Assembly (NCBI GenBank): GCA_965235115.1 | Contig: OZ249441.1 | Location: forward strand, 16,368,001 to 16,432,000 | Length of the DNA stretch: 64,000 nt | Direction of reading: 5' to 3' | From: Laetmonice hystrix | Lineage: Eukaryota | In this document: piece after piece, positions 1 through 64,000 of the stretch | How positions within the stretch are numbered: position 1 is the first letter of the stretch | Layout of the letters: the number at the start of each line of letters is the position of its first letter | The notes under the pieces: model-generated | Database searches by the model: none | What the model was told of the DNA's origin: nothing | What the model saw: the letters and a program-made list of their open reading frames with translations, nothing else | Translations under genes and position numbers: made by a program

Positions 1-2723
1 CTAGATCTATTGGGTATGACAGGCAGGGGCCCTCGACCGATGCTTTGACTTTTATATGAAATTCCACGTTGAAATACTTGTGAATTTTTTCTTTCACAAA
101 TAATATAATACTACCGGATCAAATAAGAATATTTGTCGACAGATTTGACACACTGATTTACGCATTCCTTGTTAGCTGCCAGACTACCAGATTCCAAGCT
201 TCCAGACTGACTCGTTCATGCACGGACAAATCGAGCCAGCAGAACATTACGATTCAAATACAACTGTTAACAAATACGCCAAGAGAACGATTAAGTCAAT
301 GTGACACTCGGCAATACGAGAAAATTCAATTGGTGTTTTCCCTGTGGATCTCGTAATTTATAGAACTGAAACTTGTCAGAAAAATCTAACGTAATCATTA
401 ATTTTGAAATACATTTCGTTGATTCATCAATTACTTTGAAATTCATTATCAACAAATTACTCTTGCATGCAAATATTTATGTTTAATTTATTTGGGACTC
501 AGCGATTCTGCTGAATAGCAAAGCTTTCATCTCGGGTCCCATTAACAAAATACAAACTGTACCTAGGTTATACAAATATTGTAATTCGTATGTCTTATAT
601 AGGACTAGGTCCAAACCTATTCGGAAAACCTCGGCCCAACTTCCGGTCGCTTCGCTAGTTCGTAAAGGGTTCGGTGTTCCGATTGGGTCCAAACCGTTTC
701 TTTCCATTTATGTGGGGATTTGACCTGTCTGAGGATCTCGTAAAGTGCTCATAACAAGAGATAAAATATTGCACGGCCAGTCCGTGTCTCTCCTCTCTGT
801 CCCTCATCTCTGACTCTGAGTCCGACCTTCACAACCTCAACTGGTTAAAGATGTCCACCACTGGGAGCACTACACTGTTGACCTCATCTGACCCATACCA
901 GCTTGCTTCGTTCCTTTGACTTTTTACAGAAAATCAACGTCCCTAAAGGTATCTCCCCGATGGAAAGATTTAATGTTAACCTTCCCTGAGTCTAACGATA
1001 AAACAGGCCAGCTTCATCGGCAATCTTCTAATATGAACCAAACCAACTCCGACTCAAACTGAACTGTGAGACAGCCCGACCAGTGCAGTCAATGACAAGT
1101 CAATGGACCGTGTAAACACTGATAACCATGAAAGATTTCAAATATCTAAACTCTCAGCATAATTACGATCAGTGCTCTCGCGCTGTATCTGCGACAACTG
1201 AGCCCGCTGAAAGCTACCACTCTCCGTATCATCACTTCACATAAAAATGTTGGACTCCCCAATCGCATCCCTTTGTGATCTCCCAAAGCAGGCCAGCGGA
1301 GACAGCGTGAGGAAATGTTCGCTCGTGAATACGATGGTTGGTTAACACAGAAGCTGCAGCAGCATAGAACCATATTCCTGCTGTAGGTCGTCGAGCTTTG
1401 TTTACTGGCAGCGTACAATTGCCATTATCCTCTTACGTTATGTGTGGACATACAATTTTTCACCATCAGTACCAGTTCCATATCGCATTACGTGGAATAT
1501 AGACCGTTAGAATAATAGGGCATATTAAATTTCAAATGTTACACTACGTCAAATTACGGAACATGACGAACACATCAAACACGTATTTGCTTTCTAATGG
1601 CAACTTGGAACAACATGTGTTCGTGTTTTTGGCACGATTTTAAGTCTTGTTCTACAGATCCCAAAACGAAACATCTAATTACATGCGTGTGTGGTTCATC
1701 GAATTCAGCAAGCCTTGCAGTGCAGACTGCATCTAAATAATGACGGTAGAAAACTTATACCAGCCGCGGAACCAGAAGCCATATATAAAGGCAGTAGAGA
1801 ATAAGTCAGGTTGTTTTAAGAGACTGTTTTGCCTGTAACTCATGTTGGCCCCCAAAGGGTAACTATGATGAAAGCATTCAGGTTGCTGACTGAGGTCTCC
1901 GCAGACAGAGATGAAAGCTGGTGGTAGGGGGGAAAAGGCTATGAGGGAGTGGCTTCACTTTGCTGTGTGTGACAGATATGTGGGTGAGGTTGGGGTTTGG
2001 CCTGCTGAAGGTGTCAGTCAGTTTAACCCTAGCTATCCCTCGGGTGGCCCCCAACACTATCCCTTACCCTCTGGAGGAAGCCCACTCCGGGAACCCTCCA
2101 GTACCTCTCTGGAGGCGTGCTGACAGCTACCATTACGTTTCCATCTATCATGTCTGTGCTGACCCTGACCCCCAACTGATGGTGGACGGGCGGGCTGGAT
2201 GTTGACAGGTCGTACTGACGTCCCGTGTATCCACCACAGGTCGCGTGTACAGCAGCTGCTGCTAGTGCCGCCCCGCCCACACCCACTGCACCAAGGCTGG
2301 CGCCAGCCCCTTGTAACCCCAGCCCCACGTTCCCAACCCTAACACTTGCATTACTATCACCTGTAATTATACTTTAACCCAACGTCAACGTGCGCCTTTA
2401 GACTAAACACAATAGGCGTACCTATCTACTACACCTAATCCAAGACCGGCGCAGTCCTTACCATCAGCTGTCCGAATGTAGCACAGTCTTCTCGGCCCGG
2501 TAAAACCTTCCGTGATTCAATTACATCACGGTTTGGTCCAATCAGCTCCACTCAAACTCTTCCCACGTGCACTGGCCCTCACAAATGTTTCCATTGATTT
2601 CCTATTAGTAATGAGGGCAAGAAGTGCACAGGCATACATGGCCGGGTTTCCGGGCCCGCTGTCGTCGCTCGCAGTCGGATTAGGTTGGTCTGTTACCAGA
2701 TGAAGATCTCTTGACAATCACTG

Positions 2724-3559
2724 CTCCATCATGGCTCCTCGATCTCTATACCTACACGACCAGGTAACTCCATCATGGCTCCTCGATCTCTATACCTACG
2801 ACCAGGTAACTCCATCATGGCTGCTGGATCTCTATACCTACACGACCAGGTAACTCCATCATGTCTCCTGGATCTCTATACCTACACGACCAGGTAACTC
2901 CATCATGGCTCCTGGATCTCTATACCTACACGACCAGGTAACTCCATCATGTCTCCTGGATCTCTATACCTACACGACCAGGTAACTCCATCATGTCTCC
3001 TGGATCTCTATACCTACACGACCAGGTAACTCCATCATGGCTCCTGGATCTCTATACCTACACGACCAGGTAACTCCATCATGTCTCCTGGATCTCTATA
3101 CCTACACGACCAGGTAACTCCATCATGTCTCCTGGATCTCTATACCTACACGACCAGGTAACTCCATCATGTCTCCTGGATCTCTATACCTACACGACCA
3201 GGTAACTCCATCATGGCTCCTGGATCTCTATACCTACGACCAGGTAACTCCATCATGGCTCCTGGATCTCTATACCTACACGACCAGGTAACTCCATCAT
3301 GGCTCCTGGATCTCTATACCTACACGACCAGGTAACTCCATCATGTCTCCTGGATCTCTATACCTACACGACCAGGTAACTCCATCATGGCTCCTGGATC
3401 TCTATACCTACACGACCAGGTAACTCCATCATGGCTCCTGGATCTCTATACCTACGACCAGGTAACTCCATCATGGCTCCTGGATCTCTATACCTACACG
3501 ACCAGGTAACTCCATCATGTCTCCTGGATCTCTATACCTACGACCAGGTAACTCCATCA
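2724..3559. repeat. Minisatellite, 44/42-bp unit (ctccatcatggctcctggatctctataccta[ca]cgaccaggtaa), about 19 copies
   Basis: Direct tandem periodicity of 44 bp, or 42 bp when 'ca' is missing; units differ by atggct/atgtct. Confidence 0.97.
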
Positions 3560-6500
3560 GCAAGGGCATGTAACTTAGACTGCCGCACGTTCCCCCCACA
3601 AAAAAACAATAAGGAACATCTCTCAAGGTGATGTTTTTCATGTCTTAATTTATCCTTGGCAAAGTAATTCGAACGTTTGCTGTTTATCAATGTCGCCCAG
3701 TTTATTCCTATTAGGTTTTTTACATATCTGCATTTAATCCACAGTGACAAGGCAACGGGACACCGAGTAATGCCTTTCACCCCCTCGCATACTGGTTAGA
3801 AAGGGAGCAAATAGGCTACAATTATTCCCCGATTCAGTGACCATGCTTGCATTAACATTTAGTAACACCTTGAAAACATTTCTTTGCAAATAACTGTGCA
3901 ATAAGACATAGGCATACATAGAGAGCCCTTTCCCCACTCCTGCTGTAAAACATCAAGAACTGCGCCACACGCTGATGCCGGAATCTCAATGTGCCAGCAT
4001 CTGTAGTATAAAAAGAGCCCACAGATAAGATATGAGCCATCTTGCCATACAATCTGTTTTAAGGTGATCCAGAAAACGCCAGGGTTGCTTCATCGAGTGC
4101 GGCATTTCAGGCAGCGGGTCAGCCTTGTAATGCGAAGTACGTGCACAAAGTTCAGAGGTGGCCGCCTCCGAGGCCAGCTGGAGTTGGCGCGGGTTGTGGC
4201 GACCTACCGTCCCAGTATCCCAATCTACTGCAACATTCCGGCATCCCTCGTCATTATCTGGCCATGTCGGAGGATAGCACAAAGTGCGCGGTACGGGATG
4301 GGTACGGAGGGGGTCGGGGCTATCATTAAACACACCTGCTGGAGGCCTTCGGGGGGAGTCCAGGGTTCAGCTGGCCTGGTGTCGGTAGTACAGGGTCCAG
4401 AGGCTGGGATCACTGGTAGACCTACTAGGGTCCAGCTGGGATAGGGCATGTAGTTCCAGTATCCACTTGGGTGTGACCTAAAGTAAGTACTTGGGTCCTT
4501 GTACCTGGGATGGGATTTGTAGTACTATGGTCCAGCTGGGATCAGACTATTGTTTTACCTCATTGTTTTACCTGACATTATTTACACTGCGTGAAGAGAG
4601 CAAACCCGCGTCTACTCTGCACATATTCAGCATTGAAGGACCAAACTTTGGTCAATATGACCGCAGCTGCACAACTTTGTGCCTCATCCATAAACACTGG
4701 ATGTAGAAAAAGAGGCCAGTAATAAAACCAGTCTTCTTTGCCTATCTCAAGTAGTGCCCTTTGAGAGGCCATGCCCTCTACACCTGGCTGACCTTCCAAT
4801 GCCGTATATAAACCCTTTGCAGCCATGGTCAACCGCTGCAATAGATCAAAACATTCGAGAAGAGTCGGAAAATAAGACTATTTCATGAAGTCCCTGACAA
4901 ACAAACCTACTTTTGCCTCTCGTTTCCGAGCCCGATCTGAGCGGTTTGCTGGAGGAGGGGCAAGGAGAGGTTACAGCAGGTTCATGTTTGGCCATGACTC
5001 TCTGTCTGCTGCCTGGCCGGCCTTCCTGCCTGGCGTGACCCCGGCCACCAGACCACGACACGGCCTGCTCGTCTCCGCCCCGACCGCCAGCTCCGGTACC
5101 AACCTTTCCCATTACCGGTCCTCCAAACAATTAATACAAAGGGCATTGTTCTCATGACGTGGTTCAGTGGCGCGCGACCGTTTCTCCTCGTGTCTGGGGC
5201 CAGGGACAAGACATCTCCATTACGGCAGGGCGGGTCAAGGGATCACCACCACACAAACGTTTATCTGACGACTCCTCGTCCACTTCCCAACCGCTCAACC
5301 TGCTAGATTAATTCGAGTATACCTCCTTTTTTGTGCACTTCTACCAAAAACACAATAAATATACGGAAAATAGACGAATGAGACAAACAATAAACACGAT
5401 CTCCGTCTGAGCACTAATAAACCTGAAGCAGTTCGAACAAAATTACTTGGGCCCAGTATCCACCCACTACTACACACGGTTCGACAAGTATCCGAACTTT
5501 AGTCGGGGCGAACATTTCCAGCTGGCCATGCAGTCTTCCAACGAAAACTGAAGCAGCCTAAATGATGGCCCAAGTTGCACAACAATCTATTTCCTGAAGA
5601 TTCCCAATCAGCAAGCCATGCATTCAAACTGACCCGAACTACTTTTTCATCCCCACTACAGAATTAGAGTGCCACCATGTTGAACTGAAGGAGCTCTTGC
5701 AGTCAGAGATAAACAATATTCGCCTTCTGCCACTGAACGACACGTATAAAACTCTGAACATTACCATTCTTCCTCCGGCAATTTTAATCCATAATGATTT
5801 TCATTAGTTTATTTGCGCTGTGGTAGCCTATCAACTGCTTCCTTCAACATAGACATAGATCGAATCGGGTTACCCAGTTCTAGGAATAAGTTAATTGAGC
5901 ATACATTACCAGCCTGCAAAACGTTCACAAGGGCAATCGCCTGGTGCAATAATTGTTGCCATGACATTACCATTTCAAGGCAACTCCTCCAGGCTGAGTT
6001 CTGCCTTGCCTAATGACGCCTGCGGCTAAAGACCCCAATATGGTGATAAAATCAGGTAGCCACAAGTAAAATAATCTCATCACCAGTGGGAAACTTGATC
6101 ATTCCTGCAGGTTCTTAAGGCTGAAAGGTACGTTCCGTTGAATGGAGGGGACGCGCCTAGAGGGCTGTAGTCGTCATCTTCTCACGTGGAAGATTCCAAC
6201 AAGTGGCAACTTCTTTCTTCCGTCTTATTTCTTCTGCATGCCACTTTCCAACACTGCACTTTGATTACCTGAGACAACGACGGGTTCTTATCACAGAAGT
6301 TAGCCTTGATGGTTGGCACCGAAGAATTGGTTTTGACCACAGCTCATTAAAAAGTAGGCGCTGGAAACAGGCGTTTGCAGCGTGACTGGTACTCATTCTA
6401 AACGAGAATTTTTACTTGTGTCGCTTCTATAAAATACTGCTACTGCTCAGTGTGAGGTACCCAATGCAGCCAACGTCTCTACCGTATAAATGGAAAGCTG

Positions 6501-9040
6501 TCATGGGGGCCTGGCGAGTCGTTATTATACAGCGCTTATTTCGAAAAGATAATCGCAGATGAATGCATTGACATGGAAAGGTTCTGAGTTTTTAGTCTTG
6601 CTGGCCATGTTTCACCCATCACAGGTGATTTGGACAATGTCCATGGCTAACACTGCTTCACTCCGCCATGACTGATTACCCTGGTTCAGAAAATAAGAGA
6701 TTAAAACCTACTTTTGCTACGTTTGAGTAATGATCAATTTATGTTTTGAACTAATGGGTGTTACAACTCATCACCATGATTATCTAAACATTTTAACCAC
6801 AAACACCTTCAACACGAACGGTAGCGTCTTTTTCCAAAACCGCAGGAACTCCTCCTGTCCAGAACAGCTCGTCTCATATCGCAGTATTTTAGCGCCACGC
6901 TCCAAGAATGCTGACTAATCGCCATTTTCGTTTTAGCCACATCGAACGTCATTAAATAAGATTGATGAAATGAACCTGCCGGACTTTTATAGGTCGGCAA
7001 TTCAAATCACCTGATTTTCCAGATTACACAATGGCTTCTACTAGACAGCAAATTGAATACAGGTACCTCCTATTGGAATTATGATACCGCAAACACTTCC
7101 TGCAATTCCTAAGCTACAAATATCACGGCGTATTCCCTGTCTTGGTTCTACTGTAGAATATCTGCCACTTAAAGATAATAGTAGCGAGATAGTACATTCG
7201 ACAGGAGAGAAATTCCCAATGAAGTATATCGTCCATCTTCGTTACGTCCCTGAATAATGGATGGTAGCGGGTAAAAGATACAACTACCCATAGCATCTCT
7301 CCACGGACATGTCCCTCTCTTCACTACACACCAGTTTTGTTTCTGAAAATCTGACAGCCCTCAGTGAGCATGCGAACTCCATCCCCTTGAGGAGAGCCAA
7401 ATGAATTCGGCTATGCACCTCAAGTGAAAAAAGTATGGTAATGATGAATGACTTTTTTAATGTTTCCTGCAATTCTTAAGAAGCACATAATCTTCTAATG
7501 TATGATGTATGCAAATGATGGTATTACTATGTATGACTGCAGTGAATTCTAAGTTATACCCAAGCATTCATTTCTAAAAACCAATGAGTGAAGACATTTT
7601 TACTATAAATGAAGTGAAGATGCAGAAGAGTCTTTCTAGATGCAGCTGTGAGCCTCTCCTAGCTTTCCATGCACACCCTGACGTTGGCACAAATCTGAAC
7701 CTTTACCCTTCACATCATTACCCAACGCTCACTTGCTGCTCATTTTGTTACCCTCCTACCACAAAACTGCACTCTCTGAATTCCCAGGCAAGGAGACTTC
7801 TTATCAAGCCGGACCTGCCTGGAATCTGAATGATCTCAGACAGACAGTGGAACTCGTTCTCAAGTTCAATCCACCGACGTTTTGTTATTACAGTCGCAAA
7901 CAAAATCACACATACCGAGATCGAATTGTTACTCAGAAATTGTGAATACTTACGACTATAGCCCTTATGCTATTGCTTGGATTTGCGACCCATTTGTCCG
8001 ATATTATGTGTTTATGACATGTCCTACACACCGATGTCCCGCACCGATGCTCCAGCATGCCCCTAAGCTTACACAATGTCTTTGATTCGATTTTTTTAGC
8101 CGGCAGTGATGATGTCGTCAGAACTGGGCTAATGGCACATGAATCAGCCACAAGCTGGACATGGCCCAGTGGTACTCTACTGGGTGGTCAATAAATTGTA
8201 CCCAGCACTGCTATACACTCGTGCCAAGAGTGATCGACAGGGTAGCTATCGAGAAGTCTTTCTAAAACGTTGCTTGTTTGTCAAAATGGATTCGGTAATA
8301 ACATCAGTTTTTTATTATAAAACCGGTTAGCTGTGCAGTCTATTAAAACTACAAATCCTCCCCAGCAGTATTCCCAATTAACTTCAACACCAAACCAATC
8401 AAAAACTTTGCATGATAGACTTCATTATCTGAGATTACTATAAAACTAAACTTCAAAATGACTTCGTCTTGAAAATCCAGGAATTACTTCAATAGCCATA
8501 AAATTGACGGCTTCTTCATGTGTGACACATTCTCGAAATCTATTCTTCAGTAGAGCATGCAGCGAGAAAATTACCAAAAAATTGTACGCAGCTATTTCTA
8601 GCAAAGATTAGACTGATAAATTGATCTGCTTAATGGAGCACATGCCCAAATGGGATGATGAAATGTTGTATGGTTTCCTCTGTCAGAGCAGGTTATCAGC
8701 TGTATGGGCTCACTCAATGTGCAATCAGCACAGCGTGGACGTCGAAATGACGCTGGCGTTATGGAGGACGTGGAAGCCCTGATTAATACCACCAACAGTG
8801 ATTGATGTTTTACTGACTCAATCATTTTGTACACGCCAGACTTGGGCAGACACAATGTACGATTACACTGCACTTGATTTATCAACACCCTTACTAGTTG
8901 TGATGAATTAGCAATACAATTATTTATCATGTGTTGCTATTTAGCTATCGTAAGCAAACATGGGTCCTGGGTAGAAAGTTCGGATGAGTAGATAAAACGC
9001 ACCATTGTAACGTTGTGAGAATCATCTTAAATATGGTGGA

Positions 9041-9105
9041 TGAAACGTGCACTAAATACACTCATTAAAACTATTTAAACGTGCACTAAATACACTCATT
9101 AAAAC
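9041..9105. repeat. Short tandem duplication (aaacgtgcactaaatacactcattaaaac x2)
   Basis: Two identical ~29-bp copies about 35 bp apart. Confidence 0.85.
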
Positions 9106-10619
9106 GGTTCCAAATATTTGCAACAAATCATGTTGCAACCTACGACAGAAATAAAAACCCAATTATGGTATCACTAACTGATAATCCCAATCAACCAAAC
9201 CACAACTGACGGTCTTGGTGGAACCGACAATCCCTTACACTCCTTCAAACGAGACACATGTTTCAAGCCCTCCACTCCACCCACTTATTTTTATCTATTT
9301 TCCCAAATCAAGTTAATGATGCACTTCGTTAGGAGCTCTGAAATATTTCTAATGTAACATGAATATTTATTACATTACAGTACGACAGTGACGTAAGCAG
9401 TATTTCCCGCGTTCCCTGGCTTGTCACCCACCCAGCCATAGGTGGTAATATTTAGGAACGAATACGGCTGTCAGCACAGGCCTTGCACGTACACTACACC
9501 ATCCCAGACTCGCAAGAAGCGATGGGGAAGTGCGCACTGTTGATCATCGTCAGCCCATTGTAATCCAACGACATTGTTCTTTTCAAGCCCCATTGACAAG
9601 GCCATTGTGGTACCTGATTGAACCACTGGTTACTCCCTAAGGACGTAGGGACATTATCAAGCTTGGAAAGGGAATAATACGTCTACGATCTGTTTCCTAA
9701 CAGACTTGTCCGTCAGTAGAAAATAAAGTCAGGGGGGAATACTTGTCCTGCCATTACAGTCACCTCTCGGAGAGTCCTACTTAAAACATTGATGAAGTAG
9801 CTAGCTGAGGTTGCTCTAGTGTGGAGATAGGAGGGAAGGCTGTCTCAGAAGGACCACTCTATAGCTCCACTGTAGTATCGCCATGCGCTGCAGGCGTCCA
9901 AAAACTCTCCCCAGACATATTTAACAAAGCACTGTTAATAATTTTACTATGCCTCGTGAAGGAAATGACATTAGTTAGATTAGAGACATGACTGACGCAA
10001 TAATTGCTATGGGTTCCTATGGGTTCCTAGTACGTAAAGAAACCTTTCCGGGATATATTGGACCAACTCCCAGTCCCACCTAAAACTCATCTTGTGTGCG
10101 GATTCTATAATACATACGACCAGATACATTTATGACAGATTTCTCCCAATCTCAATGGTTCTCTCACCTCCAATATATCGTTTTAAATACACGAGTTGGA
10201 ATATTCTGGCTGGGAGGCAGTGGTCGGGGCAGTATACAGTAGAAGACCATAGAGTATACACTATTCAGGGCCGTTAGATCTGAGGTCCAATCTGCCATGC
10301 TAATCTCCGACCAAAGCGTGGCCTGGGTGGGCTAATATTGACCCATTAAGAGGTCCGTGTTCCAGTTCCATGTCTGGCTCCCTAACCCACCAGTCTGCCC
10401 TCACACCACTTGGTAGTTGAGCTCTTTACAGCTAGATCTATCATTAGAGTTTAGACGTTTCTAGCTTTAACACTGGGGTGTATGCAATAACGGGAGGGCA
10501 AGCCATGTTGCTCTTAGCTCGTGTTACACTGACAAAACTACCAAAACAGTTTATCCAGTAATTCGTTTTGAAAATGAGCTCACTGACTTGGAAATTGGAC
10601 CCCTTTTTTAACTCATGGT

Positions 10620-11150
10620 AATACTGGCAGTAATTGCAACAGTCGATGAACAGAACAAATATCAAAATGACGTTATCATACATAGAAAACAAGACCATGC
10701 CGCAGTACTGGCGTGCTGGTGAATACATTTGGTACATATACCAACTTGAAATGGTATGACTGGGACTCATTGCCATTTACTGCTGGCGCTGGGCTGACAC
10801 AAACACGCTTCCCAGTCCCATCACTTAGCATCACCCATGTTAATGTGAGCTTGGCACGTAAGCAATGAGCCATCGGACTCACTGAGCATGTCATAGCCTG
10901 GCCACGCCTAAACTGTTTCAGCGCTGCCACCTCTCAATGGCTTCCCTCTACCTTGATCCTTTCATAAATGACATCAATAAACTTGCAAATGGCCACAGAC
11001 GATAAAACCTGCCAGGTCATTCAGGATTTCGATGTTTTTTAATACCTCCAGGCTGTTACAATGTCGGCCATCGATTCTGTGGATCAGATTGGCTCAGCGC
11101 GCCAGCTGATAGCAGCATGCCACCATGTGAATTTTCTGCTCTGTGCTCAG
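10620..11150 (+). mobile_element. Possible highly decayed non-LTR (CR1/L2-type) reverse transcriptase remnant
   Basis: Manual translation across frameshifts gives PFINDINKL followed by MATDDKT and YLQAV, resembling the (F/Y)IND...(F/Y)ADD...LQ region of LINE RT. Many stops and poor similarity. Confidence 0.3.
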
Positions 11151-13588
11151 GTACGCTTGACAATGCTTCCGTCAGGCATGGCTGCATCCACTCATATTAT
11201 CACTACTCAGTCTCCACTTTTCTAGCTCTCCCCTCAATGTTGAAAGCAAACGCCGCCCCCCACCTCCGCCATCCTCGACCCAACCCACCCCCTTTGTACA
11301 GACGAGATCTTTTCGACCACTCTCAGGGTTCACACCACAAAAACATCAGCCGGCGAGTTGAGACGCGCCCTGACCACGTGTCTCACGGACGAGCCGACAA
11401 TTGGGCAATTTGCCCATTCTGCCATCTGAGCGATCGCCGTCATGCTGGCGTGCCCAAAGAGTATGACAAATCAAGCTCCGTTATCCTCACTTGGAATCCT
11501 CCCCACACAATGTGAGTCGAGGCAGAAACAGCACACTGGCAGGCGGTAATCACCGGCACATACGAAACGTAATCCGGCCACGCGAGTCGCTCTTGTATCA
11601 ACGACGAGCAGTACAGCTCCCCATCAAAGAAGGTCATAATTCTCCAGTATTTGTTCCTATATAATGCGATGCAAATTGGGCCAAACAATAGATCAATTTG
11701 AAAGCATTAGAAGCGTACCGTTTTGAAGTGCACTATCAAAAACGAAGTATGCACAGTTATGATATCCAATATGGGAGCCACTGAAATACCAGAGCACATT
11801 CACAGCCCTAGCACCGACTGGCATGGAAATCAATAATCTGATAGTCGGCATCTCTTCTCAGATATTTCACAAAAATAGCCACCATGGAAGCCTCAGCCCA
11901 GAGTTGGATCTTGAATCACGGTAGCAATAAAGTACACAGTTCGGTCTTGAATCAAGTATGCCTGTTTTTCTTAGGTCAGCCTTCAGTGCACAAATATACC
12001 AAGCATAATGAAATCCTGATTTGATTGTAACAAACAATATTTGAGTTATTTTTGTAACTATCTACATCTGTCCAAATACCTTTCCGATCACACTTTGAGT
12101 CAAGCAGCGTGTGATCTGATGTTATTCATTATTCCACAAGACATTTGGTGCTTTGTAAGCACTTTGTGGTGGAATCTTCATTATCCAACAGTTCATGCCT
12201 CCGATGTACGACTTTGTCTGCAATTAAACATTAACACGAACCTGATCTACATCAGAAGAATTTAAATATCTCGGTATTAAAACTAGTTTTATTTTACCTC
12301 GAGTGTTGAGGTTAACGAATATAATACGGACGATAGCCAGTTAGCACATGGCACAATGCGAGCAATTAAATAGTTTGTGTGATCGCTTGAATACATACAT
12401 AATGCAGACATGAGTTCGGATTCATACAATATCGGATTTCCTGTCGGGAGAACTGCATAGCGAGCGGATTTATGATAGCTGTGCTGTTTCTAGAAATTAC
12501 TAGACCTCTCTATGCTTCCTTTAATCATATTCACCTGTTGGGTGTAATGAGTAACCAGTTTAAAGTCGATTTATAAATAGTTCACGACTTCTTATGATCC
12601 GCAAGTTAAGCGTTTCAAATGTGCCCACCTGGAAATTGCGCGGCTTACGTTTCCATTCTGTGTTCCCACGACTTCCCGTTTACTGATAACAGAAATGGAA
12701 ACTTGCTTTAATGAAGAGAACAGCGGCCATGTTTGACTGCAGCATAAATATTTACCTCAGATTACGAGTCCAGCGTCAGTGGTAATCACCATCAATGATG
12801 AAGCCCCACCTGATGAGACCATTCCATGAGGACTGCTGGGTCCAAGGCTCACTTACATGCGGTGGTGAATTCCCAGTCTGCACTTCATGTCCTTGGTTTG
12901 GTAGACATTACCTGTTGACTAATAGATGCTGCTGTGAATTTCATCTCTTGGGTGCAGTTCACCAACTGCAGCAGTTCCCCCGCCTGAAACCTGGACCATC
13001 TCCTCCCCTGCCTTCATTGGATCCCAGTTGGATCCCAGGCACAATCTCAGCAAATACTACCGCGGGAACCATACAGGAAATATTCAACAATTGGCACTGT
13101 CTGTGTGATTTGAAAAATTACGGAATGAGAATGAGATGAAGTCTGGTAAATATTTCAGTTTTCATGAGCTCCCGCAATGGCAGGCACATAGATCAGAAAC
13201 TATCCGCTGGAGAATCCACTGGAAGGGGAGGGGGTATACGCCTGGATTGGTAATGCACTCTTATGCATATCTAAATGTATACAATTTAGTATGTATTATG
13301 TAAAACTGCCTTCAAATATCTAAATGCCGGCCAATTTTATGTCACTGGCCAAATCTCCGTAAATTCTTCTTGTCGATCTCCGACAATTTCAATCATCTGA
13401 GGTTATATGGAATGAAATAATCCTTGGTCATCTACTATACACGGAGAGGGGTATGGAGAATATGCGTGGATACCAGGCCAGCGTGTAACTGGTGACCTTC
13501 GATGAATATTGCATGGATGCAGTGTCCATGCTGACCACTACAAAGTGCTCTCTTAATTGTACTCCTGCCATGGGGGCGGAATAAGGAG

Positions 13589-14200
13589 ATTTCATAGTAC
13601 TAGAATAAGACGACTTCATAGTACCAGAATAAGACTTTATGGTACCAGAATAAGACTCTATAGTACCAGAATAAGACTTTATAGTACCAGAATAAGACTT
13701 TATAGTACCAGAATAAGACTTTATAGTACCAGAATAAGACTTCATAGTACCAGAATAAGACGACTTCATAGTACCAGAATAAGACTTTATGGTACCAGAA
13801 TAAGACTCTATAGTACCAGAATAAGACTTTATAGTACCAGAATAAGACTTTATAGTACCAGAATAAGACTTTATAGTACCAGAATAAGACTTCATAGTAC
13901 CAGAATAAGACGACTTCATAGTACCAGAATAAGACTTTATGGTACCAGAATAAGACTCTATAGTACCAGAATAAGACTTTATAGTACCAGAATAAGACTT
14001 TATAGTACCAAAATAAGACTGTATAGTACCAGAATAAGACTTCATAGTACCAGAATAAGACTTCATAGTACCAGAATAAGACTTTATGGTACCAGAATAA
14101 GACTCTATAGTACCAGAATAAGACTTTATAGTACCAGAATAAGACTTTATAGTATCAGAATAAGACTTTATAGTACCAGAATAAGAAGATTTCATAGTAC
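13589..14200. repeat. 21-bp minisatellite (tagtaccagaataagacttta) with 150-bp higher-order repeat
   Basis: Monomer period is 21 bp; the 24-bp variant cgacttcata recurs at 13611, 13761 and 13911. Confidence 0.97.
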
Positions 14201-17200
14201 ATTGACTGGGTAAGTATGAGCAGTGATCTTCACTGGATCCTGCACCTTATGTTTCTCTACGAGACCTAAACCTAGAGCATCACGCTTGGGGTTCGCAATG
14301 AATATATTTAGCAGAAGCTCTAACGGTGGAACCGGGAATAGCGCTGGCTGTGACAGTTCTCCTGAAAGATGCCATGAGCCTGCGATTCTATCATTATTGG
14401 CGGTACTGCCGAGCTGGCAGCGAGATTAGCGTAAAACCTTGTAATTTGTCGATCGATACCCATTACAGCAGACCCAGTACGGTGAGGAACGGAGAAGATT
14501 TTAATATCGGCCTGATCTGGGTGCTGTGCCAAGCCCCCTGGCAACTTTGTCTGCGTGTAGAACAGAGAGGGGTAGGATGAGAGGATGGGCTGAGAGATCT
14601 GACGTTAGTTCTAGGGTGATCAGTTCCCATACTAATTCTAGAGCTCATAGAAAATATCTACATGAATGTTACAGTCTGCTAACCCACCTCAAAGGTCCCT
14701 ACCATTTTATTACCTCAGCAATCATCACATAGCGCACCTTGTGAAACGACATTGCTAAAATATCAAGATAATGTTCGAGCCGCCCACACTGATCAAAACA
14801 TGAAGATAACACACTGGAAACGCTCATATCTTGTAAATCTAGTGAGAATATAAGTCTCAAGATGCTTCATACTTCTTCAGGATAACCATTGTCGCTGCAA
14901 CTATCGAGTTACGGATAGTATTGATTGGCCCGACGCACTTCTCCTTCTGTATCTGAAATCAACCAACATCTTCAATTGCTGGCATTCAACATTAATGGCA
15001 CGTCATGGTATCAAAAACAGCTTAGGGCACTTTGTCTTTTTATCGAGCTCACTGAATTGGATTTTTTAGCTCATTACCGGAAGCACACCAGTTAATCATT
15101 TGTGTGGCATTGTCCAGGCAGAAATACATAACTGGCAAAGGCAATATGAGCGCTGCATCGACACTGCTGAACCTTGCAACGTTTTGCCTTATCTCATATA
15201 TCAAGACAGCGGGCCGCAGCAATGATGCTATCAGATAACCCGATCAGAATGATAACCAGTGAAGAATGCCGCCGACTTTGGATAGAGAGTGTTAATGGTG
15301 CCTCTTATATGGTGCCTCTTATATGTGGCAGTCCCACTGGGTATTGCTATGGTGCCAGTGATCAGACCGGCGCTCCAAATTGAACATTCCCACGTTCCCA
15401 GCCGACTGAATGCATGTAGCGCTCCAGCGGCCCTCGGCGGGGAGGGAGGGATGGAGGGTGGGGAGAACTGCATGGGCCCAGGGGGTCTGGGTTTCCTGTG
15501 GCTAATCCGTGAGGGGAGGCACCCTAACATGTATCCTCCCTGGCAACTTCACCAAGATCATGAGCAGGGTGCTCGGATGATGACGGTCTTACTTAAACAC
15601 CACCGTCGATTTACTACCACCTATTATGCAGACCTGAAGGCAATAAGTGCTATGCCGGTAAAGCGAAATGGGATAATATCATTATGACCGCTTTATTCTT
15701 TACTTTGTGCTGGTCTGCAACAGTTTTTTTTATTCATGGTATCTTCTCATCAAGTGAGATATTCAGTACAGACACAGCTTAAACCAGGGCAATCACCGGG
15801 CTTCTAATTCCATGGTCCTCCACTACGTCAGTCAACCGTCATCACATCTTCAACAATTACAATTTACAAAACAGTCATAAATATCCTCACATCCTGAATT
15901 TTTCAATATTTCATATTGCCATATTATTCTAATAAATAACAAAGTGAAATCGAAACATACTAGTACTACTGCTACACCATGAGTGACATGTCTAAATTCC
16001 ATATCAGCCTTTTCTGCTCACTTGAAAACAAAATAGGCATGCATCAAATCTTGAGTTTTACCCTCACCCTTTCCATTACGATCGTAAACGAAAAACACTG
16101 CGTATCATCCGCTATTTACTTTGGCATTTTCTAAGTGTGCGAGATTCTGTATGAGTAAATGTTTGGCGCTCTGTCAACCTCTTTCTTCACGACTGTGCAT
16201 TGATGCTAAAAATTCCTCTTTTATATTTGACAGGCAGTGATTAATTACAGCTCAGTAACAATCAAGCCGGTGACTTTCTATTCCTGTCCTTATGTCAGTT
16301 TTACACGGCTCTGTTTCTTTCTGTCATGAATGTTCAAGAATGAGGCACTGGCACCCTTTTCTTTTTGTTATTGTTTTTCACATTTTCCCAATCATCGACT
16401 CAAGTTTCCTTATTTCCACTTCATGACTCATGCCGGTTTCTATTTTATATTGGCATGATGTTTGCCGCTGTAAAGTGCTTTGAATGATGACATTGTTTGC
16501 GTCTGTGCTTCTCCAATGATCGGTTATCATGCTAGGTTAGAATGTGGCTGATTCCGATAGCATCCCTAGGGACAACGCCCATCTCCTGGCTGGCGTTTTG
16601 CCCACTGTATTTTGTCGCCTCTGTCTCTGTGGAACTCTAACTGCACTCGCAATGGATGCCTTCTATACTGACATCGTCGCCTCGCGATCATTATCACCTC
16701 GCCACTGATCACCACACACGAACTTTCACCATTTGCTTTTTTCATTTTTTCAATACAAAGGTTCAACGTCGTGCATCACGACATTCGTCGGCTAAAAACA
16801 ACATCATGGGGCAGCTTGATACCACACGCTACTTTGAATGGTACGTCATAACGTCATCGGAGTAACATTATTTTAATTATAACCAATCTTTAATAAGATT
16901 CATTAAAAAAACGGCCTTTTCAATCAGGCAGCGGAGAGGTCTTATTCCTCCACAAAGTGGCGCTTTCTTTTGACTACGACCTTTCCTCTGATCTCTTTAT
17001 CTTAGCGAATGACACAGTTCTCGAGTCAAAACACTTCAAAACACATTATTAGTTGTGGAGGAGTTCATCATATATTCAATAGCAAGGCCGATTATCACAT
17101 CCAACACCTGATCACCCATGGCCATATTCACTGTGACCGTCTGTCACTGAATACGTTCAGCAGATTTATTCTGAAGCCCTCAATTTATACATAAAATACA

Positions 17201-20200
17201 CAGTCAATTTCCAGGACTCTACACTTTAGCTCCCTCTAATATGTGACATTTTGCTCAAGGAAATTAATTCATAGAACTGTCACAAAAGCGTGGAATTTCC
17301 TCCAGTCTTATTCTGTCACAGAAAGCATTCTACCTTTCAATACAATTTAGAAAGTGCACGGATCCCAAAACGGCCCGAGCAATCTATCGGTCACCGAAAG
17401 GTTTCCGACCAAGTCGTACAGCTGTCACTGGTCTGTCCATAAAAACACTGCTACGATCAAAGCAACTTTACCTTGTACATAAGTACCATGCCGAGAGGAA
17501 CTACTACTACAACTCCAACCTCCGTCCACCAATTCTCGTAGAACACTGCTACAGTTGTGAGACGGTAACCTTCGTAGGAACGTGCTGACTGGTGACCAAC
17601 CTGACTGAGGTCTGATGTATTTCGTTGCTCACTCCAAGTGCCTGGATATCGACTGTTATCAATCGATGTTTTGATGAAAGGACATCTTGGCTAATTATAT
17701 TGTGCACTACGACAAACTATACACTACAGGCTCAGTGGACATTACAGTGGGGGGGGGGGGGGGGGGGGGTGTCAGACCTGTGTTTCCAGGCAATCGAATT
17801 ATTCTCTGTTCATTACAGATCTAGCACATATTGAACAAGTGTGTTATGCTTTATGTTCTGTTAGACGATAGACGATCTGGAACGAATCTTAAATCATGGG
17901 CAGATCAAACCTTTTTTTCTAACATAATCAGTAGCAGCTTCCATTATCATATAAGACTATTAAGAGTTAAGCAATACATTCATATATAAAACACCTATTA
18001 TTACCAACCCCCTTATGGTCCATGACTTTAACATAACTGCTTTTCCATGCCCCGCCTCATCCACTCTCAAAATCACCAATATGTCACTCTCAAAATCACC
18101 AATATGTAACAGGATATCACAATGAGCTATTATTATCAGACTAAACTGACACGAAGTCCTTCTATCTAACAGCTGAGCCCTCGCTCGATCTCCGCTCGTT
18201 CACTTGGTCAGCAAATGCCCCCAGTACTACATCATTATCGCTTGAGACTGAAGAAATCCCAACTCATTCCGCAATACACTCGGTCCAGATTAGGATACGA
18301 TGAGCTAGAATCAGCAATATCTTGTGTTTGTAGCCTTCCTTGATGCGGGACACGTTTTTAGATGAAATGTCACTGTTATCACACCAAAGTAAGATTAATG
18401 TGACCAGAGTAATAACATCAATCCTTATTCTACCTCCTGTATGGACCAAAGCCGGGCGTACGTGACACAACAGTGGTTGTCAATAGTTTCCTACAGTCCT
18501 CTTGTGTTAGAACAACCACTGACAATACACAGTTGCTGCTGGCAAACTGTCACGTACACTGCCTGTATAACGAATTCTGTGGGAAACCGCCCAGATCTTG
18601 TATTAAGGTGAAACATATAAACGTTACATGATAACACTGTAATTGCCCTATGTGGCCCTATATAAAACTACTAGAAACTATATTATAGCATATGTTTTGG
18701 AATATCAGTCATCAGGGTTTTGTTTTTCAAGCATTTGGTCAGAAGGTCACCAGAGGGATGTTGCTGCACCCTACTGGCCCAAATCCAAACTACAACAGGA
18801 CAACTTCCACTGGCAGGGGTCCAAGACATGAGAACCAAACCAATCGACATGAACTGATTGCACCAATTGATATTGCAGGTCATTATACCCCAACTGTAAT
18901 CACTGAGCAGGCCGAGCGCAACTGTCAATCATAAAGTCGGTTTGCCGCTGCCTGGGTGGTCCCTCAGGGCGCCAGGTCGGGCCTGGATTGAGCCCAGGTT
19001 TAAGTGGCAATGGACGATATCTTCAACTGCTGATGAACGATAATGGTGGTTCATAAGTCAGCGATTTTCTATAGCTAGCCATCCATCACGGGTTGGTATG
19101 TTGGTTGGTTTCCGAGGTGAGGGAATGGAAGGGAAAATCGTCAATCATCCATCACTGACGGCTTACAAAACAGCTCCATGGCTGCTGACCTCTGTCCTGA
19201 CCTTTGTACCCCATGCCACATGATGTGACTAGTTACAGAGTTATATAAGTACGGGAGACCATGCACAAGGAGCAAGCCAACCTATCTATACCCACTCAGA
19301 GGCCGCTATGGGGTGGGGGTATTCTCTATCCATCTCAAATCATAACCATTTTTTCTGAATGTGCCTATGTATGCATTGCTACAGTATATAAGGCAAATGT
19401 CGCCATTCACGAAATCATTTTACTTTTCATTATCCAAGTCATAAAATATTGTGGGTTTCATCAGACGATGTGAAGAAGTGTTCAACACGTGTTTACGTTC
19501 ACCAGCAAGGTGAACAGGAATACTCTTCATCCTACTGGTTGATTGAACGGTCATAGCAACCGCTTATATCACCTATAGCAACTTATCTCTATCACTATAA
19601 TCCGTGGTGAACGAAAACTCTTGAAATTATACATGAACACAAGCTCTGGAGGCTTATCCTTTTTGTGATTGTGTTCGAGTAGCAATCAGTCATGTTCCTT
19701 TCATTTTAAAGGCAGATTCCGGAGATTAGAATGCAATAAATCTATTGGTATGGCTAGGATCGACCAGTCTCGAACCCTAAAGTTAGGGACACACTTTAAA
19801 CTTTTCAGACGCCATTATATTATAAGAAATAATACTAAAACAACCTTTTAATGTGGTTCACATTACTAGCTTACAACTAGAAAGTGTGCAACACTATACA
19901 ATACCGCATGTATATGATAACATAATTTACATAATAAACAGATATATGATCTGGTGCAAAGTAAAAACAAGTTATAATCTCATACTGGTCCTACATAGAT
20001 ACATATCTCACCTTTGTACAGCAAACCTTGGAAATGAAATGAAACCTTCTATCTCCCTATCTACATTGGCATTGGGTGTGTGTCAACATCAATTCACAGT
20101 AAGGCACAATTACAGGGAAGTCCTGTGTTCATAGAAGAATGTAATTATACAAGTATAAATCATACTTACCGCTTGATGTGAAGCTGGCTTGAGGAATAAG

Positions 20201-23200
20201 GCACATCAAAAGAAACACCCATTCAATCTGGACCCTCCGTCTCTTAGCATGGCACATTTTCTGCAAAGATCCAACGCAGGCATGCGTTCAGTTCACAGGC
20301 AATAACTCATCGTTGAAAACAAGGGCTCGTTCACCATCATCATCATCATCATCATCATCATCTCACATCACCATATCACCGCCCTCCTGACGATCATCAT
20401 CACAATGATCAGGTATACACTCAGATATAGGGATATATAATCTCCTGTATTACGGGATACGCCGACCGGGAGGTGGAGGATGACACTGGGCGCCTCGGCC
20501 CCACCACATATTTCCAGGCCTCATCAGCTGCCAGCTTCACATGCGGCACTCTGCCTGAGCTAGATAACCCCTCCAACTGTCCCCCTGGTTACTTTTACTG
20601 ACTGTTGTCAGGAGCCGGCAGCGTGGCCTCCACATCCACATATCCCCAAGCTAGGATGCGGCGCCGGTTCAGATGCTGCAATGGGGTGGTAGCATCCGTG
20701 CCGCCGCCGCCGCCGCCGCCGCTGCTGCGGCTTCTGCTACAGCACAGCAGTCCGAGCTAGAAGTAAATAGTAACTGGAGAAGTAGGTGTAGCCTAACCCA
20801 CCGCGTGGACTAGACCAGATTCGGCTGGGTTGCTCAGTAAACCCGGCCTGCTACCAGCAGACAGCGCTCACATATCATAATATCAGAGGTTAGTTGTGAT
20901 AGCATTGTCGTACATCCTAAGCTGAACCCTGCTGCTGCCACGGCACAAGTATCCCAACACTCAGACGGCAGCCAAATGCCAAACACGCCTAGCTGTGTGG
21001 ATTTCTCTACGTCTCGTATCGGGTATAATCCTGTTCTCATGGAGCCCCTCCGTCCTTCCCTCCTCTCCTGCTCCACTAGAGTGTGGTCGTGGCCTACTCA
21101 AGACCGTACACCTTGCCAGCCTGAGAACGGGCATCAGTACGGAGGCACAGAGGCACCGCTCAACCGCTCGCCAGCCTCGGTACGTCCAATCCCCTTCACT
21201 GCCACCACTACAGTGGTACTTGCCACCAGCGCTTGCCGCAATCCTGGGCATGCCATCGATGGACCATACGCTGCCTGCCGTCTCCGGCAGCAGGGTGCAA
21301 CTTGAAGCGGCATCAGGTCTGCCAGCGAGGCTCACCAAGTGGCTCACCCACCCTTCCTGCCTGGAATGTTACCTACAGATTCACCAGTCTTACCTCGGTC
21401 CACGGGCTAAGAAGATGCCATCGCTTGCAGGTCTGGCCACAACTACTGACCAGAACACAGTGAATGCTTTGACTTATTTCAAGGAAAGTTACTCAAGCAT
21501 TTCGTGTTTGTTCAGCACTCTTTAAGTATAAACAGATAGAAAGCCGAATGTTTATAGTAACGTTCAATACTCTTACCTTGAAGTGTTAAGTATATTAATG
21601 TGGCTTAATTTACTGGGCTCAGTCCATCTGGGGTATTACTTGGCTAAGCTCCTTGACTTCTCAACCTAAGTACTTAGTACTGGCTATAATTTTATAGACT
21701 ATATCTGTGAGAAACACACCACAAATACTTTCCAGTAGTTTAAATTCAACTAGACATAACCTTAAAAGCAGGACAGACGCCGTTCAATTTTTCATAACCA
21801 ATATCAGAATACTGTTGTCCATGCAACTGGATCAGCAGAGCAAAGTAAAATATTGCTGTCTGCAGACATGTCCCAGCTTTCCTCCCTCCTGCCTGCCTGC
21901 CCCCTCCCTCCCCTTCACATTCACACACAGGCCATGTCCACATGGCCGACTTCACGACACGTTCACCTTCCGCTAGGTGCTTCCCCTTCAGTACACACAA
22001 CATTCTGCTACACTGCGCTAGCTTTTTCCGCTCTGGACATCTGTAACCATCCTTTTCTTTTGACTCTTACAGATCACATAACGGATGGAGCCTCAATCAA
22101 ACGCACACCCCCTCCCGACAATCCGTCCTCACCCTCACTCTATGCCCTCATTTCAGGACATCAAATTGATTATCAACAAAATACATTGGTATTCTACATC
22201 AGCCACTTGCAGTGGAACAATTCTGCCCACGTGCCGTCCGCGGCAGGCACTGTAGGCAAGCGCCAAAAATGTGTCACAAAGCCAGCTGAAATTAAAGACG
22301 TGTCAAGCGCAATCGCATTATTCCTTTCCGGAGCGGTGGCCCTGATGGAGTGGTGCTGGCCCCATGTCAGAGAGCATCCCATTGTGCGGCGCTATCTAGC
22401 GTCATGTGTTATCATTTCCACTCCGTTCGTGCCCACAAAGGTAGCCCTGGTCAGGGAGCTGGCGACACTGCCCAGCCTTGCCACCATCTCTTTGTCATGC
22501 AATCATGGCCACAGACGATGTCATCAATCCTTCATTACAGCACGAAATAAAGCGTACACCCGTCACCTTTTGTAGCTTTCCAACTCGCAGCGTTATTGAA
22601 AGTCTAGGAATGTCGTACATAGGATTCAGTTTTTCTGTGTGTGTCAATGTCATTAACCTTCACAATCTAGTATACCGTGCTCAGTCAAACAGCATTCCTA
22701 TACCGAGTCCCACGTCCTGTCGGCAACTGAGGCCATATTTATGGCGAAAAGAAGCTTTGAAATATTAGGCATGACGGTATGGGGACTTCCTATTAGACAG
22801 ACTCCCCAGCCGGATATTCTACTTGGGTATATATTTTATATCCTCTTACGAATTTTTATAGTAATCTCACAAATACAACCATTAAATTCAGGTCAATTTT
22901 AATGGTGAAGACCGATTGTACGTTACGTCCTAAATTAAATCATAATACGCCGCCGGTATCGAACGTTCTCTGCTGGGAGATATTTCTTAACCTGAAGACT
23001 GACAAGACTGAATGATAAATACCGAGCGTGAACCATCCCGTCTCGTAATATACCCGATCGATCATAGCTTTGACCACTCTATGCACACCGTGCGGCCCAC
23101 GTGTCCGGCCAGTGAGGACGGCAGACTGATGGTTCAAGTCGAGTTAACCCGTCACCTCATGTACCGGCCATTCATCAGTTATCCTTTTTGAATCACCATA

Positions 23201-26087
23201 CATGGATTTTTTTTCAATTTCTTCTGTAAGTCTACAAGAAATAGTGTCTGCGACTGCTTTCCATCAAATCGTATAATATTCTGGACAAACTGAAGAGATG
23301 TTGTAACCCCAAACCGTCCATTCAATTTCACAGTATGTCTCTTTGCTTTATTTCAAGTACATGTGTATGTCTTTATTACCGTTAGTGTGCTTCCCTTCAA
23401 TAGATGTATCGAAGTTGGCACATGTACATTGCACAGCGATCAGAGAAACCTTGCATTCCGCATTGGTAGGACCTCTAGCGAGTTAATGTTACACTGTGTT
23501 ACCTCCCTATTTGCTCACCAGGCGGAGTGCCAAGCAGCAGGTGGCTGAGCGTGTCTTTTAGATTACCAGCGTAGCCAGTTTTCTTTCGATTGTCTCCCCT
23601 AGTTGTGTGTTTTCTTTTATTGTTCCTTGTGGTTGGGGGGGGGGGGTGATACTGTTAAATAGGTATGTTTGTCTTCAATGATTACTCCTTCCGGTCCACC
23701 CATCTCTTCAATGATACATGCCTTCTGTAGGAATCTCCTAAGTTCCGTCTTTGAATCTCTTTTCTCTAATTTTTCTTTTTCTTTTCTGTGCCTCAAAAAC
23801 GACAAAAAAGTTCTTGACTCTAGTTTTATACCTAATACTGGTTTTCCCTTTGACCACGGCACGATTGTGTCAACCGGTGTTGTCAACATTATGAACTCAA
23901 GCAAAGTTTTGGCTAAAATTCTGAGAAAAAATAGGTCTATGACCTTTCTCCCACAAATAAATTTGATATTTAATAACGTTGAGGGATGACGATCTACTTT
24001 TTGATTTATATTTGGACTGATACTACGAGATTTCACCAATCAATAACGCATATAAAAATTGCATTTCGGTCCTGACGCACACCGACCTCTTCTCTGCCAA
24101 CGGCTTTTGAATCTTTTGTGAGGCATTCTTATAGGTATAGGTGCAAAACATCACAAATTTAGGTGAAAACTGCTGTCTTGACCGAAATATGGTATAACTT
24201 CCAATGGGGTCACTTGAGGCCACGCCCCCTACCACAATGCTCAACTACTGCATGAATTTCGGTGTAAGCCTAGAAATTCACTTTGGGGTCTGCCTGTGGC
24301 TTGATTACAGGCCAATCAACGCTATTTTCAGGTAGCAATATTTATTTTGGACCTCTTTATGCTATCATATAAGAAAAACGCAAAGTCATTCGAAAAACTG
24401 CGTCCCTTTAACACCCTTGATGAGGGTGCTGGAGGCCGGCCGGTCAGAGCACTGAATCCGTACCAGACGTGGATCCAGGCACAGGGCAGGGGGTAAGTGC
24501 CTACTTAGCTCTGTAACAGAACCACTGCCCCCTTGAACATCTTTGAACTCAGCCAGCATTTACTAATATCAAGAATAGACCTACTGCCTCGGGATATTTT
24601 CTGGCAACTATTATAGGGCTAGGCTAGGAGGACTCTATCATATGCTAGGTTCCTAGCCTAGCTATCGACAAGAAATTATTTATGCCTGTTCCCTAGATCT
24701 CATCCAGACCAAACATTGATTGTTTTCTTTGATCTTACTACCAAAGAAAATAAGAAATAGGCCTAATATATAGGCTAGGATTTACGTCGTATAATAGGCC
24801 GACCTGTCAACCGACTTATGATCTAATTAACGGCTAAATCTTACTTAGAACCCCAGGAAACACGCACCTCATGACCGGTGTCGAAAAACTCCACGTGCGC
24901 CACCAGCCACGGTCACCAAGCTGTGACGTCATCAGTCTGCCCAGGATGCAGAGACAGAAACGAGGCTGCACATGGCCGGCGAGGGCTTCCCCAACAAACA
25001 TCAACATCACGCCACGCCCACTTTAGTTTACGTCGGAAGCGAGCATAAAGGGAACTCGTGCCTGATTGAGAGTTGGTAGCCTGAAGTTGGCAACTAATGT
25101 CATCTTCACGGTGAGAACATGATGAAACTAGTAAATGACGGATAACGGCAGTGTTGCCAACTCTTATTACGGAATTCCCGTAAGTCTCATGCAATAGAAA
25201 GGTTATTTTTTAAAATGCACCAAAATGCTATTTCAACTACCGGTAGGCCTATCATTTGAAATTTTTCTCCCTCAGGGAGGGGGGGGGGGGCGCTCGGAAC
25301 CTAGCCTACTCCTATAGTCCTCCTAGCCTAGCCCCCGACCGCTTTCGATCGGCGGTGGGTCCATTTATGAGAATTTCGGGATTTTCAATTCCAGCAATGT
25401 AAAATTGAAACGATCTTATCGTAACGCGTACGATGAAGTAGGTCGCTTCTTTAACATCTTTATCTTCCCCTGGAGTTCATCAACATATATAATACTATAG
25501 TTAGGCATATCAATGTTTAATAGCTGGATCTAACGCTGGTGGAAACCGACGAAGATAACGTTATCACCCATGGACTAGGAGGTACCGATTCAGATATAAA
25601 CGATATGAAACAAAAACATGGGAAGGAATGTGCCTGAATTATTCATATCAGGTTCAAACCATACCAATATCTTTTTTCCTTAATACCAATTACCAAATTA
25701 AAGCAACCTCATGCGGGGGCTGTTGGCTATCCCATTAATACAGGCTCCGAACGGTGTGGTGTGACACGTTTCAATAATGATGGACAACCAGGGCAGGCAG
25801 CGAGGGAAAAACGGGAGCCTGATTACCAGAATTGGCCCAGTGAGACAGGCATGTCAGCAAACTCCTCACTAGGCAATTTGGACGCCAAGTGCAAGAGACA
25901 CTTCGGAAAACGGGGAGAGGCAGGGCAACTGTCATAGTCATTATGACTCACCAGGTTCACTTCCCATACCAAGGGGGTCAGCAATTTGACTGTCCCGATA
26001 ATGAGAGCGCCACCTTGTCACGACGATGGTCACCACCACCATCAGGACAAACCTGCCCACCGAAACGTTCAACAACGGCTGCCTTAC

Positions 26088-27135
26088 CAAAACAAATACT
26101 GAGACAGCAGTGTTAAAGCAACCACTGAGGACGGCCTTACCAAAACAAATACTGAGACAGCGGTGTCAAGGCAACCACTGAGGACGGCCTTACCAAAACA
26201 AATACTGAGACAGCAGTGTCAAAGCAACCACTGATGAGGACGGCCTTACCAAAGCAATCACTGAGGACGGCTTTACCAAAGCAACCACTGAGGACGGCCT
26301 TCCCAAAGCAACCACTGAGGACGGTCTTACCAAAGCAACCACTGAGGACGGCCTTCCCAAAGCAACCACTGAGGACGGTCTTACCAAAGCAACCACTGAG
26401 GACGGCCTTCCCAAAGCAACCACTGAGGACGGTCTTACCAAAGCAACCACCGAGGACGGCCTTACCAAAGCAACCACTGAGGACGGCCTTACCAAAGCAA
26501 TCACTGAGGACGGCCTTACCAAAGCAACCACTGAGGACGGCCTTACCAAAGCAACCACTGAGGACGGTCTTACCAAAGCAACCACTGAGGACGGCCTTAC
26601 CAAAGCAATCACTGAGGACGGCCTTACCAAAGCAACCACTGAGGACGGTCTTACCAAAGCAACCACTGAGGACGGCCTTACCAAAGCAACCACTGAGGAC
26701 GGTCTTACCAAAGCAACCACTGAGGACGGCCTTACCAAAGCAATCACTGAGGACGGCCTTACCAAAGCAATCACTGAGGACGGCCTTACCAAAGCAACCA
26801 TTGAGGACGGTCTTACCAAAGCAACCACTGAGGACGGCCTTACCAAAGCAATCACTGAGGACGGCCTTACCAAAGCAATCACTGAGGACGGCCTTACCAA
26901 AGCAATCACTGAGGACGGTCTTACCAAAGAAACCACTGAGGACGGCCTTACCAAAGCAATCACTGAGGACGGCCTTACCAAAGCAATCACTGAGGACGGC
27001 CTTACCAAAGCGATCACTGAGGACGGTCTTACCAAAGAAACCACTGAGGACGGCCTTACCAAAGAAACCACTGAGGACGGCCTTACCAAAGCAACCACTG
27101 AGGACGGCCTTACCACAGAAACCACTGAGGATGAC
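26088..27135. repeat. 27-bp minisatellite (accaaagcaaccactgaggacggcctt), preceded by 53-bp composite units
   Basis: About 33 tandem 27-bp units; this array explains the ORFs at 26137-27187. Confidence 0.97.
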
Positions 27136-27848
27136 TCTAAAGGACAAACGGTCAAGAAAACAATCATTCACACTCGAGCAGAACTGACATCCACCCTGCC
27201 TAGAGAATTATTTTTCTGGTCATTCAGGCCCAGGCAGTCCATCTCTAAAACACTACGACATTTAATTAGACAATTTCCTGGAGATAAGGCACCAGACTAT
27301 CAGCACCAATACAGTATCTCTTTATCTATACACTGACCATTTTATGCGTAATGAAAGTAATGATCGAATGATAACTATAACAGGGAGAGATATAGAGATA
27401 AATCTAGCTGTGATATCTCACCGGTTTCCAGCTCACAGCTCTGGCCCGGGTCGATATTCAACCAAGTACATTTAATTGAGAGAATTTTTGATGCAGGAAG
27501 CGGATATAACTGTGAAAGGGTAATGAACACACCACAGGCTGAAACAAAGATCCTGTTTTGATTGGACGCAGTGAACACAATACAATGAGAGCCACAAAAC
27601 ACGAGCCGCCACAACAGAAAAAGGAATGCGACATTAGGATTCTAATTCAAACGGACAAATATCTCAAGTTCAATTAGAATATCAAAAGGGTATAAGAACA
27701 TTACACTGTGTGGGCTATGGGGATACTTCCCATGCTAACAATCCTACCAAATTAGGAATAGGCCTAAGGATAAGGAAATACTAGGTAAGGATAGGTTTTT
27801 AGTTTCGTCACTAAGTTACTATGGGGCCAACTTGTTGCACATGCCACT

Positions 27849-28110
27849 AATATACAAGATTCGGTGTCACAAATTGCGAAAGACATCAGTCAATTGAATT
27901 ACTGGTTTATAAGTAACAAACTCACTGTCAATTTAAACAAAACCAAATGCATTTTTTGGTAAAAACGTAAATGATAATAAGAAATCCATACAAGTCAACA
28001 TTAATGTTGTAGAATTGGAGTTTAAGAGTTTCTCATATCTTGTAATAATAATTGATAGCAAATTTCAGTTTCATGAACATATAAGAATTATAATGGGATA
28101 TGCAATGAGT
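27849..28110 (+). mobile_element. Non-LTR retrotransposon (CR1/L2/Jockey-type) RT C-terminal fragment, frameshifted
   Basis: Translates as DISQLNYWFISNKLTVNLNKTKCIF / GKN...INVVELEFKSFSYLVIIIDSKFQFHEHI, matching the characteristic W..N.L.LN..KT...LG..ID..L....HI thumb region. Confidence 0.75.
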
Positions 28111-28903
28111 ATTATATGCATAAACTTCAGGTCATTTAAAATAACGGTTTAATAATTGCGCTGAACAAAGATAGATTTTATACTACAGAATTGCATGAAG
28201 AAGCTCGATTACTCCCATGTAAGTATAGAAGATTATTGATGCTCCAGAAAATAACTTTTACTCAGATTAATGACAACGGATTAATGACAGTTGGTAAGGG
28301 CTCAACCTGAGAGACACAAGATTCTGTTCGGTCTATAACAAGGAAGACTGGAAATCTCAACCGTTTTTTCCGTTTTGTTGCTTTTGCTTGATGTTGTACG
28401 TGCCCTTTTCTACTGTATGTACCACTATGACAGTATCCCATGTTGCCTGCCCGTAATTAGACCAACTTATGGATCCTTTACCGAGAATTGCTGATCCATC
28501 AGTTGGTTGGTCTGTCAGTCGGCATGCTGTCAGAGAAACATCCCACACATTGGTTGACCTCTATACACTACACTCGGGATCATACTGACGAGTGGCCGTG
28601 ATAAATTGTAATATACGCCCGGTGTTTTATGTCTACTGCCAACACAATTTCCATTCATATTTAGAGACATGGCTATCTGATCTAACCGGGGCCGTTCTCC
28701 TTTCCAATCTCAGGGCGACTGGTTGAATTGACTGGGCCGAGATGACCGGCTGGGTATCATTCACCCACAGACGAGGCTGGATTGATCGGCCCCTCCGGCT
28801 CATCTACCCCGGACCCCCGGATCGCTCGGCCTCCGGACCCACAGACCCCCAGACCATGGACGCTGGCACGGGGACGTGTGGACAACGGATCGATGACGGC
28901 TTG

Positions 28904-29032
28904 CAGGGCGGCTCCAATACCCGCCACAAATTGATACTTACTGCGAAAATAACAATTAAAATGAACACAGGGCGGCTCCAATACCTGCCACAAACTCATA
29001 CTTACTGCGAAAATAACAATTAAAATGAACAC
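28904..29032. repeat. 64-bp tandem duplication
   Basis: cagggcggctccaatac...aaaatgaacac begins at 28904 and again at 28968. Confidence 0.9.
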
Positions 29033-30410
29033 TGTATGCAACCTTGATCTTGGTCTTCATGTGTGGTTTTGAATTCTTGCATATTAATAAAATAAAATAC
29101 ATTATAATTCTTTTTACCTTGATAGGAAATGCCATTATGCAGTAATTTAATAAAGACAATCACAAGGTGTTTTTCAGCCCTTAATGAGCCGACCAGAAGC
29201 GATTTCAAGATAATGAAAGAGAGATCAAGAACAAGTTGTCCTTTTATGTTTAAAGGTAAAAAAATAGTTTCGTTTTCTGTCCCCGCGCGCGTCACCTAAA
29301 ACCACCCGCGTCAAGTTTTCTTTTTCAGTAAAAAAATCCAACTGCTTCATATTTGTGGTGTAGCGCTGTGTCAGGAAGATGCAACGGTTCTTTGGCGTGT
29401 GGCGGAGTGTTAGCTATGAGTTTGTCATGTCCTTTATCACAAATATTGAACATCATTGTATTAGTTTTGTTTTCTTCAAGATTTCTTCATGTAGTGGAAC
29501 CCCCTCCCCCCCCCCCCCCCCAGCGCACGGCGCACGGTCCTGCCTATCGACATTGCCATGATTTCGAGGACATTTCGACTGATGAATAAAGACGGTCACC
29601 TAAACAATATCCGAATCGACTGGAGGCTAGAATCTGCGTGAGGTTAAAGGCAAGCCATATTAATATAAGATTTAGAACCAAAACTTCATGAATAACTTCA
29701 TAAATATTGGCTGACATCTTGTCCAAGGTAATTGTCAGGACCAAAAGCCTAGTCTAACAATAACATTTTGAAAAAGTTGGACCTTTTGGACCTTGCCAGA
29801 TTTTGGGTAGGGCACGGGCCGCCTACGGGCCTGCATGCATACTTAGTCCCCATGTTTAGGCCGGGGCCTCGTGGGGAGGACGGGCCGCGCTATGCACTGG
29901 GTAACAACACCTCCAACCCTCCGGCTCCGCCCAGCTTAGGGGCCGGGCATCAGACGGAGGTTTTATCTGCAGCCGGGATGCCGCTCTCAATATGCCGGGA
30001 CAGGCCTGCCTCTGGAGGCGACCGTGTACCGGGGCCACCCGAGCACGAAGCCACGGCAATCGATACAGAAATTACTCGTACCAGTTTTCGATTTTGGCTA
30101 GCGGTACGGAAGCAAAACCGGTTGATGGGCGTACGAGCCGCCTGCTTCCATCGCAGCAACGCTGGAGTGGGGCTTGGTCGGCCTCTCTCCGAGTGAGTCT
30201 GACCGCCCCCGCACACTGCCCTTCTCCCGCCGCCCCGCCCTAGCTACGGCCGCCCCGTGACAGCCACCTGCTGTCTACAACATTACCTAGTCCCTATACC
30301 CACCTCATTGTGGCCACGCGCCGGTCCTAGCTATCCACCTATCCAACACCGCCGAGCACCAGCGTAATATCCTCTGTCATGACACGTAAAGACGCCCACT
30401 AGTAACTAAC

Positions 30411-30470
30411 GGTATCTCCACGCTTCTGTTTCCATCCTTCAAATTTCTCCGCCATCTTACAGGAAGTGGT
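30411..30470 (-). promoter_or_regulatory. YY1-type AAGATGGCGG start context next to an ETS-like GGAAGT, with a candidate 45-nt first coding exon (MAEKFEGWKQKRGDT|gttagt)
   Basis: Plus strand ccgccatcttacaggaagtgg at 30450-30470; ATG at 30455 and donor GT at 30410. No downstream exons identified. Confidence 0.35.
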
Positions 30471-30778
30471 CCCGTGGATGATGGGTAGGGTGGGAAGCCG
30501 TCCACAGCGCGCCCCTTCAGCGTTTCTCGAGAACCAGTCTCTGATCACCAGGGAGAGAGGCTTACCATTGCTTTAGCGCAAGACACGGCAACAACCCCTA
30601 GAACAGGGGGTTCCTATAACTGTATGCTCATCCATGGACCTCCTTTATTGTCCGTAAATATTGGAATAACCAATTGGGGGTTCCCCTCAAATAGGACCTA
30701 CTAGTAGCCGACAGGGGCTATATATAGGAAAAGGGTGCCCCCACCCACCCACACACACATTGAAATGAGGGGACCAGA

Positions 30779-31053
30779 CAAGGGCGGATTCAGGGGGGGG
30801 GGGGGCGAGGGGGCCGCGCCCCCCCCTTTCGTCAGGGTACCAATCAGAAAAAATGCAAAGTTTTGTTGTTTGCAGCTGTAAAAGCAAACATTTTGCTTTC
30901 TCAGAATGGAGGAAATTTCAGGAAATGCCATTTCAGAGACTCTAGATGTTTAAAATTGTCCGGGGGCATGCCCCCGGACCCCCTAATAGGGCTCGCCCCC
31001 CCCTTAATTCAAACCGGCCCCCCCCCTTTTCCAAAATCCTGGATCCGCCCCTG
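30779..31053. mobile_element. Non-autonomous DNA transposon (MITE), 16-bp TIR with CAG..CTG-type ends, 5-bp TSD ccaga
   Basis: Left end caagggcggattcagg, right end cctggatccgcccctg (2 mismatches); ccaga at 30774-30778 and 31054-31058. Confidence 0.8.
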
Positions 31054-31469
31054 CCAGAGTAATGTTTTGCCCGCCCCCCTTTTTGGCTCAAGAAAAGTAT
31101 ACGTTATAAACCTCAATAAACGCAGGTTTATCATAATTACCAGTAAAGGACATAGCCTACCCATCATTTTGTTATGTCGACTGTTGATCCCCTGCTCCTC
31201 CCAGAGTCCTCTATGGACCGTTTATTGTAGCTTAGCATCCATGTAATCCCGATAATGATGTAACTTTTTATGTTTCGTCAAACTGATCGACCTTCCCGTA
31301 CGCGACTGGGGACGGAACAATGATTTTTCATTTCATATCCAAGGTGGAAGCAGTCGTTATTTGCTTCACTTGGAAAACAAACAATCAGGGTTCCATGTCA
31401 GTATTGTCAGCATGCCAAGGAAATCGCTCTTCAAGATAAGGATGTGGAGTCACAATTTATTGACCCAAT

Positions 31470-31720
31470 AACTTAATTATAATTACCTGGGTGTAACCTG
31501 AAAGAAACAGGATTCTTGGCTGGACACATATTATGTCTATATACCTTATCAGGTTAACAAACCTGAAGATAGCTACAACGAAGACTGTACGTTCGTAACG
31601 AGCACTGTTCGTAATAGATTTAGGCCTACCTAGGCCCATAATGCAAGAAGACAGTTCATGTTCCCAAATCAGTTTCTCCGCGATACTTGGGAAATAAAAG
31701 GTGGTCAAACAATGTCGCAT
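31470..31720 (-). mobile_element. Possible LINE ORF2 extreme C-terminal remnant
   Basis: ITNSARYERTVFVVAIFRFVN weakly resembles the RT..Y..SF.P.AI..WN tail of L2/CR1 ORF2. Confidence 0.25.
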
Positions 31721-31914
31721 CAGGGGAAAGTTGACTTGGGGGAGGGGGTCCTCCGAATGGTCCTATAATAATATGTAATCACACGCAATGACCCTTTATT
31801 GTCCATGCATGGTTGAATTGAATAAGCGAAATCATCATGAGATCATTCAATAATTATATTTTGTAACAAGCTAATTGGTGCTTGACCAAATGTTTTAATA
31901 GATAATCGGCTTCA

Positions 31915-32048
31915 TTTCGGTTACATACCATAACGACCTTCCTAGAAGGGTTAGTACATTTCGGTTACATACCATACTATAACGACCTTCCTAGAAGGGT
32001 TAGTACATTTCGGTTACATACTATAACGACCTTCATAGAAGGGTTAGT
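31915..32048. repeat. Three tandem ~44-49-bp units (catttcggttacatac..ataacgaccttcctagaagggttag)
   Basis: Direct repeats, each with a small ccttc/gaagg hairpin. Confidence 0.9.
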
Positions 32049-32067
32049 AGCCTACATTTTGGGTTAT

Positions 32068-32253
32068 TCCCCCACGGTAACTTCCAGTCCCAGACAAAAT
32101 TTTTGGGTAAGCGTTCGGGTTAAGGTCAGGGATAGGGATAGGGATATTATGACTTTGGGAGATGTAGGGACCGAGTTATAGGAGTTAGGGATAAGGTCAG
32201 GGCTAATCTTTACTTCCGACAAAATTTCTTATGTTTGAAGTTACCACGGGGGA
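32068..32253. mobile_element. MITE-like element with 17-bp imperfect TIR and internal telomere-like (ttaggg/ataggg/tcaggg) repeats
   Basis: tcccccacggtaacttc (32068-32084) pairs with gaagttaccacggggga (32237-32253), 2 mismatches. Confidence 0.55.
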
Positions 32254-32401
32254 TGACATACAACATTTTGACGAGGACTTTTGAGGGTTGCTGAAAGGCG
32301 GTACCCATACAATGCGCCAGGTGTCGCCTCAACCTGACCTTCTAGTACAGGCAAGCGCCACTAGTCTCCATCCAGCCTCAAAGTAAGCTTACTCTGAGAC
32401 G

Positions 32402-35400
32402 CTACGCCTGCGCCGCAGCAGACGATGGGGCAGAACTCCCTGGACACGTTTGTTGGTCTGCTACGAATGTTCCGTATTTATTCTGTAAATTGAAAAAGAT
32501 AAACAGATGCAATAATAGATACAGGGTGGCCCCAAGTCCATGTGCACCACTGATTTTTGCACGAACAGATAGATAGACCCGGAGCAAAGAGGCTTACTGA
32601 TCCCAATGGTTCAAATTTGTTAAACACAACATTTGTCCTTGGCCATGGAGAGTAGGTCCATACGTTGTGTGTAATCAAAGTAGTATACCGTGGTGTATAT
32701 TCTTCTCTTATTTTAATAGAATAACATCATGATCTGGCATTAAAAAACGACTTGAACCTGCATGCTTACATTGTTAATGACATCGGCTTTAATCAACTTG
32801 TATTTCCGACTTTCGACGTGCTTGAAGAAAACACAGAGAAAGGAATACGCTGCCAGGAGGACGGCCATTCCCCGATACATCCAGCCAAAACCTAGCACCT
32901 GGAGTAGGAGGCCGCCAGCCAACGGTCCTGCAACCAAAGACATCACCAAATTAATATATTCCTGGGCTTCCATGAATGATAGATTACTCTATACTCGAGC
33001 TATCACAGCGTTTCACACCCCTAATTAATAAACAGATTATCCAGAATTATATTTCTCGAACATAACCACGGCGGCTAATCGTATAGGCTAGGGCCTATAC
33101 ACCTGGATGTGGTAGGCCTATAATTAAATAACCTTTTTCTTTTTATCATCTTGAACCAAAATAGCTCATTACTTTAAGATAGAGGTGCCGTAGATTTAGA
33201 TTTATTGAACGAAACAACTCCCAAGAGGCAGAACCTGATCAATGGGTAAGCCTACCGACGACGAGTCCGAGGTTGTATGATGCCGTGTACAATCCATAGA
33301 GGGCGCCATAGTCGCCCTGGTGGCGGAGATCAGAGAGATAGGCGAGGAGTGGGCTGAGGGCGGCCAGGATAGCTCCGAGCCCCGCACGGGTCAAACTCTC
33401 CGGCCCCAACACGTGCCACGTCCGCATACACAACGGGTACTGACCACACAGACACACACAGAGTAATAAAGGCGCCAATCTCCCAAGCTATAATTGCGAC
33501 ATCCATGCGATATGACGTCAGGTTTTCATTTCATTTTGTTTTTAAAGAATCTATACTGCACATTCACCAAGGACCAAGGATTTCAGGAACGGAATGTGGG
33601 GGCCTGGGTCGGTCCGTATATGTTGGAGATTTAGTGTTGATCAAACAACAATTATAAAGTTTAATATTGGAACTATCGTCGAGAAAGGGGTCCCTGGGCT
33701 GTACTCTACCTATAACAAGAAAGTGGGAGCGGGAAGGCGGGATGATAAGCTGAATATGGTTCGGGTTTCTCATCCTTTTTCTGGCTATATAATAACGAAC
33801 AAGTCGGTACCGTTGCATATCCGATGGCCGTCAGAAGAAGTCCGGCCATACAGAACTTCCATCTAGAAAAAGAAAGTAAAAGAAATATGACTAAAAATCA
33901 ACAAAAGGGAGTTAGGAAGGGATCATTGATCACACCACGCCCATGATATCAATGCATCAACAAAATCTTGAACGCGCCTAGTTGCACTGATCCGCCACAC
34001 GCGTTGGCCTAAACAGTCGTTCTAAATTTTTAAGATATAATATATTAAAACGGTGAACTATTCTATTTTAAAAAAAATACAGTAGGCCTACCTGCCACAC
34101 CTGACCGAGTACATTGCGGCAAGAAATTGCGCTCCAAACTGAAAAATTGCTCCAAAGACCAGGACAACCCCTGTCAACAAAATTAAAGTAATTACTGGGA
34201 CAAGCTAAAGATTACGATTGCATGCAGAGAAACGACAGTGCCTTCACTCCCGCATACAGGCACACATTGTGTATAACAACAGATAAAGTGGGAGGCTGAG
34301 ATTCCCACAGACATTCTCCTGAAGTATACTGATCCTGAAGTATATAGCTATAAATAAATGGGAGAAAGACAGAAGGAGACGCTAGTCGTACCGACATGCC
34401 ACTGTTCTGCCTTCAGGTTGCCCCTCATCCAGGCCGCCTGGGTCGCTATCACCATACCCAGCCCTATGTGTTCCATGAGGTTGATACCTGCCGGATTAAG
34501 TAAGAGATAACGTCAGTCATACAACAAACCCCCTTTCCGTGTAGCATTATCCATTCACTACGAAATACCGCCAATTCTACTGGATTTTTACTTACCTAAC
34601 CATTCACCTATTCATTTTTATTAAAAGTTTTATTAAAATATTTACGGTTATGATGACTATTCTGTTTGCGAGTACGTGTAGCATTGAGGTGTTACCCAGA
34701 CAGAGTACTGGAGGAGTTTTATTAACATATTTACGGTTATGATGACTATTTTGTTTGCGAGTACGTGTAGCATTGAGGTGTTACCCAGACAGAGTAGAAT
34801 GTAAGGATCAGTGAGGAGTAGAATCCACCGCCGGCAGGCTGATAGAGTGCTAAGTTTATCGGCCTCGTTCGGCCGGCCATCGGGCATGACGACCACCAAT
34901 CGGAGCACTGGAACCGCAGTCAGTCAGTGAACGAGCCAGTCAATTAGCAGTTTTTCACCCCATATATTCAGGGCGAGAATGAAACCACGGGCAGTACTAA
35001 CTGGACACGTATAATGCCAATATATCCCACCACCTCATATTATCATGATCCAAGTATTTTTATTGATCTCGCCTCAGTTGCCTCTATGCGTATACATGTT
35101 GAAAAAGTGAGTTTCAAATTGGAGCCTGTCTTGTTTAATACTGATTCATAAATACATTGTGGTTCACTTACATACGTCAAGAGTAAAGGTATTGTGCCTA
35201 TCCTCGAGACCAAGCGAAAGGACAAAAGTGTGGCCCTGTCTCCCCTAAAAACTGTATATGATCACGGTCCACACAAGAAACATGAATATCTCTAGGAGCA
35301 CCCAACCCACTCACCTCCGTCCACCACCATTAACGCGGCGATTATGAGAAAAGGTGCGGGTCTCCCCAGGAACTGGAAACACGTACTACCCAGAGGAAAT

Positions 35401-38400
35401 CCCACTGAAATTATACCAATCAAATCACATGAAATACTAACGTTCTGGTAGATTTGATGGAATAAATATGATGATACCAGGCCTACTGAATATGATACCA
35501 GGCCTACTGAATATGATACCAGGCCTACTGAATATGATACCAGGCCTACTGAGTATGATACCAGGCCTACTGAATATGATACCAGGCCTACTGAATATGA
35601 TACCAGGCCTACTGAATATGATACCAGGCCTACTGAACATGATACCAGGCCTACTGAATAATGACACCAGGCCTACTGAATATGATACCAGGCCTACTGA
35701 AAAGGCTTTTGAAGACATATGAAATATACAGTGGTGCTTACCTATGATACCAACAGACAGACCACCAAACGCTATTCCATTTGCCCAGGTTCTCTCCGCT
35801 TCATTTTGAAAGGCACAAGCTAGAAGTGCCAACCCTTAACAAAGAATATTAAATTCAACCATATTCCAAGTTATGCAACATCAATCAATTATCTTTTACA
35901 ACAGAGCATGCAAATACCTACTTTTAGTAAAAACGCATAATTACGCTAGATATTTTTCTGTTCTTTTTTGCCTGTCACTAACAGATATCTACTTAAATTC
36001 ATCATACCCGGTAACCTCATAGCACATGCACATAAACTGTTTTATCCAGCTATAAAGTAGACTAATGCTACTGTAGCTTTGCCATTTGCTGGATGGCCTC
36101 CTGGAGTAGATCAGAATTCTCCTGCCTCCTGTAGAGGTAAATGTCAATGATCCAAGGCCACAACATCACTTAGATCATATCGTCAAGAACCCTGTGACCT
36201 CTATGTACAATAATGGGGACGCGGCGTTCCTACCAGAGATGACCGTCAGGCTCGATCCGATGGCTTGGATCACCCTCATGGCCACCAGGAATCCAAAGTG
36301 GTCGACCCAAGCGAAACCTGGCGGGAGACGCCAGACAATCGCATTACTCATGCGGCAGAGGCGAATACAGGATCATGCACGGCCACTGTAACAGATTTCT
36401 AGGTCCCGCGGAAATGCAGGTCCGATGGACCTGCTAGCCCTAAAATATAGACTGCAAATCCGACGGATCTGCATTCCTAGGACTTCAAGTCCTTGATGTC
36501 CTACATGTCGCTGCCTTTCTGGCGAACCGTCCAATATGGGGGTTTTGGCGAAATTGAGTTTAGTAGATTCTTAATAATTTTGAAGAAATCTGTAATCCCT
36601 GAAAATTTCATTACCCTTCGGGCGAATATGAATTGTCTTCGATTTACTTTTCGGTGAACCGTCGAATATTCATATTCGACGGTTCTCCGAAATTATTTGT
36701 ACGTACTTGATAATTTTTTTTACGGCGAACCGGCGAATATAGAAATCATGCCCAAATAAGGTAATGATATGAGCAGTGATCACGTATGGTTTCCATAGCA
36801 ACACGTCGAATATTCACGGGCGAGATACAAGTTTTCCGGCGAACCGTCGAATATGCGTCGAATATGACATAAAGTCACGTAGAACTTTTCCGGGACTTGG
36901 ATCGCACCTGTTATCTCCCCACATTAACATGACAGGGCTAGAGATTCTCGTTTTTTTTTTTTTTTTTTTTTTTTTTTGGGGGGGGGGGGGGGGGCTGGGA
37001 TTAAGGAATAGAATTATGTTTTTCAGGTTCTTACCACTATACTTGGTGGAGAAGTCACCATGGAGTTTTAAGATTTACCACGGGGCCCAGTCCAACATGC
37101 GAAGTTAGGGACCAAGTGACTTTCTCATCAGACGGGCAATCCCTCCCCCACATTGCTTCCCCCACACACTGTTCTTTCTTTAATTGAAAACTTACCCAAA
37201 CTGACGGGAAAGAGTCTGACTAAAAACAGGGGCAAAACCATAGGCTCTTCAAGTGCATTAGAGATCACTTACCGAGGGTGGCGACGAAATTACATACACA
37301 TCCTCCTACCATCGGCCCTTTGTGACCATACCTGAGAAACCAAACAAATCAGTATGTCACATATCGTACCATCGGCCCATTGTGACCATACCTGAGAAAC
37401 CAAACAAATCAGTATGTCACATATCGTACCATCGGCCCATTGTGACCATACCTGAGAAACCAAACAAATCAGTATGTCACATATCGTACCATCGGCCCTT
37501 TGTGACCATACCTGAGAAACCAAACAAATCAGTATGTCACATATCGTACCATCGGCCCTTTGTGACCATACCTGAGAAACCAAACAAATCAGTATGTCAC
37601 ATATCGTACCATCGGCCCTTTGTGACCGTACCTGAGAAACCAAACAAGACAGTATGTCACATATCGTACCATCGGCCCTTTGTGACCGTACCAGAGAAAC
37701 CAAACAAATCAGTATGTCACATATCGTACCATCGGCCCTTTGTGACCGTACCTGAGATACCAAACAAATCAGTATGTCACATATCGTACCATCGGCCCTT
37801 TGTGACCATACCTGAGAAACCAAACAAATCAGTATGTCACAATATCGTACCATCGACCCATTGTGACCATACCTGAGATACCAAACAAATCACTATGTCA
37901 CATATCGTACCATCGGCCCTTTGTGACCGTACCAGAGAAACCAAACAAATCAGTATGTCACACATGCTCCTACCATCGGCCCTGTGTGACCATACCTGAG
38001 ATACCAAACAAATCAGTATGTCACATATCATACCATGGGCCCTTTGTGACCATACCTGAGATACCAAACAAATTAGTAAATTAATCAGGTACCTCCCCCC
38101 ATTTTAAAATCAGGTTATAAATCATATATCAATAAATTATCAGTTTACTATAGACAATATTGAGTAGAGGGACGAAATCTTCCATGTATAATGTAATTTC
38201 TCAGTTCACAAGTTTATAGGTCCCCCTGGCACCTTTAGATATTGATGTCTTTTACAGGACCAAAGTGAGAAAAGGTCACCGATTGCTTGCCTGTCGACAA
38301 CAAATCCTATGAGGATATTGGCGAGGATTTCTGTGGCTGGCTTGGCGGCTATTATCATACCAGCCCGCCGTGTGGTATGAAGGATAGTTGAGTTGACGGC

Positions 38401-38975
38401 GACCGTCGTGCCATCGGCCGTCAGACTGGCGTTAAGGGGCCGTCTAGTGAGTTCGATACGATGGAGGATATCCGGCAAACTGGGTTCTGGACAGTGGGGT
38501 TAAAATACATGGCAAAATATCACTCGCAGTGTTATACATACATATACATCCTATATAAATGCGCATAGGTAGATTCAGAATTATTTTTATTGGAAGGAGA
38601 CATTATTATTGATCTCCGATACTTTGTATGAGCACGCACTTTCACACATTACGAAATTACATACATACGACATAATCCTTCGAGTCTAGACGAACGGAGG
38701 CAAATTGATACAGGACTACAGGAGGTCATCTGATGGGACGAACTGTAATATGCCTACCTAGCCCTAAGTGATGGACGTACGGGAGATGCTCATACTAATT
38801 CTGTTAATCGATGGGACATGTGAACATTTATAAAGTGTGATTACGACGAACATTCCTTACCAAGGGTTGTAAGCATGACGAGATCCAACATCATTGCGAT
38901 GAATACCACCACGATTACAAGAGTTTGTGACCGGCGTATATCGTAGCACCACCTACTGATGGGAAGGAAGGGCAT
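32402..38975 (-). CDS. Divergent SLC18A-family (vesicular amine/acetylcholine transporter-like) MFS transporter, 13 exons, about 469 aa
   Basis: Phase-consistent exons: 38975-38861, 38486-38291 (GC donor), 37331-37273, 36317-36234, 35834-35742, 35404-35315, 34907-34785, 34487-34392, 34170-34092, 33862-33811, 33439-33256, 32927-32770, 32482-32402 (1410 nt). Motifs align to VMAT by eye: ISRWCYDIRRSQTLVIVVVFIAMMLD, AAKPATEILAN, VDRYG, MRVIQAIGSS, APFLIIAALMVVDG, LLTDPYILL, LAYLSDLRH..YG.LY, VVGPLAGG. Confidence 0.9.
34626..34796. repeat. 89-bp tandem duplication spanning the exon-7 donor of the transporter
   Basis: agttttatta...ttacccagacagagta at 34626-34707 and 34715-34796. Confidence 0.9.
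35466..35700. repeat. 21-bp minisatellite (atatgataccaggcctactga), about 11 copies, in transporter intron 5
   Basis: Direct tandem periodicity. Confidence 0.95.
37320..38072. repeat. 60-bp minisatellite, about 13 copies, made of the intron-2/exon-3 junction of the transporter
   Basis: tgtgacc recurs at 37321, 37381 ... 37801, 37862, 37922 and onward. The minus-strand unit is tactgatttgtttggtttctcag|GTATGGTCACAAAGGGCCGATG|gtacgatatgtgaca. Confidence 0.97.
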
Positions 38976-39308
38976 GGCGTCGCATGGGGAGGTCTTGATT
39001 GAAGTAACAACACAAACCCATGTTACAACGACACATGACACTGCCCACCAGCTGGTTATTAGAAACCCTTCATCAATATTGACAAATGACTCCAGTCTTA
39101 ACGGATCGTTCTTTAATTAGGTAATGCCGGGTCGTAATTTATTATGAGGCATGTTCATTAATTCGCGCTGAAGTTTTTGAGTTCAATTATTCTTACAAAA
39201 ATTCAACATTCAACTGTGGAACAGTAGAAATCAAGAGACAACGAAATTTGTGCCAGAATACATTCAGATGGTACCTCAGGAACACAAACAAGATTCACTT
39301 ACGATAGT

Positions 39309-39579
39309 CAGTGGCGGATCCGGGATTTCAGAAAAGAGGGGGCCCAACTTTTGTTGGATAATCAGTGGCGCATTTTCGGGGGGCCTGGGGACCTTCCCCC
39401 AGAATTTTTTTTCAGGAACGCCGGAAACATGTTTTCTGTAGGCGTACATGTAGAGTAGAAATTTCTCCCACATTTTTCAACGAACTTCCATTATTTTTAA
39501 GCATGAAACATAGAAAATAGAGAGTTTGGAGTTTGGAAAATAGGGGGCCCGGGCCGGGTGCCCCCTGGATCCGCCACTG
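39309..39579. mobile_element. Non-autonomous DNA transposon (MITE), TIR cagtggcggatcc, 5-bp TSD atagt
   Basis: cagtggcggatccggg ... cctggatccgccactg; atagt at 39304-39308 and 39580-39584; TIR related to the 30779 element. Confidence 0.85.
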
Positions 39580-39656
39580 ATAGTGGCCTAACATGAAGAA
39601 TATGTGATTCAGTTTTGGTCATATTCATATTCTATTACCACTTGCAAGCTGTGGCA

Positions 39657-39735
39657 GTCATTGTGAACTATGACGGTCATTGTGAACTATGACGGTCATT
39701 GTGAACTATGACGGTCATTGTGAACTATGACGGTC
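39657..39735. repeat. 19-bp tandem repeat x4 (gtcattgtgaactatgacg)
   Basis: Four identical units. Confidence 0.95.
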
Positions 39736-40914
39736 GACAAAACGAAGATAAGACCTCCGGACTACAGAACCTAACGAGCCCCCGTACACCTGGGAACCTT
39801 CGTTTAGTTTTACCCACCACGGTTGGCTACCCGTAGCAGGAATTAAAATATGCTTACTTGATGTCAGGTTGAGCTGCGTGAGATCCCACTTTGCTGTTTA
39901 GAGCCGAGGAGATTATATCGCCGGTCTGCGATTTCGGAAAAACAGCCAAACATGCGGGCAACCAGCCCATGCACCCCAAACTTGCACAAGGAACGGCGAG
40001 ATTTAAGTAGGCCGGACGTGATGGTCGGTACCGACTACTCTTACGTAACGATTTGATCTCCTTTCAATGAGAGCTCATGAAAACTGGAAAGAGAACTGTC
40101 CAAAATGATTCATTGTTTATTTCGACTAAAATTTTGATCCTGCGACCATTTTGATATCAATGATGTTTCCGATGATATTCGCTGCTGATATAGCGAGATC
40201 TATATCTGGTTGTTATTGCAAACGGAGTTCTAGTTTGGAATCTTAATAAACAAACATCATTTATTGGTGTTGCCTATCCTCATATCGTTTCTGACTTTGA
40301 TCCGAGGCGTGACTAGAAACGGCAGGCAGGTTAAACCACCTGTTCCGACAGGAAACCAAAGCTAACCTTCAATTATCTGGTAAATTCTCTACAGAATAAG
40401 TCACAGTCTACATAGTATCAGCTGCGGGAGGGGGTGGGGTGTATCCTGGACAGAACGCTGCATAAACCCCCAAACTTACCAAATGTGGGACCTTTCAAAA
40501 CAACACAACAAAGTGTGCTCGTGGCAGGGATACGAGTGCACACTGATCTGATGGGGCGAGGTCAGATTCTGGGACTCTACAACCAGGCTGTGCCAAACTC
40601 CTGCACCCTGTCACCTTCACACATAACACATAAACACATGTGAGCTTCTTATTCGTAAATTTTATCTTCTGGCCCATTAACTAAAAAAAACTCATCATTT
40701 ATATATACAGAAACGTGAATACTCTAACCATTGATAAGTTTGCGTGTTTAAAACTCCTAACTTACACGTTTCTTTGCGTCAGCCATTAATCTAAGCGCAG
40801 GGTTAAGGAAAAGGGACACCCCGAGTTCTGAGAATCTGTTAATCGGTTTCCACATCTGTACCAACATGTCACAACTCGATCACGGGACTGTAGGGGCATG
40901 GGGCCAATACAATA

Positions 40915-41100
40915 CACAAAAGTTCAAACCAGGACTTCATGTGTCCAAACCTGGACACAATGAAGGAACAGATACGGCACAAAAGTTCAAACCAGGACTT
41001 CATGTGTCCAAACCTGGACACAATGAAGGAACAGTGACGGCACAAAAGTTCAAACCAGGACTTCATGTGTCCAAACCTGGACACAATGAAGGAACAGATA
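40915..41100. repeat. 63-bp tandem repeat x3 with an internal 8-bp hairpin
   Basis: agttcaaacc at 40921, 40984 and 41047; tgtgtcca-aacc-tggacaca in each unit. Confidence 0.95.
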
Positions 41101-41662
41101 GGCACTATAAGTGATAAATCCAAACTGTTCAATAACAGACCGATCCCTATTGCCAGGCAACAATTTTATGTGGGACTTCATCCAACTTTGATACACAACA
41201 TGTGAAAGACTAAAATATAGGATGATCAGTGTTTATTTAGGCAGTTCTATGGAAACAAGTAGAACAGTCACATTCGCGCAGAGTGAAATCGGAAACGTAT
41301 TAAGTCAAGCATGCTCGCGAACATGTTTTCAGTAAAACATGTTTCGTTATCATGGATACAGTCAGTTCTATGCTAAATTGGTTCAGGCACCAGGCCTGAA
41401 CCAGACTAGTTGACAAAGTACCTTGCAAAACGAGTGCTTCCTTTGCAGACCAGCATCCCCATCCGTCCAAAATGAAAAAAAAACACTTCTGGCTATCGGG
41501 ATGAATATTAAAGGCCGGTACTTTAATGACTATGAAATGTGAAGGGGGCGCTGTTTGCAAACTGCATCAGAGAGTCTGGGGTCTTATCCCCAGGAAAACT
41601 TGAATCTTAGCAAGCTACCTCGGAGAGAGGTCAAACCCCTAAAGCCACATGTGTCATTGAGA

Positions 41663-44600
41663 TTAGTCGTATTCTGGATCTTCTGCATGTCTCCCCTTTG
41701 GCCCCCATGATAAACTGGGGCCCTTCCACGCTTTGGCATGATCGTATCGATGTTTCCTTCCAGAACCTGCATGCCTCCCAACTGGCTCATCACCATCCAG
41801 ATCCTCGTCAGATACAGGGTCTGCACCCTCCTGGGTCCTGCATGTGTAAAAGATGGGTTCCGCATACAATTATAGTCATCTGGGACACCTACGTGTACAC
41901 ATTTTTATTATGGCACGTACGTTTACAGGACATTGATCTATAGAATCGCTAACCACAGAATCAATATTTTACAGACATAACTTCGAATGAAACACAAATG
42001 GCTGCCATGCGTAGTCTAGCTCTGCAGTGAAACGATGAAGACGAACTCCGCACTTCGCGTCATAATCATTCTACAATGGTTGAACAACTTACATTTTATC
42101 TGCACCGAGACAGCAGCGTTCAAAGACGGTAATACACGACTCTCTGGAACTGCCCATCATCAGTGAAAACGTGCGGGCGGCCCTGGAACACTCCACGCTC
42201 ATCGAGTCCTCCTGCGTCGACTTGGTAACAAATGTCTGTCCAGCCCGGCAGCACAAGTGGCGCGGGTTCCCTGTACATGATTAACAATATGTTATCAGTC
42301 TTTTCATTGGAAATGAAGAAAAAATGTATATGTCAACATTTTTAGTAAGAAATACTTATTAATGTGAATCTGGCTGCGGCTAAGTCAATAAGGTGTCAAT
42401 AAAGGTGACTGGGAATGACATAAATTTATAATAATTTTGTCTCGAAGAGAAACCTACATCTCTTCTTTTGGTCGACCGGTTTCCTCGGATGCTTCTCAAG
42501 GTTGTAGAGCGTATCGGCGTCATCAATATCAATGTCCTCTTCGTAGCCATCCGTCATCTCCTGATATGGAATTCGTACCTTGAATGTACTTGTATTTGTA
42601 TAGGTATAGGATTTCAGAGGGATATTTGATTCAGTCACTTTGTATGGAGTAGGAGTGGTTGAGTGTATCTTTGTGTCCGTGGTCCTCTATAGGGCCTATA
42701 AGTATGTGTGGGGTGGGAGTGTGTGTGTGTATCCCTGTATCCATGGTCCTTTATAGGGCCTAAGTATACATGACTTAGATAGTTGAAGTGCATTCGGGTT
42801 AGTTAGGTACAGAAGCGACTGCCAAAAAGCTAAGATAAATAAACACGGCATGGTCAGGGTGCCAGTTGATATTCTCATCTGTTGACTCTAATAAACACGG
42901 CATGGTCAGGGTGCCAGTTGACATTCTCATACTGTTGACTCTAATAAACACGGCATGGTCAGGGTGCCAGTTGACATTCTCATACTGTTGACTCTAATAA
43001 ACACGGCAAAGTCAGGGTGCCAGTTGACATTCTCATACTGTTGACTCTAATAAACACGGCAAAGTCAGGGTGCCAGTTGACATTCTCATACTGTTGACTC
43101 TAATAAACACGGCATGGTCAGGGTGCCATTTGACATTCTCATACTGTTGACTCTAATAAACACGGCATGGTCAGGGTGCCAGTTGACATTCTCATACTGT
43201 TGACTCTAATAAACACGGCATGGTCAGGGTGCCAGTTGACATTCTCATACTGTTGACTCTAATAAACACAGCATGGTCAGGGTGCCATTTGACATTCTCA
43301 TACTGTTGACTCTAATAAACACGGCATGGTCAGGGTGCCAGTTGACATTCTCATACTGTTGACTCTAATAAACACGGCATGGTCAGGGTGCCAGTTGACA
43401 TTCTCATACTGTTGACTCTAATAAACACGGCATGGTCAGGGTGCCAGTTGACATTCTCATACTGTTGACTCTAATAAACACGGCATGGTCAGGGTGCCAG
43501 TTGACATTCTCATACTGTTGACTCTAATAAACACGGCATGGTCAGGGTGCCAGTTGACATTCCCATACAGACTCTAATTTTTCTCATCTGATTAGAAATA
43601 GCTAAAAAAAACTGAATATAACTTGAAAGAGATTTTTACTATTATAGTTTATGAAACAAGGCATCCCGTAAGTTTATGAAAAAATGGCTATGGTAACCCT
43701 TAAATAACTTAAAATCAATTCACCACAGAATAAATATATATTTACCTCTTCGAAGCTCTCGATAGCGTCCTCCGATTCATTGCGCCTTGTTGTGCGGTCG
43801 AAACAGCTGTACCGTGCTGAGCCTGGTCAAGTGAAAAAATTCAAACTTTGAACAAACTAAACGCATTATACACCATCACTACTGTAACCTGAGACTTTGT
43901 TTTCCATTGTGCTCCATATACAGTCAATAGGCTGGGTCAAGGCATGTATAGGCAGGAATCACCAAAGATGAGGCGTACCATTCACCGAACAACATGTGTC
44001 CCTCAGTTTATACGCTTTCTTGTATATCCGTGGCTTTCCTCGGGCCCATGGTTTCAGCGGCATGTCGGCATCGCAGAACTTGTCTATACGCATGTGTTGC
44101 ATGTCCACAAAACACTCTACCCTGGTAATGTTCTGAAACCATCACAGTATATGGTCACCATTACATCCAGACCCATGTTAATACTTTATACTTTTTCACA
44201 AAGATTTTTCATTTCACATTCTCTAATGAAGCAATTACAGACGAAGCCTTTTTGTTACTTCATAGATAAATAGTGGCACTGATTAATGGGTTTAGGACAA
44301 AGCTGAAGGAAAACTCACATTTTTGCAGCACTGTTTCATCTTCTCCACAAACTCCAGGCGGTAGTGTTTACGGTCGACGTTCCCAACGCCGTGCTTGTAC
44401 TTTTTACGGACGATTTCCATGAATCGCCGATGGGGGCGCTTCTGTATCTTCCAGCAAACAATGGAAACACGTTTTTCCATGGGCATCTGTTGTATAAAGT
44501 TATGGGTTATAATTAACTACTGCATGTGGTAATTTAACCCCTCCCTTAATGAAATATTTTGCCAATTTGGAATTATTGCTTCCTCAAGCTGTCGTGAGCA

Positions 44601-47136
44601 ACACGTTCTTTTATTTTGTTATGTTATAATAATATTTTAATATTATAGACAATGCTTTGGGCAAAAATATATTACCAAACTCAGTATAGAACTGCGTATA
44701 TATGACAGCTACGTGTACCTGAATGAATTAACTCATTACATGAATGTATGAGTGAGTGAATGGTTGAACTATAAGTAACGAGTAGAGATATCAAACCTGA
44801 GACAGGATGCTATGACGCCTGCGGTGGCCGCCATGGTGACGGCCAGTATGGTGACCACGCCTGTGATGAGAACGATGTCTACCATGGGACCCATGCTTCC
44901 TTCCCTCTGCCGCCAACTGCTGCTTCCCCCGCCCCGGGATCCTGACAGGCTTCATGGACTTCTCAAACCACCAACCGTGCTTCCCGTTCAAGGGATACTT
45001 TTGATCCCCGTCGACTTCAGGTTTTATCTTACTAGGTCTTCTCCACTGAGGACGTATGTCGTATCCCTGGCCGCCATTCCTCGATACGCCAGCCGCCTCA
45101 TCTTCCTCACCGTGGTCCACAGTGTCATCATCTTCACTAAGGTCTGTAGTGTCATCCCAGTCCTTAGTGGCTGTGTCCAGTCCGACGCTGTCAAAGTCCT
45201 CATTACTTGCCACAACATCTTCTAATTCGGCTGAGATAATTTGAACAATAAGATATAGAAAGATTCGTAACATGGTAATCATGTGTATATCTCATAATGT
45301 CACATTGTGTATGTATGTATGTTATGTAGATCACATAAAGACATTCATACCAAGACATGGTTGTTTCAAAGTGAAAACATTCAATGTCACATCTATCATG
45401 TGTATATCTCATAATGTCACATTGTGTATGTATGTATGTATGTAGATCACATAAAGACATTCATACCAAGTCATGGATGTTTCAAAGTGAAAGCATTCAA
45501 TGTCACATCTATCATGTGTATATCTCATAATGTCACATTGTGTATGTTATGTAGATCACATAAAGACATTCATACCAAGACATGGTTGTTTCAAAGTTAA
45601 AACATTCAATGTCACATCTATCATGTGTATATCTCATAATGTCACATTGTGTATGTATGTAGATCACATAAAGACATTCATACCAAGACATGGATGTTTC
45701 AAAGTGAAAGCATTCAAAGTCACATCTATCATGTTTATATCTCATAATGTCACATCGTGTATGTATGTATGTTATGTAGATCCCATAAAGACATTCATAC
45801 CAAGACATGGTTGTTTTAAAGTGAAAGCATTCAATGTCACACCTACCATGTGTATATCTCATAATGTCACATTGTGTATGTATGTAGATGCCATAAAGAC
45901 ATTCATACCAAGACATGGTTGTTTTAAAGTGAAAGCATTCAATGTCACATCTATCATGTTTATATCCCATAATGTCACATTGTGTATGTATGTATGTTAT
46001 GTAGATCCCATAAAGACATTCATACCAAGACATGGTTGTTTTAAAGTGAAAGCATTCAATGTCACATCTACCATGTGCCTGTGGGTAACTCGAGACGAGC
46101 TCAAGTGGTTTTGAATGATAAAATGACGTTATCGATACATACCCATATTCTCGTCCACGACATCGAGAAGGTTAGTGTACATTACGTCAGCATCTTCACC
46201 ATTGCTGCCTGGAAAGAGAGTCAGCAGTATGGTCTGAGGAATTATACAGTAGTATACAGTAAAACAGACAATCACAAAAGGTTTGTAAGTTCCTTCTCCG
46301 TGTAATTATCTCTCTCACTTAGTGTTAACAAGTTTGGATGCCATAAATGTTGGGGACTTTACACATCGGCATATCTCGGCTGATTCTGAATTGGACTCGA
46401 GGAAATAATTCCTAGACTCGTGAATGGTACAATATATTTTTGATAAATAGTTGGTTAAATTAAAAAGTCTTCCTTGCGATCTCGACACGCAGTTTACAGT
46501 TTAACTGAATCCGCACAACAATAACACAAAAGGGTTCGAAGTCCAGTCTGAGTGTCGTTTTGAAAACTCGACGCAAACCCAAGACAAGCGTTCCCTAATA
46601 TTGATTGATTGCAGATCAAAAGTCCGAACACGCATGGCAGTAAGGGTGATCTCTTGTGAAGTTTGTCGAATACATACACGAATATATAAACCGATCTTTT
46701 CTTGTATCAAAGTTACATTTCTGTGGGATCATAGGCCATCTATAATCTTTCCAATGTGTATATTTTAATCTCCAATCTATACAATATATGTAACAGGATA
46801 AAGTTTTCTCCAATCAGCCTGAGAAAATAAGGCGAATGAACCAAGAAGTAGATACCGCGATGTTCTCTCAAAAAGTCTGTTTGGTCAGAAGACAAGAGTA
46901 GATTAGATACCAGTGGAATAACTTTTACTATACTATTACGATATCGTTTCCCAAACCATGGTTCTCTGATCTGGATTTGCCCATACCGGTTATACAAATG
47001 TAATTAGATGACCTTTGACATTCTTACAAAGTAAAAGAACCGATAGGGGACTCTTACCTTCTTCATACTGGGCCACTACGGTGGTCACAAGTACCACAGC
47101 CCAGAACAGAGAGTAGATTCTGCCCCGTCCAACCAT
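41663..47136 (-). CDS. Secreted acidic/His-rich protein with ECM1/albumin-type cysteine doublets and an anaphylatoxin-like domain, 9 exons, about 477 aa
   Basis: Phase-consistent GT-AG exons: 47136-47058 (signal peptide MVGRGRIYSLFWAVVLVTTVVA), 46208-46143, 45230-44797, 44486-44319, 44132-43979, 43822-43746, 42560-42458, 42270-42093, 41837-41663 (1434 nt). Motifs QCCKNNITRVECF, TCCSVNGSARYSCF and LCCRAG..C..C....RCC. Confidence 0.8.
42838..43572. repeat. 53-bp minisatellite, about 14 copies, in intron 6 of the secreted-protein gene
   Basis: Unit aataaacacggcatggtcagggtgccagttgacattctcatactgttgactct. Confidence 0.97.
45278..46076. repeat. 108-117-bp tandem repeat, about 7 copies, with a variable internal (tatg)n, filling intron 2 of the secreted-protein gene
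   Basis: Unit starts near 45278, 45395, 45511, 45620, 45728, 45845, 45953 and 46070. Confidence 0.95.
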
Positions 47137-48098
47137 GGTCCTAGCGTGAGCTCGTCCACGAGTCTGTTAATCTGACGACGGGTTCTCCCAGCGTTTATAG
47201 CTGGGACCAGCAGCCCCCTCCCCCTACCCTCCCCTAACACGTGACTATGATTCAGACAGGCTCTCGCGAACGCCACATTTAGACATCGAACCTTCTCGGA
47301 GGTGCCAAAGCAGTGTGATGTGACGACAGCTCTCACGCCATCGTATGGCTCTGCTTTCTCAACCCTCGTGTCATTCACTGAACTTTTACTGATGTAATCT
47401 TTCTCCGAATCCCAAATAAATAGACGCACAGGGATAACATTGTGAAAGTTTACATAAAAATTGTATCAGGCATAGATTATATGTAATAATACATTACGAG
47501 GGAAAGATTAGGGTAGAGTTGTGGCGGCTGATTCAATGAAACAATTAGATTGATTCCCGTAAAAACATTGCCTGTATGACATGTAGGACCAGACTGGCTC
47601 ACTGCCGACCTGAGTTCTGAGTCAATCAGGTGTCAAAGTGACAACCTTCATCTACACCAAACAGATTTTAAAAAGTGAAAGCAGTATTATGTATAGAGCT
47701 CCGTGGATGCCAGCTAAGTGAACGTTGCATAAAAAAATAACTTCATCATATTTCATATGTGATTAATGTACATATAAGGACATGTACATAATATAGACGC
47801 CGCTAACTTACATGTTTAACCGTTGATATTATCACTATAGACTCAGTCCCGTTGGAAACACGTATTGAACTCGTTCGCTGTACCCCGAGTAATTGCACTC
47901 TAAACTATACCGAAAAGAATCACAATAGTTATGATATAGAAAACATTTAAAGTTCATATTAAACACTCAGAAAAGGAGACGAAACTGATCATTTATCGTC
48001 CGACCCAGGTCATCACCTGTGCGTTCGTCATTCTTAGCGTCATGAGGTCAATCTGACACAACTATACTGACACAATCGTTATAGAACTGTGGACATCT

Positions 48099-50193
48099 TC
48101 ACAGTGTCGTTGCTGCTGTAGTTTCTCCATTGGTAAGAGCTACTGCTTGTTCGCAATCGTGCAGCATGACTCGTTTATCCTTTGCGTTGCGACTGCATGT
48201 GAATATAGCCTTCATGGAATGGCGAAAGTGAACATTAACTACGCAGTAGAGGACAAAATGAAAGGCGAAATTTGAAGCCTGTAAAAGATTCAGACATCCT
48301 ACGATGACGTTATACGCCGAGGTGAAATTCGGTGCCGACATGACAGAGAGGCGCAGGAATGTACTGACTTCTGCTGGAAGTACAAGCACCGTATACATGA
48401 GCACAATCATTGCAAGAGTTAGACTGATCCGGTGGGTGTCCGACTGACCCATGGCTGACAGTGACTGCCCGGGTTCGCGGAACCACAGTGATTTTCTCAG
48501 GGCTTTCACCAGCCGGATGTTGCAGAACATTAGCATCGTGAAGGGCAACACGGTGGCGAAAAAAAAATACGTACAAATGTAAGTCATATGCAAAGTCTGC
48601 CTTTGTTTAAAAATTCCTTGCGACCGGAAGTAGACACTCCAACCTCCTATACATTCCATGGTGTCCACGACCTCTTTCCAAAAGCGCGGTAAATTGCAGA
48701 CGACACAAAGTAGGAAGATGACAACAATAGAAATCCGTGCACGACAGCCACTGATCACACAACGGGCCTGTAGAGGACGACAGATGGCAACATACCTGGA
48801 AATGGACAAACAGTTCCATTCAATCAGTCATCTATTTTATGAACTATTTCCATGACCTCTCTGTCTCTCTCTGTCTCTGTCTCTGTCTCTGTCTCTCTTT
48901 GTCTCTACCCCTTTCATTCGTTAAATTCCCACTCAAGTATACATCGGACTTTTAACAAAGTTTAAAATATGGTTCATGAAAGTCATAAAACTAACCCCTG
49001 GAAACGAATCACAGCGGGAACTTAATCAAGACCGTGATAGATTGAGACCTTAATATTTCTGCGGAAACATAATATACTATGCCATAATATATTATAGGAC
49101 CTGGATTGTTACATAAACCCGCTGGGGTTTCTACAATCCCCCCATCAGCAGGCAATCCTGCTCAACATGAATTACTCTGCTCCATTCTTGTTTGGTAATT
49201 AAAAAAGAGAAGGAAATAGCTACCTGCTGATTGCCATAGCAACCGTTAACCACGTGCTACACATGACAAACACGTTGATGAGAGCGTCGCTGTAGAGGCT
49301 GTAGTAGAGGTTAAAACTTGGGTTCATGAAGTAAAACTGTCGAGGGACCCAGGCATGTGGCAGGACACATGCACAAAACATCATGTCTGAAAGGGCCAGC
49401 GCTGCCAATCCCATATAGACCGTTCGCTCCATTGTCGTCATGCCTACGGTAATAAATTGATACGAACTATTAATTACTAAGGAGAAACTTTCGAGAATTT
49501 TAACTACTAGTGTAAGAAAACTATAAATTTACATCATGTTGAATGGGGGGTTTTTAAACTCAGAAGCGATCTATCATTATATGAGGGCGATATTTGTGGG
49601 AACCGGAGTTAAACCTCAGACCAGTGGCAAGCAGCTGACAAACTGTTCACAATAGTCAAGATTGCTGAGATTAAAGAGTCGTTGAGATATGAAGCCCTGG
49701 ATAGGAGGTATTAAGCTGCAAAACACCTTTGTTCATAATGCTAATAATCAAGGTAGGTGGTTTATGATTACACATCCTTTGATGTGAAAATCATGAACTA
49801 TTATTCACGTAATACGCACGCGGTCTTTTGGAAATTGAAAAGTTCAGTCGAATTATGTGAATTGATTTTCAGTTTTATGTCCGGAAGGTCTACATATAGT
49901 CACTAACCTGCCTGCAATCTGCGTCGCGTTAGGACAGCCATGTTGAGGGCATTGCCCACAAGTCCAGCCACGCACACCAGAGTGACCACTTTGGAGTAGA
50001 GCAAATGTTCTGCCCTCACCAAAATGTCGTCTGCCCCGGTTCCATTGTGTCGGACCGCGCCCGAATACCGCCAATTTCCGTCCTGCGGGAAAAGTTCCGG
50101 CTCCTGCCGGTTGGTTTCCGACCAGTTCAGACTGGAGCCCGGAGTGGTGACGTTGGAAAATGCCACAAGCGCCAGTGGTATGCAATCGGCCAT
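48099..50193 (-). CDS. Rhodopsin-class peptide GPCR, FMRFamide-receptor-like orphan, 3 coding exons, about 400 aa
   Basis: Exons 50193-49908, 49443-49224 and 48795-48099, phase-consistent. Motifs GLVGNALN (TM1), LALSDMMFC (TM2), STWLTVAMAISRYVAICRPL (TM3), CNLPRFW (TM4), VLPF..L (TM5), VL.LP (TM6), SNFAFHFVLYC (TM7). An in-frame stop lies upstream of the ATG at 50193. Confidence 0.92.
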
Positions 50194-50894
50194 CGTTCAG
50201 GCACTGGTCTACGATCGTCGCCACTGTCTCCACGGTTGCCTTCCAGTCTGCAGCAATAAATACACCAATTAAAGACCAAAAAGATGAGATTATTTTTACA
50301 AAGGCGCTTTAACTCTTTTGCATCTGAACAGCATTCCTACACGCAATAGCTGTCTTGATGGGTCTGGATTTACGAACACTTTCGATTGTTTTTTAAAGAT
50401 ATCCCCATAGGTGGTTCATAACGAAGAATATAATTTTTCTCTGCATGTCCCAAAGCTGATGTGGGCACGGCGTTAGGTATGGCGTCCTGATGGGTACGCT
50501 AAAGTCAGGACCTCAGGCCAAGCAAACACAGACTCGTCATCGATAATAATCACTGCAATACTGGAAAAATATAAAGAAGAACTAAAAACCAACATCGAAT
50601 ACGGCCATGCATGTCAAACGAGCGGGAAAAGGTCTTCAAATAACGTTCATCATTTATAAGTTCCCACACCTTCGGTATGGTTGTAGCAGCATGAAACCCT
50701 TGTCGGAACTATTAAAGGAGAAGTCCAGTCAAAAATCACATTTGGACAGCTGCAAGGCCTCTATATACACTGGCCTTTCAGAGTAGTGGTTGGAAATAAA
50801 TGTCCCCCCATTCCAAGAAGTCATATGTTGAACATGACAACCGTGTCAAAATCACTGGCTTTAGCGGCGCAGCCATTTGTTGCTATTGGGCTGG

Positions 50895-50907
50895 CCGGAA
50901 GTGACGT
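50895..50907. promoter_or_regulatory. Composite ETS-CRE motif CCGGAAGTGACGT
   Basis: Exact motif about 700 bp upstream of the GPCR ATG, at the edge of a GC-rich block. Confidence 0.4.
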
Positions 50908-51586
50908 TCCGGGGCTAATTTATTGCATGCCGGGGCTAGGCTAGACTAGACTAAAGTAAAGGCAGCCGAGGCGGGTAGGCAAAATCAACGGGGGTCAGTC
51001 CCACAGTCACAGTCACAACTAAAACAGGTCTGTGCCGAACTGACCACAGGAGCCTGACACTGCCAGCACCCGCCCGCGGTCGGAGCCACGGTCAGGGCCC
51101 GGCCCAGTGGCCCTGCGGGCCCCGTCAACATCACCTCCGAGCGAGACGAATTGAATGCCGGCGGCCAAAACCCACGGCTGGAGCTTGCCCAGATCCCTGT
51201 CCACCCTGATATATCCCCTGACATCGGTAGGCTTAATTCCTAGCCATTCCTCATCACTATGATCGATGGTTTTCGTCTATGTTCTAACAAATTTTGCTTA
51301 TATAAATAAGCTGTCAACGTTCGCTCAACGCAACAGGTGCGTCAGTTTTTCGTTCCTCCCAAACCGGAGAGCAGTGGTTGGAGCATGCGCATTGTGAGAT
51401 TAGCCCAAGGAGCAGACAGCTATGGCCGCCATCACCAGCGGAGCAGGTTCTAAGCAGGCTCCGGCACTAAATGCTTATATCTTAACTATTTGAGCACCAA
51501 TTGTGTTCAAATCTTTTTTAAATTGCTTAGAATATCACGGCCTGTGTGCTTTGCCTGTACACACTGGCGGTGGACGTTTCTTTTAA

Positions 51587-52138
51587 GTAATACACAATCG
51601 ATCAGATCGGAACTATTAGGTAACACACAATCGATCAGATCGGAACTATTAGGTAATACACAATCGATGAGATCGGAACTATTAGGTAACACACAATCGA
51701 TGAGATCGGAACTATTAGGTAATACACAATCGATGAGATCGGAACTATTAGGTAATACACAATCGATGAGATCGGAACTATTAGGTAATACACAATCGAT
51801 GAGATCGGAACTATTAGGTAATACACAATCGATGAGATCGGAACTATTAGGTAATACACAATCGATGAGATCGGAACTATTAGGTAATACACAATCGATC
51901 AGATCGGAACTATTAGGTAATACACAATCGATGAGATCGGAACTATTAGGTAACACACAATCGATGAGATCGGAACTATTAGGTAATACACAATCGATGA
52001 GATCGGAACTATTAGGTAACACACAATCGATCAGATCGGAACTATTAGGTAACACACAATCGATGAGATCGGAACTATTAGGTAATACACAATCGATGAG
52101 ATCGGAACTATTAGGTAATACACAATCGATGAGATCGG
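51587..52138. repeat. 33-bp minisatellite (gtaatacacaatcgatgagatcggaactattag), about 17 copies
   Basis: Direct tandem periodicity; this array explains the ORFs at 51490-52190. Confidence 0.97.
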
Positions 52139-55100
52139 AATGAAGTACCCTCTCTCCTGTTACTGCCCAGTGCATGCGAACATGTTGCAATACTTTTGGT
52201 CAGTTAGTGTAGGTTTGGCGCAGCGACTTTAATTATACTGCTTGATTGGCCGGAACATTCAATAAACTCTCAAATCATTTACACTAGAAGACTAGTTCCA
52301 ACAGTTACAGCTCTATTTGTAACTTTAATGATAAGCTGATAGTCCACACTGACCCGAGCCTATCCTATCTTGGCTCGGATCCTTGTCCTTGGCTCTGCCA
52401 CAGAAGTGACGAATCTTGTTAATGAGGTTCATCCATCCTGTTCAGTGTCAGGAACATTAATGCTGAATCATATTTCCCGCCTTACACGTCTCTGCACTCT
52501 ACTGAGATTGCACACACTTCACATGTAATGTCTGTTACTAGTGTGGTAATAAAACTCTCATCTGTTGTACGCACGATTGATTAAAGAATTAAGTTCAACG
52601 TTTCCTCTATCAGACCAAATCTGCTGCATGCAAGTGAACGAGTGGGCTGAAGCTGTAGAATGCGTGTTGCTTGTCATTTACGCATAGAATGACAACCTAT
52701 TTTTTTTGTACTGCAAAAACGCCATGTCAGGGTTTTTCAACGTTGACGTCGGCTACTCTATAATGATACGTGAATCAGCTAAGGTAATGTGCGTACAGCA
52801 TCCCGTGGATGCAGGCATAACAATTTATAACGTCTCGGCCCAGGACATTTCATGATACCACCTGTATGTATACACGGCTGCATTATTCACCGGTACCTGT
52901 CTCATGTACGTGTTAACAAGATTCCGTTAGACATCCTGTGAGATCTAATGAGATGAGAGAGTGAGCCTGGTAGCCTCAGGTGGTCTCACATGGGTGTCAT
53001 AAGGAATATGCCATCACTGCGGGCGGGCACCGCCACATCTTCCCGCCTTAATGACAGTCGGCCCAGAGTCGACCCCTGAATATATTTTATTTCACTCCCA
53101 GATTATGGTTCTTGTGGGGTTACGAGCGCCCAGAGGTTGTGCTTTACATCCCCTGGACCCCGACAAATAACCGAAATCAAAGGAATGTGGTGCTGTTCTA
53201 CTGAGACATATGGCGAGGTCCACTAAAGCTAATTCCAGGATGGCTACAGTCTTTGGGATCAGGTTTTCGTTTGATGCTCGGCGCATTTTTTAGCCCATTC
53301 TTTGGTTGTTATACATCCACACTGAAACCAGGCTGACTAACCAGAATACAAGTGGCGTTTGTGTCTCTACTAAAACCAATGATAAGCGATGAGGAGAAAT
53401 AAAAATGCACAAAAACGTAAATTCAGACGATCAAAAGGCCTCTTAGCTTCTGGGCATGTGTAGGAAAGGAGCGATAAACGAAACACGTTACGTCCCTACA
53501 GCTGTGCTATGGATGGAACTGGCATGTTAACTCTGCAGTCGTATTAAAAGCACTGTCGAATACGTCGCCTTGAGTGCCAGAAAACCCTGCCTTAGGCCGC
53601 CAATGGATCACTGTGACAGTTTTAACGTGGGGAAGAAATTTACTTCCGCCTACTGCGCACTACCAATGGTGCAAGAAGGTGTAAAGGAAGGCTCTACGCT
53701 AGTTTTATGACCCGATTGGTATCAAGAGGAAAGGCTGTTTCTATAGTGCAATACAATTATTGCAGCATAGCTTGGACGATTTCAAGTCATATACTGATAT
53801 TTTATATGTTAGACTGTGATTAGCCCACATCTCTGGATCCTTGAGACATGGGTAGATCAGGGATGTTTTATTGGAAGATTATGGGTTTGGTTTAAATAAA
53901 TAAATACGTCTTAATTAAACGCCTCTTTTCTCTGAAACTTGCCTCATCTTACTGAAAACATGTCAGGTCAATAACTTTTAAACTTTTGAAAACTGTAAAT
54001 TTTAGACATCAAGTTCCTATAGCTTTTGTTCACAAACGCAAAAAAACTGATAGTGTTCTATATTACTTTTGCATACAAGAGGCAGAATTTATCTGCTAAC
54101 TTAAAACTTAAACCCTTTACAAGCAACATTGTCATTACAATACATATCAGGGTGCCTCACCACCAACCACAGTCTGTATGATTCCACGCATGATGAAGCC
54201 CGTGTGATGTAGTGCCTAATCTCAGAAACAGATCGATCATTATATAGCAACCCCCTCGGCCAATTCGTGCAGCCATTGGAGAACTGCAACCAATCACAGG
54301 TGGGGAGTTTAATTCACCATCAGTTGTCAGCACTAGATGGTGTGACAGAAAAGTGATGGCGATCCAAATGGATATAGTATATGTCGACCAGAAACACTGT
54401 CAAAGTCCGTCTACTGAAAGTGATGCCAGAACCCAATGCCCATGGGCAGTACCGCTCGCAGAACAGTTTAATGCTGTATGATATCCCAGAAACCAGAAAG
54501 TTATTCACTAAAGTACTCTATTGATTTGCGATATCAACTTTCATTATATTCGAACAAAGAAGTAAATTACCTAATATCTCTGGAATAAAAGAAAGGGGAA
54601 TTACAAATGATTATTTACAAAGAGATGACTTGCTCAGGGCTATAATGCGGCATCCCTATAGATATGATGGCAGCAAAATCATTCATGTGAAATACATGTA
54701 TATAATGGAAGGCGCTTGTGTTAGATCTTCCCTATCCCTCACCAAGACAGACTAGTTCCGTATTCATGTAGGATGGGGAAACCCAGGACAGTAACACTAC
54801 ATGGGGCTAATTCTGTATGCGCTCATTTACCACAGAGAGCCTCGCATTAATCAATGTTCTTTCCTGATTGATGGCCATTTAGGCAAATTAACATGATCCA
54901 TACATGGCACGGGCATAAACTAAGTCGACCGAAATTATGAATCACCCATCGGAACATTAATTAGGGCTTCCATGATAATGGCAGCTTTTGAAGGACGCGA
55001 AACCCTTTTAGATATAAGTGGGGTAACTCGGTGAGAGAATTAAATAACGCCCCATTATGTGTCAAATGCTGTCACCCATTACATGGTAACTTTGTGGTCT

Positions 55101-55441
55101 GGTGGTTTGCCCCAAAGTTACGAGAGCAAAGGATTCACTCTGTAATAATAATGTTTCCATAGACACCGAAACAGGCAGCCATCAAGACCAGACTTAAAGG
55201 GGATGCTTGCTGCAAATATTCCAATCTCATCAGTTACAACGGCAGTTTCCTGTGGCATTTTAAACTATGTTACTTCCCTTTGGAAGTATACAGTTGAATC
55301 GTTGAATCGCTACATTAGCCACCACAAGTGTGTCAACAGAGTTACAATGCTAATTTTACAATACTGTATTTTCATGACAAGTCAAGTTCTTTAGTTGGGT
55401 CCATAAGAGTACTGTTTTACTCATCCAGAACATGCAAATAT

Positions 55442-57811
55442 CAGCAGTGTGAAGTTAGGATCTGGTACACGGTACACGGTACACGATTCGCCAAACCAGG
55501 ATCTTATTCAGGAAATAGGATCCGATTCGAATCTACGGGGCAGGGGGACTAATGAATGGTCCCCAGGGACTCTTCTCCTCGTGGACTATCCATGACTAGG
55601 AGGAAGTTCTCCTACAATTGTTTTCAGGGGTCACGCTGGGTCACCAAACTTAGATATATGAGGATTTCCCGGAAAATGTCACGTCTCGGTCCACTGAGGG
55701 TCCCCTACGGGGCAGGGGGACTAATGAATGGTCCCCAGGGACTCTTCTCCCCATGGACTATCCATGACTAGGAGGAAATTCTCCTACAATTGTTTTCAGG
55801 GGTCACGCTGGGTCACCAAACTCCAATGATATATGAGAATTTCAGGAAAATTGTCACATCTCGGTCCACTGACGGTCCCCTACGGCACAGGGGGACTAAT
55901 GAATGGTCCCCAGGGACTCTTCTCCCCATGGACTATCCATGACTAGGAGGAAATTCTCCTACAATTGTTTTCAGGGGTCACGCTGGGTCACCAAACTCCA
56001 ATGATATATGAGAATTTCAGGAAAATTGTCACATCTCGGTCCACTGACGGTCCCCTACGGCACAGGGGGACTAATGAATGGTCCCCAGGGACTCTTCTCC
56101 CCATGGACTATCCATGACTAGGAGGAAATTCTCCTACAATTGTTTTCAGGGGTCACGCTGGGTCACCAAACTTAGATATATTAGGATTTCCCGGAAAATG
56201 TCACGTCTCGGTCCACTGAGGGTCCCCTACGGGGCAGGGGGCCTAATGAATGGTCCCCAGGGACTCTTCTCCTCGTGGACTATCCATGACTAGGAGGAAG
56301 TTCTCCTACAATTGTTTTCAGGGGTCACGCTGGGTCACCAAACTTAGATATATGAGGATTTCCCGGAAAATGTCACGTCTCGGTCCACTGAGGGTCCCCT
56401 ACGGGGCAGGGGGACTAATGAATGGTCCCCAGGGACTCTTCTCCCCATGGACTATCCATGACTAGGAGGAAGTTCTCCTACACTTGTTTTCAGGGGTCAC
56501 GCTGGGTCACCAAACTCCAATGATATATGAGAATTTCAGGAAAATTGTCACATCTCGGTCCACTGACGGTCCCCTACGGCACAGGGGGACTAATGAATGG
56601 TCCCCAGGGACCCTTCTCCTCGTGGACTATCCATGACTAGGAGGAAGTTCTCCTACAATTGTTTTCAGGGGTCACGCTGGGTCACCAAACTTAGATATAT
56701 GAGGATTTCCCGGAAAATGTCACGTCTCGGTCCACTGAGGGTCCCCTACGGGGCAGGGGGACTAATGAATGGTCCCCAGGGACTCTTCTCCCCATGGACT
56801 ATCCATGACTAGGAGGAAGTTCTCCTACAATTGTTTTCAGGGGTCACGCTGGGTCACCAAACTCCAATTATATATGAGAATTTCAGGAAAATTGTCACAT
56901 CTCGGTCCACTGACGGTCCCCTACGGCACAGGGGGACTAATGAATGGTCCCCAGGGACCCTTCTCCTCATGAACTATCCGTGACTAGGAGGAAGTTCGCC
57001 TACAATTGTTTTCAGGGGTCACGCTGGGTCACCAAACTTAGATATATGAGGATTTCCCGGAAAATGTCACGTCTCGGTCCACTGAGGGTCCCCTACGGGG
57101 CAGGGGGACTAATGAATGGTCCCCAGGGACTCTTCTCCCCATGGACTATCCATGACTAGGAGGAAATTCTCCTACAATTGTTTTCAGGGGTCACGCTGGG
57201 TCACCAAACTCCAATGATATATGAGAATTTCAGGAAAATTGTCACATCTCATTGGAGTTTGGTGACCCAGCGTGACCCCTGAAAACAATTGTAGGAGAAC
57301 TTCCTCCTAGTCATGGATAGTCCATGGGGAGAAGAGTCCATAGGGACCATTCATTAGTCCCCCTGTGCCGTAGGGGACCGTCAGTGGACCGAGATGTGAC
57401 AATTTTCCTGAAATTCTCATATATCATTGGAGTTTGGTGACCCAGCGTGACCCCTGAAAACAATTGAAGGAGAATTTCCTCCTAGTTATGGATAGTCCAT
57501 GGGGAGAAGAGTCCCTGGGGACCATTCATTAGTCCCCCTGCCCCGTAGGGGACCCTCAGTGGACCGAGACGTGACATTTTCCGGGAAATCCTCATATATC
57601 TAAGTTTGGTGACCCAGCGTGACCCCTGAAAACAATTGTAGGAGAACTTCCTCCTAGTCATGGATAGTCCACGAGGAGAAGAGTCCCTGGGGACCATTCA
57701 TTAGTCCCCCTGCCCCGTAGATTCGAATCGGATCCTATTTCCTGAATAAGATCCTGGTTTGGCGAATCGTGTACCGTGTACCGTGTACCAGATCCTAACT
57801 TCACACTGCTG
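55442..57811. mobile_element. Foldback-type non-autonomous DNA transposon: long modular inverted repeats built from 172/175-bp tandem units, with TSD
   Basis: The outer ~90 bp are a perfect inverted pair (cagcagtgtgaagttaggatctgg... / ...ccagatcctaacttcacactgctg). There are about 10 units in the left arm and about 3 inverted units in the right arm, with the strand switch at 57250/57251. Flanking direct repeat caaatat (55435-55441, 57812-57818), extendable to 9 bp gcaaatatc. Confidence 0.9.
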
Positions 57812-58073
57812 CAAATATCTAGTTTACAAGGTTTAAATTAATAATATTGGACTCATAAGTAGTCATTGGACACGTTCTTCTCTTCCTTCTCCCTCGTCTT
57901 TTCTAGATTTTGTTCCACCTTATTGGTGGGGCTCACATAGGTCGTCCGACACAACTTGTGTCGACAGATCTGATAGGATCAGAGACCTGCACGCGTTCAT
58001 ATTGAGCGAATTATTCCCGCACTAAAGTCAATATCCACCAGAGCGTGTCGAGAAGCGAATCACCCCAGAACAG

Positions 58074-58087
58074 CCACTAGGTGGCGT
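58074..58087 (+). promoter_or_regulatory. CTCF-like site CCACTAGGTGGCGT
   Basis: Matches the CTCF core CCASYAGRKGGC; a second, reverse-oriented site (ccccagggggcgct) lies at 58221-58234. Confidence 0.4.
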
Positions 58088-59915
58088 CGCAGACGGTCAA
58101 GCTGGCGTTTTAACAAAAAAATGGGTAAAGTCTACTTACCAGTAGACCTCATCAAGTAGTGAGACCTGGCCAAAGGTTTAGTACCGAGAAACGCTGTGGA
58201 CAGATTTTCAGGGCGGCATCAGCGCCCCCTGGGGTGTACTATGTGGACTATGTCGGCAAGCGAGCGTTCAAATTGAAGTTACGCGACGTCTACCGACATA
58301 GCTCTGCCCCTAATTTACCCGAAATAACTCGGGGGCTTATACGACGTGCGTTATGTCGGACGAGTGCGTTCGTGTGGCCACGCGAAACAGCGGGTAGGCG
58401 TTGGAACAAGCCTCCAATGTGAACGCGGGGTAAGAAACATAACCCCGTGCAATCACCCCTGATGTGGACTCTATCATAACATGCCATGACTGTATATAAC
58501 GAAACTAAGCCTTCCTAATATGTCTGGGTGCAAGTTTCCCATTAAAAAATCCATTTCGCCCCTTAAGGTAGCGATCGGTCATTCTCCCGCACTTAATTGT
58601 GAGCGTGATCAAGTGCTGCTACATCGAAGGCCCTTGGTCACTAGGGCGACGGGTTCGCCATGATCGAACGGAGGGTCAACTTATATAGACGGAGGGCAAG
58701 ACAAAGGGCAGGGTGCCATTGGCTATGTACGGGCACTGCCTTGACCCATGCAACTACTCACACCTAAGCCACCATGCTAGGTCAGCCAGCCAAGGAGAAA
58801 ATAAACTTGGTTGGATTTGAAGTCTGGGGCCGGTGAGGGCAGGTCTTTCAGGGAAAATCTCGCACTGATCGCGGTCTGCTTGCTCATTGACAACAAGTAA
58901 ATGCCCGCAATTTCCCTACCTGACCCATCAATATGGCGTAGGAAGTACCGGGCTAGACGGGGCAGTCTGAAGACGGAGGGGGCCGAAGTCTTTCCAATCC
59001 TGAAGGAAACCGATGGCGGCAAAACGTGTGTGCGTGTGGGTGGCTGTGGGTGGGTGGGTGGGGGGGGGGGGGGGTAGTGAGAAAAACAGGCCTAGACGTT
59101 TCATATCACACTGGGGCAGTTTTAACTCCAAAGGCATACACGAATTGTTCAACAGTTGTGCATAAAAATAAAATAGGTCTTTGCCCGCATGACGTTCGCC
59201 ATGAAGAAATCTTCAACCTGTAACGCAAAATAAATTTCTAAGCTGGGCTGAGCCACAAGTTAACGTGCCCAGATTCAGTTTTTCTCGTCCTCCTCCCGTG
59301 AAGAGCCAAGCCTAAGCCTTTATATACATAGACTCTAGCCTATATGCCCTTGTATGCCGGCCACGCACGTGGATTCAGATTAGGCCATTGGGACGTTTTA
59401 GAGGGGGGGGGGGCGCTTAAGCGGGGTAAGCCCCCCCCCCCCTGCACTAGGCCCTATGTAGGGCCTACGTAGGCCTAGTCGTACGCTAGATAGGCCTACA
59501 TTTTGTTCAATAGCGAATAGGCCTAGGCCTATAGACAAAAAAAGCTACATGACATTATTCAACATAGGTACACGTTTCACCTTAAAAGTTAGCCTAAACT
59601 CTCTAAAGTGGACAGCACTCAAATCAAGTCATGACATGAGGAACGCCTAATGATAGGGGCCTACAGCCCACATCGGGATGAAAATAACACATTAATGTAT
59701 GCCTACCTGAAACTGGAAAATCCTCAGTTACTATATTTACGCTCCTCGGAGGTGTCGAAAACATGCGGTAGTATATCCGTCACATTTCCTTGATATGGAA
59801 CCGTAGCAGCCTACAGTTCACTGCATGTCGTTTTGGTTTAGAGTGAGCGAAGATGAGCTGTGCGCGTTTGCTGGCGACAGGACGCGCCACCTATCCGGAG
59901 TAGGAGGCAGTCGTT

Positions 59916-59925
59916 TGCGCATGCG
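59916..59925. promoter_or_regulatory. NRF1-type palindrome TGCGCATGCG in a CpG-rich patch flanked by TAGGCCTA clusters (candidate promoter)
   Basis: Motif seen directly; no transcript identified. Confidence 0.35.
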
Positions 59926-62900
59926 TTGCCCGACTGCCGCGTCATCAATCAGGCGTGGTGTAATATCGAGCGTAATATAGCTGCCATGTCTTCTGGTTGA
60001 GCTTCGTATAATTGATGGCAATGGGCGAGTGGGATTGCAAACCGTAGCTATCTATTCTGTATATACACCGCTTTTGTCGATGGTGCCGAGATATTTGCCA
60101 TCTAATAGGGCACAGTTAAAAGTTATTATCCAATTAAAACAGTAGGCTAGACTCCTTTCCGATGTAGATCTAGGTAGGCCTATGCAAACCTCGGCGCGCG
60201 CTCAAGGAACACAGTTTCTCCCAGACATAAATATAAAAACTCCTATCACACGTGTAGGCCTATTTTCACAATGCTGGCATCCGTTTTCCCCGCATATCTT
60301 TCACACACATCGCCCTCGTCCTGACGCCCCGGACACTGTGCCATGGGGGCCTGTGTAGGCCCTAAATCACATCCCGGCATGGCTTGTCCCGGGCAGACCC
60401 ACACTGATGGTTGATAAAATGCTGAGACCTCTAATTATGCTATAGACTCTATAATGGCCAAACGCATCAAACCCTCCTTCACCAGCGACCTCTGGATATT
60501 GGACACTCGTAATGAAATGGCAAATAACTCGGCAGTTGTGTGTTTGACACTGTCGCCGCAAGAGCACTCATAAAGAAATGGTAGGCTAATTGAAGTGGAG
60601 CAGCTAAATTAACTATTATGATAGGCATAGGGCCTGCAATGCAGCACAGGGTCTGTTATGAGTCAATCAATGCATAGGCTTATCAGAGTCCGCAAATATA
60701 GGCCATGTTTTAATATTGGCCTAGACATACGAGAAATATACAGGGCATAGCCTAGTATTTTGGATTGATCGTGGAAATTAGGCCTAGCCCACATCGGCCT
60801 ACAGGAGACACACTAACGAGCTCTACCTATGTCTATACAGGCATATAGGCCTAACAGAGAACATGTTGAATGAATTCCCTTGTAAGGCTTATAGGCCTAT
60901 GCGCAAGACCGGCAAAGTAATAGGCTGCCGCCTACAAACAGCTTTTAGTATAGCTACAAGGAACGTTTTTAGCCAATGTGAATCCTCCATTTCCTGATTT
61001 GAGTAGATTTGAGTGAAACTCAGACTTAAGTATTTTCAAGAAACCGGGCCGAGGGCCTACTGAGTAGAACAAATGTCATGAAACCTGGTTCACCTTCAAG
61101 CTGTAAGGGCATTCATACACGAAGTGATGACCAGGCTATCGGCATGCGAACACTGCACGTAGTAAGCCCCAGATCAGGCTGAAATATATAGGGAGACGCT
61201 ACAAGTTTGGTATTGTTGTCACTTAGTTTTCAATCTGGTAGATCTAGATTCTACCATAAAGCTCTTGAACGTCCAACAACCTTTCGATTAACACAGGAAT
61301 CGCCTCAGTGGTCAGACATTTTAGACCTTCAACGAGTGTGAACTGTCACGTGATACGGTAGGCCTATCAACGAGAAAAAAATCGATCTAAAATGGCAGTT
61401 GGAGAGAACCCACGGAGAGACCCATTGAGAGATCGAGAGAGAGACTAGGATATGAAGATGGACATGAAGGGGCTCGAAAGGCACTCAACCCGTTAATAAA
61501 ACCCTCAGAGGAGTCTCCCAGTTTAGCGTACACATTAAGAGCACACACCCCTTTGGTGCTTATTTCTACAGCCGTCCGATTCGCCTGCAGTGGTGGAGGA
61601 AAATCACCCCCCCGGGGATGATTCGTTGTCGATGTCAATGCGTGGACTCCCACTGAGCTCAGAGCTATTCCGAGGCAGCTCTACAGTCTGCCCGGTAATT
61701 CCAGGCATCAGACCTTCCCTATAAACTGCACATATGGATGCATTCAAAGGATATTTTTATACTCCTTTAGTATTTCAAAACTATTAATTTGTAAATCAAA
61801 TTGCCATATAAACCTCTTCGGCGGATCCTTATCCCAGGCATAGATGCGTGTATGGATAGCTGACCACGATAAAACAGGAGAGTCTATTAGATCCCAAGTG
61901 GTACAAATGCGATTTTGCGATAGCTAAACCATACATTCTTTATGACTTCACCGCGCTAGGGAAATCTAAAAGCCATTTTCATGGCGCATGAACTAATAGT
62001 GGCTTGAGATAATGACATCTAAGACGATTTTACTCCCGTAGCTAATCTATAATACACCCCCACGTACAGGCAGATCACTCTCCAGATAATAGTAGACTCT
62101 ACTCTTTGAAAAAAAAGCAAATGAGGTTGTTTGTGAAATTCTGATTCCTATAGTATTACAGCAAAACACCTGCCAACGGAATCCAAGCGTGATCTAAGAA
62201 TTTATGGTTGACAATACACACAGAACTGTTCATCGGAGTCAACGGTTCTCAGTGACGTGTAGAACAATAACAAGACGTTCCACGTCACATACTCTCCACT
62301 ATCTGAGGGGACTTTGTGACATCCCAGCATCTTATGGTCTAGGTTTATATATCGACATAATACTTCGATATGTGTCGATAACGAAAATTTCAGATATATT
62401 GATGATGCTGGCCAAGCCTAAACCATTCCTGATTATGATAAGTTCGATCATCTATTATCGTTTTGTAATGGTCAAGAAATGCCCTGTGTGGATATAGTTT
62501 GATTCCGAAGAATGCCTATGTAAGCACTGCCTATATACATAAACTTGATCCCCAAAGAACGTTTTTTCTTGGTCTCAGCTCTATTATCCTGAGCTGAGAA
62601 ACACTGAACACATGGCTAAGGCATGCATGGTGGGGGGAATTATTCTATTATACTGAGGAAAGCACCTGCTCGTTACTAAGCGTCCGATCAGATACAAAAC
62701 TAATTAGGTAAACATGAAATTATTACCTGGTTTCTACTTGTAAATCACGTCTGCTAGAAGTAGAGCCTTAATTGTCCCCTCGGTAGCTTTTTTATAATTC
62801 ATAAAATCTGCTGATCTCTTGACGTCCGAAAGAGGTGGCCACTTTGGAGTAGGTCTGTACATTAAGTGTAATACTGCTACCATATCATGTACTGATTACC

Positions 62901-62929
62901 ACCAGATAGGCTACTGATTAGAATGCATA

Positions 62930-63195
62930 ATTATACCTTCACCAATGAAGTTAGAAGGAGGTTATGTTTTGAGCCCTGTCTGTCTGTTTCTTTGTCTATT
63001 CGTATCTCAAAAAGTTATGAACGGATTTTCATGAGACTTTCAGGTATGATTGGTCTCGTGTCAAGGAACAATCGATTAGATTTTGGGAATATGAAGATAT
63101 ATTTTCGTGGATTCAGGATAATTTGTCATTTCTTCACCATTGAGAGGGAAACTTGCTGGAGTTACATGCGCTCTGCTGAGCGCCCTCTATAGTTT
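62930..63195 (+). mobile_element. DINE-1/Helentron-associated (HINE-like) non-autonomous element
   Basis: 5' ttataccttc...gaaggaggttatgtttt with a subterminal inverted repeat, then a (tgtc)n microsatellite, the atctcaaaaagttatgaacggatttt core, and a 3' hairpin gcgctc-tgct-gagcgc followed by tagttt. Confidence 0.6.
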
Positions 63196-63338
63196 GTTTT
63201 AGCTTTATTTCTGTTAAACCCACTTCATCTCCATGATGACCGACATAATAATCTCACATAATTATTATTTTTATTATTAAACAAATAGGCATACGAGATA
63301 AATGAATCGGACTTGTTATAAATCTATTAGTCTATACA

Positions 63339-64000
63339 TTAAAGGCGCCACAAATGAACAGACGAATAATCCAAGCCAGTCCAATCAGAAATTGCAATAA
63401 ACCAAGTGTCATTCTTCCTCGATACAGCCAGACCTCGTGGTTCACGGAGTCGCTCTGATCCATTGGTCAGATTGCACCACCACTGACCGTCAGGACTGAA
63501 TACCTTCACGCCATCTCTCGTCGCTACGAGAATATTGCCGGAGCTATCAGTGGCGACCCCTCGCGGCGCCACCTTGTCGCCTGACCCGCCATGGCCACAA
63601 TCGATCTCAAGAAGAAACTTCCCGTCCACATTGAAAGCCTGAACTGTGTTTCGGGTAAAATCAGACACAAAAAGTTTGTTCCCGGGGTCAAAGCACAAGT
63701 ACCCGGGTGTTGCAAACCACTGACCGTCGATGGTCAGGACGTGGTGAAGGCTGTCGTTGTATACTGCTACCACGTGGTTATGCATGTCGCTGAGTGCAAT
63801 ATGGCGACAGTCCTGAGAGAAGGCGACTCCCCACGGCTGAATCATCCGTGTTGGCGTCCATTTGGGTCTCTTTGATATACTGTGGTCACGCACGTTAACA
63901 AGTAGCATGTGAACGATGCCATGGTACGGGTCTGTCACGGCCACCGATCCGTCGTTAGCCATGGCGATTCTTCCAGGTTGAAAGCCAGCCAGAACGTCTT
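63339..64000 (-). CDS. NHL-repeat beta-propeller, C-terminal coding exon of a TRIM-NHL-like or NHL-repeat protein; 5' part outside the window
   Basis: The frame is open to the window edge (DVLAGFQPGRIAMANDG...). NHL repeats QPWGVAFSQDCRHIALSD, TPGYLCFDPGNKLFVSDF, APRGVATDSSGNILVAT and EPRGLAVS. AATAAA on the minus strand at 63270-63275. Confidence 0.9.
   Translation of the reverse strand, partial: DVLAGFQPGRIAMANDGSVAVTDPYHGIVHMLLVNVRDHSISKRPKWTPTRMIQPWGVAFSQDCRHIALSDMHNHVVAVYNDSLHHVLTIDGQWFATPGYLCFDPGNKLFVSDFTRNTVQAFNVDGKFLLEIDCGHGGSGDKVAPRGVATDSSGNILVATRDGVKVFSPDGQWWCNLTNGSERLREPRGLAVSRKNDTWFIAISDWTGLDYSSVHLWRL

Follow-up and report, generated by a model that had tools for sequence, protein, structure and literature searches.

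A candidate lineage-restricted gene of Laetmonice hystrix for a predicted secreted protein with two cysteine modules and charge-segregated linkers

Nine exons on the minus strand of the window (the whole 64,000-nucleotide stretch of Laetmonice hystrix contig OZ249441.1 that was analysed) join, from position 47136 to 41663, into a single 477-codon reading frame, known from genomic DNA alone. The locus is very probably a real gene, single-copy in its own genome, and its product is predicted to be a secreted protein of approximately 52 kDa with a beads-on-a-string build. Our proposed reading, which we put at somewhat less than an even chance, is that of a real, single-copy, lineage-restricted gene for a secreted scaffold or binder composed of cysteine modules and charge-segregated linkers. 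That the product works as an extracellular, multivalent scaffold or binder is, taken alone, a rather more tentative proposal.

Gene structure, allelic variants and homologue searches

The coding sequence is 1434 nt long and encodes 477 amino acids followed by a TAA stop codon. All eight introns are bounded by GT..AG and the exon phases are consistent, in agreement with the nine phase-consistent exons of the original prediction. The features are as follows.

47194..47199, minus strand: TATAAA box, 63 nt upstream of the ATG
47058..47136, minus strand: exon 1; ATG at 47136, predicted signal peptide, start of the acidic block, GT donor
47136-47071, minus strand: predicted signal peptide, residues 1-22, within exon 1
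46143..46208, minus strand: exon 2 (66 nt); acidic block
44797..45230, minus strand: exon 3 (434 nt); remainder of the acidic block, basic Gly/Trp/Lys region, His/Arg block
44812..44895, minus strand: His/Arg block, residues 161-188; 11 His and 9 Arg in 28 residues
44319..44486, minus strand: exon 4; opening part of cysteine module A (C204, CC246/247)
43979..44132, minus strand: exon 5; middle of module A (C256, C269, CC296/297)
43746..43822, minus strand: exon 6; end of module A (C307, 'RYSCF'), then start of the second acidic linker
42458..42560, minus strand: exon 7; second acidic linker, residues 319-359, net charge -10; ends in KKR
42093..42270, minus strand: exon 8; cysteine module B, ANATO-like; cysteines span 42110-42253
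41663..41837, minus strand: exon 9; acidic, then basic tail; TAA stop at 41665-41663
41522..41527, minus strand: ATTAAA polyadenylation-type signal, 136 nt past the stop

The GC content of the exons is 0.47-0.56, against 0.30-0.41 in the introns. Allelic variants were read from DNA contigs, the stretch being held by three runs that all derive from one sample. The 12 exonic SNPs among the variants listed for this sample comprise seven synonymous and five non-synonymous changes over 298 synonymous and 1133 non-synonymous sites, giving a pN/pS of 0.19 (binomial p = 0.005); the test covers the variants listed, beyond which there are 15 more. The sole exonic indel among those listed is a one-codon (Thr) deletion allele at 43787 in exon 6, while the intronic indels include deletions of 1 and 4 nt. 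None of the variants listed hits a Cys codon.

Pfam, HMMER, AlphaFold and Foldseek were run on the translations of single exons. Exon 8, searched exhaustively against 1.84 billion representative proteins, had no true homologue, and the window's own protein was not returned, as expected of the unannotated gene that had been predicted. Exon 8 matched two bacterial repeat proteins, one with DUF7617/DUF11 and the other with a perfect 99-aa repeat; their scores sum over several stretches, and both were rejected as spurious. Exons 3 (144 aa) and 5 (51 aa) had no match in a word-indexed protein library whose length filter drops full-length relatives. Exons 4, 5 and 8 gave no meaningful match to PDB sequences, and exons 8 and 5 no usable match in a feature search of the ESM Atlas. 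In searches of their own genome for paralogues, exons 3, 4, 5, 8 and 9 matched only themselves. Searches of the literature revealed no described protein with this combination of modules and nothing relevant on the AFDB accessions discussed below. The claim that the combination is undescribed is supported by the lack, in these searches, of a true homologue for exons 8, 3 and 5 and of a paralogue in the genome. The gene is, in the proposed reading, lineage-restricted.

On a 455-kb contig of a relative lies a counterpart, at 64% identity, of a GPCR exon that neighbours the gene. Over the approximately 35 kb downstream of that counterpart, the spliced model had no match and no further gene proved to be shared; this is not evidence of absence because synteny is supported only by the GPCR, a member of an expanded family. 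A 13-residue match in the relative ('DIDID..LYN') was rejected, as it lies in a short stop-bounded frame lacking splice context.

Charge pattern of the predicted protein

The N-terminus has the make-up of the signal peptide originally proposed, with a basic n-region, a 16-residue hydrophobic core (mean Kyte-Doolittle value of 2.19) and V-x-A before Gln23, from which we infer secretion. The acidic region, the second acidic linker and the acidic-then-basic tail of the prediction were all located. The first acidic block (residues 23-98) has a net charge of -27 and is followed by the basic Gly/Trp/Lys region (residues 99-160) and the His/Arg block. Net charge is +9 in one basic block, +8 in the next, to which its His add, and +18 in module A. 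The part of the protein that is N-terminal to module A is Cys-free, and the number of cysteines is even in each module (eight in A and six in B). The connecting segments are probably disordered.

The His block (HGSHG..RRRH) contains the predicted 11 His in 28 residues, a density beyond that of all shuffles of the mature protein (n = 5000, maximum of 8). Compared with shuffles, the charges are strongly segregated, with a z score for SCD of -6.6, or -10.6 with His charged. The suggestion that alternating polyanionic and His-rich blocks serve metal binding or coacervation fits this measured segregation, although it is a suggestion drawn from sequence.

Runs of His and basic residues are known binders of Zn, Cu and Ni or of polyanions and switch charge near pH 6, which applies to the present protein by analogy only. 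Histidine-rich glycoprotein, kininogen domain 5 and the invertebrate His-rich jaw, beak and byssus proteins likewise place a dense His and basic run beside acidic stretches. The run described here is, however, short (28 residues) compared with those of the known His-rich structural proteins and is Arg-rich rather than Gly-rich; the His-rich secreted comparators lack the two Cys modules, and no sequence similarity between them and this protein was detected.

The two cysteine modules

The cysteines of module A are arranged as C204-x41-CC246/247-x8-C256-x12-C269-x26-CC296/297-x9-C307, which includes both of the predicted CC-x8/9-C motifs (CC-x8-C and CC-x9-C) and gives the complete double-loop order C..CC..C..C..CC..C. 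Albumin-type pairing within module A (residues 194-318) would link cysteines 204-246, 247-256, 269-296 and 297-307. The cysteine doublets of ECM1 are defined by a CC-(X7-10)-C arrangement (PMC3896652), which thus occurs twice in module A, and in the albumin family the cysteines are nearly the sole conserved residues (PMC5480655). The ECM1 profile PF05782 had no match at E <= 10 to the translations of exons 4, 5 or 6. Module A is split over these three exons, so that the profile was applied to each piece singly. Nor was PF05782 matched in a six-frame search of the worm's own genome, a search run without a positive control. No Pfam match to serum albumin (PF00273) was obtained with single-exon translations, and a PROSITE-type albumin pattern is not matched in the protein. 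The exon 4 piece is predicted, with low confidence, to be all-helical. The x12 spacing between the single cysteines, together with the 'F/Y-C-D/E' and 'R-F/Y-S-C-F' contexts, presumably resembles the human ECM1 repeats.

ECM1 and the protein described here have in common a Cys-free N-terminal part and secretion, which is predicted for the latter. In ECM1 a pair of tandem repeats is followed by a C-terminal Cys domain, whereas here there is one double-loop unit (eight Cys) followed by a differently spaced six-Cys ANATO-like module, with polyacidic and His/Arg blocks added. ECM1 is treated in the literature consulted as a vertebrate family, and the present protein comes from a worm. The ECM1 likeness that had been proposed therefore stands at the level of pattern, as the CC-(X7-10)-C spacing found twice, and does not extend to a match with PF05782 or to a second repeat unit; module A appears ECM1-like by cysteine spacing alone.

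Module B has the spacing CC367/368-x19-C388-x17-C406-x6-CC413/414 and hence the six-Cys order CC..C..C..CC. The anaphylatoxin fold is a helical bundle with C1-C4, C2-C5 and C3-C6 disulphides; in module B (residues 360-420) the corresponding predicted pairs are 367-406, 368-413 and 388-414. The ANATO domains of C3/C4/C5 and fibulin-1/-2 share with module B the 'CC-x2-G' start and the 'C-x6-CC' end, while the inter-Cys loops of module B (19 and 17 residues) are longer than those of the canonical domain. C3- and fibulin-type domains are absent from the protein. The Pfam ANATO profile (PF01821) aligned over its entire length (positions 1-36 of 36) with residues 6-53 of the exon 8 translation, with an E-value of 0.0052 and a score of 18.1 bits, below the gathering cut-off of 21.4. 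A PROSITE-type ANATO pattern has no match in the protein either. A search of the whole genome with PF01821 was uninformative.

A single-sequence AF2 model of exon 8 is a three-helix bundle; the best of five models reached a pLDDT of 77.7, the other four 43-62. A Foldseek search of the PDB with this model gave non-specific matches, human C3a appearing only at rank 18 (E = 9.7), and VIA-align returned generic helical matches (Z <= 6.1). Among the AFDB clusters, ANATO-named entries were found at ranks 5 and 10 (E = 2.9-5.3). The matches in the PDB, Swiss-Prot AFDB and Atlas were generic helical bundles. The AFDB entries that matched best (TM 0.79-0.84) were parts of secreted metazoan proteins. 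In A0A6F9DFU0 (537 aa, uncharacterised) a segment of approximately 55 residues, likewise near the C-terminus, superposes on the model, as do internal segments of similar length (~55 residues) in the 'Reelin domain-containing' proteins A0A8B6D8A9, V4CG75 and A0A2C9LII2. The four superpositions have rmsd values of 1.3-1.9 Å and 20-26% identity, with E-values that are not significant (0.05-0.6 for A0A6F9DFU0, A0A8B6D8A9 and V4CG75, and 7.6 for A0A2C9LII2), and the exhaustive sequence search with exon 8 returned none of these segments. The AFDB matches bear a reeler domain, which the present protein does not, and the likeness is one of fold model. The term 'anaphylatoxin-like' is therefore partly supported for module B: the cysteine order and the full-length profile alignment agree with it, but the score remains under the cut-off and the fold matches are weak.

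Alternative readings and biological meaning

The proposed scaffold or binder would use two disulphide-locked helical Cys modules as protein-binding knobs. Its acidic blocks may bind cations or the protein's own basic blocks, and the His/Arg run may switch state with pH and metal: its His residues would carry charge inside an acidic secretory compartment, and outside it would be neutral or serve as metal ligands. Such a switch could govern whether the protein associates with itself or condenses in a secreted material, for example mucus or the matrix of a tube or cuticle.

The same blocks could instead belong to a proprotein, in which the anionic N-terminal block masks a cationic His/Arg peptide. 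Cleavage at basic sites would then free bioactive products, namely a histatin-like His/Arg peptide together with one or two disulphide-rich, cationic helical peptides, in the way that C3a/C5a are freed from their parent proteins; the products would have antimicrobial or signalling roles. Anaphylatoxins are cationic helical peptides freed by proteolysis, and this reading would draw on the ANATO-like module B, on the position of the -27 block immediately N-terminal of the basic blocks and on the basic pairs that flank the modules (EKR before A, RR after A and KKR directly before B). We nevertheless consider it unlikely. The original prediction spoke of many dibasic sites, but the 17 observed are at the level expected from composition (13.2 +/- 3.0 in shuffles, p = 0.135); eight lie within module A, where cutting would destroy the module. 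The predicted protein contains neither a furin-type RX[KR]R site nor a peptide unit that is repeated, and the searches revealed no homology with any known antimicrobial or neuropeptide precursor. Less likely again is a reading in which the vertebrate ECM1/albumin superfamily has here a true but very divergent relative, fused to a genuine ANATO domain; the protein would then be an ancient matrix adaptor whose double-loop domain, like that of ECM1, binds other matrix proteins. The complete double-loop order with its two CC-(X7-10)-C motifs, a family in which little besides cysteines is conserved, the x12 spacing and Cys contexts presumed to be ECM1-like and the end-to-end ANATO alignment all speak for it. 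Against it are the failure of PF05782 to match exons 4-6 or, in the uncontrolled search, the genome; the single repeat unit; the unmatched PROSITE-type albumin and ANATO patterns; the sub-threshold ANATO score with its long loops; and the exhaustive exon 8 search, which returned no ECM1, albumin, fibulin or C3. The narrower claim that module A is a genuine divergent albumin/ECM1-type double loop in a protostome, joined to a genuine ANATO domain, is doubtful to a slightly greater degree.

It is highly improbable that the locus is non-functional, either as a chance or decaying frame of splice-like sites or as a very young gene without a settled function. The exon joins are known from genomic DNA alone, no homologue was found in the databases searched or in the ~35 kb of the relative's contig, and the language-model recognition scores of the exon translations are low. 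Such a frame would, however, have to account for nine open exons with canonical splice sites and matched phases across 5.5 kb, a sharp exon/intron GC contrast, promoter and polyadenylation signals, an excess of synonymous variants and an in-frame exonic indel among the variants listed, and an even number of cysteines with recognisable spacings in each module.

At present, the gene counts among the many orphan genes for secreted proteins that a lophotrochozoan genome contains, and it is chiefly of use as a candidate for the proteomics of matrices or secretomes. If expressed, it would provide a defined lineage-restricted secreted protein in which folded cysteine knobs are combined with charge-segregated, His-switchable linkers, the design behind pH- and metal-triggered condensation in several invertebrate biomaterials. 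If the ECM1-like spacing were homologous, it would bear on the origin of the albumin/ECM1 double-loop domain. A true double loop would mean that this building block, hitherto treated as a vertebrate invention, predates the protostome-deuterostome split and has persisted in a worm lineage, combined there with switchable polyelectrolyte linkers into a new architecture.

Gene model and allelic variation

The region was read on both strands, the minus strand was translated in three frames and an exon model was built from splice signals. The nine phase-consistent exons of the original prediction were all present on the minus strand, together with the pieces it had described.

Exons of the splice-signal model
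47136-47058, minus strand, exon 1
46208-46143, minus strand, exon 2
45230-44797, minus strand, exon 3
44486-44319, minus strand, exon 4
44132-43979, minus strand, exon 5
43822-43746, minus strand, exon 6
42560-42458, minus strand, exon 7
42270-42093, minus strand, exon 8
41837-41663, minus strand, exon 9

All eight introns start with GT and end with AG, phases agree throughout, and the coding sequence (1434 nt) comprises 477 codons and a TAA. GC content is 0.47-0.56 in exons versus 0.30-0.41 in introns, and codon positions 1 and 3 are the richest in GC. The ATG is preceded by a TATAAA 63 nt away, and the stop is followed by an ATTAAA at a distance of 136 nt. On the gene's strand, a G-rich tract (47214-47234, GGGGAGGGTAGGGGGAGGGGG) precedes the TATAAA box by ~15 nt and is a candidate promoter element or G-quadruplex-type motif.

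Three public runs, all DNA contigs from one sample, contain the stretch with its introns. They confirm every exon of the assembly and reveal allelic differences. Among the variants listed, 12 exonic SNPs (7 synonymous, 5 non-synonymous; a small, single-sample set, with 15 further variants outside it) give a pN/pS of 0.19 (298 synonymous and 1133 non-synonymous sites; binomial p = 0.005). None of the five listed replacements touches a cysteine, and the sole exonic indel listed, in exon 6, is an exact one-codon (Thr) deletion; those listed in introns include 1-nt and 4-nt deletions. The indirect evidence that the nine-exon model is a real gene is good.

Protein layout and cysteine modules

Strong charge segregation marks the protein, a polyampholyte with two small cysteine modules and a secretory leader.

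Layout of the 477-residue protein
Residues 1-22, signal-peptide-like N-terminus (basic n-region, 16-residue hydrophobic core, V-x-A before Gln23)
Residues 23-98, acidic block (Asp/Glu 28/76)
Residues 99-160, basic region
Residues 161-188, His/Arg block (His 11/28)
Residues 194-318, module A (eight Cys, C-x41-CC-x8-C-x12-C-x26-CC-x9-C)
Residues 319-359, second acidic linker
Residues 360-420, module B (six Cys, CC-x19-C-x17-C-x6-CC)
C-terminal tail, acidic part then basic part

The charged-residue fraction is 0.35 and net charge is about zero. On shuffling, the charge blocks were beyond chance (sequence charge decoration z = -6.6, or -10.6 with His as charged), as was the predicted His-rich block, its 11 His in 28 residues exceeding all 5000 shuffles (maximum 8). 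The 'many dibasic sites' also predicted were at composition level (17 observed, 13.2 +/- 3.0 expected, p = 0.135).

The Pfam ANATO profile aligned to the exon 8 translation, which carries module B, over 36 of 36 positions (E = 0.0052), with a score below the cut-off (18.1 versus 21.4 bits). The single-sequence AlphaFold model of exon 8 is a three-helix bundle (best pLDDT 77.7, other four 43-62). Foldseek found no significant match for it in the PDB, human C3a ranking 18 (E = 9.7); VIA-align gave generic helical matches (Z <= 6.1), and the Swiss-Prot AFDB and Atlas fold searches were likewise non-specific. In the AlphaFold cluster library, where all E-values were 0.05 or worse, the best matches were internal segments of metazoan secreted proteins, one an uncharacterised 537-residue protein and three 'Reelin domain-containing' (TM 0.79-0.84, rmsd 1.3-1.9 Å); anaphylatoxin-like and complement C3 entries ranked 5 and 10. 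A PROSITE-type ANATO pattern was unmatched in the protein. We conclude that module B, the predicted anaphylatoxin-like module, is ANATO-like and a candidate member of the family.

Module A satisfies twice the CC-(X7-10)-C double-loop criterion of ECM1 (PMC3896652), and its cysteines follow, from first to last, the order of an albumin-type double loop; across the albumin family, hardly any residues other than cysteines are reported to be conserved (PMC5480655). Pfam, HMMER and AlphaFold were run on single-exon translations. The ECM1 profile had no match in the separate translations of exons 4, 5 and 6, over which the module is split, and none in the whole genome, searched without a positive control. 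A PROSITE-type albumin pattern was also unmatched in the protein. For the exon 4 piece a helical structure is predicted, with low confidence (pLDDT 64). Some residue contexts flanking the cysteines recall human ECM1 repeats, which we take as a lead only. The ECM1-like label therefore holds for spacing but not for profile or repeat number, module A having, unlike ECM1, a single unit. That module A is a true albumin/ECM1-type domain in a non-vertebrate is improbable.

Relatives and genomic neighbourhood

Within the 627-Mb genome, exons 3, 4, 5, 8 and 9 have no match but themselves, and the gene is, on this comparison, single-copy. An exhaustive HMMER search of 1.84 billion representatives with exon 8 (six Cys, 58 residues) returned two proteins, with no complement, fibulin or ECM1 among them. 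Both were rejected as relatives, being bacterial surface-repeat proteins with scores summed over five or six Thr/Ser/Cys-rich stretches. The window's own protein was absent from this output, so the gene is, as predicted, unannotated in that collection. A word-indexed search with exons 3 and 5, whose length filter leaves out full-length relatives, gave no matches. No characterised orthologue of the same architecture was found. The neighbouring GPCR exon, taken as a control, had a best counterpart of no more than 64% identity, which indicates that close relatives of this species are missing from the collection; with a query of 58 residues, a secreted protein that evolves fast could be missed.

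The GPCR gene next to and upstream of this one (48099-50193, minus strand, at least two exons) is rhodopsin-type and Srw-like. In the relative carrying the 64%-identical counterpart, DNA around the GPCR exon was fetched and ~35 kb downstream walked (pieces L008, L011, L012 and L013). Over this distance the spliced model was unmatched by tblastn and the rest of the window by tblastx; the GPCR was the sole common gene, and synteny is therefore not established. The relative holds further GPCR paralogues beside a Ras-like ORF (L009, L010). Downstream of its GPCR on contig ctg37710 (L013, 14812-15843), the interval is taken up by a reverse-transcriptase (RVT_1) ORF and numerous short repeat ORFs. 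The relative's GPCR intron is ~nine times longer than the GPCR intron in the window, so its genome appears much more repeat-laden.

Repeats in and around the gene
42838-43568, intron 6 tandem array, 53-bp unit, 13.8 copies, 98% identity (copy number an assembly figure only, as public DNA contigs leave 43096-43469 unspanned)
42659-42721, allele in two of three DNA runs with 61 bp deleted and 8 letters in their place, within a 64-bp repeat (x1.9) in intron 6
45278-46077, intron 2 tandem array, 117/225-bp unit, ~7 copies, 90% identity, with TGTA-type simple repeats cross-matching microsatellites in the relative's contig
40866-41132, 57-bp unit x three, downstream of the gene's 3' end, open on both strands
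51490-52190, 33-bp-period array, open on both strands (ORFs of 217 and 227 codons, repeated 11-residue units), probably a non-coding satellite

Proposed mechanism and alternatives

We tentatively propose, as the likeliest of the mechanisms considered, a switchable scaffold. The acidic and basic blocks would be disordered, and modules A and B would form helical knobs locked by disulfides. On passing from an acidic secretory compartment to the outside, the His/Arg run would change its charge, or it would bind Zn, Cu or Ni, and this change would switch its pairing with the acidic blocks, within or between molecules. Such a design would suit a component that scaffolds or condenses a secreted material.

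Alternatively, the protein may be a precursor cleaved to release cationic His/Arg and Cys-rich peptides; this is unlikely, and is weakened by the lack of enrichment in dibasic sites and by those that fall inside module A. A true ECM1/ANATO homologue acting as a matrix adaptor is less likely still, and a non-functional or artefactual frame is improbable.

Such genomes commonly carry orphan secreted genes. The gene is best described as encoding a lineage-restricted secreted protein in which two familiar cysteine spacings are reused and newly combined with polyelectrolyte linkers.

What the first reader, a model, noticed from the sequence alone, without database searches (positions are those of the whole stretch)
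55435..57818. Complete Foldback-type element: a satellite array folded into a giant asymmetric hairpin with an intact TSD
Perfect terminal inverted sequences (with ggtacac x3 near each end) lead into 172/175-bp modules. The left arm is about 1.8 kb and the right about 0.56 kb, and they meet with only a ~30-nt loop at 57250. There is no coding capacity. The direct TSD rules out a simple foldback read chimera. TSD length is ambiguous: 7 bp with CAG..CTG ends fits Galileo/P-superfamily foldbacks, while 9 bp fits Mutator/FB-type. Such elements are known from Drosophila (FB, Galileo) and sea urchin (TU) and drive rearrangements. Near-identical arms imply a recent insertion, and this looks like an active family that is also seeding a nucleosome-length satellite.
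Basis: partly seen in the sequence, partly recalled or inferred. Interest (0 to 1): 0.8.

Follow-up and report, generated by a model that had tools for sequence, protein, structure and literature searches.

The report
Recently mobile foldback transposon, satellite arms
This is a real, recently inserted, non-coding "foldback" DNA transposon whose two inverted arms are built of 172/175-bp tandem repeats. It belongs to a family with about 200 recognisable ends in this genome, so it is a well-supported new member of a known kind, with one odd and unexplained scar next to many copies.

Summary
Window 55443-57810 is a 2,368-bp foldback element. It has perfect 90-bp unique termini, a 1.8-kb left arm and a 0.56-kb right arm of 172/175-bp monomers, and a 35-nt unpaired centre. 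It is flanked by a perfect direct repeat.

The TSD is 9 bp (GCAAATATC), not 7. Across 64 independent ends, the base before AGCAG is not conserved.

- **Family:** the genome holds about 207 such termini. At least 30 are paired copies of 0.7-19.5 kb, and 10 of these have perfect 9-bp TSDs.
- **Recent insertion:** contigs from public reads of the same species contain the exact empty site with one TSD copy, so the insertion is polymorphic or hemizygous.
- **No transposase:** none was found in any copy. MULE genes exist elsewhere in the genome but are not linked to this family.
- **Best reading:** a non-autonomous Foldback-type element, probably of the Mutator superfamily. It is closely analogous to Drosophila FB/Tetris and nematode Tm1.
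- **Satellite claim:** only partly supported. Arrays reach about 14 kb, but essentially all lie inside elements.

One thing is unexplained. At roughly a third to half of all ends, the outer 2-4 bp of the TSD copy is replaced in register by ..GCT, the complement of the element's own terminus, exactly 5 nt outside the end.

The scan also noted other foldback elements in this genome; I did not test them.

The parts
55434..55442 (.). Left copy of the 9-bp target-site duplication, GCAAATATC
   Evidence: Identical to 57811-57819. The empty-site contig keeps exactly one copy.
55443..55532 (+). Left unique terminal domain (90 bp). It starts AGCAGTGTGAAGTTAGGATC, carries GGTACAC x3 at 55464-55484 and three AGGATC motifs.
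   Evidence: A 92-bp query (55444-55535) covering this domain and the first bases of the array matches 9 ends on 4 chromosomes at 100%. About 207 termini genome-wide match the first 20 nt with up to 2 mismatches.
55533..57215 (+). Left arm: about 10 tandem monomers alternating 172 and 175 bp (a 347-bp dimer as the higher-order unit)
   Evidence: TRF period 172/347 with 92-94% matches. Dimers are 99-100% identical to copies on C20, C2 and C5.
57216..57250 (+). Unpaired 35-nt centre (loop). It is the continuation of the last left-arm monomer beyond the symmetry point.
   Evidence: Sequence, inverted-repeat map and fold. The only Rfam matches at the centre, overlapping this loop, are sub-threshold miRNA-hairpin models.
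57251..57720 (-). Right arm: about 2.7 monomers in inverted orientation
   Evidence: TRF period 175, 2.8 copies. It is 97-98% complementary to several registers of the left arm.
57721..57810 (-). Right unique terminal domain, the exact reverse complement of 55443-55532
57811..57819 (.). Right copy of the 9-bp target-site duplication, GCAAATATC

Best explanation
Window 55443-57810 is one copy of a non-autonomous, Foldback-type cut-and-paste DNA transposon family. Each end carries a 90-bp unique domain that presumably binds a transposase. Inside it lies a variable-length array of about 172/175-bp repeats in inverted orientation. The element inserts with a 9-bp staggered target cut. It encodes nothing itself and must be mobilised in trans, most likely by a Mutator-superfamily (MULE/Phantom-like) transposase encoded elsewhere in the genome.

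- **Shown:** the structure, the family, the 9-bp TSD, the empty allele and the lack of coding capacity.
- **Inferred:** the superfamily (from TSD length and the precedent of other foldback elements), trans-mobilisation, and that arm-length differences arise by unequal exchange or repair within the tandem arrays.
For: - **Structure:**
- **Family:** 207 termini against 0-2 for the control pattern. More than 30 paired copies of 0.7-19.5 kb share the terminus-array-inverted array-terminus layout with very different arm lengths.
- **TSDs:** 10 copies have perfect 9-bp TSDs of unrelated sequence and 3 more are near-perfect. The centre of the TSD is A/T in 52 of 64 ends.
- **Terminus:** position -1 is unconserved, so the element starts at A.
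- **Empty site:** it is present in all three read sets of the species at the depth of the unique flank and reduces to one TSD.
- **Recency:** the 92-bp terminus query is 100% identical at 9 ends on 4 chromosomes, and dimers are 99-100% identical between chromosomes.
- **No transposase** in any copy: only nested LINE, Copia and DIRS-like elements, plus weak MADF and DUF6589 relics.
- **A possible trans source:** the genome holds at least 40 MULE-domain matches, several with intact 600-1157-aa frames in near-identical pairs.
- **Precedent:** Tetris has 8-10-bp TSDs, tandem-repeat TIRs and no autonomous copy, and was assigned to Mutator (PMC4079207). Tm1 is a Mutator/Foldback family with 9-bp TSDs (PMC3169594).
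Against: - No autonomous copy with these termini was found.
- None of the MULE or DUF6589 matches lies within a known element interval.
- The superfamily therefore rests on TSD length alone. Merlin elements also make 8-9-bp TSDs (from my own knowledge, not tested).
- The occupied allele was not independently seen in the read contigs. Its junction k-mers run into repeats, so heterozygosity within one individual is inferred rather than shown.
- Muta1, the one MULE studied biochemically, makes hairpins on the flanking DNA (PMC5499845). That does not obviously produce the element-derived GCT patch seen beside many copies here.
Confidence: 0.85

Rival explanations
1. It is a foldback element, but of a superfamily other than Mutator that also makes about 9-bp TSDs. 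This could be Merlin or an undescribed group, possibly one that uses transposon-end hairpins.
For: - No link to any MULE gene was found.
- The ..GCT-N5 patch implies a strand in which the element's 3' end is joined to the complementary strand 5 nt into the flank. That resembles piggyBac-type transposon-end hairpins (PMC7351741) more than the flank hairpins of Muta1 (PMC5499845).
Against: - Most foldback families with 8-10-bp TSDs that have been resolved are Mutator-like (PMC4079207, PMC3169594).
- MULE transposase genes with intact frames are abundant in this genome.
Confidence: 0.3
2. It is a Galileo/P-superfamily foldback with CAG...CTG ends and a 7-bp TSD.
For: At this one copy, the C before AGCAG and the G after CTGCT allow a parse with a 7-bp TSD.
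Against: - Position -1 is A11/C14/G22/T17 across 64 ends, so the C is not part of the element.
- Ten other copies show unambiguous perfect 9-bp repeats directly abutting AGCAG/CTGCT.
Confidence: 0.02
3. It is an assembly artefact (a chimeric foldback read) or a palindrome formed in place from a satellite array, not a transposon.
For: Long inverted repeats are a known artefact of some long-read libraries. The read contigs do not bridge the occupied junctions.
Against: - The same termini bound more than 30 elements at unrelated loci, each with its own TSD.
- The empty site differs from the occupied one by exactly the element plus 9 bp.
- One copy interrupts a minisatellite whose sister units preserve the uninterrupted target.
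Confidence: 0.01
4. It is a Helitron/Helentron-borne satellite-like array, as described for bivalve genomes.
For: - The window's NHL protein looks molluscan.
- Dispersed satellite-like arrays in oysters are carried by Helentrons (PMC7492417).
Against: Perfect terminal inverted repeats and 9-bp TSDs are present. From my own knowledge, not tested here, Helitrons and Helentrons have neither.
Confidence: 0.01

Closest known systems
Tetris (Drosophila virilis foldback transposon; PMC4079207)
   Same: - Each TIR is a unique outer domain followed by an array of tandem repeats (220 bp in Tetris).
- The middle region is variable and there is no ORF.
- TSDs are 8-10 bp and no autonomous copy is known.
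- The TIR repeats can expand into satellite-like arrays.
   Different: - The sequence is unrelated and the host is in another phylum (the host here looks molluscan).
- Monomers here are 172/175 bp and organised as a 347-bp dimer.
- Many more structurally complete copies with TSDs are present here: at least 13, against 3 for Tetris.
- An independent large satellite derived from the repeats was not seen here.
Drosophila FB (Foldback) elements and nematode Tm1, the Mutator/Foldback group (PMC3169594)
   Same: - TSDs are 9 bp.
- Composite TIRs of variable length are built from tandem sub-repeats.
- Most copies are non-coding.
- Tm1 showed no target consensus. Here there is only a central A/T preference.
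   Different: - The sub-repeats of FB and Tm1 are short (10-31 bp and about 14 bp), not nucleosome-length monomers.
- FB-NOF and Tm1-A copies carry a transposase, whereas none was found here.
- No TSD-distal GCT patch is reported for them in the passages I read.
Galileo (P superfamily foldback-like element; PMC3573991, PMC4168063)
   Same: Long, internally repetitive TIRs, large structural variation among copies, and association with rearrangements.
   Different: Galileo makes 7-bp TSDs and encodes a P-like, THAP-domain transposase. Here the TSD is 9 bp and there is no transposase.
piggyBac excision chemistry (PMC7351741)
   Same: This is a resemblance of inferred mechanism only. The patch ..CTGCT-N5-AGCAG.. 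has the strand connectivity of a transposon-end hairpin made by attack a fixed few nucleotides into the flank.
   Different: piggyBac uses a 4-nt offset, a TTAA target and a 4-bp TSD. Here the offset would be 5 nt within a 9-bp TSD of any sequence. No piggyBac relationship is claimed.

Membership tests
Foldback-type DNA transposon (structural class) | Long terminal inverted repeats that make up most of the element and fold into one hairpin | tested here: met
   Arms of about 1.8 kb and 0.56 kb are 97-98% complementary, with a 35-nt centre.
Foldback-type DNA transposon (structural class) | TIRs built of tandem sub-repeats, with arm length varying between copies and between the two arms | tested here: met
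   TRF period 172/175/347. Copies of 0.7-19.5 kb have very unequal arms.
Foldback-type DNA transposon (structural class) | Dispersed multi-copy family with conserved outermost termini and target-site duplications | tested here: met
   About 207 termini. Thirteen copies have perfect or near-perfect 9-bp TSDs.
Foldback-type DNA transposon (structural class) | Evidence of mobility (occupied versus empty site) | tested here: met
   The empty-site joint 55432->57810 skips 2377 bp, with 10 letters shared, in three read sets. The sister units of a minisatellite give a paralogous empty site for a second copy.
Mutator superfamily (MULE/Phantom/FB-NOF) | TSD of 9 bp (range 8-10) | tested here: met
   The N6 patch spacing at 6 of 38 ends hints at occasional 10-bp events.
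Mutator superfamily (MULE/Phantom/FB-NOF) | Autonomous relatives with the same termini that encode a MULE DDE transposase | tested here: not met
   No transposase was found in about 30 copies examined. None of the 40 PF10551 matches lies inside an element interval.
Mutator superfamily (MULE/Phantom/FB-NOF) | Excision through hairpins on the flanking DNA (shown for Muta1, PMC5499845) | not testable with these tools
   This needs biochemistry or excision footprints. The GCT patch is not what flank hairpins predict.
P superfamily (Galileo-like) | 7-8-bp TSD and a THAP/P-type transposase | tested here: not met
   The TSD is 9 bp and position -1 is not conserved. No transposase was found.
Satellite DNA derived from a transposon | Long arrays of the monomer outside transposon copies | tested here: inconclusive
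   Nearly all of the 150 dimer matches listed lie inside known elements. A few arrays have no exact terminus nearby: C11:29822560-29826399 (about 3.8 kb, one orientation), C3:33943-34618 and C10:1167323-1168535. The longest single arm is about 14 kb and lies inside an element (L048/L049).

The most novel reading that the evidence does not exclude
The in-register ..(T)GCT patch, fixed 5 nt outside the terminus and copied from the element's own 3' end, may be a scar of the transposition chemistry itself. For example, a transposon-end hairpin or strand switch could form by attack 5 nt into the flank on the non-transferred strand, be mis-resolved, and be re-ligated with part of the flap. That would mean a foldback family with 9-bp TSDs uses piggyBac/Tn5-like transposon-end hairpins rather than the flank hairpins known for Mutator. 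It would also mean abortive excision can be read directly from genomic copies.
Probability: 0.2. Interest if true: 0.75.

Novelty: new member of a known kind. Interest (0 to 1): 0.5.

Why it matters
Foldback elements are hard to assemble and little studied outside Drosophila, nematodes and a few plants. This genome offers a young family with many structurally complete copies, a segregating insertion, and arms that grow from under 1 kb to about 14 kb of nucleosome-length repeats. That makes it a good natural series for studying how transposon TIR repeats expand toward satellite DNA, and how long palindromes are tolerated.

The element-derived patch in the TSD, if it reflects the enzyme's chemistry, would give a sequence-only readout of where the unknown transposase cuts. 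It would also give a handle for identifying that enzyme.

Tried and rejected
1. **Autonomous partner.**
   - I examined the interiors of about 30 copies. Pfam on the longest open frames found only a sub-threshold MADF fragment, a nested LINE (APE+RT), a nested Copia-like element (RVT_2+rve), DIRS-like pieces and a weak DUF6589 fragment.
   - Genome-wide PF10551 and PF20231 matches do not coincide with element intervals.
   - The central 2-kb region of subfamily-2 copies is itself a mosaic of another palindromic repeat and a roughly 370-bp tandem repeat, not a gene.
2. **More flanks and the MULE gene ends.** I did not try to get the letters another way. Only a count-type pattern search was run.
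3. **Target preference for TGCT-N-AGCA** as the explanation of the patch. This is rejected because perfect-TSD copies lack the motif, the two TSD copies of a patched element differ, and the minisatellite copy shows the uninterrupted target is TTCACAGTT.
4. **A 5-bp TSD with extra bases, and a longer terminus that includes TGCT-N5.** These are rejected because the N5 is target-derived and the flanks beyond it share no repeat.
5. **Mechanisms that do not give the observed product.** These were considered on paper, without a tool test: flank-hairpin P-nucleotides, off-centre opening of a transposon-end hairpin without an offset, and carry-over of donor flank.
6. **Rfam.** Only sub-threshold miRNA-precursor models match the central hairpin (65.8 bits against a cutoff of 100). 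There was no ribozyme or other RNA family.
7. **Species range.** Only the one sample of organism A holds at least 0.6 of the family's words. Other organisms hold 0.05, which is not interpretable.
8. **Organism.** Not identified by name. Atlas neighbours of the NHL protein are mostly molluscan.

Full report
**1. The observation**

- The element runs from 55443 (AGCAGTGTGAAGTTAGGATCTGG...) to 57810 (...CCAGATCCTAACTTCACACTGCT).
- The outer 90 bp at each end are unique sequence and exact reverse complements. Each contains GGTACAC three times (55464-55484 on the left).
- Tandem Repeats Finder reports a period of 172 (9.9 copies) and, scoring higher, 347 (5.0 copies, 94% matches) for 55533-57250. 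It reports a period of 175 (2.8 copies) for the inverted array up to 57720. The monomers therefore alternate between a 172-bp and a 175-bp variant.
- The inverted-repeat search pairs 55442-56037 with 57216-57811 (596 nt, 97%). It also pairs the right arm with several registers of the left arm at 96-98%.
- The arms turn at a 35-nt unpaired stretch, 57216-57250.
- Folded as single-stranded DNA, 56650-57820 forms one continuous stem at -563 kcal/mol.
- GCAAATATC flanks both ends.
- The only open frames are a 71-aa frame repeated with the monomer, which has no credible Pfam match (the only hit is at chance level, E 0.14).
- Rfam gives only sub-threshold miRNA-hairpin matches at the centre.

**2. 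It is a transposon family**

The window is C6:16368001-16432000 of a 627-Mb assembly.

*Copies.* The first 20 nt of the terminus, with up to 2 mismatches, occur 95 times forward and 112 times reverse. The reversed control pattern occurs 0 and 2 times. Facing ends pair up at distances from 0.7 to 19.5 kb. I fetched about 30 such pairs. All have the layout terminus, direct array, inverted array, terminus, with very different and usually unequal arms.

*Subfamilies.* There are two.
- One carries the 172/175-bp monomers of the window copy.
- The other carries the same termini but arms made of a different tandem repeat that shares only part of the monomer. It often has a 1.5-3.7-kb centre made of other repeats.

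*TSDs.* Ten copies have perfect 9-bp direct repeats of unrelated sequence directly abutting AGCAG/CTGCT. Three more differ by one substitution or a 1-nt indel. Across 64 unique ends the base before the terminus is A11/C14/G22/T17. So the C at 55442 is flank, the element starts at A, and the TSD is 9 bp rather than 7. The middle base of the TSD is A or T in 52 of 64 ends.

**3. Recent mobility**

- A 92-bp terminus query (55444-55535) is 100% identical at nine ends on four chromosomes.
- Whole 347-bp dimers are 99-100% identical between the copies on C6, C20, C2 and C5.
- I laid the contigs of three public runs of the same species on the locus. All three runs come from one sample, which may be the assembled individual. 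In all three there is a joint from 55432 to 57810 that skips 2377 bases, with 10 letters fitting either side. Its depth equals that of the unique flank: 48.7, 28.4 and 62.1.
- 2377 equals the 2,368-bp element plus one 9-bp TSD. The 10 shared letters are the TSD plus a coincidental t.
- The contigs cannot show the occupied junction, because its k-mers run into the repeat. Whether both alleles sit in one individual is therefore inferred, not shown.
- Only this sample holds most of the family's words among the indexed runs.

**4. What mobilises it**

No copy encodes a transposase.
- The longest interior frames are a nested LINE (endonuclease plus RT), a nested Copia-like element (RVT_2 plus integrase) and DIRS-like fragments. 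There are also a weak MADF piece and a weak DUF6589 piece, both below the Pfam cut-offs.
- The genome contains at least 40 MULE-domain matches, several in intact 600-1157-aa frames and in near-identical pairs. It also contains 39 DUF6589 matches. None lies within a known element interval.

The assignment to the Mutator superfamily therefore rests on the 9-bp TSD and on precedent. Tetris has tandem-repeat TIRs, 8-10-bp TSDs and no autonomous copy, and its authors placed it in Mutator on the same argument (PMC4079207). Tm1 is a Mutator/Foldback family with 9-bp TSDs and composite TIRs (PMC3169594). I put the Mutator assignment at roughly 0.55-0.6 and the foldback transposon reading at above 0.9.

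**5. The satellite claim**

- The arms do behave like small satellites. One element, C5:5201441-5220958, has a right arm of about 14 kb.
- Nearly all of the 150 dimer matches listed lie inside bounded elements. The exceptions are short arrays such as C11:29822560-29826399 (about 3.8 kb, one orientation).
- Summed k-mer depth over the monomers is about 400-1,100 times the unique depth. That means roughly a thousand monomers, about what the elements themselves contain.
- So the family carries and expands a satellite-like repeat, but an independent satellite is not shown.

**6. An unexplained scar next to many copies**

*The pattern.* In 64 unique ends, the flank shows T at -6 in 41, C at -7 in 32 and G at -8 in 27. 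Background for T, C and G is 0.30, 0.18 and 0.22. Genome-wide, among ends with an exact 20-nt terminus (at least 100), GCT sits exactly 5 nt outside the terminus at 31, 6 nt outside at 6, 4 nt at 1 and 7 nt at 0. About 1.7 are expected by chance at each spacing.

*What the copies look like.*
- GCT (often TGCT, sometimes CTGCT or CACTGCT) is the element's own 3'-terminal sequence, the complement of its first bases AGCA.
- Copies with the motif are exactly those with imperfect TSDs. The five TSD bases next to the element are kept, and the outer 2-4 bases are replaced.
- Among about 26 paired copies, 13 are unmodified, 8 are modified at one end, 4 at both ends and 1 is unclear. This fits independent events at about one end in three.
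- In the four two-sided copies the central TSD base agrees on both sides.
- In four partial cases the outermost one or two original bases are retained in place. The tract is therefore anchored at -6 and varies outward, in register.

*It is replacement, not target preference.* The copy at C2:1519437-1520425 sits in a minisatellite of about 77 bp. The sister units all read ...cataTTCACAGTTatat.... The occupied unit reads cata-TGCTCAGTT-element-TTCACAGTT-atat.

*What it implies.* The resulting string, ..CACACTGCT-X5..X9-AGCAGTGTG.., has the connectivity of the element's 3' end joined to the complementary strand 5 nt into the flank. A transposon-end hairpin would give this, as in piggyBac, where the offset is 4 nt (PMC7351741). 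So would snap-back synthesis. Partial incorporation of the resulting flap, against the intact opposite strand, would then keep the register. Muta1, the one MULE studied in vitro, makes hairpins on the flank instead (PMC5499845), which does not predict this scar. I could not find a fully satisfying pathway, and I report it as unexplained. The hairpin idea is speculative, at about 0.2.

**7. Verdict**

The finding is real and correctly interpreted in its essentials. It is a young, polymorphic, non-autonomous foldback transposon with a 9-bp TSD, from a family of roughly a hundred copies. Such elements, including ones whose TIR repeats turn into satellites, are known. It is therefore a new member of a known kind, apparently in a mollusc-like genome where I found no report of foldback elements in a quick literature search. 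The TSD patch is the one feature I cannot place.

First readers of this scan also noted four other foldback-like elements in this genome, including one 3.55 Mb upstream on the same chromosome. I did not test whether they belong to this family.

Noticed in passing
L009:1100-2900 (G000:C2:1519000-1520800): A family copy of 989 bp sits inside a minisatellite of about 77 bp (unit ...ggttccatggcgggccgtttcatattcacagttatataacggttc...). The sister units act as paralogous empty sites.
   Followed up: yes
L050:1750-9400 and L051:250-5600 (G000:C21:20754158-20769485): A 15-kb family copy is swollen by nested retroelements. These are an intact-looking 975-aa LINE ORF (APE+RT), a 1485-aa Copia-like gag-pol ORF, DIRS-like RT pieces split by the LINE, and a truncated DUF6589-like ORF.
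   Followed up: partly
L048:3670-4580; stand-alone copies at G000 C1:23210341, C2:23024959, C4:25835925, C6:22726686, C7:8251628, C7:24418059: The centre of subfamily-2 copies contains a second, unrelated palindromic repeat of about 0.9 kb. It matches itself on both strands and also occurs on its own elsewhere, so it is probably another foldback or MITE family nested in this one.
   Followed up: no
L034:4080-5357, L035:3180-3870, L033:3020-4090: A G+C-rich minisatellite of about 63 bp lies at the centre of several subfamily-1 copies. It gives spurious proline-rich open frames of 230-425 aa in several frames.
   Followed up: no
L032:4517-4933 (-): An open frame in the centre of the C2:43368044 composite has a weak MADF DNA-binding-domain match (E 3.6e-4, below the Pfam cut-off). 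It may be a relic of a captured or ancestral gene.
   Followed up: partly
window 55233, 55242, 55303 (8-bp deletion), 55373; 57975-58019: The read contigs show a second haplotype in the left flank (three SNPs and an 8-bp deletion). They also show a 43-bp indel polymorphism just right of the element in all three runs.
   Followed up: no
window 57956-58150: K-mer depth jumps from about 50 to 1,000-4,500 starting 145 bp to the right of the insertion. Another repeat family therefore abuts the insertion site.
   Followed up: no
window 13428-14213, 26137-27187, 37290-37876, 45500-46114, 51490-52190: Five minisatellite arrays in the window give long repetitive open frames on both strands. The region is unusually rich in tandem repeats.
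   Followed up: no
G000:C1:26020762 (-) and C11:13755590 (+) (L027, L023): Two family ends on different chromosomes share identical flanking sequence for at least 70 bp. This points to a segmental duplication or a larger repeat that carries a copy.
   Followed up: no
G000:C2:43368044-43383994 (L032, L059): A 16-kb composite has two same-orientation left ends (43368044 and 43373347) and one right end. The outer flanks do not form a simple TSD, so this may be a nested insertion or a rearranged copy.
   Followed up: partly
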